Below are positions 1-64,000 of a stretch of DNA of 64,000 bases, one piece after another (within the stretch, counting starts at the first letter, position 1; the number at the start of each line of letters is the position of its first letter). The stretch spans positions 2,544 through 66,543 of the forward strand of contig JAMDAY010000028.1 of the NCBI GenBank assembly GCA_023484515.1, given 5' to 3'. The notes beneath the pieces were generated by a model. That model was not told where the DNA came from. It did no database searches and saw nothing but the letters and a program-made list of their open reading frames with translations. This DNA comes from Patescibacteria group bacterium. GTDB taxonomy: Bacteria; Patescibacteriota; Doudnabacteria; UBA920. The position numbers and the translations under genes were made by a program.

Positions 1-2118
1 TTCAATTTTAAAACAAGGGTTTTAGACCTGCTGATTAACCAGGAGGACGCGGCCAGGAAATCTTACATGCTGTCTGAGATTAAAATTGACGTGCCTATAG
101 AAATACATTTGCCCAAATACCAATTTGCCAAGGAAAATTTTGAAACTGCCTTTAAACTGTTCCAGGATTTGGAATTTAAAAGCTTAATTTCCAAATTGCC
201 CAAGACATATGGTTCTACCATTACGCCGGAAAGATTTATCATCGCCGGCGCTGACACCCTCTCTGCCTCGTCTGACTCGGCATCTCCCCCAGAGGGGGAG
301 AAAAATAATGTGCTTCGCGCTATTGGCGAACAAAAATATCAATTAGTGGACACTTTGGAAATGCTGGAAAAAGCCGTCAAGGATTTATCCAGGCAAAACG
401 AATTGTCGGTTGACACGGAAAGCAACAGCTTAAGCGCCGTAGAAGCGGACCTGGTAGGCTTGGGCTTGTGCTGCAACCAAGGCAGTGCGTTTTACATACC
501 CGCCCAAATAGTAAAGCAGAGCGGTCTGATAAAGAAATTATTGGAAAGCGACGTTAAGAAAATCGGGCATAATTTAAAATACGATCTGTTAGTTCTGCAA
601 AATGCCGGCATTAACCTGAAAAATTTGTCGTTTGACACCATGATCGCGTCTTATTTGCTCAATCCCGGCACCAGGCAGCACAACTTGTCGTCCCTGGCTT
701 TTTCCGAGCTTGGCTACCATATGCAGCCCATAGAAGAGCTGATCGGCAAGGGCAAAAAACAGATTACCATGGACCGGGTGGACGTGGAAAAAGTTTCGCG
801 CTATTGCTGCGAGGACGTGGATATGGCCATAAGGCTAAAAACCTTGTACGCGCCGCAGTTAAGGCGGGAAAAATTGGACAAGATTTTTTACGACATAGAA
901 ATGCCTTTGGTGGAAGTTTTGGCGGCCATGGAACGGCAGGGGATTCTACTGGATTCGGGGCTCTTGAACCGGCTGGCCGGCGAGGCGGAAGTGGAAATTA
1001 AGCAGTTGGAAACTGAAATCCACAAGCTTACCGGCGAAGAATTTAACGTTAATTCACCCAAGCAGCTTAAGGAAGTCCTGTTTGACAAGCTCGGGCTGGT
1101 GCCGGTGGACAACAAGAAAACCAAGACCGGCTTGTCCACCGCAGCCGGGGAACTGGAAAAGATGCTCGGCCAGCATCCGGTTATTGAAAAATTGCTGGAA
1201 TATCGCGAACTGGCAAAGCTATATTCCACTTATTTGCTTGCCTTGCCTGCCTTGGTTTCCAAAAAAACTGCAAGGCTGCATACCAGTTTTAACCAAACCG
1301 TCACTGCCACGGGCAGGCTGTCTTCCAGCGACCCGAATTTGCAGAATATTCCGGTGCGCGGGGCGGGTTTGGGCAGTAAAATCCGGCAGGGCTTTGTGGC
1401 CGAACATGGCTACAAGCTTTTGTCTTTGGATTATTCACAAATAGAACTGCGCATTGTGGCGCACTTGGCCCAGGACCAAAAAATGTTGGAAGTGTTCAAG
1501 CGGGGGGAAGACATCCATACCATGACGGCCATGGAAATTTTTGGCGTGCCAAAGGAGCAGGTGACCAAGGACATGCGGCGGGACGCCAAAACCATTAACT
1601 TCGGAATCCTTTACGGGCTGTCGTCTTTTGGGCTGTCGTCGCGCATTGGCCAGGTGTCGCGCGCGGAAGCCAAGGAATTCATAGGCAAATATTTTGCGGC
1701 GTATCCGCGCATTCAGGATTACATAGACAACATTGTCAAAATTGCGCACGACCAGGGTTTTGTGGCAAACGAGCTCGGGCGTATTAGGCGCTTTCCGGAA
1801 ATTTACGCGCGGCAATGGGCCGTGCGCGCCGCGGCCGAGCGGGCCGCCATAAATTTTCCCATCCAGTCATTGGCCGCCGACGTGATTAAGGTGGCCATGA
1901 TAAATATCTACAAAGAACTGAAAGGCAAGGAACAGGAAATAAGGATGCTGCTGCAAGTGCATGACGAACTGGTGTTTGAGGTCAGGGAGGGGAAAGAGCG
2001 GGAATGGGCAAAAATACTTATACCCATGATGGAAGGCGCCATTAAGCTGTCCGTCCCCGTGCGCGTGGAAGGCAAGGTGGGGAAAAATTGGGGGGAGATG
2101 GAAAAAATAGAATTATGA
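1..2118 (+). CDS. polA: DNA polymerase I, 5'-truncated at the window edge (3'-5' exo-like domain plus polymerase domain)
   Basis: The frame is open from nt 1. Exo I-like DTES is present. Pol A motifs DYSQIELR, RRDAKTINFGILYG and QVHDELVFE are present. Confidence 0.9.
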   Translation, partial: FNFKTRVLDLLINQEDAARKSYMLSEIKIDVPIEIHLPKYQFAKENFETAFKLFQDLEFKSLISKLPKTYGSTITPERFIIAGADTLSASSDSASPPEGEKNNVLRAIGEQKYQLVDTLEMLEKAVKDLSRQNELSVDTESNSLSAVEADLVGLGLCCNQGSAFYIPAQIVKQSGLIKKLLESDVKKIGHNLKYDLLVLQNAGINLKNLSFDTMIASYLLNPGTRQHNLSSLAFSELGYHMQPIEELIGKGKKQITMDRVDVEKVSRYCCEDVDMAIRLKTLYAPQLRREKLDKIFYDIEMPLVEVLAAMERQGILLDSGLLNRLAGEAEVEIKQLETEIHKLTGEEFNVNSPKQLKEVLFDKLGLVPVDNKKTKTGLSTAAGELEKMLGQHPVIEKLLEYRELAKLYSTYLLALPALVSKKTARLHTSFNQTVTATGRLSSSDPNLQNIPVRGAGLGSKIRQGFVAEHGYKLLSLDYSQIELRIVAHLAQDQKMLEVFKRGEDIHTMTAMEIFGVPKEQVTKDMRRDAKTINFGILYGLSSFGLSSRIGQVSRAEAKEFIGKYFAAYPRIQDYIDNIVKIAHDQGFVANELGRIRRFPEIYARQWAVRAAAERAAINFPIQSLAADVIKVAMINIYKELKGKEQEIRMLLQVHDELVFEVREGKEREWAKILIPMMEGAIKLSVPVRVEGKVGKNWGEMEKIEL

Positions 2119-2257
2119 ATTAAGAATTAGGAATTATGGAAAACTGCTTGCACCTGATTCCCATCAACCAAGGTAATGAACTTGATCCTCATCGCGCAAA
2201 ACATGCGGAATCTGAAGAGTTGGAGGTTATGGCGGGAAGAATTAAGAAAGAAATTAA

Positions 2258-2920
2258 ATGAAAATTTTGGAAATTTACCGAAAATACCAAATAATGCCGC
2301 AGCAGGCGGAACATCAGTTTAGGGTGGCTGCGGTTGCGGATTATATAGTAAAAAATATTGCCCGTTCCGTGCCTGTTGCTTTGGATAGCGAGGCAATTAT
2401 AAAAGCCTGCCTGCTGCATGACATGGGCAATCTGGTAAAATTTGATTTTAACTACACCAGGGAAAAATTTTTGGGATTGATTGACGTTAAGACTTTGCCC
2501 TATTGGGAACAAACGCAGCGGGAATTCCGGAAAAAATACGGGACAAACAGCCACCAGGCGACCATGAAAATAATTGAAGACCTGGGCATAGGCGGCCGGG
2601 TAAAGGAGCTGGTAAATTGCATTGGTTTTACTACCGGCAAGGCCAATGCCGAAAGCGGGGATTTTGGCAAGAAAATTTGCGCTTACAGCGACATGCGCGT
2701 GGAACCGCACGGGGTGGTATCTTTGGAAGAAAGGTTTAGGGGCTTGCGTGAGCGCTACCGGAACCACCCTACGGACACGGGAAGCAAAAGGGAAGAATTT
2801 GAACAGGCCTTGCGGGAAATTGAAAAGCAAATTTTTAACCAAGCCGAGATTAAGCCGGAGCAGGTTAAAAACCAGGCAATTGCCCCGCTTGCGGAAAAAC
2901 TAAGGGATTTTGAAATTTAA
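2258..2920 (+). CDS. HD-domain metal-dependent phosphohydrolase-like protein
   Basis: CLLHDMGN HD signature in the first third of the protein. Clean 220-aa ORF. Confidence 0.45.
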   Translation: MKILEIYRKYQIMPQQAEHQFRVAAVADYIVKNIARSVPVALDSEAIIKACLLHDMGNLVKFDFNYTREKFLGLIDVKTLPYWEQTQREFRKKYGTNSHQATMKIIEDLGIGGRVKELVNCIGFTTGKANAESGDFGKKICAYSDMRVEPHGVVSLEERFRGLRERYRNHPTDTGSKREEFEQALREIEKQIFNQAEIKPEQVKNQAIAPLAEKLRDFEI

Positions 2921-2981
2921 CTGAACAAATTTTAAATTTTCTGCTATCATAATAACAGAACAAATACAGTAAAAAATACAT

Positions 2982-3593
2982 ATGGCTTTATCTTTATACC
3001 ATCAACAATATGCCGCGCTTTCGGACGAGGAAATCCAGAAAAAATTGCAGCTTAAGGACATGGAGTTAAGGCAGGTTTTTTCCCAGATTTCCGTAAATTT
3101 TACCAATTCGCCCGTTACCGTGGCAGTATTCGGCTGCGGCGATCGGAGGCTTATTGCCGGGCATGAGGAAATTTTTGAAAAAATTTTGGGGCGGTCGGTG
3201 GAAATTACCACTTTTGACGTTACCACCGAACATTTACAAGGGGAAAAGAATATTGTCCAGCACGATTGCACCGAGCCTTTGTCCGAAGGCACGTTTAACA
3301 TAGTTTTTGCCCATTCCATGCTGAAGTTTGTGGAAGTGGAAAAGCAGTGGCGCATTATCCAAAATTCCTTCCAGGTGCTTACCGAAGGCGGGGTAGCCAT
3401 ACATATTTTGGACGACCGCGACCGCGCCGGGTCGGGCCAGGCCGGAGCGGATTATTTTTCCGTGCCCTGGGGCAGGTGGAAAGTAAATTTAATGACCGCC
3501 CAAATCCCTTTTTTAGACATACCTTTCCAGCCTGTGGAGGGGGTGGATTACGAAATTCCGGCCTCGGCCCTGGTATTGTTAAAGCAGATATAG
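2982..3593 (+). CDS. hypothetical protein (weak Rossmann/methyltransferase-like pattern VAVFGCGD)
   Basis: 203-aa ORF in the coding-dense polA-proximal block. No firm motif. Confidence 0.3.
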   Translation: MALSLYHQQYAALSDEEIQKKLQLKDMELRQVFSQISVNFTNSPVTVAVFGCGDRRLIAGHEEIFEKILGRSVEITTFDVTTEHLQGEKNIVQHDCTEPLSEGTFNIVFAHSMLKFVEVEKQWRIIQNSFQVLTEGGVAIHILDDRDRAGSGQAGADYFSVPWGRWKVNLMTAQIPFLDIPFQPVEGVDYEIPASALVLLKQI

Positions 3594-3638
3594 TAGTACT
3601 GCCCAGCGGGCATTAAAACAGCTTTATTTGCCAATCAT

Positions 3639-4652
3639 ATGAGCCAAGGAGAGCCTAAGGAAAAATTTCGGGGGGAAATAGTTATTTATCGCGACCAGGG
3701 CGGGCCGGAAATATCCATTAAGTTCCAGAATGGCGACCTTTGGGCCACGCAAAAAGAAATTGCCCAGCTTTTTGGCGTGCAGCGCGCGGCCATTACCAAA
3801 CATTTAAGCAATATCTTTAAGAGCGCGGAATTAAGCGAAAAAACAGTATGTTCCATTTTGGAACGGACTGCCGCTGACCTTAAAACTTACCAGACGAAGT
3901 ATTACAGCTTAGACGCGGTTATAGCCGTGGGCTACCGCGTCAATTCCAAAAAGGCTACTTTATTCCGCATTTGGGCAACGCAAAAATTAAAGGAATTGTT
4001 GTTAACGGGATATGCGCTGCAGGAACAGGCGTTAAAGGAGCAGCATAACCAAAAACTGGCGGAATTGCAGCAGGCTGTCCGGTTATTCCAGAATGTGATA
4101 GAAGCCAGGCGGGAAACGGGTTACGAAAAGGATCTGTTGAAATTAATTACGGACTACGCCAGTACCTGGGCTATCTTAAACGCCTTTGACCGGGGAACTT
4201 TGGAGGTGGGGGAAGTAAGCCACAGGGTTGCCCGCAGCCTGGAATTGGAAGAGGTAAGAAAAATTATCGGCAAGTTTAAAGCCAGGCTGGCCGGCAAAGG
4301 GCAGGCCGGTAATTTGTTCGGCAAAGAGAGTGGTGAAAGGCTGGCCGCCTTGCTGGCCGGCGTTTCCCAAACATACGGCGGGAAAGAATTGTACCCTTCC
4401 TTGGAAGAGAAAGCCGCGCATTTGCTGTATTTTACCATTAAGGACCATCCTTTTGCGGACGGCAACAAGCGCATCGGTTCCCTGCTGTTTTTGTTGTTCT
4501 TAATAGAAAACCACAGCCTTTACAATAGGAAGGGCGAACGCAAATTGAACGACAATGCCCTGGCTGCCCTGGCTTTGCTGGTTGCGGAAAGCAGACCGGA
4601 ACAAAAAAACGCGATGGTTAAGCTAGTTGCCAATTTAATTAGTAAAAAGTAG
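3639..4652 (+). CDS. Fic/Doc family protein with RhuM-like N-terminal domain
   Basis: N-terminus KEIAQLFGVQRAAITKHLSNIF resembles RhuM. C-terminus HPFADGNKRIG matches the Doc-type Fic motif HxFx(D/N)GNKR. Confidence 0.65.
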   Translation: MSQGEPKEKFRGEIVIYRDQGGPEISIKFQNGDLWATQKEIAQLFGVQRAAITKHLSNIFKSAELSEKTVCSILERTAADLKTYQTKYYSLDAVIAVGYRVNSKKATLFRIWATQKLKELLLTGYALQEQALKEQHNQKLAELQQAVRLFQNVIEARRETGYEKDLLKLITDYASTWAILNAFDRGTLEVGEVSHRVARSLELEEVRKIIGKFKARLAGKGQAGNLFGKESGERLAALLAGVSQTYGGKELYPSLEEKAAHLLYFTIKDHPFADGNKRIGSLLFLLFLIENHSLYNRKGERKLNDNALAALALLVAESRPEQKNAMVKLVANLISKK

Positions 4653-5131
4653 GGATTTTCGCTATAAATTAAAAATATTTTTTTCAAAATGCAGTGAAAA
4701 TTTGCATTGGCGGCGCATTCTAAAATAATTCTGGGGATAAGTTCAGCCAAAGAGAGTCAAATTAAAAAAAATCCTGATAATCATCGCTTAATTGGAAGCG
4801 GGCAAACTATTTGCCCGTTTGATATTTTAAAAATATAATAACTATAGTGTTAACACGGAAAAAGTTTAAACAAAACTTGGGGAACAAACACAAAATGCGG
4901 CCTCGCTTTTTCTTTTCGGTAAATGGGGAGAAAAGGCGAGGCTGGCAAAATATATCCGGCCGGCCGGATTTTATTTTTGAAATAACCGCGCCTTTTGGGC
5001 GTCTGCTTAAAAAGCATGTTGAAAATTATTTTTAAAAAAATTGAACTGGCGCTCTCCTGGCTAATTCATGTCCTGGCCGGATTGTTTTTATAGGCTGCAG
5101 CCAGGGTGAATATCCTCAAATATTAATTTTC

Positions 5132-5162
5132 CGCCTTAAGGCGGATTTTATTTTATGTATAT
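5132..5162 (+). terminator. hairpin ccgccttaaggcgg followed by a T-run, in the long AT-rich leader upstream of the repeat protein
   Basis: Perfect 5-bp GC stem with tetraloop, followed by attttatttt. No annotated gene ends here, so it may belong to a small RNA. Confidence 0.3.
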
Positions 5163-5344
5163 AACTTTGCGGACCGTGAGAAAAAGGGCAGTCTTGGTTT
5201 TGTCCTGGCTGGTTCATAGCATAGGGAAAATATTGGTAAAAAAATAACCGGTGCTTTTTAAGTTTAAAGGATGTTGTTAGTCTTATAATTTGGCAGTTTT
5301 ACCTTAAGGGGCAATATTTTTGGGGAGAAAGCAAAACAGCTTAT

Positions 5345-8300
5345 ATGAAAACAACAATTTTAAAATTAGGGCGTATTTCTGGGATAACTTTAGTGGCAGT
5401 TTTGCTCGCGTGGCCTTTTGGTTTTGTTAAGGCGGACGGGCCTTATTTGACCTTAAGCTCTTTCAGCGGAACGCCCCAAACCATACAGGCCAGCGGCGGC
5501 GGCTGGACTCCCGGCGAAACCATTTCCATTTATTTGGGCAGCGCTGTCGGTTCTCCGGTCGCGACCGCTAAGGCGGGGGCGGATTCATTTTTCGGTCCCG
5601 TGGGCATAACCATTCCGGCCAATACCCCCCAGGGAGCTTTGCCTATAATCGGGGTTGGTTCAAGCGGCGGACAAACGGCGTCTAATAGTTTTTATGTAAC
5701 CAATTTTTATCCGGGCATTAATATTATATCTTCCAATAATACGCCTGGAAGTTCGGTAACGGTTGATGGCAGCGGTTTTGCGCCGGCAGAAACGGTAACT
5801 TTTACCCTGGGCGGCCAAACCGTAGGCACAATTTCCGCAGGCGATAGCGGCAGTTTTACGGGATTTTCATTTATTGTGCCGAACCTGGCGCCGGACACTT
5901 ACCAGCTTCATGCAATTGGCAGCCTTTCCGGGGCGGAAGCGATTGCCTATTTTTATATTGGCGGATTTTATCCCAGCGCCGCGCCCTCCGTTTATTATTT
6001 AATGCCAGGCGGGACGTTGAGTTTTTCCGGCAACAATTTTTCTCCCAACGAGACAGTTGACGTGTCGGCGGGGAATAATCCCGATCCGGTCAGCACGATT
6101 ATAGTTTCCTCGGCTGGAGATTTTGCCAATGCCGGATCTTACGAAATTCCGGCAAGCGCTATTGGCGGCATTATGACTTTCCATCTAAAAAGTTCAAAAA
6201 CCGGAACCGACATTCCAATAATGGTTACCATTGGCCAATTTAACGCTTTGGTTTCGCCGGATAATTATTTTTTGGTTCCCGGCCAGGCCATAAAATTTTA
6301 CGGACAGGGTTTCGCGCCGAATGAAAAGGTGGATGTTTTCCAAAACCAGGACAGCGCGGCGGTTGCGGTAATTGCCGCTGACAAGGGCGGCGGCTTTGCG
6401 GACGCGGGCAATTTAATAATTCCGTTCTCGGACGCGGGCAGGGATGTTACTTTTCGCTTTGTGGGCCAGCAAAGCAATACCGCTTCGGCGTTTACGGTTT
6501 CCGTGGGCTCTTTTAACCCCCAAATTACCCCTTCGGAATATTATCTGATTCCGGGCAAGAGCTTTACTGTTTGGGGAACGGGATTTGCGCCGGAAGAAGA
6601 GGTGTCGGTCCAGGCGGGAGGGGAGTCGGATGTAGTGGTAACGGACAAATACGGGGTGTTTCAGACTTCGGGCCCGTTTGCCGCGCCTTATTCCGGCAGT
6701 GACAATATCCGGGTCAAGGCTGCCGGTTTAAACAGCGGCGTTTCCGCGGATTTGGACATTGGGATAGGCGGATTGTATCCCAACATTGTCCCGGACAATT
6801 ATTATATATTGTCAGGCGGGAAAATTAACTTTAGCGGTTACGGATTTGCTCCCAATGAAAATGTTACCATGTCTGACGGCCAAGACGCACTTGCCGTTAT
6901 TCCGACTGATGAATACGGCAATTTTACGGGACAGGCCGTAACCGCGCCTTTTGGGCCTGACCGTAACGTTACTTATAAATTTACGGGGGACAAAAGCGGG
7001 GCCAGCGCCGGCGCAGACATTGCCATTGCCGCCTTGCGCCCTTTGGTATCTTTGGATAGCTATTATGCCACGCCGGGTTCCACTATATACGTTTGGGGCA
7101 TAAATTTTTCTCCCGGAGAAACCGTTACCGTTACGGCCGGGTCTTCCACTGCCGCGTCCTTAGTGGACAAAAACGGCGTTGCCAGCACCACGCCCATTGT
7201 TTTGCCGTTTAATAATTCTTCCAATACCTTAGATGTGGTAATGACCGGCAACACCAGCAAGGCCAGCGGTTTTGCCGCTTTGTCCTTAGCCCCTTTCCTG
7301 GCCCAAGTTTACCCCAGCACTTATTACACCGCGCCGGGAACCGTTATAACTTTCAGCGGTTCCGGTTATGCAAAAAACGAAAAAGTCAACGTAAATTTTA
7401 ACAACAGCCCTTTGGGTTTTGTAAACGCTGACGCAAATGGCGGCTTTAATACCACCAAAATTACCATTCCCGTAACAGCTTCGGGCAGCGCCAATTTTGC
7501 GTTTGTGGGCGCGCAAAGCAACGCGTCGTCTTCGGTTGACATTGCCCTGGCGCCGTTTATGCCGCAGGTTTCACCCAGCGCGTATTACACGGTTCCCGGA
7601 ACGCCCGTAACGTTCACGGGCAGCGGGTTTGCTCCCGGCGAAGAGGTGAAGATATTTTTGAACAATTCTCCGGCAGCCGCCGTGACTGCGGATGCGGAAG
7701 GAAATATTGCGTCCGGCCCCGTTACTATTCCGTTTACCGCCGCTACCGCTAATTTCACGTTTAGCAGCTCGGTGACAAATTATAATACTGTATTAGATAT
7801 TGGAGTGGGTCAGTTGAATCCGGGTATTGTGTTAAGCGGTTATTATGGTTTTGGCGGGCAGCCGTTAAGCATTAACGGCCAGGGATTCGGCGGCAATGAA
7901 AAAGTGGACATAACTTTTGCGGGCGAGGCTTTGGGTAGCGCAAACACGGACGCGGCCGGGAACTTTACACTGAATACCGCTGTCCCTTATGCGGCAGCCG
8001 GGGACAAGGCGGTTAAAGCGATAGGGGAAAGCAGCGGGGCGCAAGCAAGCGCGACTTTTACCGAGCCGCAGGCTTACGTTAACGTCCAGCTCGGCTCCTA
8101 TGCCGGGGCGCCGGGCAGCGCGATAAATTTTATCGGTTCGGGATTCCTGCCTAACGAACCGGTGGAAATTACCACGGACCGGACAGGCAGCGCCGCTGTC
8201 CATACCATTGTAGCCGATGCCAAAGGCAGCTTTAACGACAGCGGCTATGTTGTCCCGCCTAATTTTGCCGAGGGAAATTTAAACCTGGCCATAACCGGCA

Positions 8301-8350
8301 CTTACAGCAAGTCTGTAACCGATATTGTTTATTACGTGGCCGGGAAGTAG
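5345..8350 (+). CDS. secreted repeat protein with about ten ~95-aa Ig-like repeats
   Basis: N-terminal signal peptide MKTTILKLGRISGITLVAVLLAWPFGFVKA. The unit YPxxxPxxYYxxPG...GxGFAPNExVxV recurs about 10 times. Confidence 0.7.
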   Translation: MKTTILKLGRISGITLVAVLLAWPFGFVKADGPYLTLSSFSGTPQTIQASGGGWTPGETISIYLGSAVGSPVATAKAGADSFFGPVGITIPANTPQGALPIIGVGSSGGQTASNSFYVTNFYPGINIISSNNTPGSSVTVDGSGFAPAETVTFTLGGQTVGTISAGDSGSFTGFSFIVPNLAPDTYQLHAIGSLSGAEAIAYFYIGGFYPSAAPSVYYLMPGGTLSFSGNNFSPNETVDVSAGNNPDPVSTIIVSSAGDFANAGSYEIPASAIGGIMTFHLKSSKTGTDIPIMVTIGQFNALVSPDNYFLVPGQAIKFYGQGFAPNEKVDVFQNQDSAAVAVIAADKGGGFADAGNLIIPFSDAGRDVTFRFVGQQSNTASAFTVSVGSFNPQITPSEYYLIPGKSFTVWGTGFAPEEEVSVQAGGESDVVVTDKYGVFQTSGPFAAPYSGSDNIRVKAAGLNSGVSADLDIGIGGLYPNIVPDNYYILSGGKINFSGYGFAPNENVTMSDGQDALAVIPTDEYGNFTGQAVTAPFGPDRNVTYKFTGDKSGASAGADIAIAALRPLVSLDSYYATPGSTIYVWGINFSPGETVTVTAGSSTAASLVDKNGVASTTPIVLPFNNSSNTLDVVMTGNTSKASGFAALSLAPFLAQVYPSTYYTAPGTVITFSGSGYAKNEKVNVNFNNSPLGFVNADANGGFNTTKITIPVTASGSANFAFVGAQSNASSSVDIALAPFMPQVSPSAYYTVPGTPVTFTGSGFAPGEEVKIFLNNSPAAAVTADAEGNIASGPVTIPFTAATANFTFSSSVTNYNTVLDIGVGQLNPGIVLSGYYGFGGQPLSINGQGFGGNEKVDITFAGEALGSANTDAAGNFTLNTAVPYAAAGDKAVKAIGESSGAQASATFTEPQAYVNVQLGSYAGAPGSAINFIGSGFLPNEPVEITTDRTGSAAVHTIVADAKGSFNDSGYVVPPNFAEGNLNLAITGTYSKSVTDIVYYVAGK

Positions 8351-8418
8351 CGCAATTGCCATCCTGTTTATGCGGGCAAAGATAAAAAAGTAAGCTGAAT
8401 AATTAAGCGCTTAAAACT

Positions 8419-8559
8419 ATGCTGGTAACTTTGGCAATCATATTTCTTATAATTTGGGTTCTGGGAATGTTTCTGCATTTTCTTGGAGGGTTAATTTATA
8501 TTTTTTTGGTTTTGGCCATAATATTTGCCATAATCCATTTTATCCGCCGCGCGGTATAG
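8419..8559 (+). CDS. small membrane protein, lmo0937-like (46 aa, not in the supplied ORF track)
   Basis: MLVTLAIIFLIIWVLGMFLHFLGGLIYIFLVLAIIFAIIHFIRRAV resembles the ~46-aa lmo0937 family. TAG stop at 8557-8559. Confidence 0.5.
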   Translation: MLVTLAIIFLIIWVLGMFLHFLGGLIYIFLVLAIIFAIIHFIRRAV

Positions 8560-8583
8560 GGCCTGCAGAATAAATTAAATTTT

Positions 8584-8617
8584 AACAGCCGTTTATGTTT
8601 ACGCATAAACGGCTGTT
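8584..8617. terminator. perfect 14-bp hairpin aacagccgtttatg/cataaacggctgtt
   Basis: Inverted repeat read directly from the sequence. It follows the small membrane gene. Flanks are A/T-rich. Confidence 0.45.
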
Positions 8618-8762
8618 AAAATTTGACAATAAGAATTTGCCAGTATATTCTTAAGGCAAGAATATCTCTTAATTAAGAAACAAAACCCAGCAGAGCTTCC
8701 TAGAAGGCCTCCGGTCCGGCGGCTAAAGAAAGCAAAACTGGGCATATTTTTTCTTAAAAAAT

Positions 8763-9146
8763 TTGGAAAAATTAACCGAGAAACCCAAACCAATGACCAA
8801 ACCTCAAAAAATCTGGCTGTCAGTATTTTTAGCAATGTTCCTAATTCCTGAACTATTATGGAGCCCGATAGGGAATTTTGCGTATGAATGGTTCCAAAAT
8901 ACAAACTCAGTCGTTCCTTTAAGAAATAACTTTTTAATGGATCTTAACAATATTAACTGGTTTAGCAGCGTAGTTTTTATCCAAATGGCGGGATTGCTAT
9001 TGCTGGTTGTGTATTTATTAATAATTAATAAAAATATTAAAAACAAATTGGCTTTATGGTCTGGCATAGTTTTGTCTTTTATATTGCTGGTTGCAGCGTT
9101 TTTTACTTTTGGCCTTTCGGTTTCCCTAAGGCATATAGGGTTTTAA
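8763..9146 (+). CDS. small integral membrane protein
   Basis: Three predicted hydrophobic helices. Its stop overlaps the start of the downstream hydrolase gene, suggesting an operon. Confidence 0.5.
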   Translation: MEKLTEKPKPMTKPQKIWLSVFLAMFLIPELLWSPIGNFAYEWFQNTNSVVPLRNNFLMDLNNINWFSSVVFIQMAGLLLLVVYLLIINKNIKNKLALWSGIVLSFILLVAAFFTFGLSVSLRHIGF

Positions 9147-9147
9147 T

Positions 9148-12030
9148 ATGAAAAAATATTTTATACTATTATTTTTTCTTTTATTGTTTTATTTCCCCAA
9201 AATAACCCATGCAGGAGTGGTTTTAGATACCACTTATGACCCTGTTTCCAACAACTATTGTTTAGACGACGACGGAAATAATATCCATTGCATTTTATAT
9301 GCTTACCGCTTTGATACTGGCCAAGGATACCCTATTCATTCCACCGGGAAACTGGAAAGCATTACCTTAAAGGTTGACTTAATCGGGTTTCCCCTTTTTG
9401 AACCGGAATACGCTAATCGTTATGTGGGAATTAGAATTGACGGTTCAAAAACGTTTTTTCACCGCTGCTATAGCAGGGACATGACTTATGGCGAGATATA
9501 TGCCCGTAATAATTCGTGGGTGGAAGTGACTTTTTATTGCGATCCCAATGACACAATAAATTTTGCCGAAGAAAAACTTGGGGTTATTTATGCCAACGAA
9601 GTTTCCCATCTTCATTTTGCCTTAACCACCCACGATTTAATTACTCCCACTACGCCTCCTTACGGAAATTGCCTTACTGACTATGCCAGCGAATATTACC
9701 ACGAGCCTCCAATTACGGACCGCGATCTTTGGATGAAAATTACTGACACGCCGCAGCAGCCTGCAAAAAACCCGGTATTGCTTATTCCGGGGATAATGGG
9801 CACGGAAATTTATAAAGGATCGGAAAAACTATGGCCAGATGTTAATAGGATGTTTTATTCATCTAGCGATGATTTTTTAAATCCTTTGTCTCTAAACGAT
9901 GGAGGTGTTCCTATATATACAGATGTGGTTTTAGGGGATATTGTAGGAAAGCCTAATACTCTTTTTGATTATAGTCAAGGGTTAATCAACGACCTCAAAT
10001 CCCAATCCTACACCGAAAACCAGACGCTTTTTACTTTTCCTTATGACTGGCGCAAGGAGTTGGGGAGCGTGGCGAACAATGAGCTAAAAAATAAGATTGA
10101 CGAAGTTTTAAATACTGCGTCATCGGCAAAGGTGGACGTTATTGCGCATAGCCAGGGCGGGCTGCTTATTAAGAAGCTGTTATACGACCACCCGGAATAT
10201 CAGGAAAAAATTAACAAAATCATTTTTGTGGGAGTGCCGAATTTGGGAGCGCCAAAAGCGGCCAAGGCCCTGCTTTACGGCGACAGCATGGACATTAGCT
10301 TTTTGGGGATGGGCTTAAACCCCGAAGAGATAAAATTTTTGGCGCACAATATGCCTTCGGTTTACGAATTGCTGCCAAGCGGGGAATATTTTAACCATTC
10401 CGGCGGCTACCTGGGAGCTGCCCAGCCGGCCTGGGTTTCTTTGCTGGATACGGGTAATGTATTTAATTACGAAGCCACCAACCAATATTTAACCGCCCAA
10501 AATTTGAATAACAATTTAATTGTCCAGGCGGCAAATTTTCACCAGCCCGATTACGACAACTTAAGTTTTTCCGGCAGCGGCATTAAAACTTACAATATTG
10601 TAGGCTGCCAGCAGCCGTCGCTGAGCGCGGTTTTGGACCGCGGCAAGGAAAGTCCCCTGTTAAGATACGGTCCGGGCGACGGCACGGTGCCGGTATTTTC
10701 GGCCAGCAATATTCCGGGCGCAACCACTTTTTATGCGTTAAATTCCAACCACGGGGAAATGCTTTCGCAAGAAGGCATCCGCCAGCAAATAGTAAGTTTA
10801 ATTGCCGGCAGCGGGTTGCCGGCCCAAAACGGCATTACAGCCGTCCAGACCGACTGCCGTTTTAACGGCCGCCAAATTTCCGTGCACAGCCCGGTAAATA
10901 TGCATATTTACGATGAAAGCCAAAACCACGTCGGGCTGGACAGCGAAGGGCAAATGGAAATTAACATTCCCGGCGTGCAGTTTGACGCTGTCGGCCACGA
11001 CCAGTATGCCTTTTTGCCCGAAGGCCATTCCTATACGGTAAAGTTGGCGGCTATTGGCAGCGGCAGCTTTGATTTTTATTCCACAATAATCCAAGACAGC
11101 CGGGAAGCTGGCACGGCTTTTTACCATAATATTCCGGTAGCAAGCTCTTCTTTGGCGGAAATTGCGCTGAATGCGGAAAATGACCAAAAAATTTTGTTGG
11201 ATGCAAGCGGCGACGGCGAGGCGAAAACGGAATACGGCCCTTCGGCCAGTTTGGACAGCGAACAAATGCTGGACATAACCGCGCCCGAAACAACCGTTTC
11301 CTTAAGCGGCCAGGCCGGCAAGGAGAACTATTTCCGGAGCAATGTTTCCGTAACTTTGTCCGCGGAAGACCCGGTTGTGTCCGGCAGGGCAAGCCAGGCG
11401 TCAGGGGTTTTGGAAACGGAATACAGCCTTGACTCCGGCCCGGGCTTCCAGGTTTACGCTGCCGGATCTCCCATAGTTGTGGGCAGCGAAGGCAAACACA
11501 AAATAGAATACTATTCCGTGGACAAGGCCGGCAACCGCGAAGAAACAAAAACTTTGGAATTTGTAATAGACAAGACCGCGCCCGAAGCGGTTATGCAATT
11601 TAATTACGACGCCAAAGATTTAATCGTATCCGGGCAAGACAGTCTTTCCTTGCCGGTTGACGCGGTTGACAGCGGCAACAGCGTTACTTTGTCCGACCAG
11701 GCGGGCAATGTTACTATTATTAAATTCAAAGAAAATGACAGGAAGCGCGCGCTTAGCGCGGAAATTGCGGCCATAACTTACAACGGCCGGCCTGCGGATA
11801 TAAGTAAAAACAAACTGGCCTTCTCCTGGAGCCTGGACAAGCAGGGGAATTTAAAACTGTTATCCCAGGACGCCAGGTCAATAAAAGATTTTAACGTGTC
11901 AGCAGTTTATAACGGCAAGCAGACAATAATTAAAGGCAGGGACGAAACCGGAAAAATTAACATTAAGTTTGGTTATCCTGTTTTCTTAAAGGTATTTACC
12001 CGGCAGGGCAGCCTGGGGTGGCAATATTAA
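9148..12030 (+). CDS. secreted alpha/beta-hydrolase (lipase/LCAT-like) with C-terminal beta-rich domains
   Basis: Signal peptide present. VLLIPGIMGTEIY motif and nucleophile elbow AHSQGG are present. Confidence 0.6.
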   Translation: MKKYFILLFFLLLFYFPKITHAGVVLDTTYDPVSNNYCLDDDGNNIHCILYAYRFDTGQGYPIHSTGKLESITLKVDLIGFPLFEPEYANRYVGIRIDGSKTFFHRCYSRDMTYGEIYARNNSWVEVTFYCDPNDTINFAEEKLGVIYANEVSHLHFALTTHDLITPTTPPYGNCLTDYASEYYHEPPITDRDLWMKITDTPQQPAKNPVLLIPGIMGTEIYKGSEKLWPDVNRMFYSSSDDFLNPLSLNDGGVPIYTDVVLGDIVGKPNTLFDYSQGLINDLKSQSYTENQTLFTFPYDWRKELGSVANNELKNKIDEVLNTASSAKVDVIAHSQGGLLIKKLLYDHPEYQEKINKIIFVGVPNLGAPKAAKALLYGDSMDISFLGMGLNPEEIKFLAHNMPSVYELLPSGEYFNHSGGYLGAAQPAWVSLLDTGNVFNYEATNQYLTAQNLNNNLIVQAANFHQPDYDNLSFSGSGIKTYNIVGCQQPSLSAVLDRGKESPLLRYGPGDGTVPVFSASNIPGATTFYALNSNHGEMLSQEGIRQQIVSLIAGSGLPAQNGITAVQTDCRFNGRQISVHSPVNMHIYDESQNHVGLDSEGQMEINIPGVQFDAVGHDQYAFLPEGHSYTVKLAAIGSGSFDFYSTIIQDSREAGTAFYHNIPVASSSLAEIALNAENDQKILLDASGDGEAKTEYGPSASLDSEQMLDITAPETTVSLSGQAGKENYFRSNVSVTLSAEDPVVSGRASQASGVLETEYSLDSGPGFQVYAAGSPIVVGSEGKHKIEYYSVDKAGNREETKTLEFVIDKTAPEAVMQFNYDAKDLIVSGQDSLSLPVDAVDSGNSVTLSDQAGNVTIIKFKENDRKRALSAEIAAITYNGRPADISKNKLAFSWSLDKQGNLKLLSQDARSIKDFNVSAVYNGKQTIIKGRDETGKINIKFGYPVFLKVFTRQGSLGWQY

Positions 12031-12060
12031 AATATTTCCAAGCGGTTTAAAAATAAATTT

Positions 12061-12085
12061 TCCCCTTTTACGGGGATTTTATTTT
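12061..12085 (+). terminator. short GC hairpin ccccttttacgggg followed by a T-run
   Basis: Lies directly after the hydrolase gene. Confidence 0.35.
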
Positions 12086-12256
12086 GGCTAAAGATAAAAA
12101 CCTTTTTACATAAGCGGGCAAGCTGTAAGTCCTAATGGCAAAAAAAGTCTTATACGTATGGAAAACAGAATGGTTTGGGCAGGCTGCGGCGGTTGTAAAT
12201 TAAAACCGTTTTTTAAAACGTCCGGAAACTAATAAATTAAAGGTCGAAACAATTTA

Positions 12257-12475
12257 TTGTCAATTAATATACAAAGGAGAAAATTTATTATGTGGCAACA
12301 ATGGTTAAACGGAATATTGGGCATCTGGGTAATTGTCGCGGCTTGGAGTTATATGTCATCCGGAACCGGTAGAACTTTGCTGATTATTACCGGAATAGTG
12401 GTGGCAATTTTGGGTTTCTGGGGCGCGTCTATGTCTCCAACCTATCGCGGCAGCAGCAGGCCGGGACAAATGTAA
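12257..12475 (+). CDS. small two-helix membrane protein
   Basis: 72 aa. Has a GxxxG-like hydrophobic segment. A terminator follows. Confidence 0.45.
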   Translation: MSINIQRRKFIMWQQWLNGILGIWVIVAAWSYMSSGTGRTLLIITGIVVAILGFWGASMSPTYRGSSRPGQM

Positions 12476-12493
12476 TTGGGTTTGCTTCTTAGT

Positions 12494-12528
12494 AACCGCT
12501 TCGGTTTTTGCCGAAGCGGTTATTTTGA
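12494..12528 (+). terminator. hairpin ccgcttcgg/ccgaagcgg followed by ttattttg
   Basis: 9-bp perfect stem with a T-run. Confidence 0.6.
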
Positions 12529-12536
12529 CGCAAATT

Positions 12537-12565
12537 TAAACAGCCCTTATTGCAAGGGCTGTTTG
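12537..12565 (-). terminator. hairpin acagccctt/aagggctgt terminating rpsT
   Basis: 9-bp stem. The minus strand is T-rich after it. It forms a convergent terminator pair with the previous hairpin. Confidence 0.6.
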
Positions 12566-12579
12566 GAAATTTTGATATA

Positions 12580-12843
12580 TTATGCCAATTTGGCAATAGC
12601 CTTGGCCAGGCGGGACTTTTTCCGGGATGCGGTATTTTTTTTGATGGTCTTGGTCTTGGTCGCTTTGTCCAGGGCGGACATGGCCGCCTTTAAGGCCTGG
12701 GCCGCTTCGCTCTTTTTGCCAGCGGTGATCAGCTTGCGCGTTTCTTTAATGGCGTCTTTGAACTTATTTTTAACTTTTAAGTTCCTGGCGCGGCGGCGCA
12801 GCGATTGCCTCATGGCCTTGGCCGCAGATTTAGTGTTGGGCAT
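12580..12843 (-). CDS. rpsT: 30S ribosomal protein S20
   Basis: MPNTKSAAKAMRQSLRRRARN...KKSRLAKAIAKLA matches the characteristic S20 sequence. Confidence 0.9.
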   Translation of the reverse strand: MPNTKSAAKAMRQSLRRRARNLKVKNKFKDAIKETRKLITAGKKSEAAQALKAAMSALDKATKTKTIKKNTASRKKSRLAKAIAKLA

Positions 12844-13022
12844 ACAGTAATTTAAGGATTTAATGATTGAAAATTGAAAGATTATGACACGGTTCCCGTA
12901 AAAATACAGCAGCCATTTTAGCGGGATAAGGTGATTTTACCAAAGATGGCGGAAAAGGGCAAGGGCCGCAAGTTTTAGTTCTATTTTTTAAAATTTGATT
13001 AATATCAAAATTTGGAAAAAAG

Positions 13023-13046
13023 AGGGGAGAGGTGCGAGTCTCCCCT
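13023..13046 (-). terminator. hairpin aggggaga/tctcccct overlapping the stop codon, followed by A6 on plus (T6 on minus)
   Basis: 8-bp stem read directly from the sequence. Confidence 0.5.
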
Positions 13047-13638
13047 AGAAGGTGCATGCAACACCTAGGCCCCCAGTTTGCACCTGTTTGCCGAAGTTGT
13101 ATTCGGCAAAGACAAGGAACTTGCCTTTGGGGATGGCAATACCAATTGGCCAGTTGTGCACCACGCCAGGCGGAGTGAACAGCTTATCCGCGGCATGCCC
13201 AAGCGGTACTGTGGCGCTATAGCCGCCGTAGAGCGTTGCCGCATGGAAATCGTGGCTGACAACTCCGGCCACAAACCAGATGGCCGCGGCTGCATCTTTC
13301 CGGCGGTTGAGCGGCGTACTCACCGTTTGGAACGTTGAGATATTCATCAGCTTGGTTTTAAGCAGATTAATGTTTGCTCCGCCGGAAATGGCCGTTTGCG
13401 CCTGGCCGAGCGCCGTGGTTTCGCTGACGCCGCCGAATACGTCGATCCGGTCGGTTACTCCACGCCACACCTGGGCCGTGGAAAACGTCTGCGTGGTGAA
13501 ATCTTTCACCATGAGCGCGTTAGCCGAAACGAAGGCCGCGGTTTTACCCTTACCCATGGTGTCTGCAGTTATCAGAGTTTGGGCGTTGGCTAACATCGTC
13601 AGAGCCAGAAGTACCATCGTCGCGGTAAAGGTTTTCAT
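13045..13638 (-). CDS. secreted beta-rich protein, possibly a small outer-membrane beta-barrel (ends in F)
   Basis: Signal peptide MKTFTATMVLLALTMLANAQ. Alternating hydrophobic pattern. C-terminal ...GVACTF. GC is higher than the surroundings. Confidence 0.4.
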   Translation of the reverse strand: MKTFTATMVLLALTMLANAQTLITADTMGKGKTAAFVSANALMVKDFTTQTFSTAQVWRGVTDRIDVFGGVSETTALGQAQTAISGGANINLLKTKLMNISTFQTVSTPLNRRKDAAAAIWFVAGVVSHDFHAATLYGGYSATVPLGHAADKLFTPPGVVHNWPIGIAIPKGKFLVFAEYNFGKQVQTGGLGVACTF

Positions 13639-13830
13639 AAGCCCCTCCTTTTAGAGACTGTTAAAACGTTGTTCGTTTTAACTGATAACTATACCATAAA
13701 TAATAAGGATAGTCAATAATTGTGACTAGGAAGTATGTGCAAATTAGCCTTTTTGTAGAGGAATTTAGCAGTAATACAATAATTTGTCAGAAAAATTGAC
13801 AAAATAGGAAAATAGGAATATAATTAGATT

Positions 13831-14598
13831 ATGGAAATAAGCGAAGTATTGAACCAAGTTGGCCTAAATAACAAAGAAACCCAAGTTTATTTGGGTTTAT
13901 TAGAACTGGGGACTGCCAGCGTGCAGTTAATCGCGCAAAAAGCGGGGATTAAGCGCCCAACTACATATTTGATATTGGACGATCTGCAGCGCAAAGGTTT
14001 GGTAAGTGTTGTGCCTCGCGCCAAGAAAGCTCTTTATACGGCTGAATCGCCACAGAAGATTTTGCACGACCTGCACCACAAACAAGAATTGGCAAAAAGA
14101 TTTTTACCGAACATGATGGCTTTGTATAATGCCAAGATAGACAAGCCGCAGGTGTTATTGTTTGAAGGCAGGGATGCGGTGCGCGAGGTCTACAAAAAAA
14201 TTTTAAAGGCCAAAGAAGTGGATTTTTTTTCCACTATCCGCGACATTATTTCCGCTTATCCCGATTACCCGAAACTTTTAAACCAAAAAGCCATGCAGGG
14301 TTCGGTCAAAGTGAGAGAGCTGCTGACAAGGAGCGAGGCGGATATTGTTTATGCTAATAGTATGGACCATGGCCAAAATTTTTTGCAAAGATTCACCCCG
14401 AGTCAAGGAGAATTTTTGACGGATAATTGCCTATATGATGGAAACGCGGTATTTTTTTCTTATCAACCTTACATTTTCGCGGTCCAAATCGCCAGCCAGG
14501 GGATATACAAGTCCTTAAGGAATCTTTTTGAATATGCCTGGCAGGCGGCGGAACCTTTTGAAAAACTTTTTTCTAAAGGTAAAACCGCCCTGGTATAG
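13831..14598 (+). CDS. TrmB-family transcriptional regulator
   Basis: N-terminal winged HTH: LNNKETQVYLGLLELGTASVQLIAQKAGIKRPTTYLILDDLQRKGLV. Confidence 0.7.
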   Translation: MEISEVLNQVGLNNKETQVYLGLLELGTASVQLIAQKAGIKRPTTYLILDDLQRKGLVSVVPRAKKALYTAESPQKILHDLHHKQELAKRFLPNMMALYNAKIDKPQVLLFEGRDAVREVYKKILKAKEVDFFSTIRDIISAYPDYPKLLNQKAMQGSVKVRELLTRSEADIVYANSMDHGQNFLQRFTPSQGEFLTDNCLYDGNAVFFSYQPYIFAVQIASQGIYKSLRNLFEYAWQAAEPFEKLFSKGKTALV

Positions 14599-14651
14599 GG
14601 CGGATAAGCCGGTTTTGGCTTTTACGTCAAAGGTTTTATAATAAGGACATT

Positions 14652-16766
14652 TTATTTTTTCCGTAGCTTTCGGATTTTTTTTACTTCGTTTAGACGGTCG
14701 CGAAGTTTGGCGGCCAGCTCAAATTCCAAATTTTTGGCGGCCAGGTCCATTTGTTCCCCCAGTTCTTCCAAGTAGAGCTTAAGTTCCTGGGCGTCCATTT
14801 TTAAAGGATCTATGCTGCCGGAAGACCGGACAGCATCCGCCTCCATACCCTTGGCTCCAGCCAGCCGGGTATCGGCAATGGCTTTTTTTATGGTTTGCGG
14901 AGTTATGCCGTGTTGTTTGTTATAAGCTTCCTGAAGCTTGCGGCGGCGGTTGGTTTCGTTTATGGCGCGATCCATGGAGCCGGTCTTTTTGTCCGCATAC
15001 ATAATAACGTGGCCGCGGACATGCCTGGCTGCGCGGCCCATCATTTGCATGAAAAAAGTTTCCGACCTTAAAAACCCTTCCTTGTCCGCATCCAAAATGG
15101 CCACCAGCGAAACCTCGGGCAAATCCAGGCCCTCGCGCAGCAAATTTATCCCCACCAGCACGTCGTAAACTCCCAAGCGCAAGTCGCGCAAGGTTTCCAA
15201 ACGTTCAAATGTGTCAACGTCGCTGTGCACGTAATGCACTTTTATGCCTTCTTCGTTCAGGTATTCGCTTAGTTCTTCGGCCATGCGCTTGGTCAGCGTG
15301 GCCGCTAATATCCTTTCATGGTTTTTTATCCGCCCGTTAATTTGTTCTATTAAGTCATCCACCTGGTTTTTAATGGGTTTGATTTCTATGGTCGGGTCAA
15401 GCAGGCCGGTAGGGCGGATAATCTGTTCTATGATGGAAGGGGGATTTAATGGTTTTGTAGGGGCCGCCTTTAGGCGCCCGCTATCATCGGACGGGCGGCT
15501 AAAGCTCGCCCCTACATTTTTCAACAATCGCTTTGGCCGAAAGTTCGCTTTTTGGGCAAGGGACGATTCAATTTCAAATTTGGCCGGCGTGGCGGAAACA
15601 AACACGGCTTGGGTTATTTTTTTTTCAAACTCGGCAAACTTTAACGGCCGGTTGTCCAGGGCGCTGGGCAGGCGGAAGCCGTAATCCACCAGCGTGGTTT
15701 TGCGCGACTTGTCGCCTTCGTACATGGCGCCAATCTGCGGCACGCTCTGGTGGGATTCGTCCAAAAACAGCAAAAAGTCGTCCGGAAAATAATCTATCAG
15801 GGTGGAAGGCGGTTCGCCCGGCGCGCGGCCGTCCAAATGCCGGGAATAATTTTCTATCCCCGCGACAAAACCGGTATTGGCCAGCATTTCCAAGTCAAAA
15901 TTCGTGCGCTGCTCCAGGCGCTGGGCTTCCAAAAGTTTGCCTTGGCTTTTAAGCTCCTTAAGCCTTTGGACCAGTTCCTGCCGAATGCTTTCCATTGCGG
16001 TTTGCAGTTTTTCTTCGGGCGTCACGAAATGCTTGGCCGGGAAAATGGTAAATTTTTCCAAGTCTTCCAGTTTCTCGTTGGTCAGGGCGTCCAGGCGCTC
16101 AATTTTCTCCACTTGGTCGCCAAAAAAATCCAGGCGGATAACCGTGTCCTCGGAAGACAAAATCAGCTCCACCACGTCGCCTTGGGCGCGGTAAGTTCCT
16201 CTTTGCAGATCCAGGTCATTGCGGTGGTATTGCAAGTCAGTCAGGCGGCGCAGCAGCTTGTCGCGCTTTACGGTTTCGCCGCGCTTAATTTCCATGGACA
16301 GGTCCAAATAGTCCGCCGGGTTGCCCAGGCCGTAAATGCAGGAAACGGACGCGCAAATTATCACGTCGCGCCGCGACAGCAGGGACTGCGTGGCCGCGTT
16401 GCGCAGGCGGTCAATTTCCTCGTTAATTTGCGTTTCCTTCTCTATATAAGTGTCGGTCCGGGGAATGTAAGCTTCGGGCTGGTAGTAATCGTAATACGAC
16501 ACAAAGTAGTGGACCGCGTTATTTGGGAAAAACTCCTGGAATTCGGCAGCGAGCTGCGCGGCCAAAGTCTTGTTGTGGGAAATAACCAAAGCCGGGCGCT
16601 GCAATTTTTGCACCACGTTGGCCATGGTAAAAGTCTTGCCTGAGCCGGTTACGCCCAAAAGCGTCTGGTATTTGCGGCCGGTTTGCAGGGATTTAATTAA
16701 GCCTTCTATCGCCCGGGGCTGGTCCCCGGCGGGTTGGAATTTGGATTTAAGCTTAAATTGGTTCAT
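14652..16766 (-). CDS. uvrB: excinuclease ABC subunit B, carrying an in-frame 60-bp REP-like insertion
   Basis: GVTGSGKTF Walker [11 protein letters not shown] and a C-terminal UvrB/UvrC interaction helix are present. The extra segment [23 protein letters not shown] is encoded by the palindrome at 15458-15517. Confidence 0.95.
15458..15517. repeat. REP-like GTAG-headed palindrome (TGTAGGGG...CCCCTACA), in frame inside uvrB
   Basis: tgtaggggccgcctttaggcgcccg...cgggcggctaaagctcgcccctaca. Closely similar to the copy at 21990-22046. Confidence 0.8.
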
Positions 16767-17122
16767 GTGTTATATTATAGGACGAATAGGGGGCATTGGG
16801 ACAAATAAGGCCTATGGGCCATCTTTTATCATAACAAAATTTTTTGGGTTTTGTCCACAATCTTAAAACTGCCCGCTTAACACGGATAGCAGGTTGTTTA
16901 AAATAAAAAAACGGGCCAGTCACGTTCTGGCCCAAGATCCAAGTGGAGGTAGGATGGGATAAGAGGGTCGGCAGGTTGGCCGGTTAAGGCCTGGCTACGA
17001 AATGCGTGAGACGAGCGTTGCTTTCCCGGTAAGGAAAGCCGTGTTCGTAATTTTCGTAGCACCCGGCGGGCTTTTATACCGCCAAGTTCCTGCCATAAAG
17101 TATAAATCCTCATTAAGATTGT

Positions 17123-17198
17123 TGGGGGAGCCGGAAGGAGTTGAACCTTCGACCTCCTGCTTGCAAAGCAGGCGCTCTGCCGTCTGAGCTACGGCCCC
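17123..17198 (-). tRNA. tRNA-Ala (anticodon UGC), CCA encoded
   Basis: The reverse complement folds as GGGGCCG-UA-GCUCAGACGG...CUGCUUUGCAAGCAG...GAAGGUUCAACUCCUUC-CGGCUCC-(N)CCA. G3:U70 is present. The anticodon loop is UUUGCAA. Confidence 0.85.
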
Positions 17199-17296
17199 AA
17201 CCGAATGAGCGGGCAAAAAGCGCCCGAGCGCAACCACAAAGGGCGCAAATTTTGCCCGCTCCCATGTGAAGAAAAGCTTACAGGATTTTTTTGCCT

Positions 17297-17325
17297 TTGT
17301 CAATAATCCGGGGAATTGGTAGAAT
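17297..17325 (+). promoter_or_regulatory. sigma70-like promoter TTGTCA-17-TAGAAT upstream of ruvA
   Basis: Hexamers and spacing read directly from the sequence. Confidence 0.45.
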
Positions 17326-17382
17326 ATAGCTACAGAGATGCTCCGGTGTAAAGTCGGAGCCGTCCGTAGTTTTAGCAGATTT

Positions 17383-17943
17383 ATGATCGCATACCTAAAA
17401 GGCACAATTTTAGAAAAAGGCCCGGCCTATATTATCCTGGAAACCAATGGGATAGGATATAAGGTTTTTGTGACGCCGGAAATTTTGGAGGCTAAAATAG
17501 GGGAGGCCGTGTCCGCTTATGTTTACCATAAAGTCAGCGAAGACGGGCAGGCCTTGTTTGGCGTGCCGGATTTTAACACTTTGCAGCTTTTTGAATTATT
17601 GGTTACGGTTTCCGGCGTGGGGCCGAAAGTCGCGCTGGCAATACTTTCGGCTACCAGGGCGGAAACAGTCAGGCAAGCCATTGCCAACCAGGACCCCGCC
17701 GTATTTACCCGCGTGTCCGGAGTGGGGACCAAAACCGCAGAGAGGATTATTTTGGAGTTAAAAAACAAGATGGGGGCGCTGGAAGTTTCCGGCGGCATAG
17801 CCGCGTCCGGCGACGTGTTTGACGCGCTTATCGCCCTGGGCTATTCGCAAAAGGAAGTGCGCGAAGCTTTAAAGAAAATAGACGCCAATTTGCCCAGCCA
17901 GCAGCAGCTTAAGGAAGCGCTAAAGATGCTGGGAAAAGCGTAA
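17383..17943 (+). CDS. ruvA: Holliday junction DNA helicase RuvA
   Basis: MIAYLKGTILEK...LVTVSGVGPKVALAILS...RVSGVGTKTAERII (two HhH motifs). The start was chosen at the conserved MIAYLKG. Confidence 0.9.
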   Translation: MIAYLKGTILEKGPAYIILETNGIGYKVFVTPEILEAKIGEAVSAYVYHKVSEDGQALFGVPDFNTLQLFELLVTVSGVGPKVALAILSATRAETVRQAIANQDPAVFTRVSGVGTKTAERIILELKNKMGALEVSGGIAASGDVFDALIALGYSQKEVREALKKIDANLPSQQQLKEALKMLGKA

Positions 17944-17947
17944 GATT

Positions 17948-18120
17948 ACGGAATACGGATTGATACGGATAAAGGGTGAAGACGGCCTTCCGGGACCGGC
18001 CTTCTATAGTTAGGATGATGATAAACAATATCCAATAATTTAAAATCTGTTTGTCCCGGAAGGCCGTCTTCACTGCCAGAAAGGATCAAGCATTTTTCCG
18101 ATTCGTAATCCGTAAAGTTT
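17948..18120. repeat. palindromic non-coding cassette: ACGGAT-type repeats x3, 21-bp IR gtgaagacggccttccgggac, 57-bp spacer, matching IR, ATCCGT-type repeats x2
   Basis: The perfect 21-bp inverted repeats sit at 17976-17996 and 18054-18074. The hexamer arrays lie at both ends in opposite orientation. Confidence 0.7.
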
Positions 18121-18132
18121 ATCTGCTCATAT

Positions 18133-19158
18133 ATGAACCTTGTCCAGGCAACAGAAGAATACAGGAAAGAATACAACCACTTTGTTGCAATGCAGCCGAG
18201 TGGCAGTTTTTTGCAGTCCTGGGAATGGGGGCAGTGGCAGGAAGAATTGGGGAGGAAGGCGTTTCGGTATTTTATAGCAGGCAGCGATAACGATCACCGG
18301 AAAGCGGCGGGGGCGGTCCAGTTAATAAAGATGCCGCTGCCAACGGGAAAATATTATCTTTACGCGCCCTATGGGCCGGTAGGTAATTTAAGATTTAAGA
18401 TTGGAGATTTAAGACCTGCTTTGCAGGAATTGCGCAGAAAATTTCCAGAAGCGATTTTTTTTAGATTTGAGCCAAAGTCTGGAATTTGCAATCTGGAATC
18501 TGCAATCCCGACGGCCCATATTCAGCCGAATAAAACTTTAATTTTAGATTTAACCAAATCCAAAGATCAATTACTAAAAGAGATGCGCCCCAAGACGCGC
18601 TATAATATCCGCCTGGCGCAAAGGCACGGCGTGCAGGTTAAAGCGGATTTGGCGGTTACGCCGGGGCACGGGCTGTATTTGCGGGAATCGCTGGAATTAA
18701 TTTTGCAGACCAGCCGCAGGCAAAAATTTAAGACTTTTCCGGAAAGCTATTACCAGAATTTTTTAAATTTTTTCGGAATAAGGAATGGCCAAAGCGCGGT
18801 AAAAGTATATGTTTATAAAGCCTTGTATAACAAGGATCTGCTGGCTGCGGCAATCATGGTGGATTTCGGAAGAGTGAGAACTTATTTATTTGGAGGATCT
18901 TCTTCCAGCCGGCGCGAAGTCATGGCCCCGCATTTGCTGCACTACCAGGCTTTGGTTGATGCCAAAGCGGCCGGCCTGGAGCGGTACGATTTTTGGGGCC
19001 TGGACACGGCGCGGGAAAAAGACCCGGGTTTTGCGCGGTTCAAATTGGGGTTTGGCGGCCAAGTTTTGCAGTATCCCGGGGCTTATGATATAGTGCAGCG
19101 TAAGCTGCAATACGGAATGTATGAATTTTTCAGGAAGGTGAACAGGGCGGTTCACTAG
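18133..19158 (+). CDS. FemAB-family peptidoglycan interpeptide-bridge transferase-like protein
   Basis: About 340 aa. N-terminus ...FLQSWEWGQWQEELGRK is typical of FemAB/Lipid II:amino acid transferases. Confidence 0.6.
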   Translation: MNLVQATEEYRKEYNHFVAMQPSGSFLQSWEWGQWQEELGRKAFRYFIAGSDNDHRKAAGAVQLIKMPLPTGKYYLYAPYGPVGNLRFKIGDLRPALQELRRKFPEAIFFRFEPKSGICNLESAIPTAHIQPNKTLILDLTKSKDQLLKEMRPKTRYNIRLAQRHGVQVKADLAVTPGHGLYLRESLELILQTSRRQKFKTFPESYYQNFLNFFGIRNGQSAVKVYVYKALYNKDLLAAAIMVDFGRVRTYLFGGSSSSRREVMAPHLLHYQALVDAKAAGLERYDFWGLDTAREKDPGFARFKLGFGGQVLQYPGAYDIVQRKLQYGMYEFFRKVNRAVH

Positions 19159-19177
19159 CCTGACGCAATAAAGGGGG

Positions 19178-20560
19178 TTGGCCAAGATTGATCATAACGC
19201 CCATAACATGCTTATGCAATATTTAAAAAAAATCATTCCCGAAAAGATACTGAAATTTTTACGCCCCTTTTACCACGGAGCTTTGGCTTTGGCCGGGCAT
19301 TTTTATTTTGGCCGGCCGTCCCGCCGGTTAATTGTTATTGGCGTGACCGGCACAAACGGCAAGTCCACCACCGTAAATTTAATCGCGCAAATCTTGCAGG
19401 AAGCCGGTTATAAAACCGGCTATACGTCTACCGTCACCATGAATGTCAACGGGAAGGAATATCTCAATAAAATAAAAATGACCATGCCTTCGGGCTGGGT
19501 GCTGCAAAAGCATATGCGGCAAATGTTAAAGTCCGGCTGCCAATATGCGGTGCTGGAAGTGTCCAGCGAAGGCTTGGCGCAGAACCGGCATTTGGGAATA
19601 AATTTTGACGCGGCTGTCTTTACCAATTTGACTCCCGAGCACTTGGAATCCCACGGCGGGTTTGAAAATTATAAGCTGGCAAAAAGCAAGCTTTTTGCTT
19701 CGCTTATAATGAATAAGATGTCCGCAGAAAAACGCAGGATAAACCGCAAATTGGGGAAGGCAATAGTTTTTAACGCAGATGACCAATATGGGAAATATTA
19801 CGCCAGTTTTAAGTCAGACCTATGCCTGTCATACGGTGTAAAGAACCGGCAAGCGGATTTAATCGCATCTGATATCAAATATTCGCCTGATGGATTGGAA
19901 TTCATAATTCATAATTCCAAATTCATAATTCATTTAAAGGGCCAGTTTGACGTTTACAATTCCCTGGCAGCCATAGCGGCCGCACAATCACAAAACATCA
20001 GTCTGGAAATTTGCAGATCGGCCTTGGAAAAAATTCCGGTGGTGCCGGGCAGGATGGAAATAATTCAGGGCAGTCCGTTTACGGTGCTGGTGGACTACGC
20101 CTACGAGCCGGAAGAAATGCGGCAGCTTTACGAAACCGTTTCCCGCTGGCCGCATGGCCGCATTATCCAGGTCTTAGGGCCGACCGGCGGCGGGCGGGAC
20201 AAGGCAAGAATTTTTACTTTGGGGGAAATGGCGGGAAAATTCGCGTCCGAAGCAATTATTACCACGGACGACCCTTATGACGAAGACCCTAAGGCCCTAA
20301 GCCGGCCCATGGTTGAAGGCGCGGCCGCCGGGGGCAAAACGGAAGGCCAGAATTTATTTTGCGAATACGACCGCCGCCTGGCAATCCGTCTCGCGCTGCG
20401 GCGCGCGCAAGCCGGCGACCTGGTGTTAATTACCGGCAAGGGCGCGGACCAGAAAATGGCGCTGGCCGCGGGAACCTACGCGGACTGGGACGACAGGGGA
20501 GTGGCAAGGGAGGAACTTAAAGAGTTACAAGTTCATCAAGTTATCAAGTTTATCAAGTAA
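19178..20560 (+). CDS. Mur ligase family protein (MurE/MurF-like), lacking the usual N-terminal domain
   Basis: GVTGTNGKSTT P-loop. MurE-like C-terminus TTDDPYDEDP...DRRLAIRLAL...ITGKGADQK. Confidence 0.7.
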   Translation: MAKIDHNAHNMLMQYLKKIIPEKILKFLRPFYHGALALAGHFYFGRPSRRLIVIGVTGTNGKSTTVNLIAQILQEAGYKTGYTSTVTMNVNGKEYLNKIKMTMPSGWVLQKHMRQMLKSGCQYAVLEVSSEGLAQNRHLGINFDAAVFTNLTPEHLESHGGFENYKLAKSKLFASLIMNKMSAEKRRINRKLGKAIVFNADDQYGKYYASFKSDLCLSYGVKNRQADLIASDIKYSPDGLEFIIHNSKFIIHLKGQFDVYNSLAAIAAAQSQNISLEICRSALEKIPVVPGRMEIIQGSPFTVLVDYAYEPEEMRQLYETVSRWPHGRIIQVLGPTGGGRDKARIFTLGEMAGKFASEAIITTDDPYDEDPKALSRPMVEGAAAGGKTEGQNLFCEYDRRLAIRLALRRAQAGDLVLITGKGADQKMALAAGTYADWDDRGVAREELKELQVHQVIKFIK

Positions 20561-20573
20561 AAACAATCAAGTA
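20528..20573. repeat. left inverted-repeat arm of CAAGTT-unit repeats, overlapping the 3' end of the Mur ligase gene
   Basis: caagttcatcaagttatcaagtttatcaagtaaaaacaatcaagta. The reverse complement recurs at 20926-20962. Confidence 0.7.
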
Positions 20574-20574
20574 T

Positions 20575-20919
20575 ATGAAAATAGAAAGATTCGAGGATAT
20601 TATTTCTTGGCAGAAAGGTATTGACCTTGCTATTATTGTTTATGGTGTTCTAAAAAGTAATAGGGATTTAAGTTTTAAAGATCAAATCCAAAGGGCAGTG
20701 GTAAGTATTTCAAACAACATTGCGGAAGGGTATGAAAGAAAAAGCAATAAGGAACTTGCACAATTTTTATATATTGCCAAGGGTTCTGCTGGAGAAGTCA
20801 GGTCCATGGTCCATATGGCTTTGAGGTTAAAATACATTACCCCATCTCAATTTGACGATATCTATCAAAGATGTTTGGAAATTTGTCGGCTACTTTCAGG
20901 TTTTATAAAAACTTTATAG
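20575..20919 (+). CDS. four-helix-bundle protein (23S rRNA IVS-protein / Avd-like, TIGR02436-type)
   Basis: ...AVVSISNNIAEGYERKSNKELAQFLYIAKGSAGEVRS... matches the family signature. 114 aa. Confidence 0.75.
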   Translation: MKIERFEDIISWQKGIDLAIIVYGVLKSNRDLSFKDQIQRAVVSISNNIAEGYERKSNKELAQFLYIAKGSAGEVRSMVHMALRLKYITPSQFDDIYQRCLEICRLLSGFIKTL

Positions 20920-20925
20920 ATTAGA

Positions 20926-20962
20926 AACTTGATAAACTTGACGAACTTGAAACTTGATAACT
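20926..20962. repeat. right inverted-repeat arm (AACTTG units), reverse complement of 20528-20573
   Basis: aaacttgataaacttgacgaacttgaaacttgataac. Confidence 0.7.
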
Positions 20963-20965
20963 TTT

Positions 20966-21268
20966 ATGGTTTTATACATTGACACAACTGATTTTGGCAA
21001 GATAACGTTTGCCGCAACGGACGGGAAAAAATTGTGGAAAAAATCCTGCAAAATTGACCCGCATAAATCGCATGAGACTTTGGGATGTCTGGAAAAATTT
21101 TTCAAGGCAGGAAAGTTTAGCCGTAGTCAGGTCAAAAAAATTGTGGTCAACAAAGGGCCGGGCAGTTATACAGGAACCAGGATTGGGGTAACAATTGCCC
21201 AGGCTTTGGGTTTTGCCTGGGGCGTGCCGGTTAAGTTTTTGCCCAAGGACAAGATGCCTGCCTTGTAA
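20966..21268 (+). CDS. tsaB: TsaB (YeaZ)-like N-terminal fragment, truncated after ~100 aa
   Basis: MVLYIDTTDF...GPGSYTGTRIGVTIAQALGFAWGVPV matches the TsaB N-domain. The ORF stops early and repeat-rich DNA follows. Confidence 0.55.
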   Translation: MVLYIDTTDFGKITFAATDGKKLWKKSCKIDPHKSHETLGCLEKFFKAGKFSRSQVKKIVVNKGPGSYTGTRIGVTIAQALGFAWGVPVKFLPKDKMPAL

Positions 21269-21428
21269 GGGAAGACTGGTGGTAACGGCTGCTTTGGCAA
21301 AATGCCAAGGCAGCTTTTTATGACGCGGATATTAACGCTGATCTTCTACGCCGATCCATCGCGAATCTAATAACCATAAGGAATGGGAAAGACGAAAACG
21401 TACTTCCGGGATAGAGTCAGTGATGACG

Positions 21429-21526
21429 CACATCTGGGATAATCTTGTTTAAGTTTGGTTGATGATGATTATTATCAGGTAATCTAAAGACCGCTTATCC
21501 CAGATGTGCGTCATCACCCAAAACAT
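21429..21526. repeat. perfect 23-bp inverted repeat gtgatgacgcacatctgggataa / ttatcccagatgtgcgtcatcac with a 52-nt loop
   Basis: Read directly from the sequence. Non-coding. Confidence 0.8.
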
Positions 21527-21719
21527 CTGTCTCCTTTGAACACCACAACACGTGTTGTGGTGTTCCCGCCATATAGGCCAGGCGGGTCTGTAGTTGCCTG
21601 ATTCATCAGGCTCTTTGCAAAGCTGAGTGAACTAAGCGACTACAGCTTAAGGGGGCAAGGCTTAAGGTTTATTGGAGGTTTTTTAAGGTTCTTTTCCCTA
21701 TGGCATTGCGTCCCCTTGG

Positions 21720-21889
21720 TGTCATTGCGAGGCACGTCGCTCGCGAACGACGTGCCGAGGAGCCAGGGCTTTAACTGGGCCGCGAAGCAATCTATCATAA
21801 GCACAAGAAAAAGATTGCTTCGCTCGGATGCACTCGCGATGACACGCGGGATAGATTGCTTCGCTCGGATGCACTCGCTCGCAATGACA
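21720..21889. mobile_element. MITE-like element with TGTCATTGCGAG terminal inverted repeats (copy 1, 170 bp)
   Basis: TIR tgtcattgcgag at 21720 and ctcgcaatgaca at 21878. The internal blocks agggctttaactgggccgcgaagcaatct and ttgcttcgctcggatgcactcg are shared with the copy at 40425-40662. Confidence 0.65.
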
Positions 21890-21989
21890 CCGCGCTTTAT
21901 GCCAGTAATGACACCGCATTTTGCATGCCCATTGCAAGCCAGGTACCAGGCGGCACTGTGGCAAGGGGAGTTAATTACAAATTATCCTT

Positions 21990-22046
21990 TGTAGGGGCTG
22001 CCCTTTGGGCGCCCGAACTTGCGGGCAGCTAAAGCTTGCCCCTACA
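21990..22046. repeat. REP-like GTAG-headed palindrome (intergenic copy)
   Basis: tgtaggggctgccctttgggcgcccgaacttgcgggcagctaaagcttgcccctaca. Confidence 0.8.
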
Positions 22047-22170
22047 TTCTTTATGGGTTTGTTGCCTGCTTTAGGGGGCAAGGTTTCCAAGTGTTCCGGT
22101 GTAACATTAAAATATGCGGAATAAGCAGCTTAATGAATTGGGCAACTGCAAGCTTAAGGAGGCTTTGCGC

Positions 22171-22206
22171 CTGTCCTTGTAGGGACAGGTCTAGACCTGT
22201 CCTTAC
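22171..22206. repeat. partial REP-like element containing the tgtaggg head and the gacaggtctagacctgtcc palindrome
   Basis: The same inner palindrome occurs in the valS-embedded copy at 48074-48131. Confidence 0.6.
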
Positions 22207-22665
22207 GTCCTTGACATCAATGACCAGCTTGGCAATGGCTTTATCCGGGACATTCTTGGGCCTGTTCCTACTGTCCGTGATATCTGTGATCAGTGATCTG
22301 CGCCTTGAACCGAAGACCTTCAGGCCAGCTGGAACAGAGGGTTTATCCGTAATCCGTGTTTATCTGTCTGCCTTGATCCGTGTTAATCTGTTTGCAGTCT
22401 AACACCGGTTTAGCCTTGACAAATGGCTGTTTTTTTGCTAATATATATATAGAAAAAGTATCGGATAGCCAATAGGCAATAGGCAAGCCAAAACTAGCTT
22501 GCTTAAACAAGCCTAAATAGGCTAGAGTGAAACAAAAAACTACAGAATATATGCGGATTAATACGCTGATTTAACGCTGAAAAATTACGGCGCGAATCAG
22601 TGTAAATTGGATATTTATATTCTATAGTAGTTAAAGAAACAAATATCAAATAACAATTTAATCCC

Positions 22666-22908
22666 TTGTCTTCCCAAGAACAGTTGTCAATGCTGACTTC
22701 GGGCAAGCTGATTTCCATCAGCCAGGCCGCGACTTTAACTCCGTATAGTGCGGAGTATTTGAGTTTATTGGCCCGCAAGGGGAGACTGAATGCGATAAAA
22801 ATTTCCCGCGACTGGCTGACTACGGAAGAGGCGGTTAAAAATTACGTGGCCAAGCAGGTCAAGAAGCACGAAAAAATGCTCAAGATGCTGGAAGGAGGAA
22901 AAATATGA
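22666..22908 (+). CDS. excisionase-like helix-turn-helix DNA-binding protein (paralog A)
   Basis: TPYSAEYLSLLARKGRLNAIKISRDWLTTEEAVKNYVAKQVKKHEKML is nearly identical to the 31916-32146 product. HTH_17-like pattern. Its stop overlaps the start of the giant gene (ATGA). Confidence 0.6.
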   Translation: MSSQEQLSMLTSGKLISISQAATLTPYSAEYLSLLARKGRLNAIKISRDWLTTEEAVKNYVAKQVKKHEKMLKMLEGGKI

Positions 22909-25900
22909 AATCCTTCCTGCAAAAAATTGGGAATGCCTTGGGGTTAAGGCAGCAGCCCGTGGTGATTAACGCGAAGTTTATTACTCCCCAAAGCCTGAAA
23001 GAAAATTCCAAACCGGCAGCTCCGGCCTTTGCGGCTGCGCCCCGCGTCCCGGAGTCCCGGATCCCGGACAAAAACAAAACTGCGCCGCTTGCCCGCCAAA
23101 CCGCCAAGAGCGCGCCTATGGCCAAATGGATCGGAAAAATTCCCAGGCCGAAATTCGTTTTGGCCGTGCCCAAGCCGCACCGCGCTTTGGCAGTTGTGCT
23201 GGCCAAAACGTCAGTCGTTCCGTTTAAGCTGCCGCAGTTGCCCGCGCCCCTAAAAAACAAAATGCTGGCTAAATTGCCTAACCGCGTTTTGGCGGGTTTG
23301 GCTGTGCTGCTGTTTGCCTTAAGCATGTCCTTGTGGGGCGCGGCCAAAGAGATACAGATAAAGCATGCGGTTCCCGCAGGGGTCAACTCCGGAATCCTGA
23401 AATCTTTGTCGTTCAGTATCCCTAATAATTTTTCAAACAACGGGCATTCAGGCAGCTCTGTTTCAGCGGCTGGCCAGCGCATTTATCAGCGCCCATTTGG
23501 CAAATACGAAAATTTGCCGGCCAAAGAAAAAGCAGTATTTTATCCAAGCAACGACAACCTTCATTTGCTGTCGTTGTTTACCGGCGGCATTGGCAACTGG
23601 TTCGGATATTTTGGAGGATTGCGGGCAGAGTATGCGCCGTATAAATACGCAGCGCAAAATAATTCAAAAGGCGAAGCGGTTAGCCGCCATGCGGATTTAG
23701 TAAAAGGCAGGGATTCTGAATTTGTTGGCCAGGCGGGCGGGGCCCCTAAGCTGCCAGTTGGGACAATAAATTTTTCAGCCAGGCTGCAAGCGGTTAAAAT
23801 TTCCGCCCGCACGCTGGCTTTGGTTTGGACGGATTTTCTGTTCCGCCATCCGGCCATAAATTTTGCAAGCCTGCAAAGCGCGGCCCAAAATTGGAAGACG
23901 GACATTAGCCGGTCGCTTAAGACAGGCGTTGCCGCTTTTGCCGGCGTGGGCAAATCGGACGCGCAAATTTGGGGGCAAGCTTTAACCTGGCAAATAAGCG
24001 TCCGGAAAAATTTGCCGGAAGCGGCAGACAGCCAACGCGTTGCCAGCCAGGATACAATTGCACGTTATTTTGTAACATTGCAAAACTTTAACTTAAAGGC
24101 GAAGCAGTCTTTTGCTGAAATAAAGACTGCCGCGGTTTCATATTTTAAAGTTAAAGATATTAATTTCCGCAATGACGCGGCAAGCGGCCGCGTCCAAAAG
24201 GGAGAAGTCTTGGGCGCGGTAGACTATCCCGCCGGCCAGGAATCAAAATTTATAAAAATTTTCACCAATGGAGTAGGGGAGTGGTTTAAAATTTTGCCCG
24301 ATGTAAAATATTCGGAGGCTAATCAACAGCAAAAAGCCGGCAAAGGCATGGTGCTGGGCTTGTCGTCCGCCAAGGAGAACAATTCTTCTACCGTGGGCAG
24401 TATTTCCTTAAATCGGCTGGCGCAAAAGAGCTTGCAAGGACTTAATAATGCGGCAGCCTGGGAAACAAGGCAGTTGGTAAAGTTGGCAAATTTTGGAAAA
24501 GTCGCAGCCAAAGGGGTGGGAAAAGTTTGGGGGCAGGTTGCCGGCGCGGGAAAAGGCGCCTGGAACCGCGCGGTGGCAACGGCAGGACATATTTTGCAGA
24601 CCGGCAGCGAAGAAAATGTTTTGCCTTTAATTACGCATGACAAGTTTGGGCAAATGGTGGGGAACAATGGGCCGGCAGGCAATGGCGAAGCCGCGAACTT
24701 AAATTCCCAAACGCCGCAAACCGGTCCAGAGGCCGGGCATTCGGCAGCCGCCATTTCCCAACCGGCAGGCGCGCCCAACGCGGGCAGCGGCAGGCCGGCG
24801 TCTGCAGCCGTTTTAACGGCCGTTGACCCCATGTTTGTTAACCGGCTAATTGACGCGCGGCTTAACCAGTATTTGGCCGAAGGCAAATTTAAAGGCGAAA
24901 AGGGCGAAAAAGGAGACAAGGGAGACAAGGGGGACACCGGCTTAATTACTAACCCCGCAACCAACCAGTCTTCCGCGGTTGTGGGCGGCTATCCCATTGT
25001 CACTTATGTTCCTCCGGTTCCCGCCCAGGGATTTGCCGGCACTTCTTTGGCGGGCTTTGGCAATTTGTCCGCTGCAATTTTGTCAGTCTCTGACCAGACA
25101 AGCTTAAACAATCTTACTGTTACCGGCAATGTCAGTTTGGCTACCACGACCGTTACCAGTTTGACTATTGCCAGGATAAATCCGCAATTCACCGCCGGCT
25201 CTGTTGTTTTTCAAGGATCTTCCGGCCTGGCCCAGGACAACAGCAACTTCTTTTACGATGAAACTAACCATAGATTGGGAATTGGCACCAGCACTCCGTT
25301 AACCGTGTTGGAAATTGACGCTACGGACGCTTTGCGCATTCCGGTGGGCAACACCGCGCAGAGGCCGGCCGTGGCTTTAACCGGCCAAATCCGCTATAAC
25401 CTGACCACGCACCAGTTTGAGGGTTACGGCAACAATAGCGTCTGGCAGGGTTTGGGCGGGGTTATTGATGCCGACCAGGACACTTACATTACGGCGGACA
25501 CGAGCAATGCCGACGAAGATACCTTGCGCCTGTTCACTTTGGGCAACGAGCGCTTGACCGTGACCAGCGCCGGCAATGTTGGCATTGGCACGACCACGCC
25601 GGGCTATGCCTTAACCGTGGTTGGCGACGGTTACTTTACGGGCAATGTTAACATTGGCCAAAACTTGACCGTAAATGACGGGGCGGTAATCATTGGCAGC
25701 GCTACCACGACCAGCCTGACCGTAAATGCGGCCATTGCTTCCAATTTAATTCCCGATGGCAACAATACCAGAAGCTTGGGGAGCGCTTCCTATTTCTGGA
25801 GCGATTTATACGTGGGCGAGTTGCATGCCAACTTGATTTCCGACGCCTCTTCCACTTTAAGCGGCACGCTTTCCGACAGCTTTACCATTAACAGCGACAA

Positions 25901-28900
25901 TGCCAGCGCCGATGCCGAAAACGCGGATTTAATCTTCTTCCGCGGCGCCTCCGGGGCAGACCCTAACGCCTTAATTTCCTGGAATTCTACAGCCAAGCGC
26001 TTTGACTTAAACCAGCCAACTTTTATCCAGAACGCCTCGCCTTCCACCACAACCATTCCAACTTTGCTGCTTCAAGGCTCTGTCAGCCAAACCGCGGATA
26101 TTTTCCTCGCAGCCTCTTCCTCCGGCACTTCCTTGTTTAATATCACTTCCTCCGGCAACGTCGGGATAGGGACGACGGCACCAAGCCAGTTGTTGACGGT
26201 TGGTAATAACAATCAGTTTACGGTTAGTAGTTCTGGTGCAGTTGTGGCCGCTGGGCAGATTCAAGCCAATTCACTTTATACTCTCGGAAATGTGTATGGG
26301 TACGGTTTCCAAAGTGTTAATGGACCCTCGCAATCTTACATTGACATGACAAGTTATAGTAAAGCTATAGCATTTTCAGCCAGTTCCACAGAGGTAATGA
26401 GGTTAACAGGAAACGGCAATATCGGCATCGGCACCACATCGCCAGCGAACAAGCTAACGGTGGTTGATGCGGATACAACCTCCCCGGCGGGGATAGGTTC
26501 GATTAAGCTTACCCAGAATATTTCAAATCCTTACGAATTATTTATGGGTGTCAACAGCACCTATGACAACAACGAAGGAAACGGAGCCGCGTATATACAG
26601 GCGCAGCATTCGGGGGTGAATGTTTCCGGTCTGCTGCTTAACCCGAACGGAGGCCGCGTGGGCATTGGGGTGCTTCATCCTCAATCCGCGTTGGATGTCA
26701 ATGGCGGAATGAGTATTGGTTCTTACGCCGGAACCAACACGGCTCCATCGAATGGATTAATAGTAAGCGGCAATGTGGGCATCGGGACAACAAGTCCGGC
26801 GGCGAAGTTGGATGTCGTTACTTCCAGTAATAATGAAATGAGGTTTTTGGACCAGATGACCTATGGTACTGCAAGCAGCAGCAATGCCACCGGATTGTTT
26901 CTGACCACTCCAACTTATAATAACGGCGGCGGACCGTCTATTGCTTTCGGCCGCGGCACAGGAATCAATGCTACGGAAATGTGGGAGACCGGCATAGACT
27001 ATCGCGGCGGCGGCAATTTGTGGAGCGGCGGCGGAGCGGGCGCATATATTTTAGCCTATCAATGGGAACCCAACGGCCAGTCGGCGGACCGCATCGCCGT
27101 CAAACCTTACGGCCAAACTTCTATTGGTCTGCCGGATGCCGGCTTGAGCCAGTTTACTGCCCAGTTAGAAATTAGAAATCAAATAGCTAGTTTGCCAGTG
27201 GAGATTCTTTACCCCAATTTGACCCAAAGCGGCGATGTCTGGCAGGTACGCACTACGAACAATGGTTCGTCGGCCATTTCTATACCTTCCGGCGCTGTGG
27301 ACGCTTCCAACGCTAACGCTATCGTTCCAATTTTAAGATTAATGCATCCCTCCGCTGCTAGCGGCGTCGGTAATGGCGCAGCCATTGATTTTGTCGCCTC
27401 TTCCGATGGCACGACCATTGGATCAGAAATCGCCGGGACGCGCGCGGCTTCAGGGGGCTGGGGTAACTTGCAGTTTTTGACTCGCAACGGTTCGGGTCTT
27501 TTGGAACGCATGAGGATAGATAATAACGGCAACGTCGGGATTGGGACAACAGGTCCCACATCGGCATTAGAGGTTACGTCTGGCTCTGGAAATGCTTCTG
27601 TAAAATTAAGTTCAAATGCTTATGGCGGAGTAATAAGTACTGCCTCGGGCAGCAATAGCGGATACTTGTATCTAACGCCAGTCGGACGGGTGGTTAGCTT
27701 GTACGATAATACCAACGCTTATAAATTGAATATTTATAACGGCAGTAATGCTGAGTTTTCGTTTGATTCAAACGGCAATAGCTGGTTAAACGCAACCACC
27801 GGCAACGTGGGCATCGGGACGACGAGTCCTGGGGCAAAGTTGCATGTATATGGGACAGATTATACCGGTGCCATTTTTCAAAACACCAATCCTGCCAATT
27901 TTGGGTATAACCAGTTTACTAACGCTGGTGCGGCCACTTCGTATCAATACTGGTTTGGTAATACGTATAGTTCTGCAACGAATAGGTATGTTCCATCATC
28001 ATTCTTGCTCGACGCAGCAGGGACAGGCGGTTTAGGTTTGGCCGCTTCAAATGCTTCTGGGGCTATTCGCTTTTATACTGGTGGGGATAATGAAAGGGTC
28101 AGGATAGATAATAACGGCAACGTCGGGATTGGGACGACGAGCCCAAGCACTAAGTTAGAAGTTTGGGATGGCAATGATGGTTCTGGCGGAGTTATTACTG
28201 CCAAGGACGGCGGAGCTATATTAATGGCCGCTGATAGTAGCTATCCGTTGCAAGTTGGAAATAACACCGGAGGCGCCAATAATATTAGATTCCGTATCGG
28301 ATCGGATGGCACTATTGATTGGAACAACAATAACAGTGCTATTCCCACGATAACTTTGCCGACAAACAAATATCTGGCAGTATCGGGTGGAAATGGAATG
28401 ACAATAGCTGGCAACGTCGGAATTGGGACGATAAATCCGGCGGAATTGCTTGATGTGGCAGGTAACATCCGGCTGACAAACTTTAGGACCCATAATGTTA
28501 CCAGGACTTTAAGTTCTGCTATTAACGGGGTGGTAGATATTGGCACCTTCAACTTCACGTTGGGCGCGGGGGAGTTGGACGTAACCATAGTCACGCAAGG
28601 CACAGGCTACTCTATTGCTAAAACTTACAGAATCCCGGTCAGATATGATGCTACAAGCAATGCTTGGAAAATTGTATTGCCTAATTACGATTCCGGAGTA
28701 TATTCTGGAAATAATTTCCAACTGGAGGTTAAAGTCGGCACTACGAATGCCTCTTTGCGTATTCGCTCGTTGACTGCCAATTCAGCGACCGCTTATATTA
28801 CCATCCAGCAAAATGGCTTGAATAGCGACAGTTTTACCGAATCCACAGCCACTTCCACCGAGGCGGCTATTACCCAGACTTATACTTACACCCCGGTTGC

Positions 28901-30632
28901 ATTTTATAACGGTAATCTGGGAGTGCAAGTTGCCGCGCCAGATGCTGAATTGCAGGTAAATTCAATGCCTGTAAACAAGGGTTCTTATTCATTGTCAAAC
29001 TGGAACAGTACCGGCTCCAGAGCCGCTGCGTTTTTTGCCACGCCGAATAACAACGGGGGCAACAGCTTGGCCAGCGCGGAACCGGCTTTGATCTTGGGCA
29101 GGGAGGGTGTAACAGGCCAATCTTATGCCAATTTTGCGGAATTTAAACTGGCACATTACGAAGTTTCGGGCACAGACGCCCGTACCAGGATGGATATTGC
29201 TTTGACACACGGAGCGGGCGATGCAGCCGGAACTAACGTTATGAGCTTGCTAAGCAACGGCAACGTCGGGATTGGCACTACCTCTCCTTCCCAAAAGCTG
29301 GATGTCTGGGGCAATTTGAACGTCGCTACGTCAACTACGCCTGCATTGTTTGTGAACACAGCCACGGGAATGGTGGGAATTGGAACCGCGACGCCTGGGC
29401 ATCTTATTACACTTTCCGGCGGCGCTTATAGCGACGGCGCGACTTGGGAAAACGCTTCGGACGTAAACTTAAAGGAAAACTTTATTGACCTTGACCCGGC
29501 GGAAATTTTAACCAAGATAAATTCCTTAAAAGTCAGCCAGTGGAATTATAAGACGGACAAGAGCATCTCCTATATTGGCCCGACCGCCCAGGACTTTTAT
29601 TCCACATTTAACGCCTTGCGCCCCAGCAGCTCGCCGACCTCCATTTCCACGGTGGACCCGGCAGGCGTTGCATTGTTGGGAATACAGGCTTTGGACAATA
29701 AATTCAACAATTTACAATTGACGATCAGTAATTTACAGGGAAGCCTGATGAATCAGGCAACTACGACTAATCTTGCTGTTTATAACCCTTCCAACTTCTC
29801 GGGCGACAGCGTGGGCCAGGCCAAAATTTTGTCCGGCGCGACCAGCACTTTGGTTTCCTTCCAAAACGCCTACCAATACCAGCCCATAGTTACCCTAACT
29901 CCGGCCGGCCCTTACACCGCCCGCTACTGGGTGGAAAACGCCAACGCAAACGGCTTTACCGTAGTTTTGGAACACGCGGAAGAATACGACGTTACCTTTA
30001 ACTGGCATTCGTTTGCCAGCCCCGAAGCGAAATTAACGGTCAGCGACGGCACCACGCTGGACATTGTTTTGGTTTTGCCGCCGGCCGACCCGCCGCCTCC
30101 GGCCGCGCCTTTGGTGGTGCAGCCTGCGGCGGGGGACGCTACAGGCGGCTCTGCCGGTAGCAATCTTACAGACACTAATCCTCCTGCCGGAGGCGCAGAT
30201 GGTTCTTCCGGCGACAACCTTTCTCCGGACGACTCTTCTAACAACAGCCTTTCCGGCGACAACCTTCCCGCAGGGGATCTCTCAGGAAATACTTCCGGCA
30301 ATAATCCTCCCGCAGACAGCCTTTCCGGCGGTAATCTTACAGACATTAATCCTCCGGCAGGGGATGGAACAGGGGAAGGCGATCCGTCCGCTGATGGGTC
30401 TGCTTCTTCCGGCCAGCAAGGCCAGGTTTCCGGCGCAACCACAATTTCGGGCGATTCCACTTCGGCAAGCACTGAAACTGCATCCGGCGGCGACAGTTCT
30501 GCCGCCGGCAGCGATTCGTTGTCCGGCAGCGGTTCGGGCCCTACAGATACCTCTGCCGGTGTAGATGCCTCCACCGGCGCCACAGACGCATCCGCCGGCA
30601 CTACGGACGCCTCTTCCGGAAGTACACCGTAA
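22905..30632 (+). CDS. giant cell-surface tail-fibre-like protein: TM anchor, collagen-like GEKGEKGDKGDKGDTG, ~11 NVGIGTT repeats, Peptidase-S74 intramolecular chaperone domain, P/S/G/D-rich tail
   Basis: GGAGG RBS upstream. Repeated GNVGIGTTSP..KL.V units. The C-terminal SDVNLKENFIDLDPAEIL...YIGPTAQDF matches the S74 autoprocessing-domain motifs (SDxxLKxNI, GxxAQ). Confidence 0.85.
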   Translation: MKSFLQKIGNALGLRQQPVVINAKFITPQSLKENSKPAAPAFAAAPRVPESRIPDKNKTAPLARQTAKSAPMAKWIGKIPRPKFVLAVPKPHRALAVVLAKTSVVPFKLPQLPAPLKNKMLAKLPNRVLAGLAVLLFALSMSLWGAAKEIQIKHAVPAGVNSGILKSLSFSIPNNFSNNGHSGSSVSAAGQRIYQRPFGKYENLPAKEKAVFYPSNDNLHLLSLFTGGIGNWFGYFGGLRAEYAPYKYAAQNNSKGEAVSRHADLVKGRDSEFVGQAGGAPKLPVGTINFSARLQAVKISARTLALVWTDFLFRHPAINFASLQSAAQNWKTDISRSLKTGVAAFAGVGKSDAQIWGQALTWQISVRKNLPEAADSQRVASQDTIARYFVTLQNFNLKAKQSFAEIKTAAVSYFKVKDINFRNDAASGRVQKGEVLGAVDYPAGQESKFIKIFTNGVGEWFKILPDVKYSEANQQQKAGKGMVLGLSSAKENNSSTVGSISLNRLAQKSLQGLNNAAAWETRQLVKLANFGKVAAKGVGKVWGQVAGAGKGAWNRAVATAGHILQTGSEENVLPLITHDKFGQMVGNNGPAGNGEAANLNSQTPQTGPEAGHSAAAISQPAGAPNAGSGRPASAAVLTAVDPMFVNRLIDARLNQYLAEGKFKGEKGEKGDKGDKGDTGLITNPATNQSSAVVGGYPIVTYVPPVPAQGFAGTSLAGFGNLSAAILSVSDQTSLNNLTVTGNVSLATTTVTSLTIARINPQFTAGSVVFQGSSGLAQDNSNFFYDETNHRLGIGTSTPLTVLEIDATDALRIPVGNTAQRPAVALTGQIRYNLTTHQFEGYGNNSVWQGLGGVIDADQDTYITADTSNADEDTLRLFTLGNERLTVTSAGNVGIGTTTPGYALTVVGDGYFTGNVNIGQNLTVNDGAVIIGSATTTSLTVNAAIASNLIPDGNNTRSLGSASYFWSDLYVGELHANLISDASSTLSGTLSDSFTINSDNASADAENADLIFFRGASGADPNALISWNSTAKRFDLNQPTFIQNASPSTTTIPTLLLQGSVSQTADIFLAASSSGTSLFNITSSGNVGIGTTAPSQLLTVGNNNQFTVSSSGAVVAAGQIQANSLYTLGNVYGYGFQSVNGPSQSYIDMTSYSKAIAFSASSTEVMRLTGNGNIGIGTTSPANKLTVVDADTTSPAGIGSIKLTQNISNPYELFMGVNSTYDNNEGNGAAYIQAQHSGVNVSGLLLNPNGGRVGIGVLHPQSALDVNGGMSIGSYAGTNTAPSNGLIVSGNVGIGTTSPAAKLDVVTSSNNEMRFLDQMTYGTASSSNATGLFLTTPTYNNGGGPSIAFGRGTGINATEMWETGIDYRGGGNLWSGGGAGAYILAYQWEPNGQSADRIAVKPYGQTSIGLPDAGLSQFTAQLEIRNQIASLPVEILYPNLTQSGDVWQVRTTNNGSSAISIPSGAVDASNANAIVPILRLMHPSAASGVGNGAAIDFVASSDGTTIGSEIAGTRAASGGWGNLQFLTRNGSGLLERMRIDNNGNVGIGTTGPTSALEVTSGSGNASVKLSSNAYGGVISTASGSNSGYLYLTPVGRVVSLYDNTNAYKLNIYNGSNAEFSFDSNGNSWLNATTGNVGIGTTSPGAKLHVYGTDYTGAIFQNTNPANFGYNQFTNAGAATSYQYWFGNTYSSATNRYVPSSFLLDAAGTGGLGLAASNASGAIRFYTGGDNERVRIDNNGNVGIGTTSPSTKLEVWDGNDGSGGVITAKDGGAILMAADSSYPLQVGNNTGGANNIRFRIGSDGTIDWNNNNSAIPTITLPTNKYLAVSGGNGMTIAGNVGIGTINPAELLDVAGNIRLTNFRTHNVTRTLSSAINGVVDIGTFNFTLGAGELDVTIVTQGTGYSIAKTYRIPVRYDATSNAWKIVLPNYDSGVYSGNNFQLEVKVGTTNASLRIRSLTANSATAYITIQQNGLNSDSFTESTATSTEAAITQTYTYTPVAFYNGNLGVQVAAPDAELQVNSMPVNKGSYSLSNWNSTGSRAAAFFATPNNNGGNSLASAEPALILGREGVTGQSYANFAEFKLAHYEVSGTDARTRMDIALTHGAGDAAGTNVMSLLSNGNVGIGTTSPSQKLDVWGNLNVATSTTPALFVNTATGMVGIGTATPGHLITLSGGAYSDGATWENASDVNLKENFIDLDPAEILTKINSLKVSQWNYKTDKSISYIGPTAQDFYSTFNALRPSSSPTSISTVDPAGVALLGIQALDNKFNNLQLTISNLQGSLMNQATTTNLAVYNPSNFSGDSVGQAKILSGATSTLVSFQNAYQYQPIVTLTPAGPYTARYWVENANANGFTVVLEHAEEYDVTFNWHSFASPEAKLTVSDGTTLDIVLVLPPADPPPPAAPLVVQPAAGDATGGSAGSNLTDTNPPAGGADGSSGDNLSPDDSSNNSLSGDNLPAGDLSGNTSGNNPPADSLSGGNLTDINPPAGDGTGEGDPSADGSASSGQQGQVSGATTISGDSTSASTETASGGDSSAAGSDSLSGSGSGPTDTSAGVDASTGATDASAGTTDASSGSTP

Positions 30633-30715
30633 GAAATAGGACATATAAGACAAATAAGACAAATAGGACATATAAGACCTATAGGACTAATAGGACTAAT
30701 AAAACCAATAAATTT
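30633..30715. repeat. 9-bp minisatellite (ATAGGACAA / ATAAGACAA units) upstream of the 208-aa Avd-like gene
   Basis: Tandem units read directly. Translates to SYL/SYM runs on the minus strand. Confidence 0.8.
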
Positions 30716-31342
30716 ATGACAGAATTAATCGCCAAGCACGGCGGCTACAAAAACTTAAAATCTTTCCAGGCGGCGGAAATTGTTTACGACTACACCTTTG
30801 AATTCATTAACCGCTATGTCCAATTTTACAAAGACAAGGAGCAAATGGAAGGCGCGGCGCGCGGCGGCAAGCAGAACATCGGCGAAGGCAGCCAGACCGG
30901 CGGCACCTCCAGGCAAAGCGAAATTAGGCTGACAGATGTCGCCCGCGCCTCGCTGGAAGAACTGAAGCTGGATTACGAAGATTTTTTGCGCAAACAAAGC
31001 CTGCCGCAATGGGGCAAAAACGACCCGCGCGCGCTAGCCGTGCGCAAGCTGGCATACGAAAAGAATAGGACATATGGGACTTATAGGACATATATGTCAG
31101 AGCCAGAAACAGCGGCCAACTGCGCCTTGTGCTTAATTAACCAGGCAACTTATTTACTGGACAAACAACTGGCGGCGTTAGACAAGCAGTTAGGGCGGGA
31201 GGAGGACTTTAAAGAGCGTTACAGGCAAGTCCGCAAGGAACAAATATTCGGAGCAAAAGACGACTATGATGAATTTTTAAAGCAGTTTGGCAAGAAACGG
31301 CTGGAAAACGGGAGGGTGGTGCCGCTGGATGCGCCGGATTGA
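30716..31342 (+). CDS. extended four-helix-bundle (Avd-like) family protein
   Basis: QNIGEGSQ...VARASLEELKLDYEDFL parallels the NIAEGxxR...IAKGSxxEL motifs of TIGR02436. Repeat units also lie inside the ORF at 31060-31095 (RTYGTYRTYM). Confidence 0.45.
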   Translation: MTELIAKHGGYKNLKSFQAAEIVYDYTFEFINRYVQFYKDKEQMEGAARGGKQNIGEGSQTGGTSRQSEIRLTDVARASLEELKLDYEDFLRKQSLPQWGKNDPRALAVRKLAYEKNRTYGTYRTYMSEPETAANCALCLINQATYLLDKQLAALDKQLGREEDFKERYRQVRKEQIFGAKDDYDEFLKQFGKKRLENGRVVPLDAPD

Positions 31343-31560
31343 ACAAGGTGAATAGGACAAATAGGACGCATAGGACAGATAGGGCAGAGGGGCAAGGCCT
31401 ATGCGACCAGTAAGACGAATAGGACGTATAAGAACAATAAGACAAATAGGACATATAGGACATATAAGACAAATAGGACAAATAGGACAAATAGGACATA
31501 TAAGTCCTATAAGACCTATAAGTCCTATAAAGACCTATAACCTATAAAACCAAAACAGCC
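31343..31560. repeat. 9-bp minisatellite array, forward units then inverted units (self-palindromic)
   Basis: ataggacaa... followed by gtcctataagacctataagtcctat. Confidence 0.8.
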
Positions 31561-31915
31561 AAGCCTAAAACCACTCCCCTGCCTTAAATAAGAGCTAAAA
31601 AGTATCGGATAAACAATATTTAATCGTTTAAACTAACATAGTTAGATTGACCAATATATATTTGGATAAACAATATAAGATTGGATAAACTATACAAGAT
31701 AGTTTAAATGATATATAATTGTTTTATCAATATAAGATCGTCAAAACAAACTAATATAGTTTAAAAAACCTTATATTGGTTAAACAGCTAAATATCGTTT
31801 AAAAAATAATAAATCGTTTAAACAATCAAAGTAGCTCTAGACGATACTAATTGCAAATAATCCCCAATAATTTTCCACAAATAAACAAACAGCAGTCACA
31901 AAATAAAGAAACAAA

Positions 31916-32146
31916 ATGGCCTCCCCTAACTTACAATTAATTTCCGGCGCGCTTATCTCCATGCATCAGGCAGCAAAAATGACCCCGTATTCGGCGGAGT
32001 ATTTAAGCTTGCTCGCGCGCAAGGGGAGGCTAAAGGCGGTAAAAATCGGCAGGGACTGGCTGACCAATGAAGAGGCAATTAAGGAATACGTGCAAAAGCA
32101 GGTCAAAAAGCACGAAAAAATGCTGGCGGCATTGGGAAAACTATAA
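31916..32146 (+). CDS. excisionase-like helix-turn-helix DNA-binding protein (paralog B)
   Basis: TPYSAEYLSLLARKGRLKAVKIGRDWLTNEEAIKEYVQKQVKKHEKML. Paralog of 22666-22908. Confidence 0.6.
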   Translation: MASPNLQLISGALISMHQAAKMTPYSAEYLSLLARKGRLKAVKIGRDWLTNEEAIKEYVQKQVKKHEKMLAALGKL

Positions 32147-32149
32147 AAA

Positions 32150-32197
32150 ACGGATTTACACGGATACCGTCAAACGGATGCTCACGGATCACGGATA
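32150..32197. repeat. array of 5 ACGGAT hexamers (left flank of the GxxExxY cassette)
   Basis: cggatttacacggataccgtcaaacggatgctcacggatcacggata. Confidence 0.75.
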
Positions 32198-32217
32198 AAA
32201 TACATATGTAAAAATAT

Positions 32218-32654
32218 ATGGACAGTAAAGAAAAAGGGAAATTATTAGAAGAAGGATTGTGTTCAAATATTATTCGGGCGTTTTATGATGTTGCAAATAA
32301 ATATGGCAGCGGTTTAAAGGAAATTGTTTACCAAAAAGCCTTGGTTGAAATTTTGGAAAAAATGGGGCTAAAAACTGAACAGCAAAAAAGATAAGCATTT
32401 ATTCCCTTGATTCAGGGAAAACACTGGGAACATATGTGCCGGATTTAATAGTAGAAGGCAAGGTTGTTGTAGAAATTAAGGCTACCGATTATACAATTGG
32501 CCGCAATATTAATCAACAAAGGTCTTATTTAAAAGCCAGTAAGTATGAAATTGGATACCTGGTAAACTTTGGAACCCCTAGATTATTTTTTAAGAGATCA
32601 ATTTATACCAACGACCGCAAACCGTTTATTATATTATTAACCAATCATCCGTGA
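32218..32654 (+). pseudogene. GxxExxY-family protein gene split by a frameshift in an A6 run (32384-32389)
   Basis: The N-terminal ORF 32218-32394 contains GLKEIVY. The C-terminal ORF has DLIVEGKVVVEIKA...YLVNFG. Adding one A restores a single ~145-aa ORF. Confidence 0.55.
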
Positions 32655-32693
32655 TCCGTGGAAATCCGTAAGCAGTATCCGTGTTTATCCGTT
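32646..32693. repeat. array of 5 ATCCGT hexamers (right flank, inverted relative to 32150-32197)
   Basis: catccgtgatccgtggaaatccgtaagcagtatccgtgtttatccgttt. Confidence 0.75.
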
Positions 32694-33935
32694 TAAATAT
32701 GTCATTTATCGCCAGAAACAAATTCCTAAACAAATATTTGCCCTTAATTCTTTCCGCCATATTGCTTGTTACCGCGTATGGGGCTTATTTTGTCGCACAA
32801 AAATCCAAAACCGCAGAGTCTGCCTGGTTTACTTCTTCTTCCACTGCCGGTACCTGGAACTACCGGCAAAGAATTGTCATTGACCACACCAAGGTCGGGT
32901 AATCGTTAAAACAAAATTTAACCGATTTTCCGGTTTTGGTTTCCACGACCAATGTGCTGTTTAAGTCCGTAAACAACGGGGGACATGTGGGGTTAGACAG
33001 CGGCTACGACATTGTCTTTACCTCCGCGGACGGCGCCACCAAACTAGCGCACGAAATAGAAAAATACGACCCCGCAACCGGCCAGCTAATTGCCTGGGTT
33101 AAAACCAATTTATCTTCGTCTTCCGACACCGTCTTGTATCTTTACTACGGCAACTCTTCCGCCCCCGACATGCAAACCGTAGATCCGGTTAAGACTGCGG
33201 TCTGGGACAGCAACTATAAAGGCGTCTGGCATCTTGGAGAAACCGGCAGGGGCATCAGGCGATTATAAAGACAGCACAACAAATAATAGTAATAGCATCA
33301 GTACTGCTAGCCAGCCTTCCGCGGCTGCCGGCAAAATAGGTAACGCGCAAAATTTTAACAATTCCTACATCCAATTTGACGGTTCAGGCTCCTTAAATAT
33401 TTATTCCAGCCCCATAACCATTGAGGCCTGGATTAAGCCGACAACGCTTGACGCCACGCTTAGGGCGGTAGTTGATAAAGGGAGTGCTACTTATTTAATG
33501 GGGGTCTCCAGTTATCCAAGCACGGGCCATGCCAATACTTTCAGTATTAGCGGAAGCGGGGGGAGTGGTAATTATGTCGCACCTCAAAATTCTATAAGTA
33601 CGGGGGTATGGTATCATTTAGTTGTACAAGGTATAAATAATCCAAAATGGTATGCCAACGGAGCGTATTTAGGGTACTACGATACCCTTATGACCTTGAT
33701 TTCTAATACCGATGTTCTTTCCATTGGCGATAACTCCTTGCATACCCGCAAGTTTAGCGGATTAATTGAGGAAGTCCGCATTTCCAACATAGCCCGCACC
33801 CCCGAATGGATTAAAACCGAATACAACAACCAGTCCGCGCCCTCTGCTTTTTACGCGATTTCCGCGTCCAACGCTTCCTCCCGCCCCGCTGACAAGCCCC
33901 TCATCAAAACCCGCTCCGGCGTGAAGTTCCGCTAA
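32681..33935 (+). pseudogene. DUF2341 + LamG/concanavalin-like surface protein gene, disrupted by an in-frame TAA (32903) and a frameshift (~33240)
   Basis: Signal/TM present. WNYRQRIVIDHTKVG*...FPVLVSTT...DIVFTSADG...YYGN...VWHL matches DUF2341. The third ORF has GKIGNAQNFNNSYIQFDGS...EAWIKP (LamG). Confidence 0.55.
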
Positions 33936-33948
33936 TGAAAACAAAAAA

Positions 33949-33985
33949 CAATGGGCACCATTGTGCTGCACAATGGTGCCCATTG
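33949..33985. repeat. REP hairpin caatgggcaccattgtg-ctg-cacaatggtgcccattg, immediately upstream of RAYT-1
   Basis: 17-bp perfect arms. Confidence 0.8.
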
Positions 33986-33998
33986 TAACCAGCTTAAT

Positions 33999-34652
33999 AT
34001 GAATAACCGGGATTATAAATTTTTTGCGCCCAATACAATCCATCATGTATACAACCGCGGAAATGGTAAAATGGATATTTTTAGGGACGGACAGGATTTT
34101 GCAAATCTGATTAAAAGAATAGCTTTAACTTTAGGCAAGGCGAAAGAGACCGCAACGGTGCCCATTGGCTGCCAATGGGCACCGTTGCGTATTGCGCCTT
34201 TTCCAAAGAACGCTTTTACCATACTGTGTTATTGCCTTATGCCTAACCATTTTCACTTCCTTATCAGGCAGAATACTGAAATTGCGATAAGTGATTTTAT
34301 TTCAAAACTTTGCAGTAGCTATGGTAAATTTTTTAATAAAAAATACGAACACGCTGGCGGCTTGTTCCAAGATCAGTTTAAAGCTGTGCGCGTTGAAAAT
34401 GATTCCCAGTTACTGTGGGCATCCGCCTACATCCACAACAACCCCAAAACCGCCGGACTTGTCCAAAAGTTGGAAGATTATGCCTGGAGCAGTTATTTGG
34501 ATTATATCGGCAAGCGGCAGGGAACTTTGTGCGACAAGGAATTTATTTTAAAGATGATCGGCGGCGCGGAAAAGTATAAAAGATTTACGGAAGGCGGCTT
34601 TGAAAAAATCAAGGGGAGAAAAGAATTGGAACATTTGCTGCTGGATAATTAA
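33999..34652 (+). CDS. REP-associated tyrosine transposase (RAYT, IS200/Y1 HuH family), copy 1
   Basis: HHVYNRGN and YCLMPNHFHFLI (HuH) motifs. The start was chosen at MNNRDYK by alignment to copy 2. An internal REP hairpin at 34151-34189 is translated as TATVPIGCQWAPLRIAP. Confidence 0.8.
   Translation: MNNRDYKFFAPNTIHHVYNRGNGKMDIFRDGQDFANLIKRIALTLGKAKETATVPIGCQWAPLRIAPFPKNAFTILCYCLMPNHFHFLIRQNTEIAISDFISKLCSSYGKFFNKKYEHAGGLFQDQFKAVRVENDSQLLWASAYIHNNPKTAGLVQKLEDYAWSSYLDYIGKRQGTLCDKEFILKMIGGAEKYKRFTEGGFEKIKGRKELEHLLLDN
34151..34189. repeat. REP hairpin cgcaacggtgcccattgg-ctg-ccaatgggcaccgttgcg, inside the RAYT-1 ORF
   Basis: 18-bp perfect arms. Shares the ggtgcccattg core with the upstream hairpin. 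Confidence 0.8.
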
Positions 34653-34655
34653 AAT

Positions 34656-34677
34656 CCCCAGAGGCCGGCCTCTGGGG
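34656..34677. terminator. perfect palindrome ccccagaggcc/ggcctctgggg between convergent genes
   Basis: 11-bp arms with no loop spacer. Lies between the RAYT-1 stop and the ABC permease stop. Confidence 0.5.
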
Positions 34678-34687
34678 AAGATGGACG

Positions 34688-35431
34688 TTATTCTTTTAGT
34701 TTGAATACTTTAACCGTTATCAGCAGCAGCGCTGCCAGCCAAATGCCTAAGATCGCCAGGTCAAAGGCGATTTTTTTTAAGTCAAACGCGGACAAGTAGG
34801 CGGTGCGCAGGCCCTCGGCCAAATAAGTAATGGGCAAAATTTTGGCAATTTTTTGCAAGGCCTCCGGCAGCACGCTTAGCGGATAAAACACGCTGCTTAA
34901 AAAAGTCAGGGGCAGGCCCACGGCCGAGGTGATGGGCGCGGCCGAATCGTAGCTGTTGGCATAATTGGCTATGAGCAGGCCAACTAGCAGGAAAATTGCC
35001 CCACCGGCCACAATTAGCAGGAACGAGGAAATAATATTGCCGGCAAATTGGGCGCGGAACGCCAAAACTCCCAGCAAGGTTAGAATGACCGCCTGCATTA
35101 CCACTATTACCAGGCGCGCGCAAACCAGGCTGACTACCAGTTGCCATTGCTTGAGCGGCGTGGCCAGCAAACGCTTGGTAACGCCGCGCGCCTTTAAGTC
35201 CACCATCCAATAGGCCAGGCTGTATATACCTCCCTGCATAATGGTCATGGCAATAATTCCGGGCAGGACAAAACTGGAGTAAACGGTCTGGGAATTTATA
35301 ATCTTGCCGATGGGAATAATCGACAGCGCGGTATAAATAAAAGCCGGCATCAGCACCGTCCAGTAAAAACCCTCCTTTTCGCGGTAGAACATTTTAAAAT
35401 TGGCGAGGAATAGTTGGTAGAAGCTGGACAT
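34688..35431 (-). CDS. ABC-2 type transporter permease
   Basis: Six hydrophobic segments. Adjacent to the ABC ATPase. Confidence 0.7.
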   Translation of the reverse strand: MSSFYQLFLANFKMFYREKEGFYWTVLMPAFIYTALSIIPIGKIINSQTVYSSFVLPGIIAMTIMQGGIYSLAYWMVDLKARGVTKRLLATPLKQWQLVVSLVCARLVIVVMQAVILTLLGVLAFRAQFAGNIISSFLLIVAGGAIFLLVGLLIANYANSYDSAAPITSAVGLPLTFLSSVFYPLSVLPEALQKIAKILPITYLAEGLRTAYLSAFDLKKIAFDLAILGIWLAALLLITVKVFKLKE

Positions 35432-35610
35432 ACGATTTTAGGGTTTTTCTAAAATTAAAAACCTGTAAATTATTCTAATTTTTAATTGACCTAATTATTT
35501 TAAACAATATCCAATTCCTAATTCCCAATATCCAACTACTGCAGTTCATTGGGAATTGGATATTGGGTATTGGAAATTATTTAGGGTACTTAGGAATTAG
35601 GTTAATTTTG

Positions 35611-36606
35611 TCACTCTTCCCCATACTCTTTCCCCGTCAGTTCCAAATACACGTCTTCCAAGGTGGCGGTTTTCACCATGAAGCCGTAAAAGGCGATACC
35701 TTCCTTTTTTAGCAAATTTACAATGGCGGAAATTTTGTCCAAACTGGAAATCTCCAAAATGACCTTAGGATAACTGGCGTGGATTTTTTTAACTTCCGGC
35801 AGGGCAGTGAATAATTCGGGAGTAATTCGCCCCTCCGTGAAAAAGGAAACCTGGGTCGTTTCGGAAAGCCGGTCAATAAGTTTTTTGGGCTGGTCAATTT
35901 CCAAAATTTTTCCCTGGTCCATAATGGCCACATGGTGGCAAAGGAATTCCGCCTCTTCCATGTAATGGGTAGTCAGGACAATGGTAATGCCTTCGGCATT
36001 GATTTTTTTAATAAGCCCCCAAAGGCTCCGGCGTGCGGCCGGGTCCAAACCAGTGGTTGGTTCGTCTAAAAACAAAATTTCCGGCCGGTTAACCAGGGAA
36101 ACGGCAATGGCAAAGCGCTGTTTTTGTCCGCCGGAAAGGCTGGCGAATTCTTCACTGGCCTTGTCTTCCAGGTTCACCACCTGTAACGGGCTTGTGCTAT
36201 TTGTCCCTGCGCCTTTGGGCTGCTTATAAAAAGAGGAAAACAAATCCAACAACTCTTTTAGCGACAAGTGGTGCAAATACTGGCTGGATTGCAATTGCAC
36301 GCCTATGCGCTTTTTAACTTCTTCTGCGTCTGCAATGTTATCCAGTCCCAATATAGCTACTTTCCCGCTGGTTTGCCGCTTTAAGCCTTCAATAATTTCC
36401 AGGGTGGTGGTCTTTCCTGCGCCATTGGGACCGAGCAATCCGAAAATTTCCCCTTTTTCCACGGAAAAAGAAATGCCGTTAACCGCGGTTAAAAATTTGT
36501 TCCCTTGCCGGCCCAGCTTTTTGGCAAGGGGATAAGTTTTTGTTAAATTTTGGATCTCAATTACTTTTTCCATATTTTCCTGCTTTATTATATCACATTG
36601 TGTCAA
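35611..36606 (-). CDS. ABC transporter ATP-binding protein
   Basis: GLLGPNGAGKTTT Walker A, LSGGQKQRFAIAVSL signature and LFLDEPTTGLD Walker B are present. Confidence 0.85.
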   Translation of the reverse strand: MTQCDIIKQENMEKVIEIQNLTKTYPLAKKLGRQGNKFLTAVNGISFSVEKGEIFGLLGPNGAGKTTTLEIIEGLKRQTSGKVAILGLDNIADAEEVKKRIGVQLQSSQYLHHLSLKELLDLFSSFYKQPKGAGTNSTSPLQVVNLEDKASEEFASLSGGQKQRFAIAVSLVNRPEILFLDEPTTGLDPAARRSLWGLIKKINAEGITIVLTTHYMEEAEFLCHHVAIMDQGKILEIDQPKKLIDRLSETTQVSFFTEGRITPELFTALPEVKKIHASYPKVILEISSLDKISAIVNLLKKEGIAFYGFMVKTATLEDVYLELTGKEYGEE

Positions 36607-36713
36607 CTGTTTTTTTATGCTATCATATAAGTGTACATTTCCATTGCGGAGGGTAAAAATGGCATTCCTAAGATCCCGCCGGCTTTAGGCCGGGGAATTG
36701 GGGAAGCTGTCAC

Positions 36714-36741
36714 TTGACAAATTAGTCTTGACAGGTATAAT
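36714..36741 (+). promoter_or_regulatory. consensus sigma70 promoter TTGACA-16-TATAAT upstream of rpoB
   Basis: Read directly from the sequence. Confidence 0.5.
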
Positions 36742-36792
36742 GCCAATATGCACAATTTCATAAGATTTTAAGCCTTAACGCCACGGCCTTTT

Positions 36793-39700
36793 TTGCATAT
36801 GCAAAAAAGGAAATGTTTTATGCACTCCAAATCTAAAACTCCTCAAGAACAAGCCATTTTTAAAGCGCAGGCGGACAAAACTTTGCCCAGGAAATTTTTT
36901 AACCACGGGCACGAAACTTCCCTGTTGCCGAATTTAATAGAAGTCCAGTTGGATTCTTACCGCTGGTTTTTGGAAAAAGGCTTAAAGGAACTGCTCGGGG
37001 AAATTAATCCCATCCGCGACTTTACCGGCAAAAATTTGGAACTTTTTTTCGGCGATTATTTTTTGGACAAGCCCAAATACGACGAATTCACTTCCCGCGA
37101 ACGCAATACCACTTTTGAAGCCCCGCTGTATGTAAGCGCGAAATTGGCAAACAAGGTTAACGGCAAGACCAAGACCCAGGACGTTTACTTCGGCGACTTT
37201 CCCTTAATGACCCCCCGCGGCACGTTTATCATCAACGGCGTGGAGCGCGTGGTGGTAAACCAGCTCATTAAGTCTCCCGGCGTGTTCTTTACCGCAGAAG
37301 GCCTGCGCGGCAAGAATTTTTACGGGGCCAAGATTATCCCCAACCGCGGCGCCTGGCTGGAGCTGGATACGGACGCAGCCGGCGTCATTGGCGTCAAAAT
37401 TGACCGCAAGCGCAGAATACCCATTACCGCTTTGCTGCGCGTTTTCGGCTTGTCTTCCAATGAAGAAATTTTGCAGGCGTTCCGCGACGTTGACACCGAT
37501 CCCGATACCAAATATATCCAGGCCACTTTGGAAAAGGACGCAAGCACTAACAGCGACGAAGGCTATAAGGAAGTTTACAAAAGGATCCGCCCGGGCGACC
37601 TGGCCACGGTGGACAACGCCAAGTCCTTAATTTCCGGGATGTTCTTTAATGCCGAGCGCTATGACTTGTCCGAAGTCGGTCGCTACAAGTTTAACCAGCG
37701 GCTGAATGTGGAAGAAAACAAAGGGCAAATTTTAACTAAAGAAGATCTAGTAACCGTAATCCGCGAAATTATCCGCCTGAACAATACCCAGCAGCCGGCC
37801 GACGACATTGACCATTTGGCCAACCGCCGCGTGCGCGCGGTGGGGGAATTAATCCAGACCCGCTTCCGCGTAGGGCTGGCCCGCATGGCCAGAATCGCCA
37901 AAGACCGCATGAGCCTGGCCGACCTGGACACCGTGACCCCGGCCCAGCTTATCCATGTGCGCCCGATTGTCGCCACCATGCAGGAATTTTTCTCTTCTTC
38001 CCAATTGTCCCAGTTTATGGACCAGACCAACCCCTTGGCCGAACTGGAGCACAAGCGCAGGCTTTCCGCCATGGGTCCGGGCGGGCTTTCCCGCGAGCGG
38101 GCCGGTTTTGAAGTCCGCGACGTGCACCACAGCCACTACGGCCGGTTGTGCCCCATTACCACTCCCGAAGGGCCGAACATCGGGCTGGTGGCCCATTTGG
38201 CCACCTACGCCCGCGTGAACGATTTCGGGTTCATAGAAACCCCTTACCGGGTGGTCAAAAAATTTGCCAAGAACGACGGCAAGGACGCGGCAGGCGAAAT
38301 TGCCTTGTTTGACGTTAAGTCCCAGGAAGGCGGAATTTTAGCCGCCGCCGGCCAGGCGGTGAGCGAAAAGCAGGCCAAGGACTTGGCCAAGCACGGGGAG
38401 ATTTTGGAAATCCGCATCAAGCCCCGCCTGACGGACAAGGTTGTCTATTTGGACGCTTACGAAGAAGAAAAATTGACCATTGGCCAGGCGAACATTGAGG
38501 TGGACGGGAAAGGGTATTTTACCGCGCCCCGCGCTTCGGTCCGCGTGCATACCGTGCCGAGCATTGCTTCCACCGACGACATTGACTGCATAGACGTTTC
38601 GCCCAAGCAGATTATTTCCATAACTACTTCATTAATTCCGTTTTTGGAACACGATGACGCTAACCGCGCCCTTATGGGCAGCAACATGCAACGCCAGGCC
38701 GTGTCCTGCATCCGTCCCGAAGCCCCCTTGGTGGGCACGGGTATGGAAAGCAAGGCCGCCCACGACAGCGGCACCGTGGTTTTGGCCGAAGAAGACGGGG
38801 AAGTGCTTTCCGTTACCGGCGACAAAATTATAGTGGCAGGGGACAAAGGCAAGAAAAACGAATATCAGTTGCTTAAATTCTTGCGCACCAATTCGGCCAC
38901 GGCCATTAACCAGATTGCCCGCGTCACCAAAGGCCAAAAGGTGAAAAAAGGCGACCTGCTGGCAGACGGCGCTTCCACGGAAAACGGGGAGCTGGCCTTG
39001 GGTCAGAACGTGCTGGTGGCCTTTATGTCCTGGGAAGGCGGCAACTACGAAGACGCGGTGCTGCTTTCGGAGCGCGTAGTGCAGCAGGACCGTTATTCCT
39101 CCATTCATATTGACGACTTTAAGATAGACGTGCGCGACACCAAGCTCGGTCCGGAACAGATTACCCGCGACATCCCCAATGTCGGGGAAGAAAAATTGAA
39201 GGATTTGGACGAGAACGGCATTATCCGCATTGGCGCGCAAGTAAAAGCAGGGGATATTTTGGTGGGTAAGATTACCCCCAAAGGCGAAACTGACCTGACT
39301 GCGGAAGAAAAATTGCTGCGCGTCATTTTCGGGGAAAAATCCCGCGACGTAAAAGATACCTCCTTAACTTTGCCGCACGGCGAATACGGCAAGGTTGTGA
39401 ATATTCGCCAGTTTACCCGTGAAGCCGGGGACAAATTGCCTTCCGGCGTGGTGCGCTCCATTCAGGTGTCCGTGGCCGTGCTCCGCAAGGTCCAGGTCGG
39501 CGACAAAATGGCCGGCCGCCATGGCAACAAGGGCGTTATTTCCAAAATTATTCCGGTGGAAGACTTGCCTTTCATGGAAGACGGCCGCGCCGTGGACGTG
39601 GTGCTGAACCCCTTGGGCGTGGTGTCCCGTATGAACTTGGGACAGATTTTGGAGACGCACTTGGGCATGGCCGCTTATCGTCTTGGCTACAAGGCGGCTA

Positions 39701-40317
39701 CTCCGGTCCTGGAAGGGGTAGTAGAGCGGCAAATTAAGGAAGAACTGGCCAAGTCCGGCATTCCGGAAGACGGCAAAGTGGTATTGTATGACGGCAAGAC
39801 CGGCGAGCGATTTGACGAAAAAGTCACGGTCGGCGTGATGTATTTCTTAAAGCTCCATCACTTGGTAGACGACAAGATGCACGCCCGGTCCACGGGTCCC
39901 TATTCGCTAATTACCCAGCAGCCGTTGGGCGGCAAGGCCCAGTTTGGCGGCCAGCGTTTCGGAGAAATGGAAGTGTGGGCCCTGGAAGGATACGGCGCCG
40001 CCCATACTTTGCAGGAAATGCTTACTATAAAATCGGACGACGTAGTCGGAAGGTCCAAGACTTACGAAGCTATTGTGAAGGGCGAGCCCATTAAGAAGCC
40101 GAACATTCCGGAAAGCTTCCGCGTGCTGGTCAAGGAATTGCAAAGCTTGTGCATGGACGTGGAACTGCTTGGCGCGGACGGGGCAATAATGTCCGCCTCG
40201 GAAGAGAGCGAAGTGGTGGTTCCCGGCCCAATACAGCAGCCCGTAACCGTGCCCGAAGTTTCGCTGTTTGAGGAAGAAAAGCCTAAGGAAAAGAAAAGCA
40301 AGAAAAAGGCGAAGTAA
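36793..40317 (+). CDS. rpoB: DNA-directed RNA polymerase subunit beta
   Basis: 1174 aa with conserved beta-subunit blocks (GDKMAGRHGNKGV, NMQRQAVS and others). Confidence 0.95.
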   Translation: MHMQKRKCFMHSKSKTPQEQAIFKAQADKTLPRKFFNHGHETSLLPNLIEVQLDSYRWFLEKGLKELLGEINPIRDFTGKNLELFFGDYFLDKPKYDEFTSRERNTTFEAPLYVSAKLANKVNGKTKTQDVYFGDFPLMTPRGTFIINGVERVVVNQLIKSPGVFFTAEGLRGKNFYGAKIIPNRGAWLELDTDAAGVIGVKIDRKRRIPITALLRVFGLSSNEEILQAFRDVDTDPDTKYIQATLEKDASTNSDEGYKEVYKRIRPGDLATVDNAKSLISGMFFNAERYDLSEVGRYKFNQRLNVEENKGQILTKEDLVTVIREIIRLNNTQQPADDIDHLANRRVRAVGELIQTRFRVGLARMARIAKDRMSLADLDTVTPAQLIHVRPIVATMQEFFSSSQLSQFMDQTNPLAELEHKRRLSAMGPGGLSRERAGFEVRDVHHSHYGRLCPITTPEGPNIGLVAHLATYARVNDFGFIETPYRVVKKFAKNDGKDAAGEIALFDVKSQEGGILAAAGQAVSEKQAKDLAKHGEILEIRIKPRLTDKVVYLDAYEEEKLTIGQANIEVDGKGYFTAPRASVRVHTVPSIASTDDIDCIDVSPKQIISITTSLIPFLEHDDANRALMGSNMQRQAVSCIRPEAPLVGTGMESKAAHDSGTVVLAEEDGEVLSVTGDKIIVAGDKGKKNEYQLLKFLRTNSATAINQIARVTKGQKVKKGDLLADGASTENGELALGQNVLVAFMSWEGGNYEDAVLLSERVVQQDRYSSIHIDDFKIDVRDTKLGPEQITRDIPNVGEEKLKDLDENGIIRIGAQVKAGDILVGKITPKGETDLTAEEKLLRVIFGEKSRDVKDTSLTLPHGEYGKVVNIRQFTREAGDKLPSGVVRSIQVSVAVLRKVQVGDKMAGRHGNKGVISKIIPVEDLPFMEDGRAVDVVLNPLGVVSRMNLGQILETHLGMAAYRLGYKAATPVLEGVVERQIKEELAKSGIPEDGKVVLYDGKTGERFDEKVTVGVMYFLKLHHLVDDKMHARSTGPYSLITQQPLGGKAQFGGQRFGEMEVWALEGYGAAHTLQEMLTIKSDDVVGRSKTYEAIVKGEPIKKPNIPESFRVLVKELQSLCMDVELLGADGAIMSASEESEVVVPGPIQQPVTVPEVSLFEEEKPKEKKSKKKAK

Positions 40318-40347
40318 CAATAACTAATAACTATAACAATATATAGA

Positions 40348-40405
40348 TGTAGGGGCGGGCATTGCCCGCCCGCCACAGAACGGGCGGCCGATGGCCGCCC
40401 CTACA
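40348..40405. repeat. REP-like GTAG-headed palindrome in the rpoB-rpoC spacer
   Basis: tgtaggggcgggcattgcccgcccgccacagaacgggcggccgatggccgcccctaca. Confidence 0.8.
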
Positions 40406-40424
40406 GGAACCTAAAAAAATTTGT

Positions 40425-40662
40425 GTCATTGCGAGGTCAGGGCTTTATCTGGCCGAAGCAATCTTTTCCTTATGATATAGTAAGTAAAATAATTTTTTAG
40501 CCTTCAATAGCGACAGCCAAATACGAGTGCATTGTAGTTGCCTGATTTATCAGGCTCAAAGGGCCCCATAAATGGGGCAACTACGCAAGGGGCGGCTAAA
40601 AATTTATTTGATTCACTATAGTTTGCTTCGCCCCTCGGATGCACTCGGGGCTCGCAATGACA
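40425..40662. mobile_element. MITE-like element with TGTCATTGCGAG terminal inverted repeats (copy 2, 238 bp)
   Basis: TIRs at 40425-40436 and 40651-40662. The internal blocks match copy 1. It also contains gtagttgcctgatttatcaggctc, which has a related sequence at 21590. Confidence 0.65.
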
Positions 40663-40857
40663 TAAAAAAAGCGCCGCGTCCGTCCTTGCCCGAAGGCAAA
40701 TCGGATTTTCAATAATGTTGAAATTTAAAAAATTTAAGAATTGGGCATTTATTGGAAATTAGAAATTGGGAATTTGAAATTTTTAACTACAAATTATCAA
40801 ATAGCCACTAAAGTGGCAAAGCCATCAAGTATTAATTTTTAAGAAGAACGTTAATTT

Positions 40858-43800
40858 ATGTTCACCCAAACCGAAGACTTCAAGGGAGTACGCTTGAAAC
40901 TGGCCAGCCCGGATACCATTTTGCAATGGTCCCACGGCGAAGTCACCAAGCCGGAAACCATCAACTACCGCACCCAGCGTCCGGAAAAGGACGGGCTTTT
41001 CGACGAGAAAATTTTCGGGCCCATTAAGGACTGGGAATGCTACTGCGGCAAATACAAAAGGATCCGCTACAAAGGGATAGTGTGCGACAAGTGCGGCGTG
41101 GAAGTCACCAAGTCCTCGGTGCGGCGCGAGCGCATGGGGCACATTAAGCTGGCCGTGCCCGTGGCCCATATTTGGTTTTTGCGCGGCGTGCCTTCGCGCC
41201 TCGGCTTAATATTGGATTTGGGCGTGCAGGAACTGGAAAAAGTGGTATACTTTGCCGCTTACATTATTACTAACGTGGACGAAGAAGTCCGCATGTCCAC
41301 CCTGGATCAGATTGAACGGGAATTCAAGGCCAAGAAAAAGAACATAGAAGAAAAATATGAAACCTTGATCGGAAAAGCGCGCAGCGGCATCCAGCAGCAC
41401 GGCGGCAGCAAGGACCAGGACGTGGTGCAGGCCGAAATAGACGCGGAAGTTACCAGGCTTAAAGACGCCTGGGCCAAGGAAGTGGACGGCCTGGAATCTA
41501 TCCGCGACCAGGCGCGCAGCGAACTAAAATCCATCAAAAAATACCAGATTATCAGCGAACTGCAATATCGCGACCTGTCCTTAAAATACGGCCCCGTGTT
41601 TTCCGCAGGCATTGGCGCGGAAGCGTTAAAGGGCTTATTGGAAGAGACTAATCTGGAGAATTTGGCGCAGGAACTGCAGACCGAACTGCCCAATTTGGAG
41701 GGCCAGGCTAACCGTAAAGTTTTAAAGCGGCTCAAACTGGTCAAGTCCTTAATTTTGTCGGGCCTAAGGCCGGAATGGATGCTGGTGACCATGCTGCCGG
41801 TTATTCCGCCGGACCTGCGGCCCATGGTGCAGTTGGACGGCGGCCGGTTTGCCGCGTCCGACTTGAATGACTTATACCGCCGCGTCATTAACCGCAATAA
41901 CCGTTTAAAGAAACTTTTGGAAATTAAGGCGCCGGAAGTTATAACCCGCAACGAAAAGCGCATGTTGCAGGAAGCCGTGGACGCGCTTATAGACAATTCC
42001 ATCCGCCACGGCAAGGAAGTTACAGCTTCCACAGGGCAAAAGCGCAAGCTGCGCTCTTTGGCCGACATGCTTAAAGGCAAGCAGGGGCGGTTCCGCCAAA
42101 ACTTACTTGGTAAGCGCGTGGACTACTCCGGCCGCAGCGTTATTGTGGTCGGCCCGCACTTGAAATTGCACCAGTGCGGCCTGCCGAAATTTATGGCCCT
42201 GGAATTGTTTAAGCCGTTTGTCATTTCCAAGCTGATTGCCCGCGAATATGCGCACAACGTGCGCAGCGCCAACCGCTTAATAGAGCAGGGGCGCACCGAA
42301 GTTTACGACATCCTGGAAGAAGTGACCAGCGACCATTATGTGCTGCTTAACCGCGCGCCGACTTTGCATCGTTTGGGTTTTCAGGCATTCCAGCCGGTAT
42401 TGATAGAAGGTAAGGCCATCCAGTTGCACCCTATGGTGTGTGCCGCGTTCAACGCGGATTTTGACGGCGACCAGATGGCCGTGCACGTGCCTTTGACCGA
42501 ACTGGCGCAAAAGGAAGCCAAGGAAATTATGGTTTCCGCGCATAACCTGCTCAAACCGGCTTCCGGCGACCCGGTGATGACCCCGGACAAGGACGTGGTA
42601 GTCGGCTGCTACTATATAACCAAGACCCGCGAAGGCTTAAAGGGCGAAGGTAAATATTTTTCCAATCCGCAGGAAGCCATTTTGGCTTACAATAATCATT
42701 TCGTGCACATCCAGGCAAAAATCAAAGTAAGGATGCCTGCGGAAGACGGCGCCGCAGAGGAGATGGTAGAAACGTCCGTGGGCCGCCTTATCTTTAACAA
42801 AATTATCCCCAAGGAATTGGGTTTTAAGAACGACGCCTTTGACAAGAAAAAATTGCAGGCTTTGGTCCGCGAAGCGCACCGCCAGTTGGGCAACGAGCGC
42901 ACTGCGGAATTGATTGACGAAATTAAGCGCACCGGCTTTACCTATATGAAACAGTCGGGATTGTCCTGGGGCATGGACGATTTGCGCGTGCCGCAAAACA
43001 AGTATGAACTGTTCGGCACGGCCGATACGGAAGTGGAATCCACTTACCAGCAGTACCGCGAAGGCTTGCTGACCGAGGAAGAGCGCAAGAACCGCGTGGT
43101 GGAAATTTGGGCTGACACCAGCGAACGCATTGCCAAGAGCGTAACCCAGACCGTGGACGAGCACAGCACGGTTAATTACATGGTCAGCAGCGGAGCCAGG
43201 GGGTCGTTTTCCCAAATTACGCAGATGTCAGGCATGAAAGGACTGGTGGTCAACCCGGCCGGCGACGTTATTGAATTGCCGGTCCGCGGCAGCTTTAAGG
43301 AAGGCCTGGCCGTATTGGAATATTTTATTTCCACGCACGGCTCGCGGAAAGGCATGTCGGACACGGCTTTAAGGACCGCGGACGCCGGCTACCTGACCAG
43401 GAGGCTGGTGGACGTGGCGCAGGATATTGTGATTAACGCGGAAGACTGCGGCACTGAAGAATATGACTTAATAACTTTGGCTGACAGCCAGAGAATGGGC
43501 AAGCCTTTGGATCGCCGCTTGTTCGGCCGCGTAGTCGCCGAAGACCTCAAGGACAAGGAAGGCAATATTATAGTGGCCAAAAACCAGGGCATTGACGATT
43601 TCCTGGCCAAACAAATTGTGGAACTGGGCATAACCGAAGTCAAGTGCCGCAGCGTGCTCAAGTGCAAGCTGACCCGCGGCATTTGCCGCCTGTGTTACGG
43701 GTTTGACCTGGGCTTTAACAAGATGGTCCAGCCCGGCGCGGCCGCCGGCATTGTGGCCGCCCAGGCCATTGGCGAACCGGGCACGCAGCTGACCATGAGA

Positions 43801-44757
43801 ACTTTCCATACCGGCGGTTCGGCCAGCGTAAAAGACATTACCCAAGGTTTGCCTCGCGTGGAAGAACTGTTTGAAGCGCGTGAACCAAAAGGGGAAGCCA
43901 CGGTTTCGGAAATTGACGGGCAGGCATATATTAGCAAGCCTAACAACAAGGAATACATAGTGCGCGTGCAGGGCGCGGACGTGGAAACCGACGTTTACGA
44001 ATTAGGGGGCGCCCATGCCGCAGTCAAGGACGGCAGCAAGGTGTCCGCTGGCGAAACTTTGTATCTGGACGAGGCAGGCAAGCCTGTCCGGTCCAAGGAC
44101 GCGGGCTTTGTGCGCGTGGAAAAAGGGCGGATTGCGGTAGTGCACGAGAGCGACGACGTTAAGGAATACGTTATTCCGGCTTCGTTCAGCCTTTTAATCA
44201 AGGACGGCGACCTGGTAACCAAAGGACAGCAGTTGACCGAAGGCAACTTAAATCCCAACTTAATTATGAAATTGCGCGGCGTGGAAGAAGCGCAAAAATA
44301 CATTACCAGGGAAGTCCAGGACATTTACGTGTCCCAGGGACAGAACATCCACGACAAGCACATTGAAGTGATTGTCCGGCAGATGTTCTCCAAGATGCGC
44401 ATTGCCGATTCCGGGGACAGTGAATTCGTGGTGGGGGAGATAGTGGACAAATCCAAGCTGAATTATATTAACGAAGGCCTGCTGAAAAACGGGCAGCGCC
44501 CGGCCCAGGCCGAACAGTTGCTGATGGGAATTACCAAAGTATCCCTTAATACCGATTCGTTTCTGGCAGCCGCTTCTTTCCAGGAAACTACTCGCGTTTT
44601 GATTGAAGCCGCGGTGACCGGCAAGACCGACTACTTGCGCGGGCTTAAGGAAAACGTGATTATTGGCAAGCTCATTCCGGCCGGCACCGGCTTTAGCAAA
44701 GAAATCGCCAAGGAAAACCTGCAGGCCGAAGAGGCGGTATCGCTGGCTTCGGAGTAG
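40858..44757 (+). CDS. rpoC: DNA-directed RNA polymerase subunit beta' (with a lineage-specific insertion after the zinc-binding region)
   Basis: N-terminal Cys-ligand spacing C..C..(x12)..C..C within ...[28 protein letters not shown]. The catalytic loop reads [15 protein letters not shown]. Confidence 0.95.
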
Positions 44758-44856
44758 CATCCAAACGGATTTACGCGAATGCAAAAACGAATAATTACGA
44801 ATACGTGAATATACGGACGGATACCATCCGCTCCTGCAAATTGATTAATTTAGAAA

Positions 44857-44884
44857 GGGACGGCCAAACGCCGCCCCTTTTTCG
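44857..44884 (+). terminator. GC-rich hairpin gggacggc/gccgcccc followed by T5, downstream of rpoC
   Basis: Seven of 8 bp pair in the stem, followed by a T-run. Confidence 0.45.
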
Positions 44885-45001
44885 CGCTTGGATAAATTTT
44901 AAAAGGTTGGTTGCGGACCAGTTTTTTGAATTCGGTCCCTAATTTTGTGTTTGACTTGGAACCTGCAATCGTCTAATATTAATATGAAAAGACGGAGACG
45001 C

Positions 45002-45226
45002 ATGAAAACATTATTTTTAGAATCAGCGGTCTGGAAAGAGGGCAAATTTTACGTTGCCCAGTGTTTAAACGTGGATGTTTCCAGTTTTGGCAAAACCAAA
45101 AAAGAAGCTTTAAAAAACTTGCAGGAAGCCTTGGAACTTTATTTTGAGGACGAAAGCATAAAGCCTTCAAAAATAGCTTCCGTGGAAAAACCGGAACTGA
45201 CCAGGCTGCCCATAGCTTATGCCTAA
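45002..45226 (+). CDS. hicB: HicB-family antitoxin
   Basis: KFYVAQCLNVDVSSFGKTKKEALKNLQEALELYFE matches the HicB/UPF0150 pattern. A TTGACT-17-TAATAT promoter lies at 44950-44978. Confidence 0.6.
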   Translation: MKTLFLESAVWKEGKFYVAQCLNVDVSSFGKTKKEALKNLQEALELYFEDESIKPSKIASVEKPELTRLPIAYA

Positions 45227-45431
45227 ATTATATTCTTCAAGCCAAATTATCAAAGTCCTGGAAAGCCGGGGCTTTGTTTTTGTTTCCCAAAAAGGCAGCC
45301 ATGTCAAATATCGCAAATATGGTAATCCTACCTTGACCGTAATAGTTACGGCGAATAAAAGACAGATTCCTTTAGGAACTTTTAAGTCTATTTTAAGGCA
45401 GTCCGGGTTAATGGAAGAAGATTTTAGTTGA
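45219..45431 (+). CDS. hicA: HicA-family mRNA interferase toxin
   Basis: IKVLESRGFVFVSQKGSHVKYRK matches the HicA/YcfA pattern. Overlaps hicB by 8 nt. Confidence 0.65.
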   Translation: MPKLYSSSQIIKVLESRGFVFVSQKGSHVKYRKYGNPTLTVIVTANKRQIPLGTFKSILRQSGLMEEDFS

Positions 45432-45483
45432 TGTATTTTGGGTATCACTATAGTTTGGAGGCAAAATCTGTTACAATAAAACC

Positions 45484-46713
45484 ATGAATAAACTCCAAAT
45501 TTCCCAACGCGCGCAAAAGATAATTGCTTCTCCCATAAGGAAGTTTTTGCCATTGATGCTGGAAGCGGAAAAACGGGGGATTAAAATATATAAGATCAAC
45601 GTGGGCGACCCGGATTTATTGCCACCGCCGGAATTTTACCGGGAAATAAAACGGCATTTGGCCGGCAATTTGGGTTATGCTCCTTCTCCCGGCATTGCCA
45701 GCCATGTGGCAGCCTGGCAGGAATATTACAGTCAAATGGGCGTAAATTTGCAGCCGGGAAATATTATCCCCACGCAGGGCGGCGCAGAAGCTATTTTACT
45801 GGCCATGCAGGCCGTGGCAGACCAGGGCGACGAGGTGGTAGTGTTTGAGCCTTTGTATGTCAGTTACCGGTCCTTTGCCGCCATGGCCGGCATTAAGCTG
45901 GTGCCCGTAACGTTGTCTATTGCCAACAACTTTAGCCTGCCTTCCGTTTCAGTTTTGAAAAATAAAATCACTAGCAGAACAAAGGCAATTGTAATTGTGA
46001 ATCCTGACAACCCCACAGGCAAGCTATGGAGCAAAAAAGAACTGGACCAGATAATCCAGGTTGCCAAAAAACATAACCTCTATATTATTTCCGACGAAAC
46101 TTACCGCGAAATTAGGTTTGACGGCAAAAAATTTTCCTGTCTTTTGACGCGCAAGGATGCCGCGGAAAATATAATATTATGCGACAGCGTGTCTAAGCGT
46201 TTTTCCATGCCCGGCGCGCGCATTGGCTGCGTGGCCAGTTTTAACAAAGAGATAATGTCAAGCGTGCTCAAGTTTGCCCAGGCCAGGCTTTCCGCCGGAA
46301 CTTTGGAACAGTTGGCCCTAGTTCCGCTGATAAAAAATAGCCGCTCCTATACCCGGAAAGTCCAAAAAGAATATTTGCGGCGGCGCAACGCGGTGGCAGC
46401 GGGCTTAAAAAATATTCCCGGCGCCGTATTCCGGCCGGCCCAGGGCGCATTTTACCAGGCCGTAAAACTGCCGGTTAAGTCCGCTGAGGATTTCGTAAAA
46501 TTTATGATCAGCGAATTCCAATACAAAGGCGCTACCGTCATGGTCACGCCCATGAAAGATTTCTACCTGACGCTGGGTTTAGGCGAAAATGAAGTCCGCA
46601 TAGCTTATGTGCTGAATGTTAAAGATTTGTCCGCAGCCATGGATGTTTTGCACAGAGGACTAATAGCATATAAAACGAGTCCCTTGAAGAGACCCTTCAA
46701 GGGGACCACATGA
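45484..46713 (+). CDS. class I/II PLP-dependent aminotransferase
   Basis: SKRFSMPGARIG (PLP-lysine region). About 409 aa. The last codons run into the REP hairpin at 46681-46704. Confidence 0.75.
   Translation: MNKLQISQRAQKIIASPIRKFLPLMLEAEKRGIKIYKINVGDPDLLPPPEFYREIKRHLAGNLGYAPSPGIASHVAAWQEYYSQMGVNLQPGNIIPTQGGAEAILLAMQAVADQGDEVVVFEPLYVSYRSFAAMAGIKLVPVTLSIANNFSLPSVSVLKNKITSRTKAIVIVNPDNPTGKLWSKKELDQIIQVAKKHNLYIISDETYREIRFDGKKFSCLLTRKDAAENIILCDSVSKRFSMPGARIGCVASFNKEIMSSVLKFAQARLSAGTLEQLALVPLIKNSRSYTRKVQKEYLRRRNAVAAGLKNIPGAVFRPAQGAFYQAVKLPVKSAEDFVKFMISEFQYKGATVMVTPMKDFYLTLGLGENEVRIAYVLNVKDLSAAMDVLHRGLIAYKTSPLKRPFKGTT
46681..46704. repeat. REP hairpin cccttgaagagacccttcaagggg (upstream flank of RAYT-2, within the aminotransferase 3' end)
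   Basis: Arms cccttgaag / cttcaaggg. Confidence 0.8.
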
Positions 46714-47390
46714 AATATAGAGATTACAAGGTGTTTGCACCGGGAGGATATTATCATGTATATAATCGCGGTGTAGCTAAAACTGATATCTTTTTAGACG
46801 ATGACGACCGCAAATTTTTTCTATTTCGCCTTAAAGAATATTTGTTTCCCTTGAAGGGTCTCTTCAAGGGAAAAAGGCAGAATTTACCTGGAGGGGCGGC
46901 AATTGTGGCCGAAACCCATACCCCTTATAAAAGAAAAATGTTGCCTCCAGACAGTTTTTCCTTGCTTTGTTATTGCCTTATGCCTAACCACTTCCATTTT
47001 CTTATTAGGCAGGAAGGTGTGTTGGAGGTCCGGAAGCTGTTGGCTAAAGTTTGCACCAGTTATTCTAAATTTTTTAACCAAAAATATGGAAGAGTTGGAA
47101 GCTTATTTCAGGATGCCTTTAAAGCCATTTCTGTAGAAAATGATCCGCAACTCCTTTGGGTTTCATCATACATCCATAATAATCCAAAAACAGCTAACCT
47201 TGTCGATAACCTAACTGATTATCCTTGGAGCAGCTATTTGGATTATATCGGCAAGCGGCAGGGAACTTTGTGCGACAAGGAATTTATTTTAAAGATGATC
47301 GGGGGCGCGGAAAAGTATAAAAGATTTGCGGAAGACAGCTTTGCGAAAATAAAGGAAAGGAAAGATTGTGAAGGATTATTTTTAGATTAA
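46710..47390 (+). CDS. REP-associated tyrosine transposase (RAYT), copy 2
   Basis: YHVYNRG and YCLMPNHFHFLI motifs. The 3' ~100 bp are about 95% identical in DNA to RAYT-1. An internal REP copy at 46848-46870 encodes LFPLKGLFKGK. Confidence 0.8.
   Translation: MKYRDYKVFAPGGYYHVYNRGVAKTDIFLDDDDRKFFLFRLKEYLFPLKGLFKGKRQNLPGGAAIVAETHTPYKRKMLPPDSFSLLCYCLMPNHFHFLIRQEGVLEVRKLLAKVCTSYSKFFNQKYGRVGSLFQDAFKAISVENDPQLLWVSSYIHNNPKTANLVDNLTDYPWSSYLDYIGKRQGTLCDKEFILKMIGGAEKYKRFAEDSFAKIKERKDCEGLFLD
46848..46870. repeat. REP hairpin cccttgaagggtctcttcaaggg inside the RAYT-2 ORF
   Basis: Same arms as the flanking copies. Confidence 0.8.
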
Positions 47391-47392
47391 AT

Positions 47393-47417
47393 CCCCTTGA
47401 AGGGTCTCTTCAAGGGG
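47393..47417. repeat. REP hairpin ccccttgaagggtctcttcaagggg (downstream flank of RAYT-2, inverted loop relative to the upstream copy)
   Basis: Loop gggtctct versus agagaccc upstream. Confidence 0.8.
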
Positions 47418-47423
47418 ATATTT

Positions 47424-47681
47424 TTAAGCGCTTTTTGACTTTTGGACAACCATCCAGCCGCCAAGGGCCGGCGGGGAAATTTCCAGCTTGTCTTTTTGCA
47501 GATAATATTTGGACGCGGATTTTCCATCAATCAGAACGGCGTATACATTCCCATTTTTGTCCTTTTTGTAAACTTTCCATTCGGCGCCTCCGCTGCCGTC
47601 GTTAAGGCAGGTGATTATATCGCCTTCCGAAAATTCATTGCCGTTTGGAATCTCCCTAAATTCATTTTTATTGTTTCGCAT
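47424..47681 (-). CDS. hypothetical small protein
   Basis: 85-aa ORF between RAYT-2 and valS. No recognisable motif. Confidence 0.3.
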   Translation of the reverse strand: MRNNKNEFREIPNGNEFSEGDIITCLNDGSGGAEWKVYKKDKNGNVYAVLIDGKSASKYYLQKDKLEISPPALGGWMVVQKSKSA

Positions 47682-47725
47682 AAAATTATGTTTTAAGCCG
47701 TTAAGGCTATGTTAATTAATTTTGA

Positions 47726-50182
47726 TTATTTATGCGGTTGCGGCCACTTGGAAACCATCAGCATGGGGTCGTTGCCTAGTAATTTTGCCTCATGCATTAT
47801 TGACCACAGCTCTTCTGTAATAAACGGCATAAAGGGGTGCAGGAGCTTTATGGAATTAATAAGCACGTGAAGCAGGAGTTTTTGGGTGCTTTCTTTCAAG
47901 TTTTCGTCGGCCAGTTGTTTTTTGGAAGCTTCAATATAAATGTCCGCGAATTCGTGCCAGACAAACTGGTAAATTTCCTGCGCGGCTTCGTGCAGGCGGA
48001 AGTTTTCGAGATGGTTAGTGGCCGAAATTTTTAGCGCTTCCAGCTTGCCGTTGATTTCCTTGTCCGCATCGGTTGTAGGGGAGGGTCTTGACCCTCCCTC
48101 CTTGGAGGACAGGTCTAGACCTGTCCCTACAGCCGCGCTATCTATATTTGCCAGCACGAACCTTGCAATATTCCACAGTTTGTTGCCAAAGTGCTTCATG
48201 CCTTTTATTTTGTCTTCGGACAAGGGAATGTCGTTGCCAGCCGCAGTAGAGAAGACAAGCGCAAACCGAAGCGCGTCCGTTCCATAGGTGTCAATTACGC
48301 CCAAAGGGTCTATTACGTTGCCTTTGCTTTTGCTCATCTTCTGCCGGTCCTTGTCGCGCACCAGGCCGTGCAAAAAGACACGTTCAAAAGGCGGTTTGCC
48401 AACGCGGTAATAGGAAAACATAATCATTCGCGCGACCCAGAAGAACAAAATATCCCAGGCGGTTTCCATGACTTGGGTCGGATAGTAGTTTTCCAAAGTC
48501 TTGGTGCCATGCTTGGCGTCGTTGGCCATCATAGTGGCATACGGCCATTGGCCGGATGAAAACCAGGTATCGAAAGTATCAGGATCCTGATACCAACCTA
48601 TTTCTTGTGGAGGTTTCTCCCCAATAAACCTTTCGGCTTCTCGTTGTGGTCTTGGAACCTTGTTTTTTTCTATCCAGGAGTCTTCCAAAATTCCTTTTTG
48701 CTTTAGTAAATCAACATAACCTATATACATTTGTATAATTCCGTCTTGGAAAGAAGCCCATGATATATTTTTATCTTTCCACCTACTTTCTTGTTTCAAG
48801 TCCCAGGAAAATTTATTGAATTCTTTTTCATCGGTCAAGCCTAACTTTTTACAGATGACCTCGCTTTTGAAATGAAATGCTTCTTTATCAGAACCCACCT
48901 CAGTTTTATACCAGACCGGGATCGGAATGCCCCACCAGATTTGGCGGGAAATTGGCCAGTCGCGGATGTTTTCCATCCAATGCCGGAAGATTTTTTCAAA
49001 GCGCTCGGTTACAATTTTAACCTCGCCTTTGTCCAAAGCCTGCAAAGCCATATCGCGCAAAGAAGGCCTGTCGTCCTTCAGCGGTTCGGTCATTTTCACG
49101 AACCACTGCGGAATTATTTGCGGCTCTATGAGCGTGCCGCATTTATAGCAAAGCTGGACATTGTGCTTGTAGTTTTCGTCTATATGGTCAACTAAACTTT
49201 TAGCCTTGAGCTTTTCAATAATTTTCGGCCGCGCTTCCAGAATTTTCATTCCCGCAAATTCGCCGGCAATGGGAAGCAACCGTCCGCGATGGTCAATAAT
49301 TTGCTCTTTGTCCAGCTTGAGGCGTTCGGCCATTTCAAAGTCAACCGGGTCATGCCAGGGAGTTATGGTCATTACGCCGGTACCGAATTCCATATCCACC
49401 GCTTTGTCCTTAATTACCGTTGCGGTTATGGGGCCGTTTATCCATTCCAATTCTATTTTTTGCCCGTTTTTGTATTGCCCGTATCTTTTGTCGTCAGGAT
49501 GCATAACCACGTATTTGTCACCGAATTTGGTTTCTGGACGAGAAGTTGAGATAATGAACGGACCATATTTAAGATAGTAGAAAGGTTCTTGCCGTTCTTC
49601 GTATTTAGTTTCCAAATCGGACAGTGCGGTCTGGTGTTTGGGACACCAGTTGCCCAGGCGGTCGCCGCGGTAAATAAGGCCGTCTTTATACATCATTTCA
49701 AACGTTCGGTAAACAACTTTGACAATTTCCGGGTCAAGCGTAAAAATATTGCGGCTCCAGTCGCACGAGGCTCCAAGGCGGCGTATGCTTTCTTCGGTAA
49801 TATGCTTGTTGGCCTGCACGTAATCCCAGCATTCTTTGTAAAATTCGTCGCGTTGCATCTTAAAGCGCGATTTGCCTTCCTTTTCCAGTTTTTTTTCAAA
49901 CACCACTTGGGTTTCAAACCCGGCATGATCGGTTCCGGGCAGCCATAAAGTTTTTTTACCGCGCATCCGGTTAAAACGGATTAAAATATCCTGGATGGTA
50001 AAACCCAAGGCATGGCCGACGTGCGCCGGCGCGTTGGCGTTGGACGGCGGCATAATAATGGCGTAGGGCTCCCGGTTTTCCGCATCGGGAAGATTGTCAG
50101 GATTAAAATACCCCGACTCCAGCCATTTTTGGTAAATTTTGCCTTCCACTGTCGCGTGGTTGTATGCTTTGTCTAGTTCCAT
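47726..50182 (-). CDS. valS: valine--tRNA ligase, carrying an in-frame REP-like insertion
   Basis: PYAIIMPP...HVGHA (HIGH) and KMSKSKGN (KMSKS) motifs are present. The extra segment SKEGGSRPSPTT is encoded by the palindrome at 48074-48131. Confidence 0.8.
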   Translation of the reverse strand: MELDKAYNHATVEGKIYQKWLESGYFNPDNLPDAENREPYAIIMPPSNANAPAHVGHALGFTIQDILIRFNRMRGKKTLWLPGTDHAGFETQVVFEKKLEKEGKSRFKMQRDEFYKECWDYVQANKHITEESIRRLGASCDWSRNIFTLDPEIVKVVYRTFEMMYKDGLIYRGDRLGNWCPKHQTALSDLETKYEERQEPFYYLKYGPFIISTSRPETKFGDKYVVMHPDDKRYGQYKNGQKIELEWINGPITATVIKDKAVDMEFGTGVMTITPWHDPVDFEMAERLKLDKEQIIDHRGRLLPIAGEFAGMKILEARPKIIEKLKAKSLVDHIDENYKHNVQLCYKCGTLIEPQIIPQWFVKMTEPLKDDRPSLRDMALQALDKGEVKIVTERFEKIFRHWMENIRDWPISRQIWWGIPIPVWYKTEVGSDKEAFHFKSEVICKKLGLTDEKEFNKFSWDLKQESRWKDKNISWASFQDGIIQMYIGYVDLLKQKGILEDSWIEKNKVPRPQREAERFIGEKPPQEIGWYQDPDTFDTWFSSGQWPYATMMANDAKHGTKTLENYYPTQVMETAWDILFFWVARMIMFSYYRVGKPPFERVFLHGLVRDKDRQKMSKSKGNVIDPLGVIDTYGTDALRFALVFSTAAGNDIPLSEDKIKGMKHFGNKLWNIARFVLANIDSAAVGTGLDLSSKEGGSRPSPTTDADKEINGKLEALKISATNHLENFRLHEAAQEIYQFVWHEFADIYIEASKKQLADENLKESTQKLLLHVLINSIKLLHPFMPFITEELWSIMHEAKLLGNDPMLMVSKWPQPHK
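48074..48131. repeat. REP-like GTAG-headed palindrome, in frame inside valS
   Basis: tgtaggggagggtcttgaccctccctccttggaggacaggtctagacctgtccctaca. Confidence 0.8.
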
Positions 50183-50186
50183 ATTC

Positions 50187-50275
50187 CGCTGATTTCTCGC
50201 TGATGGTTACGCTGATCTAACGCTGATCAGCGTTAGATCAGCGCTGGTGTTAAAATCAGCGTCCGTTCGGCGGTA
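50187..50275. repeat. seven CGCTGAT/ATCAGCG heptamers, including the perfect palindrome ctaacgctgatcagcgttag, in the valS 5'UTR
   Basis: Read directly from the sequence. Confidence 0.7.
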
Positions 50276-50276
50276 T

Positions 50277-50345
50277 TAAAAATAAAAACACTCCCAAAGA
50301 GTGCTCAAGAGCCTGTCGGGCGACGGGCGGTACCATCTTGATTTA
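50277..50345 (-). promoter_or_regulatory. possible T-box riboswitch core (AAGAUGGUACCGCCCG) plus terminator hairpin in the valS leader
   Basis: The minus-strand RNA reads ...aucaagAUGGUACCGCCcg...gagCACUCuuuggGAGUGuuuuuauuuuu. The T-box consensus is AGGGUGGNACCGCG. Confidence 0.35.
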
Positions 50346-50541
50346 TCTGCTTAGATAATTACCTGGATTTCCAGGCAGATATCTAACCAGATCTTAATTT
50401 AACCGCTTTAACGGGCGGCCTCCGGATGGGTCTAATGGTGCAGTTGCCCAATTATTGAGCTGAGGGCCTCATAAATGAGGCAACTACAGGTTCTTCCATC
50501 GCCTGCCGTTCCGGCGACATCCGGAACATAAGCTTTATAAC

Positions 50542-50570
50542 ATTATACTTATTTTAAAATAGCATGTAAA
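50542..50570 (-). promoter_or_regulatory. sigma70-like promoter TTTACA-17-TATAAT for the valS leader (minus strand)
   Basis: Hexamers read on the reverse complement. Confidence 0.4.
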
Positions 50571-50586
50571 GTGGGAGAGGTAAACC

Positions 50587-51714
50587 TTAAAGCTCCAAGT
50601 TCGGGTCTGCCTTTACAGCCTTGTAGCTTTTTGGTTTATAACCGTTAAACAGCATGAAAGCCGCGGCCATGCCTATTATTTCCGCGTTGTCGCCGGTTAG
50701 GGACAAGGGAGGGGCGAAAAATTTTAAATTGAAGGTTTTAGATTTTAGATTTAAAGATTTTCGGAGCGCAAGGTTTGCCGAAACGCCGCCGGACAGGCTT
50801 ATGGACCTGGCTTTAAATTCATTGGCTGCGCGCAGGGTTTTGGCAGCCAGCACGTCAACCACGGCCTGCTGGAAGGAAGCGCATACATTAGTTTTTAGCT
50901 TATAGCTTTTAGCTGTTGGGGGATTATCGCGTAAATAGTAAAGCACTGCGGTTTTCAGGCCGGCAAACGAAAAGTTGTAATCTTTGGAATTAATCATGGG
51001 CCGCGGGAAATTTATGGCTGCAGGGTTTCCTTTGGCGGCCAATTTGCCAATTTGCGGACCGCCCGGATAAGGGAGGCCTAAAAGTTTTGCCACTTTATCA
51101 AAAGCCTCGCCTGCCGCGTCGTCCACGGTCTGGCCCAGGACTTTGTAATGTTTAATATCTTCCATTAATACTAAAATCGTATGGCCGCCGCTTACGATGA
51201 GGCTGATCATGGGGAAAAAATTAGCTTTTAGCTTATAGCTTTTAGCTGTTAGTCGGCCAAAAGGCGAATAGAGGTGGCCGGACAAATGATTAACCGGAAT
51301 AACAGGTTTGCCCGTAGCCAGCGACAGCGCCTTGGCGAACTCCACGCCTACGATTAGCGAAGGAATAAGGCCAGGACCGGCCGTGACCGCAATATAATCA
51401 ATTTGGCTTAAAACGTCCTCGCCGTTTTTGCAACTCAATTTTTGACGGCCGTCAAAAATTGAGTTGCAGGCGCCGGTTAAAGCTTTTTTTACGACCGGCA
51501 AAATATTTTTCACGTGCGCGCGGGCCGCCGCTTCGGGCACCACGCCGCCCATTTTGCTGTGCAGGCTAATTTGTGATTTTACCACCGAAGACAGGGTTTT
51601 AATCTTGGGGAAGCCCGCTGCAGAGCCTGAATTTTCCAGGCGCAAGACCGCCGCGGCTGTTTCGTCGCAACTGCTTTCTATGGCAAGGATGGTTTTACGG
51701 TTTTGTACGGTCAT
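50587..51714 (-). CDS. tsaD: tRNA N6-adenosine threonylcarbamoyltransferase TsaD, with in-frame lysine-rich repeat insertions
   Basis: ILAIESSCDETAAAV and the HLSGH metal site are present. The repeat ttagcttatagcttttagctgtt occurs twice (50892-50916 and 51220-51244) and encodes TAKSYKLK. Confidence 0.85.
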   Translation of the reverse strand: MTVQNRKTILAIESSCDETAAAVLRLENSGSAAGFPKIKTLSSVVKSQISLHSKMGGVVPEAAARAHVKNILPVVKKALTGACNSIFDGRQKLSCKNGEDVLSQIDYIAVTAGPGLIPSLIVGVEFAKALSLATGKPVIPVNHLSGHLYSPFGRLTAKSYKLKANFFPMISLIVSGGHTILVLMEDIKHYKVLGQTVDDAAGEAFDKVAKLLGLPYPGGPQIGKLAAKGNPAAINFPRPMINSKDYNFSFAGLKTAVLYYLRDNPPTAKSYKLKTNVCASFQQAVVDVLAAKTLRAANEFKARSISLSGGVSANLALRKSLNLKSKTFNLKFFAPPLSLTGDNAEIIGMAAAFMLFNGYKPKSYKAVKADPNLEL

Positions 51715-51730
51715 AAAATGCCTTTAACGT

Positions 51731-52438
51731 TCAGGCGTTTATCCTAAACGGATTAAAATTAGTGCCAATATCATAGGTATCGGAATTCTCCGTAATTTTT
51801 AAATAGCCGATAACCGCGTAAGTCAGGGGAGTGGCTACCACCTCTATCAAAACTTTAAAAACATAGATGGTTGCCATTAAATTTATAACCGCTGGCAGGG
51901 GCATGGTTCCGTAAAAAGCGCAAAGGCCGAAGACCAGGGAGTCAAGCGCCTCGCCGGCAATGGTGGAGCCAATGGTGCGCGTCCATAAATATCTTCCCTT
52001 GGTCCATATTTTCATTTTGGCCAGCACGAACGAATTGGTAAATTCGCCGGCCCAGTAGCCGGCAATGCTGGCTAAGACCAAGCGAGGGACAAAACCCAAA
52101 ATGGTTTCGTAAGCCGCCTGGTTTTGCCAATCCCTAGCAGGAGGCAAGTATTGGACAATGGCGAAAGTAATGGCCATAAGAACTAGGCAGGCAAAGCCAA
52201 GCCAAATGACCCGCCGTGATTTGCGGTAGCCGTAAACTTCGGTCAAAACGTCGCCAAAAATGTAGGAAACGGGGAATAAAATAGTCCCGGCGTCGTAATT
52301 AAACGGACCCAGGCTTGCCACTTTGGCCGAGGCAATGTTGGAAATTATTAAAATTGCCACGAACAGCCCGGTAATCACGTCAAAATATTTTAACCCCTTG
52401 GTCTCTAAATCCATATTGGTTATAATATCAGATTTCAA
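51731..52438 (-). CDS. queuosine-precursor transporter (YhhQ/VUT family)
   Basis: Multi-TM protein. ...FPVSYIFGDVLTEVYGYRKSRRVIWLGF matches the COG1738 pattern. Confidence 0.6.
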   Translation of the reverse strand: MKSDIITNMDLETKGLKYFDVITGLFVAILIISNIASAKVASLGPFNYDAGTILFPVSYIFGDVLTEVYGYRKSRRVIWLGFACLVLMAITFAIVQYLPPARDWQNQAAYETILGFVPRLVLASIAGYWAGEFTNSFVLAKMKIWTKGRYLWTRTIGSTIAGEALDSLVFGLCAFYGTMPLPAVINLMATIYVFKVLIEVVATPLTYAVIGYLKITENSDTYDIGTNFNPFRINA

Positions 52439-52620
52439 GCAGGGGAGGAATGGGAGATTTTAAACAGATAAATATTGGTGGGTTTTTCGTCATATATTTA
52501 GGCTTTAAACCAAAGCAGATTTAAGGAGGAAACTGTTTGTCTTGCGCATGGCAGGAACGCCATCCTGTTCGGATTGGAATTTTTGCCAGGTATTTTAAAA
52601 GCAGCGAAGGAGTAGGAAAG

Positions 52621-53169
52621 ATGGCAGTAAGGAAAAATGCAAAAAAGGACGTCCGCGGGCGGTTGTCCAAGACGGACATTATCCGTTCAAATTGGGGCAA
52701 AGACAAGGCGGCAATGCTGGAGGCTTTAAGGAGGCATTATCCCAGCGCAAACATGCATGACGTGCATGCGAACTGGACTCGCGTAAAAAAAGAGATGCTG
52801 CACAAGGCACAGAGCGACAGTTTGGCAAAGGCCAGAGCGGCAAAAAGAGCCAAGGCCGTCGGAGAGCCAGAAAGGACTCTTTCACCCAAAGAGGCAGGAC
52901 CGGCAATCGTTTCCGCAGGACCGGCAGCCAAGGAAATTTTTGCCGTTGCGCCTGCTAAAGCTGTTCCCGCAGAAAAGCGCGATATAGTGTTTCGGATGCG
53001 CGAATTCAAGCAGGACATAGACGGCAATCTGGAAGAAATACGCAAAGAAAAGGAAAGGCTGCAAAAACAGCTTGCCGAGCTGGAAGAACTGGAAGGCATG
53101 CTGCAGCGGGCCAGGCAAGCGGAGTCGGTAAAGGCCGGCAAGTCTGGGGGGGAAGACAAATCTTCCTGA
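52621..53169 (+). CDS. hypothetical Lys/Ala-rich protein with C-terminal coiled coil
   Basis: A GGAGG-like RBS lies upstream of the chosen ATG. Confidence 0.4.
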   Translation: MAVRKNAKKDVRGRLSKTDIIRSNWGKDKAAMLEALRRHYPSANMHDVHANWTRVKKEMLHKAQSDSLAKARAAKRAKAVGEPERTLSPKEAGPAIVSAGPAAKEIFAVAPAKAVPAEKRDIVFRMREFKQDIDGNLEEIRKEKERLQKQLAELEELEGMLQRARQAESVKAGKSGGEDKSS

Positions 53170-53271
53170 TTTTTTCCGGTTGGTCACAAAAACCCTTGTC
53201 GGCTGCCTGACAAAGGCAGTTTGGCAAGGGTTTTTTAAAGCTATTTTTTTGCGAAGCTTATTAAATTTCCA

Positions 53272-53670
53272 TTAGGCGACTTGGGGAATTTCTTCAAATA
53301 TCCGCTTGACGCGATTCGTTAACACGCCCACTGTTACGTCCGCCTTGGTGAAATAGGCTTCTATGCCCTGGCTTTGCGCGCGGTTAATGCTTTCCTGGTC
53401 GGCAAGGTTGCTGACTACCAGGACCGGAATTTTGGCAACTGCCGGGTCAGGATTGGCGCGCAGTTTTTCCAGAATATCAAAGCCGCTAACCTTGGGCAGG
53501 AGCAGGTCTAGAATGATCAAATTCGGCCTTTCTTTTTCTATTTCCCGCAAGGCCTCTTCCCCGTCCTTGGCCGGGAAGGTGGTGTATTGTTTGGTAAATT
53601 GGTCCATTAAAATGCCCCGCAGCATGTCGTCATCTTCTATTATTAGGACTTTTTTATTGTGGTCGTCCAT
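53272..53670 (-). CDS. stand-alone response-regulator receiver domain protein
   Basis: VLIIEDDDMLRG...LIILDLLLP matches the CheY-like fold pattern. Confidence 0.75.
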   Translation of the reverse strand: MDDHNKKVLIIEDDDMLRGILMDQFTKQYTTFPAKDGEEALREIEKERPNLIILDLLLPKVSGFDILEKLRANPDPAVAKIPVLVVSNLADQESINRAQSQGIEAYFTKADVTVGVLTNRVKRIFEEIPQVA

Positions 53671-53781
53671 ATGTTTGGTAGATTATTTGCTGTCTTAATA
53701 ATTATACCACTTTTTTTCCGCTGTCAAAATATTGGGCAAGAGTGGGGATTGACAGATATAGGTATTTGATATATAGTTGAT

Positions 53782-54219
53782 TTGTTAATTATTAATCAAG
53801 TATTTATGGTAACCATAAGCAATAAGTTAAAATTATTAATGAAAGTGGTTAAGGCGGGGACAATAATTTCGCGCAAATTCGGCAGCCAAGGCCTGGGTTT
53901 CGGGGATTTAGCGGTGCTTTACGCCATCAACCAGGCTCCGGAAGGGAAAATCCGCAGGATTGACCTGGCTGACGCGGTAGGGCTTACCCCTTCCGGCGTG
54001 ACCAGGATGCTTATTCCTTTGGAGAAAATCGGCGTAATAAAAAGGGAAGCGCACGAACGCGATGCCCGCGCCAGTTACGTGGCCATGACCGAATCAGGCC
54101 GGGAAATGTTCCAGAACGCCCTAAGGCACATAGACGACAAATGCGGCGATTTGCTGTTAAACGAACCGGAAAAAAAGCTAAAAGACGCGGCCTTGCTTTT
54201 GGACAAAATTTCCCAGTAA
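53782..54219 (+). CDS. MarR-family transcriptional regulator
   Basis: Winged HTH IRRIDLADAVGLTPSGVTRMLIPLEKIGVIKREAHERDARASYV. Confidence 0.7.
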   Translation: MLIINQVFMVTISNKLKLLMKVVKAGTIISRKFGSQGLGFGDLAVLYAINQAPEGKIRRIDLADAVGLTPSGVTRMLIPLEKIGVIKREAHERDARASYVAMTESGREMFQNALRHIDDKCGDLLLNEPEKKLKDAALLLDKISQ

Positions 54220-54436
54220 GGGGTCTTTCCAATCTTTATCCCACATAAATTTTCCCTATGCCGGAAGGCGCGCCTTCCGGCATAGGGAAGCATTGCTGTC
54301 TTGCGCAAATTCCGAGGCGTAACTCCCCACAACTCCCCAAAGCCTTGATAAATTAAGGGAAATATGTTAAACTGACAAAGCTGTTGAGGTTGCGGAAATT
54401 TTTAAATTTTAAATTTTCAATCTTTAAATTTATCTT

Positions 54437-54511
54437 GGCGCATTCGTCTAGTGGCTAGGACATCAGGTTTTCAGCCTGAGAACAAGGGTTCGATTCCCTT
54501 ATGCGCTACCA
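54437..54511 (+). tRNA. tRNA-Glu (anticodon UUC), CCA encoded
   Basis: GGCGCAU-UC-GUCUAGUGGCUAGGAC...UCAGGUUUUCAGCCUGA...AAGGGUUCGAUUCCCUU-AUGCGCU-A-CCA. Confidence 0.85.
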
Positions 54512-54666
54512 CGAACATTCAAAGCGCCCGAAAGGGTGTTTTTGATTTGGTTTTATTGGTGCAAAATAAGTTTTCCAAAATTTTGGTATGATGGAAGTAC
54601 TTATCAAATAAGCGTATAATTAAAGTAAATTAGTTTTCAATCATCTTTGGTATCCAACATCACAAC

Positions 54667-55533
54667 ATGACCCACAAAACTCCACTTGATAATTTAATAA
54701 GACAAATCCATTTTGATATATGGTCAAATCATAAAAGTGATGAACGTTTAGTATTTTGTAATGAACAACTTCGTTCTTTAAAAGTAACTTATAATCTGAT
54801 GAGGCAGTTTGATTTCAGTAGGGTCAAAGAAAAGATCAGAAATGAAGGTAAAAATACCCTATTAGTTAAAATGAATGATCTAGCGGATCAAAAAATAGTA
54901 TCGGCCTATTTAGGATTTTACTTTTTTGTAATGTTACTGAAAAAGTTTGCTGACAATTTAGATAAAAGGAAAATTGTAAGTTTGGATGAATTTCCAAATT
55001 ATCTTTTTGTTAAACTGTTTAGAAATAAAGTAACTCAACATTGGGATGAATACACAAAAACTATGGGTCTTGGCAGATTAGCCCATCTTTCCGAGTGTCC
55101 CATATCAGTTCCCCTTATACATGAAATAACTATTTCTGCGGAACGCATAAAATTTTTAGTAAATAAAATAATAGAAACCTTTCAATCTTATGGTATTTCA
55201 ATAAGTAAAGATAAATTTCCATCAGAACCAGGTATAAAGCATTTTCTTTTCATTTCAAAATCTAATTATCATAGCACTTTATACACTTCTTTAAGTATAT
55301 TAGCTATGAAAAATAAAGGTAAAATACCAGATTCAATTACAGAATCTTTATTTGAATTGGGTTTCCCTTTACCCATGGCTAATGTAGATGAATATTTAGA
55401 AATTTTGGCACAATTATTAGAAGGTAAATTAAAATCATTAGGATCACTTAGTGACAAAATCAATACCAGAAAAGCAATTTACCATCATGGTTTCCTTGGT
55501 TTTTACAAATCAGATGGTGATATAGTCGTATAG
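54667..55533 (+). CDS. AT-rich orphan protein (288 aa), island cargo next to the tRNA
   Basis: About 30% GC against ~48% in the surroundings. No motif recognised. Confidence 0.5.
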   Translation: MTHKTPLDNLIRQIHFDIWSNHKSDERLVFCNEQLRSLKVTYNLMRQFDFSRVKEKIRNEGKNTLLVKMNDLADQKIVSAYLGFYFFVMLLKKFADNLDKRKIVSLDEFPNYLFVKLFRNKVTQHWDEYTKTMGLGRLAHLSECPISVPLIHEITISAERIKFLVNKIIETFQSYGISISKDKFPSEPGIKHFLFISKSNYHSTLYTSLSILAMKNKGKIPDSITESLFELGFPLPMANVDEYLEILAQLLEGKLKSLGSLSDKINTRKAIYHHGFLGFYKSDGDIVV

Positions 55534-55808
55534 TTCTTTTACTAACACTAAATAAGTTTTCCAGTCATTCAGACGACCTCTACCACGAGTTTCCGTTATC
55601 GAGGGATGCTGAAGCCTCAAGTTGCTTAGAAAAGTTTTAGACACTGATGCTTAAAAAAATAAATTTGATAGTGTGAACTCGCAAAATCACGACTTAAAAT
55701 AGGTCGTGATTTTGTATTAAAACAAAAAAGCGTACATCCCGGGCAATGTTTCCAGGCGGACGCTTTTTGCTTTTTGCTAAGATTTTCCCTCCTTGATTAT
55801 AAACGTGT

Positions 55809-56033
55809 TTACTGCACCTTGAGCTTTTGCTGTTCCCAAGCCTCAAAGAACAATATGATACAGCCGACGGAAACCTTGCTGCTACTGCCTAACTCAGGTC
55901 CGTCGAGTTCATCCAGAACTGCTCGCCGTACGCCAGGGTCAAGATACATCCGCTCCGTAACCTGGTTAGGCTGCAGATTATGGTGTTTGGCAACCACGAG
56001 AATCACTTTTTCTCGTATGGTTTCTCTTTGCAT
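55809..56033 (-). CDS. small hypothetical protein (weak carrier-protein-like helical pattern)
   Basis: Lies 5 nt downstream of the DUF62 gene on the same strand. Confidence 0.3.
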   Translation of the reverse strand: MQRETIREKVILVVAKHHNLQPNQVTERMYLDPGVRRAVLDELDGPELGSSSKVSVGCIILFFEAWEQQKLKVQ

Positions 56034-56038
56034 TTCCG

Positions 56039-56917
56039 TTACTCCTCTATGACAACCTTGGCTCCGATCGGCGGGTAGCCAAATAAAGCCTGGGCGCTGG
56101 AACCAACGACAACCAGATAGTGAACCGGCTGACCGTTAAGCTTGAGGCTACCTGTGGTAAGCGTAGGTTCTCCGGTCTGGCCGGCGAAAATACCGTCAAC
56201 GTGACGAAGCCGGGCAATCTTTTCGCCGACGCGAAACACGCGATATTCGCCAAGGGCAGGAACCCACCCCTCAGATCCGATTGAAACGACGTAGAGGTTT
56301 CCGTGTTCATCCCAATCGGCGACGAAAATTCCCTGTTCCGGCTCGGGAACTATTAACGGTTTGGTCGTAAGTTCGATATTTTTATGATCCCGCGCGCCCA
56401 GAACTTTGGCTAGCGTCGGCACCATGACTTCCATTGAGCGGAAAGGCGTGGTCATTCCGGAAGTATCGGTGACCAAATAGGACTCGCGAATGCGTGACTG
56501 AATGAAGTAAAAATTCAAGCCCGCATTCGGACCGACTACCCACACATTATTGTCGAGCAGTAATGCGTAAATTTCTTCCCCTTCGCCTTTGCGGCCATCT
56601 CCCCTCAATTTTTTTCCGTTTTCGGTGCCATGTCTAGGCGCGGCATTGTCGAGGATGCCGATTTTCTCGTCAATGGTGAAGAACGGAGCATCGTCCCTCT
56701 CTTCAATGGGACCGAAATGGTCGATTGTGGAGAGTGCATGGGCTGCGGTGGTGAACCCTGCATGCAAAGTGTTCATACTTTGAGTTCCGAAAAAAGTCAA
56801 TTGTGGCTCTTTCGGCCAAAAACTGCGCCGGGCAGCGATTTCGTAACGGCCGCGATCGCTTCCGCCGCAGTCCGTTACCAAAACCAAATGAAAGCTTCTT
56901 AGAATGTTTTTCGACAT
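56039..56917 (-). CDS. SAM hydroxide adenosyltransferase / fluorinase-chlorinase family (DUF62) protein
   Basis: N-terminus LVLVTDCGGSDRGRY follows the family L(V/T)DFG..D pattern. The PEPEQ segment resembles fluorinase PEQPEP. About 290 aa. Confidence 0.5.
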   Translation of the reverse strand: MSKNILRSFHLVLVTDCGGSDRGRYEIAARRSFWPKEPQLTFFGTQSMNTLHAGFTTAAHALSTIDHFGPIEERDDAPFFTIDEKIGILDNAAPRHGTENGKKLRGDGRKGEGEEIYALLLDNNVWVVGPNAGLNFYFIQSRIRESYLVTDTSGMTTPFRSMEVMVPTLAKVLGARDHKNIELTTKPLIVPEPEQGIFVADWDEHGNLYVVSIGSEGWVPALGEYRVFRVGEKIARLRHVDGIFAGQTGEPTLTTGSLKLNGQPVHYLVVVGSSAQALFGYPPIGAKVVIEE

Positions 56918-57147
56918 TGGGTCCTCCTGTTATTTTTGTTCTGCGTTAGTTCGCATGGCTGGCGGGATTGCCAGAACCACGACCTCCGCACAAAACAAAG
57001 CCGCCTCAATCTTTTCGTGAAAGAGGCGGTGTCAGGAATGAATATTATCATACCCAAGACGGCCGCTTCCACAGAGGCTCGGCCATCATCATATTTATAT
57101 TTTTTGGAATAAATTGCATAAATATCTATTACAGGCTGTAAATAAAA

Positions 57148-57477
57148 TTAATCTCCTTTGCTGTCTAAAACCTTTGGTTCAAACATTAAAACGTATGCTC
57201 CTTTTTCGCTTTTTGGACAATGCCTGACACCCTTTGGGACAACCGCCATTTTACCCTCTTGTAAGATTATAGCGGGTTGATTTTCTAACTGTATAACAAT
57301 AGTGCCTTTTACCACATAGAAAAATTCATCTTCATCTCTATGTTCGTGCCAATGATATTCTCCTTGCATCAAAGCCAAACGGACTACCTGATTATTAACT
57401 ATTGCGATGTTAATCAGAAACCACGGCTTACCGTTAATTTTTTTGATTTGTTCTTCTAAGTTGACTGGCTCAATCAT
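57148..57477 (-). CDS. cupin-domain protein
   Basis: HWHEHRDEDEFFYVVKG...VPKGVRH is the two-motif cupin signature. Confidence 0.65.
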   Translation of the reverse strand: MIEPVNLEEQIKKINGKPWFLINIAIVNNQVVRLALMQGEYHWHEHRDEDEFFYVVKGTIVIQLENQPAIILQEGKMAVVPKGVRHCPKSEKGAYVLMFEPKVLDSKGD

Positions 57478-57680
57478 AAAGTTAAGTTTAATAATAAAAG
57501 CCCTCTTGCAAGGGCTTTGAAATGTTGAAGAAAATTTCGGGTAACTTAAATCCAGCCCTTGCGATTAAGGTTCATCAGTTGCATCATCATTTCGGTTTTG
57601 GCAAATTTAAGCTGGTTCATATGCTTCAATTATACGCTATCTAAGAAAAGTGTCAAGGATACGAGTGTCAAGGATACGAG

Positions 57681-59015
57681 TTATTTTCCTAAAACTACTA
57701 TTTTATTTTCCAGTATTAATTTGCTTTTTAGGCTACTCAGCAATTCTCGTTTTTCAATCGCACTTCCTGACTTTAGTAAATATTTGGCGTAAGATTTGGG
57801 GTCTATGGCTGGCGGATTCTTGACATCAACTTTTTCTCCGCCCAACATCCCCTGAAATTTATTGTACCGTTCAAATTCCTGGTCAATCTGATGCCGCACG
57901 CTCAGCCCGTTTACATCCATTTGGTCTATTAAATTTATTAGCTGCGCGATTAATTCTTCTTCCCGCAAATACCCGCCCTTGCATTTTAAGTCCCTCGCCC
58001 GGGTACAGCCGTAGTAAATATACCTAGCGGTCGTGCCATCTTTGAGCTGCTTAAGCTTGTCCTGGGCGGTTATGCCAGAACCGCAATGACCGCAGGTGAT
58101 CAGTTTGATAAAAGCAAATTCCTTAATATTATATGGATGACCTTCTTTGTTCAGTTGCTCCTGGACTTTTTGGAATAACTCCTGGGTTATGATGGGAGTA
58201 AATTTTCCAGTATACCATTGGCCGCTCTTTTCCGGCCATTCGTGGACGCCGTAGTACATAGTGCGGCGTAAAATTCGGTAAATGTTTCCTAGCGCCAGGT
58301 GTTTGCCGTTTTTGGTCGTAAATTTTATTTTGTCTTTCAGCCAGAAGTATAGTTCCCTGCCACTGCTGTGCTGGTAAGCCACTCGCTCAAACATTTTTTT
58401 AATAATTGGCGCTCGCTTGGGGTCGATTATTAAACTTCCTTTGCGATCGGAACGATTTTCGTTAAGATAGCCAGTCGGGGCCTGCCCCGGCCACATGCCC
58501 ATTTCTACTCTGGCTCGCAGTCCCCGTTTGACGTTTACGCTCTTGTTATCGTTCTCCAATTTGGCCTGGCTACACAAAATCATTAGCAGGAATTTTTCAC
58601 TTGGCGAGTTGGTAAATTTTTGGCCATAGGTACGGATTTCCAGCAGTAGCTTTTGGTCCATCAAATCTACCAGACTGCCTAAATCCCCGGCATTGCGGGA
58701 AAGCCTGTCCGGCGCCCAGGTCAGGATAGCATTAAATTTCCCCGACCTGATTTCCGAAACAATCTCGTTAAAAGTTTCCCGTCCACCTGATGCTTTAGCC
58801 GAGTGGCTTTCTCGTTTTGTCTCTACTATATTAAGTCCCTCCCGCTCCGCAATCTGCAGCATTTCTTTAATTTGGCTGTCTATAGAAAGGATCTGTTTTT
58901 CCTCCTGCTCCGTGCTTTTACGGGCATAGAGGCAGTACTTAATTGGCACGGCCGCTGCGGTCGGGTTGGCCGCTTTAGTCCTCTCCAAAACTCTCTGTAA
59001 TACTTGATCATTCAT
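57681..59015 (-). CDS. large serine recombinase (resolvase catalytic domain, recombinase domain, zinc ribbon)
   Basis: CLYARKSTEQEE (catalytic Ser), ...DRLSRN and C-terminal CGHCG...YYGCTRARDLKCK are present. Confidence 0.85.
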   Translation of the reverse strand: MNDQVLQRVLERTKAANPTAAAVPIKYCLYARKSTEQEEKQILSIDSQIKEMLQIAEREGLNIVETKRESHSAKASGGRETFNEIVSEIRSGKFNAILTWAPDRLSRNAGDLGSLVDLMDQKLLLEIRTYGQKFTNSPSEKFLLMILCSQAKLENDNKSVNVKRGLRARVEMGMWPGQAPTGYLNENRSDRKGSLIIDPKRAPIIKKMFERVAYQHSSGRELYFWLKDKIKFTTKNGKHLALGNIYRILRRTMYYGVHEWPEKSGQWYTGKFTPIITQELFQKVQEQLNKEGHPYNIKEFAFIKLITCGHCGSGITAQDKLKQLKDGTTARYIYYGCTRARDLKCKGGYLREEELIAQLINLIDQMDVNGLSVRHQIDQEFERYNKFQGMLGGEKVDVKNPPAIDPKSYAKYLLKSGSAIEKRELLSSLKSKLILENKIVVLGK

Positions 59016-59166
59016 GGCTTATGTTATTAATGATTACAACACATTAATGACGCGACCCTGGTGAGTAGTCTAGACGCAGAAGTAGATAAACTGTAGGTAA
59101 CCAACATTTCCAAAAACCCCACAAAAATGCTAAGATTAGTGGGTACTTTACTTCTTAAATCGCCTT

Positions 59167-60807
59167 ATGAACAAAGCTGAATCAATACCGGATATCTTAT
59201 CCCGGCGCAAGGAAATTGAACAGGAAATAGAAGGCTTGCTGCGGCAAACCGGCAGCAATTTTAATTTGAGAGACATAAAAGAAGCAATCTATAACGAAAC
59301 TGAGCAAAATGATCTTGCTAAAATGCTTCGGATGTTCGACACCGGCCAAGAAGGCATCGAATTAAATAATATTATGGAAACGCTTATGGATGCCTGGAAC
59401 TATTTTCCTCATAAATCCTTGGGCGGCATCTCGCCAGCCGAGAAATCTTTGGAATCACCAAAGGGCAGCCGCCCGACCACCGGCTTCGTCCCTTTTGAAA
59501 TCCGTTTTCCCAAGCTGGCCGAAAAATATCTGATTAATTTTACCATCCCGCCGGGACATGCAACTTTGCCTGGCGGAGTATACACCGTCAAACCCAGCTT
59601 TTGCCTGGAAATCTACGACGGCTGTGACTGCCGCAAGTCAATTTTGAATGTTTACGACAAAAAGAGCGAACATCTGGCCTCGGTACATTACGGATGGGAA
59701 GATCCAAGTTACTATGTCCGCAAATTTCCTGATGTCCCCGGCGTGGACGAAATGTCTGGCCTATATCTGGAACCGATGTGCTATCAAAGCAAGCTTGCTC
59801 CAGCTATACTTGATGAACTTAAAAATGGTTTTAATAATTTGCAATGGGATAAAATCATTGAGCTGCAATACAAAGTCTGGTATCAGTGCCTGACCGGAGA
59901 AAATGTCGCGGAAGTCAAGGACAATGAAACTGCCTATGCATTATTAGACCAGCAGCTTTATGGCATCCCCTATAATGCCATCAAATTTTTAAGGCAGCAG
60001 CCGACCACGACACAATTATTCGATCAGATTATTTTTTCTTCAATCCACGCCTACGATGACACCTATTATGACGAGCAGTTTGACTGGAACCACGCCACGC
60101 CCTTGTGGTATGCGATAGTGGCCGAAAATCACTTAACCGAAAAGTTGATTGATCCGGTGCTCGCTTTGTTTGCCGAAGATTCTAATGAAACCTGGGATTT
60201 TTTGGATGAGCAGGGAGAAAAACTTTTAGGCTTGCTGGTAGATAAATTTCCAGGAAAAACCATTGCCAAAACCAAAACCTTTTTGGATAAGCTGCTCAAG
60301 AAAAACATCAAGTCACCGTATCTGCATACTGCCGCAGTTTTTGAACATAAAGCCGCCAGAGCTGAAATTCCCTGGCTACTGAAATTTATCAGCCACCCCA
60401 ATAATCAGTGGCAGGGATACTATGCTTACTTGCTTGCCAAACAAGGTATTACGGAAGCCATACCAACCTTAAAGGCCATGCATGCAAAAATCAAAAATGA
60501 CCTGGAGCGGCGAGAGATTGAGACTGCGATTGAAGACTTGGAATATTTGAAGACTACCGGCAAAAAAAGATCGGATGAGGATATTCTCGAATACAACGAA
60601 GATTACAATTGGGAAACTCATTTTAAAAAATTTGAAGACCGCTTTTACCCCGATGAAGAGGATAATGAAGATGACGCAGGTGAGATATTTGATGAAGAAT
60701 TTGAGGAACGCACTGGCAAATACTTATATGCCAAGCCGGGCACGCCCAGGAACGCGCCTTGCCCCTGCGGCAGCGGTAAAAAATATCGCAAATGCCATGG
60801 AAAATAA
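59167..60807 (+). CDS. SEC-C motif protein with helical-repeat body
   Basis: The C-terminal PCPCGSGKKYRKCHGK is the SEC-C metal-binding motif. Confidence 0.55.
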   Translation: MNKAESIPDILSRRKEIEQEIEGLLRQTGSNFNLRDIKEAIYNETEQNDLAKMLRMFDTGQEGIELNNIMETLMDAWNYFPHKSLGGISPAEKSLESPKGSRPTTGFVPFEIRFPKLAEKYLINFTIPPGHATLPGGVYTVKPSFCLEIYDGCDCRKSILNVYDKKSEHLASVHYGWEDPSYYVRKFPDVPGVDEMSGLYLEPMCYQSKLAPAILDELKNGFNNLQWDKIIELQYKVWYQCLTGENVAEVKDNETAYALLDQQLYGIPYNAIKFLRQQPTTTQLFDQIIFSSIHAYDDTYYDEQFDWNHATPLWYAIVAENHLTEKLIDPVLALFAEDSNETWDFLDEQGEKLLGLLVDKFPGKTIAKTKTFLDKLLKKNIKSPYLHTAAVFEHKAARAEIPWLLKFISHPNNQWQGYYAYLLAKQGITEAIPTLKAMHAKIKNDLERREIETAIEDLEYLKTTGKKRSDEDILEYNEDYNWETHFKKFEDRFYPDEEDNEDDAGEIFDEEFEERTGKYLYAKPGTPRNAPCPCGSGKKYRKCHGK

Positions 60808-61104
60808 TTTTTAGCTCTTGCGGATTATCCATGAGGTTTTGCGCCCATGCGCTCAGTTGCCACGTATTGCGTTTAGGGCAGGTGGTTCTTACCGCCGTCT
60901 ATCCGCTGTTTTGTGTAATTGTCAGCGGCCTTACCGCAAGATATAAATTTTTCTGCGGGGACATTAATGCCGGACTGGCAACTGTTCGTCAAGTTGGTAA
61001 CTTTTCGCTTAAAAACCTTGTAAAATTATGTTTCCTCACGCGTTAAATAAAATGGACAAAACAATGGTATTCGTGATAATATTTAACTACAAAGGATTAA
61101 TCAT

Positions 61105-61305
61105 ATGGCTATAGACTGGTCCAAAATCTATAAAAAATACAAAGGTCTCTGGGTGGCATTAAAGGATGATGAGCAGACCGTGGTTGCCAGTGGCAAGACC
61201 GCCAAGCAGGCTTTGGATATGGCAAAAGAAAAAGGTTTTAAGGAACCCATTTTGCACCGCGTACCGACCGAGGTTATGCCGTATGTCGGCAGCGCTTGGC
61301 TATGA
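61105..61305 (+). CDS. small DUF5678-like protein, partner of the retropepsin-like gene
   Basis: 66 aa. Overlaps the next ORF by 10 nt. Confidence 0.4.
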   Translation: MAIDWSKIYKKYKGLWVALKDDEQTVVASGKTAKQALDMAKEKGFKEPILHRVPTEVMPYVGSAWL

Positions 61306-61730
61306 CCATAAAGTTCAAATATAAAAAGATCCCCTTAACCGTAAAAGCCCCGCTTTTCGGTTTTTCTATTTTACGGCCAATTATACCGGTTCAGTTATTT
61401 GGCAATGGAGAAAAAATCAGCTACGAAGTCCTGCTGGATTCCGGAGCAGACACTTGCGTGTTTGACGGAAGCATTGGCGAGCTGTTAGGGCTTGATGTTA
61501 CCGCGGGAACGCCCGTGCAATTTAGCGGGGTGCAAAATGCAGCGGCTGCCAAAGCTTATTTGCATACGGTAGACTTAAGTTTAGGCGGACACAAACTATC
61601 CATTCCGGCCATTTTTTCTTTTGACCTCTCCGATAGAGGTTATGGGATTTTAGGACAAAAAGGATTTTTTGATTTGTTCTGTGTTAAATTTGATTATCAA
61701 AAAGAAGAAATTGAACTTAAGCAAAAATAA
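61296..61730 (+). CDS. retropepsin-like (clan AA) aspartic protease
   Basis: VLLDSGADTCVF contains the DSGA active-site motif. About 144 aa. Confidence 0.5.
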   Translation: MAMTIKFKYKKIPLTVKAPLFGFSILRPIIPVQLFGNGEKISYEVLLDSGADTCVFDGSIGELLGLDVTAGTPVQFSGVQNAAAAKAYLHTVDLSLGGHKLSIPAIFSFDLSDRGYGILGQKGFFDLFCVKFDYQKEEIELKQK

Positions 61731-61734
61731 TTTT

Positions 61735-62331
61735 ATGATTACCAATCCACACCGAAAAAAACAAATTGAAGAATTTACCGACAAAGACCATGCTGTCATG
61801 AGCAAGTTTTATGATGTCACAGAAGAGATAGCAGACCGCAAAAAATTAAAAAAAGAAATGCGCCAACTTATTGAGGAAGATCCGCTATTCTTTGATCCAT
61901 ACATAACTTTAGCCGACTTGCTTCTGGACGAAGGAAAGGAAACAGAAGCGAAGAAGTTAATCAACGACGCATATCAAAAGGCCATGCTACTGATTGCGGA
62001 TAAAGACGGAAACTGGCCAAAGGAAATGGCTTGGGGCTGGCTGGAAAATCGCCATATTATGAGAGCCATAGAGCATTATGCCTACCAAGTATGGGAAGAA
62101 GGTAAGGCTGAAGAGGCTCTGGATATTTTCCGCAGGCTGCTTAAAACAAATCCAGGAGATAACCAGGGCGCAAGGCATAGCATTTTAGCCATTCGTTTAG
62201 GTCTGAACACCGATTGGGAAGAACAGTTCATGGTCAAAGACGGCCCCATGGCGGGCCAGGCTTTGGAAGCAGGCCCTTTACACGAATGGTTCGATAAAAA
62301 TGCCAAGAAATTTCCGGAAGAATTTGATTGA
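61735..62331 (+). CDS. helical-repeat (TPR-like) hypothetical protein
   Basis: The start was chosen at MITNPHRK after the preceding stop. The ORF is clean. Confidence 0.45.
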   Translation: MITNPHRKKQIEEFTDKDHAVMSKFYDVTEEIADRKKLKKEMRQLIEEDPLFFDPYITLADLLLDEGKETEAKKLINDAYQKAMLLIADKDGNWPKEMAWGWLENRHIMRAIEHYAYQVWEEGKAEEALDIFRRLLKTNPGDNQGARHSILAIRLGLNTDWEEQFMVKDGPMAGQALEAGPLHEWFDKNAKKFPEEFD

Positions 62332-62719
62332 AAAAAGCGGCTAACCCGGCCGCCGGTTGTGTCTACTAAACGGGGTACGCATCACCATAGACTGTCTCAT
62401 ACTGTCCCATTTTCCGGTTTTAGACCAGCGACGCGGGTGCTTCGAGTAGCTACGGAAAAGACACCCCAAAACCCTTTGAAAGACTGCCCAAGACTTGTTT
62501 ATACACGCCAGTGCACTACCAAATTAAAATAGCCAAAATTTTGGCTATTTTAATTTGTTCCGAGCGAAGGCCACATAGCGGGAGGAGAAGAGAGGTGTGT
62601 AATTAAAGGGCGTGCAAAATAGAAATTTTATATTTGGCTCCTCTTTATGAGTTGGGTTTGGTTTTTGTTTTTTAAGAATAAAGGAAGTTTTGCGTTTTAT
62701 TATATTGTCGGGAAATAGT

Positions 62720-62748
62720 TTGACATACAAAATATTTGAGAGTAGAAT
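62720..62748 (+). promoter_or_regulatory. sigma70 promoter TTGACA-17-TAGAAT upstream of marR
   Basis: Read directly from the sequence. Confidence 0.5.
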
Positions 62749-62770
62749 GAACTTACTTAAGCTGATAAAT

Positions 62771-63220
62771 ATGCCCCAAGAGATAAAACGTTCCATTTTA
62801 AGCCATTTGCACCATGTGGGCCGGTATATGCGGCAGCAGGGGGAAATGGGCATGGGCGTGGAGCATCTCACCATGCACCAGGTCCAGGCCTTGTTTTTCG
62901 TAAAAAAACGCCAGCCCGTGCGGATGCGCGATTTGGCGGAAAATTTGCGCATTTCCCCGGGTTCTACTTCGCTGTTTTCCGACCGCCTGGTCGAATCCGG
63001 CTGGCTATCGCGCTGCCAGGACAAAAACGACCGGCGCGCAGTTTGCCTGAAGCTTTCATTGGCGGCGGAAAAAAAACTGGACCGGATGTTCAAAGAGAGG
63101 TTTGAGCGCGTCGGCCGCATGCTGGACGCGCTAAGTCCCAAGGACCAGCGCGAACTTGACCGCATATTGGGGCAGCTTGAGGATTTTGCATCCCGCAATA
63201 TCGCAAAGGCGAGAGAATAA
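62771..63220 (+). CDS. MarR-family transcriptional regulator
   Basis: LTMHQVQALFFVKKRQPVRMRDLAENLRISPGSTSLFSDRLVESGWLSRCQDKNDRRAVCL. The start was chosen downstream of the predicted promoter. Confidence 0.65.
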   Translation: MPQEIKRSILSHLHHVGRYMRQQGEMGMGVEHLTMHQVQALFFVKKRQPVRMRDLAENLRISPGSTSLFSDRLVESGWLSRCQDKNDRRAVCLKLSLAAEKKLDRMFKERFERVGRMLDALSPKDQRELDRILGQLEDFASRNIAKARE

Positions 63221-63410
63221 AGGCGTCCGGCAGGATGGTTTTACGGTCACCGCCAAGGACACAGCCAATCAAGAGGTTGTTGAAAAATATTATCAGGCCA
63301 TACTAAAGGATAAATCCTTCTTGGCGAATATCAAGAAAGCATTGGGACTAAATTTTTGTATTGCAGCCAGGCAATGTTGTTGGCCTGTTTTTATAATCAT
63401 AAAAAACATC

Positions 63411-64000
63411 CATGAGAAAACTTTTTAAATACCTTATTCCTTATGCCGGACCGTTAATTTTGCTGGTTGCCTTAACCTATGGACAGGTTGCGGCCAATTT
63501 GGCCCTGCCCGATTATATGGCCAGCATAGTGAACCGGGGAATTGTGGGGCAAAGTTCCGGCATTATTTACCATTACGGGTGGTTGATGCTTTTGGTCACC
63601 CTGGCCGGCGGCTTGTGCATGGTCGCGGTCGGCTATATTGCTTCCCGAATTGCCGCCGGGTTCGCACAGCGCGTGCGCGACCTGGCTTTTTCCAAAGTGG
63701 AAGATTTTTCCCTGGTGGAATTCAATAAATTTTCCACTGCTTCGCTCATTACCAGGAATACTAACGATATCCAGCAAATCCAAACCATTTTGGTTATGCT
63801 GCTCAGGCTGGCTTTAAGGGCGCCGCTCATGGGCGCCTTGTCCATTTGGAAGGCCTACCAACTGGCCCCTTCCATGACCTGGATTATGGCAGCGGCGGTT
63901 ACGGCCTTGATAGTGTTGGTTTCCGTCCTGTTTGCCATAGCAATGCCGCGATTTACCAAACTGCAGAAATTGGTGGACAAGCTTAACCTGGTGACCCGCG
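63411..64000 (+). CDS. ABC multidrug-exporter-type permease/ATPase, N-terminal TM domain (3'-truncated at the window edge)
   Basis: MRKLFKYLIPYAGPLILLVALTYGQVAANLALPDYMASIVNRGI... is typical of the MsbA/LmrA-type TMD N-terminus. The frame is open to nt 64000. It is not in the supplied ORF track because it has no stop. Confidence 0.6.

Follow-up and report, generated by a model that had tools for sequence, protein, structure and literature searches.

GTAG-headed REP-type dimers lie in frame within uvrB and valS of a Patescibacteria genome

The uvrB and valS genes on a 64-kb stretch of Patescibacteria DNA (hereafter the window, meaning the whole stretch that was analyzed) each harbor a GTAG-headed palindrome within an uninterrupted reading frame, and two genes for Y1 transposases are found on the same stretch. 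These features raise the question of what the palindromes are, how they could have come to lie within conserved coding sequence, and whether either of the resident transposases was responsible for placing them there.

Copies, anatomy and folding of the elements

The window was scanned for dimers with the pattern TGTAGGG-N(20-50)-CCCTACA, with 100 dinucleotide-preserving shuffles used as the null. By this approach, four matches were found in the window compared to none in the shuffles (0/100). The first-pass annotation had listed five copies with TGTAGGG...CCCTACA ends; four of these are dimers of 57 to 61 bp, whereas the fifth is a single unit of 29 bp with an outer end of CCTTAC instead of the CCCTACA seen in the dimers. 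Three of the start positions it gave (21990, 40348 and 48074) were recovered exactly, while the copy placed at 15458 begins 2 nt away, at 15456, and the one placed at 22171 corresponds to a unit at 22178.

Two of the dimers are intragenic, one of 61 bp in frame within uvrB (15456-15516) and one of 58 bp in frame within valS (48074-48131). A dimer of 58 bp occupies the spacer between rpoB and rpoC (40348-40405), with the rpoB stop 31 bp before it. The remaining dimer (57 bp, 21990-22046) and the single unit (TGTAGGGACAGGTCTAGACCTGTCCTTAC, 22178-22206) were located in a repeat-rich stretch without a convincing gene. In total, nine units at five loci were detected in 64 kb, and one identical 25-mer was present at two unlinked loci: the 22178 unit opens with 25 nt (TGTAGGGACAGGTCTAGACCTGTCC) that recur, without a difference, in the gene-proximal valS arm.

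All nine units start with TGTAGGG and continue into a stem of 8-9 bp with a loop of 2-4 nt, and with a GTAG head and stem-loop in every unit the earlier description of the elements as GTAG-headed and of REP type is upheld. Four of the five loci have two such units set tail to tail, with spacers of 6-11 nt between them, in the layout 5'-T-GTAG-GG-hairpin / spacer / hairpin-CC-CTAC-A-3'. When folded as single-stranded DNA, every copy was far more stable than its shuffles (z of -3.6 to -7.2). The uvrB (-24.4 kcal/mol, z -6.4) and rpoB-rpoC (-29 kcal/mol, z -7.2) copies each form one long hairpin, in which the arms pair as in a REPIN. The arms of the valS and 21990 copies are not mutually complementary; these copies therefore fold into a GTAGGG/CCCTAC closing stem with two separate inner hairpins. 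The G+C content of the window is 47%. At the Rfam gathering threshold only two tRNAs were detected in the window and no family covered the elements. A MITE was ruled out, as no consistent direct repeat (target-site duplication) could be read in the sequence beside any of the four dimers. Taken together, the elements are GTAG-headed REP-type palindromes, which form dimers with the anatomy of BIMEs and REPINs.

The class is not confined to these loci but is dispersed across loci and public contigs. A search pattern (TGTAGGGRMNGSTCNNGASCNNYCC) built from four units, with four stem pairs left unconstrained, had matches in 90 contigs of a viral collection and in at least 120 metagenome contigs of very diverse G+C content, including unrelated contigs with 25-mers identical to units of the family. 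Among the metagenome matches listed, 25 of the 31 distinct units were perfect hairpins and the other six had one mismatch; the units of the viral contigs, mostly hairpins, gave an agreeing picture. The consensus has a GTAGGG head and a stem of 8-9 bp with a GGTC..GACC apex that is invariant in most members and a middle that is variable and covarying. REPs of Pseudomonas putida have a TGTAGGAGC-stem form that resembles this class. Since unit lengths differ, a MAFFT alignment of 21 units was structurally inconsistent, and covariation was therefore analyzed only for ten units of 25 nt. All nine stem pairs were retained in these ten units (90/90 cells paired) and four of the nine were altered on both sides, with a covariation score of 0.454 compared to 0.124 in shuffles and only 31-53% of cells paired when the partners were slid, a set biased by the choice of six of the ten units from the viral scan as perfect hairpins. 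The count of 25 in 31 is thus the fairer statistic. Hairpins of the GTAGGG class occur widely in public contigs, with the stem-loop kept as a structure.

Host loops of uvrB and valS in the window and in related genomes

Both host genes are encoded on the minus strand and both are intact, uvrB (14652-16766) as an ORF of 704 aa and valS (47726-50182) as an ORF of 818 aa. That the two copies lie in frame within contiguous ORFs, as first proposed, was confirmed by alignment with 119 homologs each, in which conserved protein was found in the same frame on either side of both inserts. Read on the gene strand, the uvrB copy encodes 20 residues and the valS copy encodes VGTGLDLSSKEGGSRPSPT, positioned between KLWNIARFVLAN and TDADKEI; EGGSRPSPTTDADK is one of the peptides predicted from the translated insert segments. 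Both copies are read as GTA GGG ... CCT ACA. This frame is free of stops in both orientations of all dimers, save one orientation of the 21990 copy, whereas the frame that takes the head as TAG is closed in every case because the GTAG head supplies a TAG codon there. The estimate of about 20 extra residues per protein applies to the REP DNA itself, which codes for 19-20; measured against the closest relatives, the proteins are lengthened by less: the uvrB loop is 39 aa, compared to about 27-34 aa in those relatives, and the valS loop exceeds the minimal loop found in some relatives by about 12-13 aa. Self-splicing and translational bypass were ruled out, as the frame is open and continuous, and an intein was likewise ruled out, as this UvrB is without intein domains. 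Judged from the sequence, the inserts appear to be translated as part of UvrB and ValS, with the function of both proteins probably retained. The first-pass annotation had regarded both hosts as essential genes, which does not hold for uvrB, ordinarily not an essential gene.

The position of each insert was next related to solved structures. Residues 403-443 of UvrB form a lineage-specific loop, flanked on its N-terminal side by the motif SATPxxFEIExSLxQ. In sequence alignment to solved UvrB chains, this loop separates neighboring matched segments, at chain residues 404 and 406, and has no counterpart in the solved UvrB structures. We take this site to be where domains 1a and 3 meet, as placed in the Bacillus caldotenax structure. 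The ValS insert enlarges a loop between KLWNIARFVLAN and T[DE]ADKEI that already exists in 1GAX and 4XKZ, where the ValRS anticodon-binding domain begins. Both host sites are thus predicted to be inter-domain junctions. Of the surface loops proposed earlier, the loops were recovered by comparison to solved structures, whereas the AlphaFold2 model of UvrB (from a 42-sequence alignment) was too poor for surface placement, with a mean pLDDT of 58.7 and insert residues 411-437 modeled as coil at a pLDDT below 50. In view of the overall weakness of this model, loop placement was taken from the sequence alignment to solved structures.

The nearest named relatives of the window UvrB and ValS proteins are Candidatus Doudnabacteria, and family units were found in six related genomes or contigs (L001, L003 and L081-L084). 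At the valS site, L081 (GCA_038203095.1) has a dimer of the GTAGGG family, while L082 and L083, two independent assemblies, have a single unit. In uvrB, L084 has a dimer at the identical 3' junction (CCCTACA/AAACCnTTAAA, with the slash at the junction), in which one arm has decayed; in L003 (UvrB identity 71%) the loop contains two dimers. The DNA at these sites in L081-L084 and L003 is thus palindromic, and the family is a dispersed one, so that neither of the two outcomes named in the first-pass annotation as refuting its reading was observed. The valS left arm has two stem differences between the window and L081, both compensatory, and the right arm is identical at 25 of 25 positions compared to 64-72% identity in the flanking valS DNA. 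In the same 119-homolog alignments, many equally close relatives were without any element at the uvrB and valS sites. At the valS site of two other species, palindromes of unrelated families were detected, GTCATTGCGAGG...CTCGCGATGAC in one (L298) and CCCTCTCCC-TTT-GGGAGAGGG in the other (L299); this sharing of a site by unrelated families identifies the host loops as permissive sinks. The uvrB and valS loops thus appear to act as lineage-specific, hypervariable and permissive sinks for several repeat families. The loops being hypervariable, we infer that an insertion took place and where the elements end; none of the relatives compared offered a clean empty site, and a contig scan with UvrB returned only about nine Patescibacteria loci.

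We consider it probable, for these observations jointly, that the elements are GTAG-REP dimers that a RAYT spread as hairpins, that they survived in permissive loops where they are translated, and that the Y1 genes of the window were not responsible. Transposition by a RAYT is proposed by analogy, on a mechanism modeled on REP/RAYT and IS200/IS605 biology, in which an HUH Y1 transposase (RAYT) would spread copies as single-stranded hairpins without target-site duplication. Patescibacteria genomes are compact and have scant intergenic space, such that many insertions would strike genes. Only those in permissive, previously variable surface loops would survive, and only if placed in the sole stop-free frame, GTA GGG ... 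CCT ACA, in which the DNA would be read as a loop of about 20 residues that runs Val-Gly...Pro-Thr. The low copy number in the window (nine units at five loci) counts against this explanation.

The GTAGGG copies in these loops are either constrained or repeatedly renewed. A passive passenger accounts less well than constraint or re-seeding for the 25/25 arm and for the occupancy of the same site in multiple species. One alternative, which we regard as unlikely though worth weighing, is that the intragenic copies are retained for a role as nucleic acid, at fixed positions between domains. Pausing of translation or replication by the hairpins, in mRNA or ssDNA, or binding of a RAYT or some other protein would be examples of such a role, which is equally doubtful, but it would account for palindromy that outlasts speciation. 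It is favored by the same-site elements in three valS and two uvrB lineages, by the compensatory changes in the valS left stem and the intact right arm set among diverged flanks, by the location of both insert sites at domain junctions, and by the RAYT genes themselves, which retain an in-frame copy of their own palindrome (see below). By contrast, many close relatives have no element at either site, the unrelated palindrome families at shared sites in other species fit a permissive sink, and one arm of the L084 uvrB copy has decayed. In addition, identical 25-mers occur in unrelated contigs, and replacement by fresh copies of the family therefore explains the conservation equally well.

Resident Y1 transposases and the RAYT clade linked to the class

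The window had been described as encoding two RAYT genes. Two genes with the Pfam Y1_Tnp domain above cut-off were found, each with the HUH motif PNHFHFL and the tyrosine motif YIHNNP, but both score below the NCBIfam cut-off for RAYTs, their best NCBIfam match, REP_Tyr_transpos, reaching 56 and 48 bits compared to a cut-off of 80. These RAYT-like genes, here RAYT1 (ORF 33951-34652, plus strand, probable start ATG at 34000) and RAYT2 (ORF 46710-47390, plus strand), are paralogs with 58% identity. Each is accompanied by palindromes of its own. RAYT1 has perfect palindromes of 19+19 bp with core CAATGGGCACC, one upstream (33948-33986) and one in frame inside the ORF (34151-34189); its 3' flank has a different hairpin, so that the CAATGGGCACC core is found upstream and internally only. 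RAYT2 has the palindrome CCCTTGAAG-N6-TTCAAGGG in three copies that together span 46681-47416: an inverted one that directly precedes the start (46681-46703), one inside the gene (46848-46870), read in frame as FPLKGLFKG, and one that directly trails the stop (47394-47416). The internal palindromes of RAYT1 and RAYT2 lie at matching positions of the protein. A homolog of 66% identity (L175, from the genome of L081) follows a similar plan, with palindrome sequences of its own on both sides and inside.

No GTAGGG units flank RAYT1 or RAYT2 within the window in the arrangement of a REPtron, and in the viral contigs no RAYT of the window type was found near GTAGGG units by tblastn or profile search. 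A different RAYT clade was instead found with the class, on five of the 120 metagenome contigs listed, which had been chosen only by the REP pattern. This clade has the motifs MPNH[FI]HGI...KSLSxxIGAFK...WQRSFYD...NP, scores 60.6 bits with REP_Tyr_transpos, and has only a weak match (E no better than 1e-4) to the profile of the window RAYT family. On one of these contigs (L282), TGTAGGGACAGGTC units stand on both sides of the RAYT, heads toward the gene, which is a REPtron. On the other four (L253, L242, L204 and L292), the RAYT contains an in-frame GTAGGG...CCCTAC palindrome just past its HUH motif; this palindrome is read as VGTGRDLSL in L253 and as related peptides in the other three.

The first-pass annotation had tied the elements to a resident RAYT. 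Since RAYT1 and RAYT2 adjoin their own non-GTAG palindromes and the class is linked elsewhere to another RAYT clade, this tie is unsupported. At the level of sequence, a putative REP-RAYT link is supported for the GTAGGG class and not for the resident Y1 genes. Most probably the elements were moved by a RAYT of the linked clade, encoded elsewhere in the genome or already lost; no gene of this clade was found in the 64-kb window. Neither of the Y1 transposases of the window is likely to be the mobilising enzyme. Mobilisation by one of these two nonetheless deserves consideration, as both are Y1_Tnp proteins with HUH and tyrosine motifs whose best NCBIfam match is REP_Tyr_transpos, RAYT2 ends only 684 bp from the valS copy, and related enzymes could work in trans on similar hairpins. 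We judge it improbable, given that the defining REPtron arrangement is missing for the resident genes, that their adjoining palindromes are unrelated and without a GTAG head, that each gene repeats its own palindrome inside its ORF (as does the L175 homolog), that both scores are below the RAYT cut-off, and that the class is tied elsewhere to a clade with only a weak match to the window-family profile.

RAYT-type transposases of two unrelated clades thus have an in-frame copy of their own palindrome within their own ORF, for which no mention was found in the RAYT literature searched. A bolder proposal, to which we assign a low probability, is that the intragenic REP hairpins of Patescibacteria are maintained functional elements and that the palindromes within RAYT genes form a circuit of self-recognition or autoregulation. 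If true, this would be a hairpin-based circuit undescribed for REP/RAYT systems, and the REPs, instead of being tolerated junk, would be kept across species in the inter-domain loops of housekeeping genes, by compensatory change or constant re-seeding.

It is highly improbable that mis-assembly or chimerism produced the palindromes, or that template switching generated them locally and they are REP-like by chance, for although the source is a metagenome-assembled genome and mis-assembly can create palindromes, both full-length proteins are recorded under NCBI and Logan sources (the NCBI entries being 100% identical to the window UvrB and ValS), family members occur at the same sites in assemblies of other samples, the identical 25-mer lies at unlinked loci, hundreds of structured matches are found in public contigs, and the shuffles give an expectation of no dimers.

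Relation to known systems and meaning

REP/BIME elements of E. coli, and TnpA-REP with them, were reportedly treated by Ton-Hoang in 2012. The same E. coli system was described by Nunvar 2010 (PMC2817692). Together with the REPIN/RAYT system (Bertels & Rainey 2011, PMC3116915), E. coli REP/BIME elements resemble those of the window in their inverted REPs with a short spacer. The likeness to REPINs extends to the single long hairpin of the uvrB and rpoB-rpoC copies and to the L282 RAYT flanked by the class. Unlike REPINs, the valS and 21990 copies have non-complementary arms, and the window has only a small set of units, which are heterogeneous instead of near-identical; unlike in REPIN/RAYT systems, the cognate RAYT is absent from the 64-kb window.

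The closest precedent is the survey of Di Nocera, De Gregorio & Rocco 2013 (BMC Genomics 14:522, PMC3733652), in which GTAG/CGTC REPs were found wholly within ORFs in several phyla. Over half of these intragenic REPs were dimers or grouped repeats encoding 20-30 aa, and they were enriched in genes for excinuclease ABC (including R. conorii uvrB), uvrD, polA, recBCD and tRNA synthetases; in recB of two Xanthomonas species, different REPs were found at about one site (PMC3733652). The elements described here share with that set a GTAG head, a short GC-rich stem-loop, inverted pairing and dimers of 20-30 aa, as well as excinuclease ABC and tRNA-synthetase hosts and the presence of different REPs at shared sites. 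They differ in their host phylum, Patescibacteria/CPR, which is outside that study, and in proportion, with two of five loci intragenic in the window compared to a minority in the published genomes. They differ also in their host loops, which here are lineage-specific, hypervariable and common to other repeat families, and in a window without a REPtron.

The first-pass annotation had held that in-frame insertion of this type was known mainly for Rickettsia. As intragenic REPs in uvrABC and tRNA-synthetase genes were already described in 2013 (PMC3733652), the phenomenon is not mainly rickettsial. As summarized in later accounts (Ogata et al. 2000, via PMC10969869 and PMC3733652), the Rickettsia palindromic elements (RPEs) are likewise in-frame palindromes in housekeeping genes, and both they and the window elements are presumably tolerated in surface loops. 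By these accounts, RPE-1 differs from the window elements in its length of about 100-150 bp, its lack of a GTAG head and its alphaproteobacterial hosts, which are intracellular parasites. Set side by side by description, the resemblance is one of behavior, that is, in-frame insertion. RPE-4 and RPE-6 correspond to CGTC-type REPs (PMC3733652), and further in-frame fusions by small repeats are listed in reviews (PMC3184786, PMC10969869).

The resident Y1 genes are best compared to TIRYTs and TIRtrons, in which inverted repeats other than REPs flank a Y1 transposase (PMC3733652). Similar to these, self-complementary non-GTAG repeats stand beside RAYT2 and L175 on both sides and beside RAYT1 upstream only. 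Unlike TIRYTs and TIRtrons, the window Y1 genes and L175 also have an in-frame internal palindrome at one fixed position.

The in-frame GTAG-REP dimers of uvrB and valS are real, and they represent a known phenomenon in a previously unreported phylum; no report of REP or RAYT biology in Patescibacteria/CPR was found in the literature searched. Intragenic REPs are thereby extended to the candidate phyla radiation, where genomes are very compact and several palindromic families appear to use variable loops within conserved proteins as landing sites. For annotation, odd low-complexity segments of CPR proteins such as 'VG...PT', 'GEGWGEG' and 'VIARS' are to be read as translated repeats, and such segments are to be masked in phylogenetic work. 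The more interesting leads are the conservation of REPs at orthologous sites and the RAYT genes with their own palindrome in frame, which together provide test cases for the selection of REPs as structures.

Palindromes in and around the Y1 transposase genes

The two RAYT-like Y1 transposase genes of the window, RAYT1 (33948-34652 with its own palindromes) and RAYT2 (46681-47416, likewise), and their homolog in locus L175 (2964-3721, likewise) were each found to be directly adjoined by a palindrome of their own family, which is present on both sides of the ORF in RAYT2 and L175 and only upstream in RAYT1. All three ORFs also contain an in-frame palindrome of their own, always at the same place, between the motifs YHVYNRG and PNHFHFL. 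In RAYT1 and RAYT2 this internal palindrome matches that flanking the same gene; in L175 it is longer than the flank palindrome but related. The palindrome sequence varies from one paralog to another.

A second RAYT clade, detected in metagenome contigs and unrelated to the window-type genes, carries a GTAGGG...CCCTAC REP in frame within its own gene, just past the HUH motif. REPs of this clade were located in L253 (3744-3772; in-gene, read as VGTGRDLSL), L242 (924-1030), L204 (6501-6530) and L292 (2965-3060), and in L282 they flank the gene (1808-1838 and 2419-2520). No mention of a REP carried in frame by the RAYT gene itself was found in the papers on REPs and RAYTs that were consulted. In the Patescibacteria member of the clade (L009), which has uvrB directly downstream, the gene has, in place of the GTAGGG REP, the perfect palindrome GTCGGGGCAATTC-AT-GAATTGCCCCGAC (9106-9140), which together with the C preceding it reads as a CGTC tag.

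Additional segments in ValS and UvrB

The window ValS (47726-50182) has about 80-95 extra residues at positions 431-526 (SDKEAFHFKS...KFSWDLKQESRWKDKN...AERFIGEKPPQ), a segment absent from most of 119 homologs and in which no palindrome was seen. Among the UvrB homologs, P0090 (1226 aa) includes intein/LAGLIDADG Pfam domains within UvrB, and P0072 has a duplicated 21-residue segment that flanks a GEGEG-type repeat on both sides in the UvrB loop that holds the REP dimer in the window.

Other repeat families and neighboring features

A further GTAG-headed family, GTAGTTGCCTGATTCATCAGGC, is represented in the window by one copy in the repeat-rich stretch (21590-21611), a dimer in the rpoB-rpoC spacer (40534-40584) and an exact 22-nt copy (29743-29764) that encodes SLMNQATT in frame within the 2575-aa ORF at 22905-30632. 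An additional family, GTCATTGCGAGG...GAAGCAATC / GATTGCTTCG...CTCGCAATGAC, occupies the stretch at 21.3-22.9 kb that lacks a convincing gene (family at 21722-21905) and the rpoB-rpoC spacer (family at 40426-40665); it also occurs in frame in the valS loop of another Patescibacterium (L298, 2820-2905), where it is translated as VIARSAADEAILPQEKIASDALAMT.

At 20575-21268, a PF05635 gene ('23S rRNA intervening sequence protein') precedes a fragment of 104 aa that matches the TsaD family in part; a full-length tsaD is present elsewhere in the window (50587-51714). Two perfect palindromes sharing a CCGGAAGGC/GCCTTCCGG core (17976-18073 and 54252-54289) were also detected, one between ruvA and a femAB-like gene and the other with a tRNA gene 150 bp downstream of it. 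One unit, TGTAGGGAACGGTCTTGACCGTTCC, was found repeatedly, in L087, L088 and about 60 other viral or metagenome loci, mostly from human gut; its presence in many gut-derived contigs appears to reflect one conserved locus, beside a Cys-rich coding end.

Follow-up and report, generated by a model that had tools for sequence, protein, structure and literature searches.

A four-helix-bundle protein gene between inverted AAGT-core arrays at a Patescibacteria murE/tsaB junction: a probable member of a cross-phylum family of IVS-type cassettes

At the murE/tsaB junction of this Patescibacteria (CPR) bacterium, a gene for a small four-helix-bundle protein is enclosed by inverted arrays of a short repeat, and the arrangement is probably a horizontally acquired, promoter-less cassette of the type known from rRNA intervening sequences (IVSs), transcribed with the host operon. 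With a similar, moderate degree of confidence, the cassette can be considered one of a very large cross-phylum family that has given rise to ORF-less derivatives, both forms residing in the spacers between co-directional genes. This reading is carried by the architecture of the element and the conservation of that architecture in the family, its presence or absence at given junctions, its foreign base composition, its co-orientation with the neighboring genes, the purifying selection on its protein, and the high conservation of its arms; these observations come from the window (the whole stretch of 64 kb that was analyzed) and from related loci in other genomes. The existence of this same-architecture family goes beyond the original prediction, which considered the single locus.

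The translated gene had been described as a 114-aa protein of the TIGR02436 type, and it matches both this family (E 1e-31, 109.3 bits against a cut-off of 24) and PF05635 (E 2.3e-31, 108.6 bits against a cut-off of 33.8). The AF2 model (pLDDT 97.3) contains helices at residues 10-25, 32-53, 58-84, and 90-113; the best structures retrieved by Foldseek are 2GSC and 2RLD (TM 0.84-0.91), which share the up-down four-helix bundle and have five chains each in their PDB entries, followed by the Avd structures 4DWL and 8UB7 (TM 0.75-0.80), with an identity of only 12-15%. A HEPN-like Rx4-6H motif was rejected, since the homologue set (A1) shows no conserved His following R76. The element is AT-rich, and the GC3 of its gene is 0.29, against 0.52-0.68 in the host genes. 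The protein is under strong purifying selection (dN/dS < 0.1, with dS saturated). No match to it was found in the phage collection, so that the clade is not obviously phage-borne.

The left arm contains the units CAAGTT at 20528, 20537, and 20545 and CAAGTA at 20554 and 20567, its base-paired part being 20520-20558, and the right arm contains AACTTG at 20926, 20935, 20944, and 20951 and AACTTT at 20959 (Table 1); the last codons of the enclosed gene, K-T-L-stop (20908-20919, AAAACTTTATAG), are themselves the innermost unit of the right array. Inverted repeats with arms of 15-29 nt and 79-100% complementarity were recovered by repeat search. Within the 64 kb, CAAGTTNNNCAAGT with at most one mismatch has six matches against 1.1 expected, and its four exact matches all lie at the cassette locus; a looser array pattern retrieves only the two cassette arms in the window, against 0.12 per shuffle. 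Folding of 20515-20975 predicts a terminal stem of about 44 bp, with -109.2 kcal/mol against -89 +/- 4.9 for shuffled sequences (z -4.1), and the arms alone, joined by a short loop, reach -38.3 kcal/mol against -14.6 +/- 2.9 (z -8.3). The inverted CAAGTT arrays around the gene and the location of the gene in the loop of a long, stable stem, both part of the original prediction, are in agreement with these data; its coordinates are good to a few bases, with the stem running from about 20520. Neither the array pattern nor an HMM built from A1 and run against the six-frame translation detected a second cassette in the window, and Rfam gave nothing over the element at the gathering threshold, with only chance-level matches at E up to 5.

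Table 1. Positions of the cassette components and of the adjoining host features in the window.
Feature	Coordinates	Strand	Basis or remarks
murE (UDP-MurNAc-tripeptide synthetase; host gene)	19178..20560	+	Pfam Mur_ligase_M and Mur_ligase_C, TIGR01085
Left arm: purine-first array, five units	20520..20573	+	Sequence, inverted repeats, folds, pattern statistics
Four-helix-bundle protein gene, 114 aa, pI 9.2	20575..20919	+	PF05635 / TIGR02436
Right arm: complementary array	20925..20965	+	Sequence, inverted repeats, folds
tsaB (host gene, short form of about 100 aa)	20966..21268	+	TIGR03725, PF00814
Terminator-like hairpin	21287..21315	+	3' of tsaB; first such site downstream of murE

On the murE side, homology ends at about 20531 and the profile match stops at residue 449-451 of 460; therefore, it is the left arm that encodes the tail VHQVIKFIK (about nine codons) with the stop codon (20558-20560) and supplies the last codons of the ligase, as had been proposed. 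The tails of orthologous Mur ligases are short, variable, and devoid of CAAGTT units. On the tsaB side, the right arm ends one base ahead of the start codon, its last paired base (20965) adjoining the ATG at 20966, a start assigned because MVLYIDTT aligns with the relatives; the short form of TsaB is native to the lineage, being 101-114 aa long in relatives and encoded directly after murE. The three genes murE, PF05635, and tsaB share one strand, and no promoter-like sequence was found in the left arm. Downstream of murE, the interval up to tsaB is free of terminator-like sites, the first of which follows tsaB; this arrangement fits the co-transcription of murE, cassette, and tsaB. The three closest MurE relatives found (L081, L083, and L084; 70-71% identity) have empty junctions, with 3, 23, or 61 bp between murE and tsaB and without the four-helix-bundle gene; this, together with the GC3 of 0.29, substantiates the proposed insertion between a Mur ligase and tsaB, the boundaries of which are not fixable to the base because the nearest relatives are only 70-72% identical. 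The L083 spacer harbors a weak hairpin (z -2.55) with ACAAATT-like units, which might be an eroded relic of a cassette. The locus had also been placed outside rRNA, and accordingly Rfam detects no rRNA in the window, two tRNAs being its sole matches.

The design is widespread. Among 152 testable related loci, from CPR, Bacteroidota, Ignavibacteria, Leptospiraceae, Desulfocapsa, cyanobacterial plasmids, and others, 123 (81%) are flanked by an inverted repeat that exceeds shuffles by at least 5 sd, and the median repeat has 36 paired nt and 89% complementarity. The common layout is a purine-first array, then the gene, then the complementary array, and an array usually has 4-5 units, which repeat every 7, 8, or 9 nt around the core AAGT(T), against mostly 2 units in control coding DNA. 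The register of the stem is loose, as the three periods occur mixed and the spacers do not strictly mirror each other, and conservation may apply to the motif arrays and not to an exact stem. The design recurs with GGGAAAA or TCAAGGTT units in more distant members, carried by Nostoc and Riemerella plasmids, and the closest protein relatives (81-84% aa identity) have the ATCAAGTT arms in common with the window cassette and are located at unrelated junctions, such as S26 peptidase/hisS. At a second site in L083, a PF05635 cassette separates ABC_tran from ABC2_membrane, genes whose counterparts in L084 share an 8-bp overlap. The whole family comprises 24,402 clusters at 50% identity (E up to 1e-3), annotated merely as "four helix bundle protein".

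In the related loci, the upstream neighbor of the gene is co-oriented in 129 of 137 loci (about 94%), the downstream neighbor in 119 of the 132 loci having one, and both in 93 of 123; the median gaps to the neighbors, 52 and 54 nt, are filled by the arrays, and the neighbors in some 150 related loci are unrelated housekeeping genes. At the 38 related loci submitted to Rfam, no match reached the gathering threshold and no rRNA was detected; ORFs flank the remaining loci. The typical home of the sampled clade is the spacer between co-transcribed genes, not rRNA. In 89% of 151 loci, the GC3 of the gene is below that of the flanking genes. The arms retain 82-95% identity where four-fold sites have only 34-39%, and such conservation at saturated synonymous divergence suggests that constraint acts on the arms; moreover, an arm pairs better with its partner at the same locus than with arms of other loci (38 vs 28, p 6e-23), and the unit variants differ between two cassettes of a single contig.

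Arrays of the cassette type also occur without the gene. The flanking DNA of the related loci contains 25 ORF-less mini-hairpins, 70-110 nt long, of which 18 are far from the cassette and nearly all of these fill spacers between co-oriented ORFs; in L036, they occupy successive junctions of one operon. The z-scores of five folded examples range from -3 to -7; the 64-kb window itself has none of these mini-hairpins. From the arrays that they share with the cassettes, we infer that the mini-hairpins probably derive from them.

Among the closest known systems is the ORF-bearing IVS of 23S rRNA (Leptospira, Coxiella burnetii, and the 16S and 23S insertions of CPR), to which the architecture had been likened at the outset and with which the cassette shares the PF05635 family, an ORF located in the loop of a long stem of terminal inverted repeats (here about 44 bp, as predicted) and in the sense orientation of the host transcript, tandem repeats of short units just ahead of the ATG, the lack of a transposase, and a patchy distribution, as with horizontal transfer (PMC4990558, PMC11270868). 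The Coxiella IVS has a 28-bp stem that is cut mid-stem by RNase III and a PF05635-type ORF in the loop, preceded just before its ATG by short tandem repeats, in that case GACAGAT heptamers (PMC4990558), and 23S_rRNA_IVP ORFs are present in the 16S and 23S insertions of CPR (PMC11270868). Nevertheless, the cassette is located in an inter-cistronic operon spacer, not in an rRNA helix (helix 25 or 45 of 23S), its arms are arrays of AAGT-core units, and its ORF is under purifying selection, whereas that of Coxiella was reported as decaying and probably untranslated (PMC4990558); likewise, RNase III excises the IVSs, with no re-ligation of the transcript, whereas excision of the cassette is proposed by analogy. 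Since the sample includes no rRNA-borne member, it is the shared protein family and the published descriptions that connect the cassette to true IVSs. The mini-hairpins, in turn, resemble gene-less cassettes, in the same relation as the short, ORF-less 23S IVSs of Salmonella and other enterobacteria to the ORF-bearing ones, and are similar to MITE-like hairpins, although they lie in mRNA spacers, not in rRNA.

By this parallel, the cassette would have no promoter of its own and would be transcribed by read-through from the host operon; in the RNA, the arms would pair into an A-U-rich duplex of about 44 bp, with the ORF looped out. Host RNase III might then cut the duplex, as it does in 23S rRNA IVSs, releasing the cassette RNA and leaving murE and tsaB as separately translatable pieces, and such a release would account for the tolerance of the element at the tips of rRNA helices as well as at inter-cistronic junctions. 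The protein, by homology a basic, Avd-like pentamer, may recognize the repeat arrays, either for its own regulation or for propagation of the element; the correspondence between a pentamer and the 4-5 units per arm is suggestive only. Horizontal movement of the element is probable, and no target-site duplication, reverse transcriptase (RT), or G·U bias that would point to its mechanism was found.

A possible alternative, albeit not a probable one, is that the element acts at the DNA level, in the manner of REPIN-RAYT systems or transposon ends; the protein would bind the arrays as duplexes or single-strand hairpins and mobilize the master copy and the mini-hairpins with the help of host enzymes, the RNA stem being a by-product. 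Along these lines, G·U mismatches in the arms are not in excess of A·C mismatches (70 vs 73 on the sense strand of 57 loci), so the complementarity of the arms could equally be a DNA-level property, and the test neither supports nor excludes an RNA role. Inverted arrays of one short motif resemble multi-site transposon ends, of which those of Tn7 and Mu are examples; the arms co-evolve in cis, are conserved like coding positions, and differ in unit variants between the two cassettes of one contig. The arrangement at related loci, a gene flanked by an inverted short repeat plus gene-less hairpins at other intergenic sites, often inside operons, is also that of REP/REPIN sequences with their RAYT; however, the cassette protein is a helical bundle (PF05635), not an HUH Y1 (IS200-like) transposase, its arms are tandem 7-9-nt units instead of single REPs of 20-30 nt, and its copy number appears low, with one cassette and no mini-hairpin in the 64-kb window. 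The 114-aa bundle has no known catalytic fold or motif, and its known relatives are only structural-genomics pentamers and Avd. Target-site duplications were not found in 70 loci, where the longest word shared outside the arms averaged 3.87 vs 3.74 in cross-locus controls, with fuzzy arm boundaries, although IS200/IS605-type elements likewise leave none. Co-orientation with the upstream gene in about 94% of loci would be unexpected if the element acted as DNA and had expression signals of its own. Near-identical copies at different sites were not found, synonymous sites being saturated even between the closest ones, and no recent movement is seen.

It is unlikely that the hairpin is a domesticated host module, that is, an operon-internal element of RNA processing or stability, regulated by the protein and kept for the benefit of the host. 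The strong conservation of both protein and arms, the constant location at gene junctions inside operons, and the filling of successive junctions of one operon by mini-hairpins in L036 would suit such a role, but the presence at orthologous junctions of close relatives is patchy, the closest copies are inserted at unrelated sites, the base composition is foreign in 89% of the loci, and the reading frame of the upstream gene is made to run on into the array. Very improbable is an orphan Avd accessory protein of a diversity-generating retroelement (DGR) with its RT elsewhere in the genome. Avd has the same four-helix-bundle fold (4DWL, 8UB7), is small and basic with pentameric relatives, and is itself a pentamer that binds a structured RNA element (bioRxiv 10.1101/2023.10.23.563531), and PF05635 is the Pfam family commonly matched by DGR Avd proteins (PMC10053308). 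Against this, the identity to Avd is low, better matches are provided by the non-DGR structures 2GSC and 2RLD, enclosure by inverted repeat arrays is not described for Avd genes, phage matches are lacking, and the roughly 150 related loci neighbor unrelated housekeeping genes. No RT (RVT domain) was found by Pfam among 20 window ORFs of 233-1299 aa, as the original prediction had stated, and general repeat scans of 20400-21100 and 21250-22950 gave no template/variable repeat pair. A chance repeat, or a coding repeat belonging to MurE, could account for the translation of the left array as the MurE tail but is refuted by the pattern statistics, the fold (z -8.3), the unit-free tails of MurE orthologues, and the same arrays around homologous genes in more than 120 unrelated loci.

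The IVS-type cassette moving horizontally between operon spacers is thus the preferred explanation, and it can be extended, quite speculatively, to a broader proposal, in which the PF05635 protein and the AAGT arrays would constitute an unrecognized minimal mobile element. The pentamer would bind arrays of 4-5 units, as RNA or as single-strand hairpins, and recruit host enzymes (RNase III, a ligase or recombination function, or an RT, as Avd does), spreading gene-bearing and gene-less hairpins into operon spacers and rRNA helices; the 23S IVSs and the DGR Avd proteins would then be specialized offshoots.

IVSs of 23S rRNA and the "S23p/IVP" proteins have been known since about 1990-93. In 2016, the study of the Coxiella element still regarded the origin and function of IVSs as unclear, and a role of the ORF in mobility as a hypothesis (PMC4990558). 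We could not find the cassette architecture described outside rRNA; in the openly accessible literature on PF05635, TIGR02436, IVP, and S23 protein, no account was found of the flanking arrays or of the preference for operon junctions. The protein comes with a conserved cis element, the inverted AAGT-core arrays, of which gene-less hairpin derivatives exist, and this defined pair of protein and nucleic acid opens binding, processing, and mobility to testing in cultivable carriers. Among these are Riemerella anatipestifer, with a copy next to an Fe-S assembly gene, Bacteroides thetaiotaomicron (BT_0352), Odoribacter sp. AF15-53, Labilibacter sediminis CG51, and Nostoc sp. ATCC 53789 (pNsp_c). 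Where 23S_rRNA_IVP genes have been reported in association with cas operons (PMC3936711, PMC10910872), the explanation may simply be that they inserted at operon junctions, and genome annotation should allow for C-terminal extensions added to upstream proteins by such insertions. Elsewhere in the window, a separate Y1_Tnp gene (33951-34652) bears palindromes of its own, different from the arrays described here.

At the murE–tsaB junction, a gene of the PF05635 family is enclosed by two inverted arrays of short units, and sequence and profile matches bear out the original prediction of a TIGR02436-type 114-aa gene bracketed by inverted CAAGTT arrays. The final codons of the PF05635 ORF, K-T-L-stop (AAAACTTTATAG), form an extra unit of the right array and, since the MurE profile match ends at residue 449-451 of 460, the last ~9 residues of MurE (VHQVIKFIK) and its stop codon are encoded by the left array, as had also been proposed. 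The tsaB product is short (~100 aa), but it is not truncated, because TsaB of the closest relatives, at the same position, is equally short (101-114 aa).

Features at the cassette, elsewhere in the window and in related loci (L numbers; each with its own coordinates)
Feature	Location	Coordinates	Strand	Details
murE (Mur ligase)	window	19178-20560	+	TIGR01085 profile match
Left array, (T)CAAGTT units	window	CAAGTT 20528, 20537, 20545; CAAGTA 20554, 20567		sequence
114-codon ORF	window	20575-20919	+	PF05635 E 2.3e-31; TIGR02436 E 1e-31
Right array, reverse-complement units	window	AACTTG 20926, 20935, 20944, 20951; AACTTT 20959		sequence
tsaB	window	ATG 20966	+	TIGR03725; abuts right array
Giant ORF, 2575 aa	window	22905-30632	+	Gly/Ser/Thr/Asn-rich repeats
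IS200-like Y1 transposase ORF, 233 aa	window	33951-34652	+	PF01797 E 5e-11
ORF-less hairpin	window	35478-35575	-	180-nt spacer between ABC_tran (35611-36606) and ABC2_membrane (34688-35431)
Large serine recombinase	window	57681-59015	-	Resolvase, Recombinase, Zn_ribbon_recom
Mini-hairpins	L036	2881-2963, 3661-3755		
Mini-hairpins	L034	503-585, 1782-1854		
Mini-hairpin	L104	1377-1472		
Mini-hairpin	L052	2108-2210		
Mini-hairpin	L015	1747-1834		
Rearranged cassette	L167	1386-1960		
Rearranged cassettes	L086, L089			upstream of gene
Rearranged cassettes	L002, L062			downstream of gene

The cassette is inserted foreign DNA. The GC content drops across the element from about 0.6 to 0.31-0.37, and GC3 is 0.29 in the cassette gene versus 0.52-0.68 in murE, tsaB, polA, rpoB and rpoC. 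In the three closest MurE relatives found (70-71% identity; L081, L083 and L084), murE and tsaB are separated by 3, 61 and 23 bp, with no PF05635 gene, and the MurE tails past the conserved WDDRxVxxEL are short, variable and devoid of array units in the relatives compared, so that the alternative of a coding repeat shared by orthologous Mur ligases fails and the insertion reading stands. The closest homologues of the window protein (81-84% identity) occupy unrelated junctions, such as S26 peptidase–hisS, with ATCAAGTT-type arms as in the window; in L083, another PF05635 cassette, its arrays built of ATAAGGG units, lies between ABC_tran and ABC2_membrane, genes that have an 8-bp overlap in L084. 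The empty murE–tsaB spacer of L083 (3110-3220) contains ACAAATT-like 8-nt units in a hairpin of ~27 bp (z -2.55), perhaps what is left of an eroded cassette or mini-hairpin at the junction that the window cassette occupies.

The inverted-repeat search at the cassette returned complementary arms of 15-29 nt. Throughout the 64-kb window, exact CAAGTTNNNCAAGT is confined to this locus, and these two arms are the sole matches to a looser array pattern (shuffles average 0.12). Folded as RNA, 20515-20975 gives a terminal stem of ~44 bp at -109.2 kcal/mol versus -89 ± 4.9 (z -4.1), and both arms with a short joining loop give -38.3 versus -14.6 ± 2.9 kcal/mol (z -8.3), in support of the stable stem predicted around the gene.

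The protein is modeled by AlphaFold2 as a confident four-helix bundle (pLDDT 97.3), with a pI of 9.2. The top Foldseek matches were 2GSC (Xanthomonas XCC0516) and 2RLD (Bacteroides BT_0352), with TM 0.84-0.91 and 26-28% identity, followed by Avd, the accessory protein of the Bordetella phage diversity-generating retroelement (DGR; 4DWL, 8UB7), with TM 0.75-0.80 and 12-15% identity; the entries 2GSC and 2RLD each contain five chains. Avd, which is pentameric and basic, binds the reverse transcriptase (RT) and a defined RNA element (bioRxiv 10.1101/2023.10.23.563531).

The array-gene-array architecture is a family property that spans phyla. A word-indexed search retrieved more than 3000 homologues at E below 1e-5, and the full profile search 24,402 clusters (50% identity) at E up to 1e-3, or 8,508 at 1e-10. 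Of the related loci (53-84% identity), 80 were fetched from species-representative genomes, 80 from metagenomes and 3 by exact look-up, their hosts including many CPR lineages, Bacteroidota, Ignavibacteria, Leptospiraceae, Desulfocapsa, Omnitrophota, Neomarinimicrobiota and others. An inverted repeat at least 5 sd over shuffles flanks the gene in 123 of 152 testable loci (median 36 paired nt, 89% complementarity). The arms are arrays of usually 4-5 units, the chaining control on coding DNA giving mostly two chained hits, with periods of 7, 8 or 9 nt, a core AAGT(T) and variants including ATAAAGTT, ATAAAGTC, ATCAAGTT, GAAAGTT, AAGGTG and GCAAGTAC, and on the sense strand of the related loci the purine-rich array invariably precedes the gene. 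More distant copies on Nostoc and Riemerella plasmids have a like design with units GGGAAAA and TCAAGGTT. A 39-kb metagenome contig carries two cassettes ~8 kb apart (L115 and L138), with divergent proteins and differing units, ATCAAGT(T/C) versus ATAACGTT/ATAAAGTT. In some rearranged cassettes, complete small hairpins of forward and reverse array flank the gene on one or both sides, which suggests recombination between arrays or nested insertions; in L167, the loop sequence GACAGTTACTGCAG is common to the hairpins on both sides.

Conservation extends to the protein as well as the arms. Compared with its closest relatives, the window gene has a dN of 0.09-0.14 and a saturated dS (>1.8 or not computable), with dN/dS <0.1, and the arms are 82-95% identical versus 34-39% for four-fold sites, although the repetitive arrays inflate arm identity somewhat. 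Pairing is better between the two arms of one locus than between arms of different loci (median score 38 versus 28, p 6e-23), indicating that the two arms co-evolve in cis.

The cassettes lie within co-oriented gene runs. With the upstream neighbor defined as an ORF of 100 aa or more whose end lies no further than 400 nt away, 129 of 137 loci have this ORF in the orientation of the cassette gene. A downstream neighbor exists in 132 loci and is co-oriented in 119, and 93 of 123 loci are co-oriented on both sides. The arrays fill the spacers, whose median lengths are 52 nt from the upstream stop to the ATG and 54 nt from the stop to the next start. No promoter-like site was found in the left arm of the window cassette, and the first downstream terminator-like hairpin (21287-21315) lies past tsaB. 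This pattern is that expected of a promoter-less passenger relying on read-through of the host operon. Rfam identified no rRNA in the window, where murE and tsaB flank the cassette outside rRNA as predicted, or in the 38 loci whose flanks were least ORF-like.

ORF-less counterparts also exist, as 25 mini-hairpins were found in ~705 kb of related-locus DNA, in each of which a loop of 5-35 nt separates a forward AAGT array from a reverse ACTT array (61-179 nt in total, mostly 70-110); the table lists examples among others. Eighteen are >300 nt from a cassette, and 14 of these fill the spacer between two co-oriented ORFs, a single neighboring ORF being found for most of the remaining four. Five examples folded with z -3.0 to -7.0. 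The genomes with these mini-hairpins also carry a gene-bearing cassette, and in L036 a cassette and two mini-hairpins occupy nearby junctions of one co-oriented gene run. Gene-bearing cassettes relate to mini-hairpins much as ORF-bearing to ORF-less 23S rRNA intervening sequences (IVSs), or as RAYT genes to REPINs.

We rate the element as a cassette of the IVS type that lies in mRNA operon spacers, is very widely distributed and has a conserved layout of arrays; the arrays, the stem, the insertion and the family architecture support the IVS-like interpretation originally predicted. The cassette would be transcribed by read-through from the host operon, its arms would pair in the polycistronic RNA as an A-U-rich duplex of ~44 bp, and RNase III, by analogy with rRNA IVSs, may cleave this duplex, as demonstrated for Coxiella, Leptospira and Salmonella IVSs (PMC4990558). 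If processed in this way, the insertion would do no harm in an rRNA helix or between cistrons. In the Coxiella IVS, the stem is 28 bp long and is cut in its middle, the ORF is of the PF05635 type, and tandem GACAGAT heptamers precede its ATG (PMC4990558). Speculatively, the pentameric protein could bind the repeat arrays. The cassette would function as ORF-bearing 23S IVSs do, and the protein it encodes falls in the IVS protein family; its site is not the rRNA location that defines rRNA IVSs. The RNA model is tempered by arm mismatches in which G·U is no commoner than A·C (70 versus 73) and by the loose register of the units. A DNA-level reading, with the arrays as multi-site ends as in a REPIN/RAYT pair, is therefore an alternative, which we consider less likely. 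The target-site duplication test was negative. A RAYT system is rejected, the enclosed gene encoding a PF05635 four-helix bundle. A DGR is likewise rejected, as the 20 window ORFs scanned (housekeeping genes, the large serine recombinase and the Y1 transposase) include no RT domain, in agreement with the earlier reading, and there were no phage matches.

In the literature searched, PF05635 proteins are described in three settings only: rRNA insertions, Avd in DGRs, and unexplained cas-operon genes, for instance between cmr3 and cmr2 (PMC3936711). Such cas-operon genes would be expected if the element inserts promiscuously at operon junctions. In the openly accessible literature, no account was found of the AAGT arrays around the gene, of a preference for operon junctions or of the mini-hairpins. 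The long-standing puzzle of the role of the IVS protein and the spread of IVSs is thereby opened to direct experiments.

Other features of the window were also recorded. The ORF-less hairpin between the ABC_tran and ABC2_membrane genes, a junction with a PF05635 cassette in L083 and a gene overlap in L084, has CCAAT/ATTGG unit arrays of 7-8 nt and the center ACTGCAGT (-35.6 kcal/mol, z -4.5); its pyrimidine-first order sets it apart in type from the AAGT arrays. From tsaB to this gene pair the distance is ~40-250 nt in L081, L083 and L084 versus ~13.4 kb in the window (about 21300-34690). Compared with those loci, this stretch has the appearance of a large insertion; it contains a palindrome-rich non-coding stretch, the 2575-aa ORF, probably for a surface protein, a LamG-domain protein and the Y1 transposase. 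The stretch of ~1.6 kb at 21300-22900 is without a long ORF and has many small palindromes and repeats, among them a 47-nt-arm hairpin (21420-21517), perfect 14-bp palindromes (21538-21565, 22179-22206) and a 26-mer at 21812 and 21853. Near the 3′ end of the window, the serine recombinase may mark an integrated element. Perfect palindromes with 18-bp stems and a common GGTGCCCATTG lie over the annotated start of the Y1 ORF (33951-33986), whose true start is probably the ATG at 33999, and within the gene (34151-34189), an arrangement that resembles a RAYT/REP pair.

Follow-up and report, generated by a model that had tools for sequence, protein, structure and literature searches.

A 64,000-nucleotide stretch of a Patescibacteria genome (hereafter the window) contains two small HTH genes, designated HTH1 ('HTH-A') and HTH2 ('HTH-B'), the first of which runs directly into the gene for a giant surface protein. 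The question raised by this locus is which DNA, if any, the two proteins recognise and which genes they control. The original prediction had described a duplicated regulator plus operator in which each HTH gene heads a surface-protein locus.

HTH1, HTH2 and the giant fibre gene

The features of the locus are listed in Table 1. HTH1 and HTH2 are the only two copies of this gene in the 64-kb window (tblastn). Their products share 77% identity over 66 aa and 68% across the entire alignment, in line with the ~70% first estimated, and the residues of the recognition helix (SAEYLSLLARKGRL) are the same in both. The N-terminus of HTH1 matches the family consensus MS.EEKQ. An HTH_17-like pattern had also been recognised; with Pfam HTH_17 (PF12728), for which the gathering cut-off is 27 bits, HTH2 scores 28.7 bits and HTH1, below the cut-off, 19.1 bits, and the fused and Fic-HTH relatives described below score 17-25 bits. 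The AF2 model (pLDDT 86) agrees with this pattern, showing a beta-alpha-alpha-beta-beta winged-helix fold that comprises beta1, a helix, a turn, the recognition helix and a two-stranded wing (E13-15, H16-22, H27-36, E41-44, E47-51 and H52-75). Foldseek aligned the model with BldC, Pukovnik Xis and RdfS (probability 0.97-0.99, rmsd ~2 A), and the chromosome anchor RacA and the centromere-binding TubR are also among the structural neighbours of the fold. At the sequence level, a profile search against the PDB returned no homologue, with BldC, Xis and MerR all unmatched at E <= 1. Both proteins consist of the winged HTH and one additional C-terminal helix, the coiled-coil and effector domains of MerR being absent. 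They are probably small Xis/BldC (HTH_17)-type winged-helix proteins that contain a DNA-binding domain only. The identity of HTH2 with HTH1 (68-77%) exceeds that with the HTH-B of a related locus, L001 (62%), and the two-paralog layout may thus have arisen more than once or have been homogenised.

Table 1. Positions of genes and sequence features in the window
Feature	Position	Strand	Remarks
Promoter of HTH1-giant operon (predicted)	22416..22444	+	TTGACA, 17-nt spacer, TG-extended -10 (TGCTAATAT)
Operator-like site AAAAAGTATCGGATAGCCA	22453..22471	+	Begins 8 nt past -10, ~+1 to +18 of predicted transcript
Leader hairpin TAGGCAAGC[CAAAACTA]GCTTGCTTA	22480..22505	+	Loop CAAAAnnA invariant
A-rich box (AAAGAAACAAA...ACAATTTAAT)	22634..22665	+	No Shine-Dalgarno; directly before HTH1 start codon
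HTH1 ('HTH-A')	22666..22908	+	80-aa winged-helix protein, TTG start; stop overlaps next start (ATGA)
Giant surface fibre gene	22905..30632	+	2575 aa; overlaps HTH1 by ATGA; GGAGGA 8 nt ahead of ATG
Repeat array	31597..31827	+	12 direct repeats, exact 19-bp period; unit ~wwwTATCGKWTAAACww; unit 1 = consensus site AAAAAGTATCGGATAAAC
Candidate promoter TATACA-17-TATAAT	31691-31719		Inside HTH2 array
Inverted site ATCGTCTAGAG	31835..31845	-	Ends array; weak match, significance uncertain
Abbreviated A-rich box AAAGAAACAAA	31905-31915		Ahead of HTH2
HTH2 ('HTH-B')	31916..32146	+	76-aa paralog of HTH1, monocistronic
PDDEXK_3 pseudogene	32218-32654		Split
ORF73, DUF2341, LamG	32681-33935		In-frame TAA at 32900, frameshift near 33240

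Translational coupling of HTH1 to a tail-fibre-like gene, as originally described, is evident from the overlap of the two reading frames, and the product of the second gene contains a 127-aa cytoplasmic tail, a single TM helix (aa 128-146), a collagen-like stretch, GNVGIGTT repeats, a Peptidase_S74 domain at aa 2185-2235 and a low-complexity C-terminus. Its ectodomain is homologous to those of the split partners and also of the HTH-fused giants found elsewhere (see below). HTH1 itself has no membrane anchor.

Because the giant protein matches phage tail-fibre PHROGs (best E 3.5e-36), the module could be read as a remnant of a prophage or mobile element, with the HTH protein as an excisionase (recombination directionality factor, RDF), the giant as a tail fibre and the repeats as arm-type sites. 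The excisionase PHROGs matched at E ~1e-4 and the presence of Xis and RdfS among the top fold matches are consistent with such a remnant; the fold and the Pfam/PHROG family are indeed common to HTH1, HTH2 and the excisionases/RDFs (lambda and Pukovnik Xis, RdfS), and Xis proteins fill direct repeats cooperatively, forming filaments. However, excisionases need a cognate integrase and att arm sites and go with recombination genes, whereas neither an integrase nor an att site is adjacent to HTH1 or HTH2, and HTH1 lies on the chromosome, where it is coupled to the gene of a giant membrane protein with an N-terminal TM anchor. Integrase, capsid and terminase genes are absent beside the module in the window and in the related loci, the closest recombinases being IS200-like Y1 transposases and a serine recombinase 25 kb off, and the neighbouring genes have housekeeping functions (Mur ligase, FemAB, rpoB/C). 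In addition, 2 weak relatives of the HTH subfamily were found in 2.9 million viral contigs versus 258 in cellular genomes. Given this lack of phage genes and the near absence of the subfamily from viral contigs, the prophage reading was rejected as highly improbable.

Sequences upstream of HTH1

The region upstream of HTH1 contains one promoter, one site and one hairpin. The promoter scores 10/12 in a consensus scan, with TG present, and all of 18 aligned related loci show TTGACA-N17-TGCTAtAaT. The putative transcription start of the operon was placed from this predicted promoter, and the position assigned to the operator-like site rests on the same consensus prediction. The site is the top PWM match of the window (26 bits). 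The shared 15-mer AAAAAGTATCGGATA / AAAAGTATCGGATA, which had been noticed in both upstream regions, occurs exactly twice in the 64 kb, at 22454 and 31598, where ~0.5 matches would be expected by chance even with 2 mismatches tolerated. Strong PWM sites in the window also number only two, each at an HTH gene, and a regulon search of the 64 kb with the operator PWM returned no strong sites beyond them. The similarity of the two upstream regions, asserted more broadly in the original prediction, holds for this site; apart from it, their alignment adds merely a short A-rich box before the start codons, which is abbreviated ahead of HTH2 and is kept ahead of HTH1 in 18 loci as GAAACAAAAAyAAAAACACAATTTAAT-ATG.

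Phase control had been considered possible, but no sign of phase variation was found, the promoter being the same across four samples (L080-L083) from one related species. Variation through the T-tract of the promoter spacer was rejected because the tract belongs to the conserved extended -10 context and the L080-L083 species has an A-tract.

The leader hairpin of HTH1 is supported by the MFE fold (z = -5.5) and by comparison of 18 leaders, in which 82% of cells are paired (57% when shuffled), the covariation score is 0.70 versus 0.26 (0/500 shuffles as high) and double-sided changes are seen in 9/9 pairs of the stem. The loop motif CAAAAnnA occurs once per locus and is confined to these leaders. 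Detection of the covariation needed a loop-anchored alignment; RNAalifold detected no structure in the leaders because the 3' arm shifts register, and an Rfam search of the leader matched no family. The covarying hairpin indicates that part at least of the conserved leader works at the RNA or single-strand level. It is conceivable that mRNA stability, translation or attenuation is controlled by the hairpin together with the conserved sequence at the 5' end, with the HTH protein not acting via the 15-mer at all. Such a role would fit the location of the motif, which lies where the transcript is predicted to begin, the presence of the hairpin after the motif in 18 leaders, and the lack of a Shine-Dalgarno sequence in the conserved leader of the HTH genes, compared with GGAGGA at the giant gene; the absence of an Rfam match and the distribution of the motif described in the next section argue against it.

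Distribution of the motif and the 19-bp repeat array

In ~30 independent Patescibacteria loci, the motif lies 8 nt past a near-consensus promoter (TTGACA-17-TGnTAtAAT), and an HTH gene is always found downstream. The site occupies the same position with 0-2 mismatches in L001-L019, L022, L080 and 12 metagenome loci, and in twenty related loci it is retained 7-8 nt past TTGACA-N17-TGCTAtAaT in a leader that has otherwise diverged. The metagenome scan used a DNA pattern alone (promoter plus half-motif) and gave 15 matches; 12 of these contain the full motif, each with an HTH gene downstream (12/12), and the other three are high-GC chance matches, the number of which is close to the chance estimate. 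Relative to the remainder of the loci, the segments from -300 to +20 of HTH-bearing genes are enriched in the core TATCGG[AT]TA, 68-fold upstream of split HTH genes (p 2e-12), 270-fold upstream of fused HTH genes (15/19 loci, p 3e-39) and 167-fold upstream of Fic-HTH genes (29/32 loci, p 7e-80), the last group including archaeal proteins.

The HTH gene copies in other loci accompany giant surface genes as well as the motif, being coupled to a giant gene in 18 loci and fused to one in 19. At least 16 of the 18 split loci show ATGA or 1-nt coupling to the giant ORF, and every partner has one N-terminal TM helix; 18 of the 19 fused relatives consist of the HTH domain, a 100-400-aa linker, one TM helix and a large ectodomain. 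HTH-tethered giant proteins of this kind number thousands, many with 2-3 tandem HTH domains. The geometry of the sites tracks the architecture of the protein: split HTH-A genes have a single site; single-HTH fusions have a divergent pair, 13 bp apart; L035, with two HTH domains, and L034, in which one was detected, have a direct pair, 12 bp apart; Fic-HTH genes have a convergent TATCGGATA pair, exactly 23 bp apart; and HTH-B has a direct array with a period of 19. The duplicated regulator-plus-operator arrangement first proposed is supported by a string fixed after the promoter in ~30 other loci and a core enriched at HTH genes. In full-text literature searches, no description of the motif, of the specificity of the HTH subfamily or of the HTH-giant pairing was found; the motif string returned only primers, and queries on Patescibacteria giant proteins or HTH_17 returned nothing relevant.

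Since the 9-mer is found in either orientation, in inverted pairs and at variable distances ahead of the fused and Fic-HTH genes of bacteria and archaea, it appears to be recognised as duplex DNA and not as an RNA 5' end. The 19-bp arrays, moreover, mostly precede the points at which an HTH2 transcript could plausibly start. Control through the RNA leader in place of the HTH protein is improbable on these grounds, and the hairpin may well be an extra RNA-level layer, not an alternative.

Packing of both upstream regions with scattered short repeats had been reported originally; this applies to HTH2 only, where the repeats form a regular array whose 12 units span 31600-31827, and not to HTH1. 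The lag-19 autocorrelation of the array is 0.60, compared with <=0.46 in 2000 shuffles, and most of its units are weak (<6 bits on the operator PWM). L001 and L080 (6 units each) and L002 (4-5 units) also show a 19-bp period downstream of their giant gene, the array being present in just 4 of the loci examined. As the L002 array occurs without HTH-B, the array may serve the 3' end of the giant gene instead of the HTH2 promoter.

The role of each HTH gene as the head of a surface-protein locus is retained for HTH1 and not for HTH2. Between HTH2 and the DUF2341-LamG genes lies the split PDDEXK_3 pseudogene, and ORF73, DUF2341 and LamG constitute one ~420-aa gene that is interrupted by a stop codon and a frameshift. 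HTH2-type copies are monocistronic; in L001 the next gene is convergent, and the L080 copy is truncated. Their conserved partner is the upstream giant gene with its 19-bp array, not the downstream, apparently decayed DUF2341-LamG. HTH2 was accordingly rejected as the head of the latter locus, whose genes are apparently decayed, uncoupled and not conserved beside HTH-B elsewhere.

It is also conceivable that the HTH protein anchors its own locus to the membrane giant, by fusion or via the cytoplasmic tail, with the array as an anchoring or partition site. The domain order of the 18 fused relatives, the thousands of such proteins and their tandem HTH domains, the occurrence of RacA and TubR among the structural neighbours and the iteron- or centromere-like appearance of the arrays are all compatible with a tether. 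Plasmid centromere/iteron modules (ParR/TubR with parC/tubC; Rep) likewise combine an array with a binder gene, but the ParA, ParM, TubZ and Rep genes of those modules are lacking here, no ParA-, ParM- or TubZ-type NTPase being found nearby, and the GC skew does not switch at the array; the absence of a skew inflection also led to rejection of the array as a replication origin. Furthermore, the sites are restricted to the promoter region of the gene itself, split HTH-A has no membrane anchor, and arrays are present in few genomes. A tethering or partition function is thus unlikely.

Proposed regulation and comparison with known systems

The arrangement that we consider reasonably likely is a dedicated autoregulator with its operator at the transcription start, together with a BldC/Xis-like cooperative array that controls the paralog. 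HTH1 and HTH2 would recognise 5'-GTATCGG(A/T)TA(G/A)AC. In the operon of the giant fibre, one high-affinity site would lie directly past a strong sigma-70-type promoter and over the transcription start, so that RNA polymerase would be obstructed by a bound HTH protein. Since translation of the 2575-aa fibre gene is coupled to that of HTH1, the operon would be subject to negative autoregulation. In the region before HTH2, a consensus 'nucleation' site followed by eleven weaker sites with the exact 19-bp period would be filled cooperatively and head-to-tail, in the way that direct repeats are occupied by BldC and Xis, giving switch-like control of HTH2. Cross-talk between the two loci would be expected from the identical recognition helices of the paralogs. 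The DNA binding, the repression rather than activation, the cooperativity and the cross-regulation are what we infer from the anatomy of the sequence, its conservation, the co-occurrence of motif and domain, and the predicted fold.

BldC of Streptomyces (PDB 6ama; fold probability 0.99, rmsd 2.0 A) is likewise small, with little beyond a winged HTH, and is a transcription regulator on direct repeats, as proposed for HTH1 and HTH2; it binds these repeats in variable number, head-to-tail and cooperatively (PMC5859096). However, its sequence similarity to HTH1 and HTH2 is undetectable, and it lacks the additional 24-residue C-terminal helix of their family. Its site is AATTnnnnC at approximately one helical turn, whereas GTATCGGWTA occurs here singly or in 19-bp arrays, and contacts between head-to-tail neighbours are not assured at this wider spacing. 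BldC is also a global developmental regulator, whereas the sites in the window are found only at the HTH proteins' own locus. Repression of the own promoter is known for RdfS (PMC11963761) and, experimentally, for CccR of Yersinia, a Fic protein with a C-terminal HTH that acts via spaced inverted repeats (PMC9755527). The widely spaced inverted repeats bound by the CccR dimer resemble in layout the convergent pairs at Fic-HTH genes; this likeness bears on the Fic-HTH sister architecture, not on the window genes. Classical MerR proteins differ in having an effector domain and a palindromic operator within a 19-20 bp spacer, whereas here a spacer of 17 bp is found, with the site past the -10, and no effector domain is present.

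The HTH-TM-giant fusions of sister lineages suggest a single functional unit made up of regulator and fibre. The fused relatives share the topology of ToxR, CadC and TcpP, i.e. a cytoplasmic N-terminal DNA-binding domain, one TM helix and an outer domain, and have sites at their own promoters; they differ in the type of DNA-binding domain (Xis/MerR versus OmpR/PhoB) and in the ectodomain (a fibre of 700 to >6000 aa versus a small sensor). In the window, the HTH and TM proteins are encoded by separate coupled genes and not by a ToxR-like single polypeptide. A bolder and fairly unlikely extension is that HTH and fibre form one signalling device, in which the DNA-binding domain would be held at the membrane (by fusion or, here, by the 127-aa cytoplasmic tail of the fibre), the state of a host-attachment fibre on the outside of the cell, or its co-translational insertion, would be read directly at its own promoter, and a memory or threshold element would be provided by the second paralog together with the 19-bp array. 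If true, such a device would represent a new class of one-component system, coupled to the membrane and specific to episymbiotic ultrasmall bacteria.

According to a 2024 perspective, cell-cycle regulation in Patescibacteria is virtually unknown and their mechanisms of cell differentiation are completely unknown (PMC11665869). Giant surface proteins of Patescibacteria are prime candidates for host attachment, and the HTH1 and HTH2 loci provide a first testable candidate for the control of these huge proteins, comprising a widespread cis-element, GTATCGG(A/T)TA, a small predicted cognate protein, a predicted promoter and a thousands-strong family of HTH-tethered giants. They also define a probable DNA specificity for an HTH_17 subfamily common to bacteria and archaea, Fic-HTH enzymes included.

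The HTH pair and the giant fibre gene

The window lies on a Patescibacteria (CPR) chromosome and contains genes for DNA polymerase I, UvrB, RuvA, FemAB, a Mur ligase, RpoB/RpoC, a LeuRS-type protein, and TsaD. Both small winged-helix ORFs of the original prediction, HTH1 and HTH2, are present and are the sole copies of the HTH gene within the 64-kb window, sharing 77% identity over 66 residues and identical recognition helices. HTH2 scores above the Pfam HTH_17 threshold (28.7 bits; threshold 27), whereas HTH1 falls below it (19.1 bits). An AlphaFold2 model of HTH2 (pLDDT 86) predicts a strand followed by two helices, a wing of two strands, and a final helix of 24 residues, and its best solved structural neighbours are BldC, RdfS, Pukovnik Xis, TraN, and RacA (~2 Å rmsd, probability 0.97–0.99); a sequence-profile search of the PDB with the HTH gave no match. 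HTH2 resembles HTH1 more closely than it does its counterpart HTH-B in the Doudnabacteria MAG locus L001, which suggests that the paralogs have been either duplicated recurrently or homogenised.

The stop codon of HTH1 overlaps the start of the giant gene (ATGA). The 2575-aa product has a basic, proline-rich N-terminal tail of 127 residues, exactly one predicted TM helix (aa 128–146), a collagen-like stretch, many GNVGIGTT repeats, a Peptidase_S74 intramolecular-chaperone domain (aa 2185–2235), and strong matches to phage tail-fibre PHROGs, a combination indicating a membrane-anchored, tail-fibre-like surface filament.

An insert between the giant gene and the array described below carries an ORF of 208 aa with weak similarity to the 23S rRNA intervening-sequence protein (four-helix bundle). 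This ORF is flanked by 9-bp tandem repeats and has some inside it; the orientation of the repeats reverses near 31500 (to GTCCTAT). Another 23S_rRNA_IVP gene, with a strong match (108 bits), adjoins a TsaD-family fragment, 30 kb from full-length tsaD. A RhuM-Fic fusion protein, in which this HTH is absent, and a large serine recombinase (Resolvase + Recombinase + Zn ribbon) are encoded elsewhere; neither gene adjoins the HTH-fibre module.

Positions of the features discussed ((-) marks the minus strand)
Feature	Position	Description
RhuM-Fic gene	3639-4652	
23S_rRNA_IVP gene, second	20575-20919	
TsaD-family fragment	20954-21268	104 aa
Two ORFs	21716-21994, 22019-22402	immediately 5' of HTH1 promoter; no Pfam match
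ATCCGTG/CACGGAT short word repeats	22341-22394, 32148-32196	just 5' of HTH1 promoter; just 3' of HTH2
HTH1 promoter (predicted)	22416-22444	TG-extended, TTGACA-17-TGCTAATAT
Leader hairpin	22480-22505	between site and HTH1; loop CAAAAnnA invariant, stem varies among species
'Ghost' pre-start box	22527-22553	copy of GTGAAACAAAAAACTACAGAATATATG
HTH1	22666-22908	80 aa, TTG start
Giant gene	22905-30632	2575 aa
ATAGGACAn repeats	30634-30711, 31065-31094, 31342-31551	
208-aa ORF	30716-31342	
Direct-repeat array	31600-31827	12 units, exact 19-bp period, upstream of HTH2
HTH2	31916-32146	76 aa
PDDEXK_3 (GxxExxY-type) gene	32218-32654	58-aa and 72-aa pieces
TM-DUF2341-LamG gene	32681-33935	~420 aa; in-frame TAA 32900-32902
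IS200-like Y1 transposase genes	33951-34652, 46710-47390	233 aa, 226 aa; paralogous
tsaD	50587-51714 (-)	full length
Serine recombinase gene	57681-59015 (-)	

The conserved site, the leader, and the 19-bp array

The string AAAAGTATCGGATA, previously noticed upstream of both HTH genes, occurs exactly twice in 64 kb. Scored with a weight matrix derived from 21 sites, the window contains two strong sites and no others (22456 and 31600), which looks like a dedicated local element rather than part of a global regulon. At HTH1, it begins 8 nt past the end of the predicted promoter. Its conservation was borne out in the closest loci from other genomes (L001–L019 and L022), where the 14-mer is found with 0–2 mismatches at an equal distance behind the same promoter, the leader being otherwise diverged. 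A protein-blind scan of metagenome contigs for TTGACA-N14-16-TGCTA-N10-14-AAAGTATCGG returned 15 matches, 12 of which all stand 67–309 nt before an HTH gene; the other three are high-GC chance matches lacking the remainder of the motif. The phase control proposed earlier found no promoter-tract variation in its favour.

Across 18 leaders (16 of which were selected for at least six of nine pairs), 82% of cells in the hairpin pair compared with 57% after shuffling, the covariation score is 0.70 (a value reached in 0 of 500 shuffles) compared with 0.26, slid registers score at most 0.17, and double-sided changes occur at 9/9 pairs. The loop motif is found once per locus and nowhere else in it, and the leader matches no Rfam family. 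Control by a purely RNA-level leader is considered unlikely; the hairpin may be a layer added to DNA-site control and not an alternative to it. The HTH genes share a conserved, A-rich leader that lacks a Shine-Dalgarno sequence, whereas the giant gene has GGAGGA. An insertion duplicating the pre-start box appears to have extended the HTH1 leader, the mid-leader ghost copy being followed by ~110 extra nt (likewise in L001, ~3100–3130); leaders are also long in L003, L004, and L080.

AT-rich short repeats had been described in both upstream regions; those of HTH2 proved to be a regular array, whereas HTH1 has none. Unit 1 is the consensus site and the others are degenerate (ATCGKWTAAAC); the lag-19 autocorrelation is 0.60, and none of 2000 shuffles exceeded 0.46. 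A replication origin at the array was rejected, there being no GC-skew inflection. Other genomes share the layout of promoter and site, HTH-A, giant gene, 19-bp array opening with the consensus site, and HTH-B. The array begins ~50–340 nt past the stop of the giant gene in L001 (6 units, abutting the HTH-B start codon), L080 (6 units, then a truncated HTH-B), and L002 (4–5 units, no HTH-B). In L002 (region 17879–18300), the array is followed by a promoter-like TTGACT...TATAAT, ~200 nt of non-coding DNA, and a tRNA gene.

HTH2 does not head a second surface-protein locus as had been supposed: HTH-B is monocistronic, and downstream lie the second ATCCGTG/CACGGAT set, the split PDDEXK_3 gene, and ORF73, the DUF2341 ORF, and the LamG ORF, which form one TM-DUF2341-LamG gene broken by a stop codon and by a frameshift near 33240, which makes it a pseudogene unless the assembly is in error. 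The first transposase gene is directly behind it.

Architectures of relatives and site geometry

Scanning the HTH alignment against 185,579 species genomes identified 258 relatives, of which the best 79 loci were analysed. In 18 loci (split form), the HTH gene encodes ~83 aa and shares 4 or 1 nt with an ORF of 290 to >3300 aa, many of these ORFs running off the contig; 16 partners have a single N-terminal TM helix (at aa 4–146), none being predicted in L008 and L014. In 19 other Patescibacteria loci (fused form), a 560–2380-aa protein begins with the HTH, and 18 of these proteins are ordered HTH, 100–400-aa linker, one TM helix, and large ectodomain (no TM predicted in L043). The fibre ectodomain in the window is homologous to both split partners and fused giants, so the two forms are related by gene fission or fusion in a single family. 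When 1.84 billion cluster representatives were searched by profile, 5711 proteins passed E <= 1e-3; the best of these include many giants, up to 6890 aa long, that carry the HTH at the N-terminus, often as 2–3 tandem domains. A rival reading, a membrane-tether or centromere-like role, is considered improbable. Among 2.9 million viral contigs, only two weak HTH relatives were found, and a prophage remnant comprising an excisionase and a tail fibre is very improbable indeed.

Fic proteins of ~305 aa from DPANN and other archaea, Chloroflexota, Spirochaetota, and further groups carry a domain of the same HTH subfamily at their C-terminus. In the region from -300 to +20 of the HTH-bearing gene, compared with the remainder of each locus, TATCGG[AT]TA is enriched 68-fold for split genes, 270-fold for fused genes (15/19 loci), and 167-fold for Fic-HTH genes (29/32 loci), with p values of 2e-12 to 7e-80. 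Site arrangement follows protein architecture: split HTH genes have a single site and single-HTH fusions a divergent pair 13 bp apart, while a direct pair with 12-bp spacing is present in L035, where two tandem HTH domains occur, and in L034, where one was detected. Fic-HTH genes have a convergent pair exactly 23 bp apart that ends ~22 nt ahead of the start codon, the proximal site usually lying 21–22 nt upstream of it; in 12 loci encoding such proteins from archaea and several bacterial phyla (L028, L029, L031, L037, L045–L047, L050, L056, L064, L077, and L078), TATCGGATA and TATCCGATA form this pair with the same 23-bp spacing, a rigid, cross-domain operator geometry. This pairing of motif and domain, with its architecture-matched geometry, is the strongest argument, drawn from comparative data, that the HTH domain reads the site on duplex DNA.

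A candidate two-node control circuit

There is experimental precedent for head-to-tail filling of direct repeats (BldC; PMC5859096), for repression of the own promoter (RdfS; PMC11963761), and for such repression by a Fic-HTH protein via spaced inverted repeats (CccR; PMC9755527). The fold and mode of action have precedents in Xis, BldC, and ToxR-like topology. In the literature searched, we found no account of this specific motif or of its association with this HTH subfamily in both bacteria and archaea, none of HTHs coupled or fused to giant Patescibacteria fibre proteins, and none of a 19-bp array conserved alongside a second paralog.

We consider the following scheme reasonably probable. 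The HTH proteins would bind GTATCGGWTA. Occupancy of the site over the predicted transcription start would negatively autoregulate the HTH1-fibre operon, the array, filled cooperatively from its consensus first unit, would control HTH2, and the identical recognition helices would link the two nodes.
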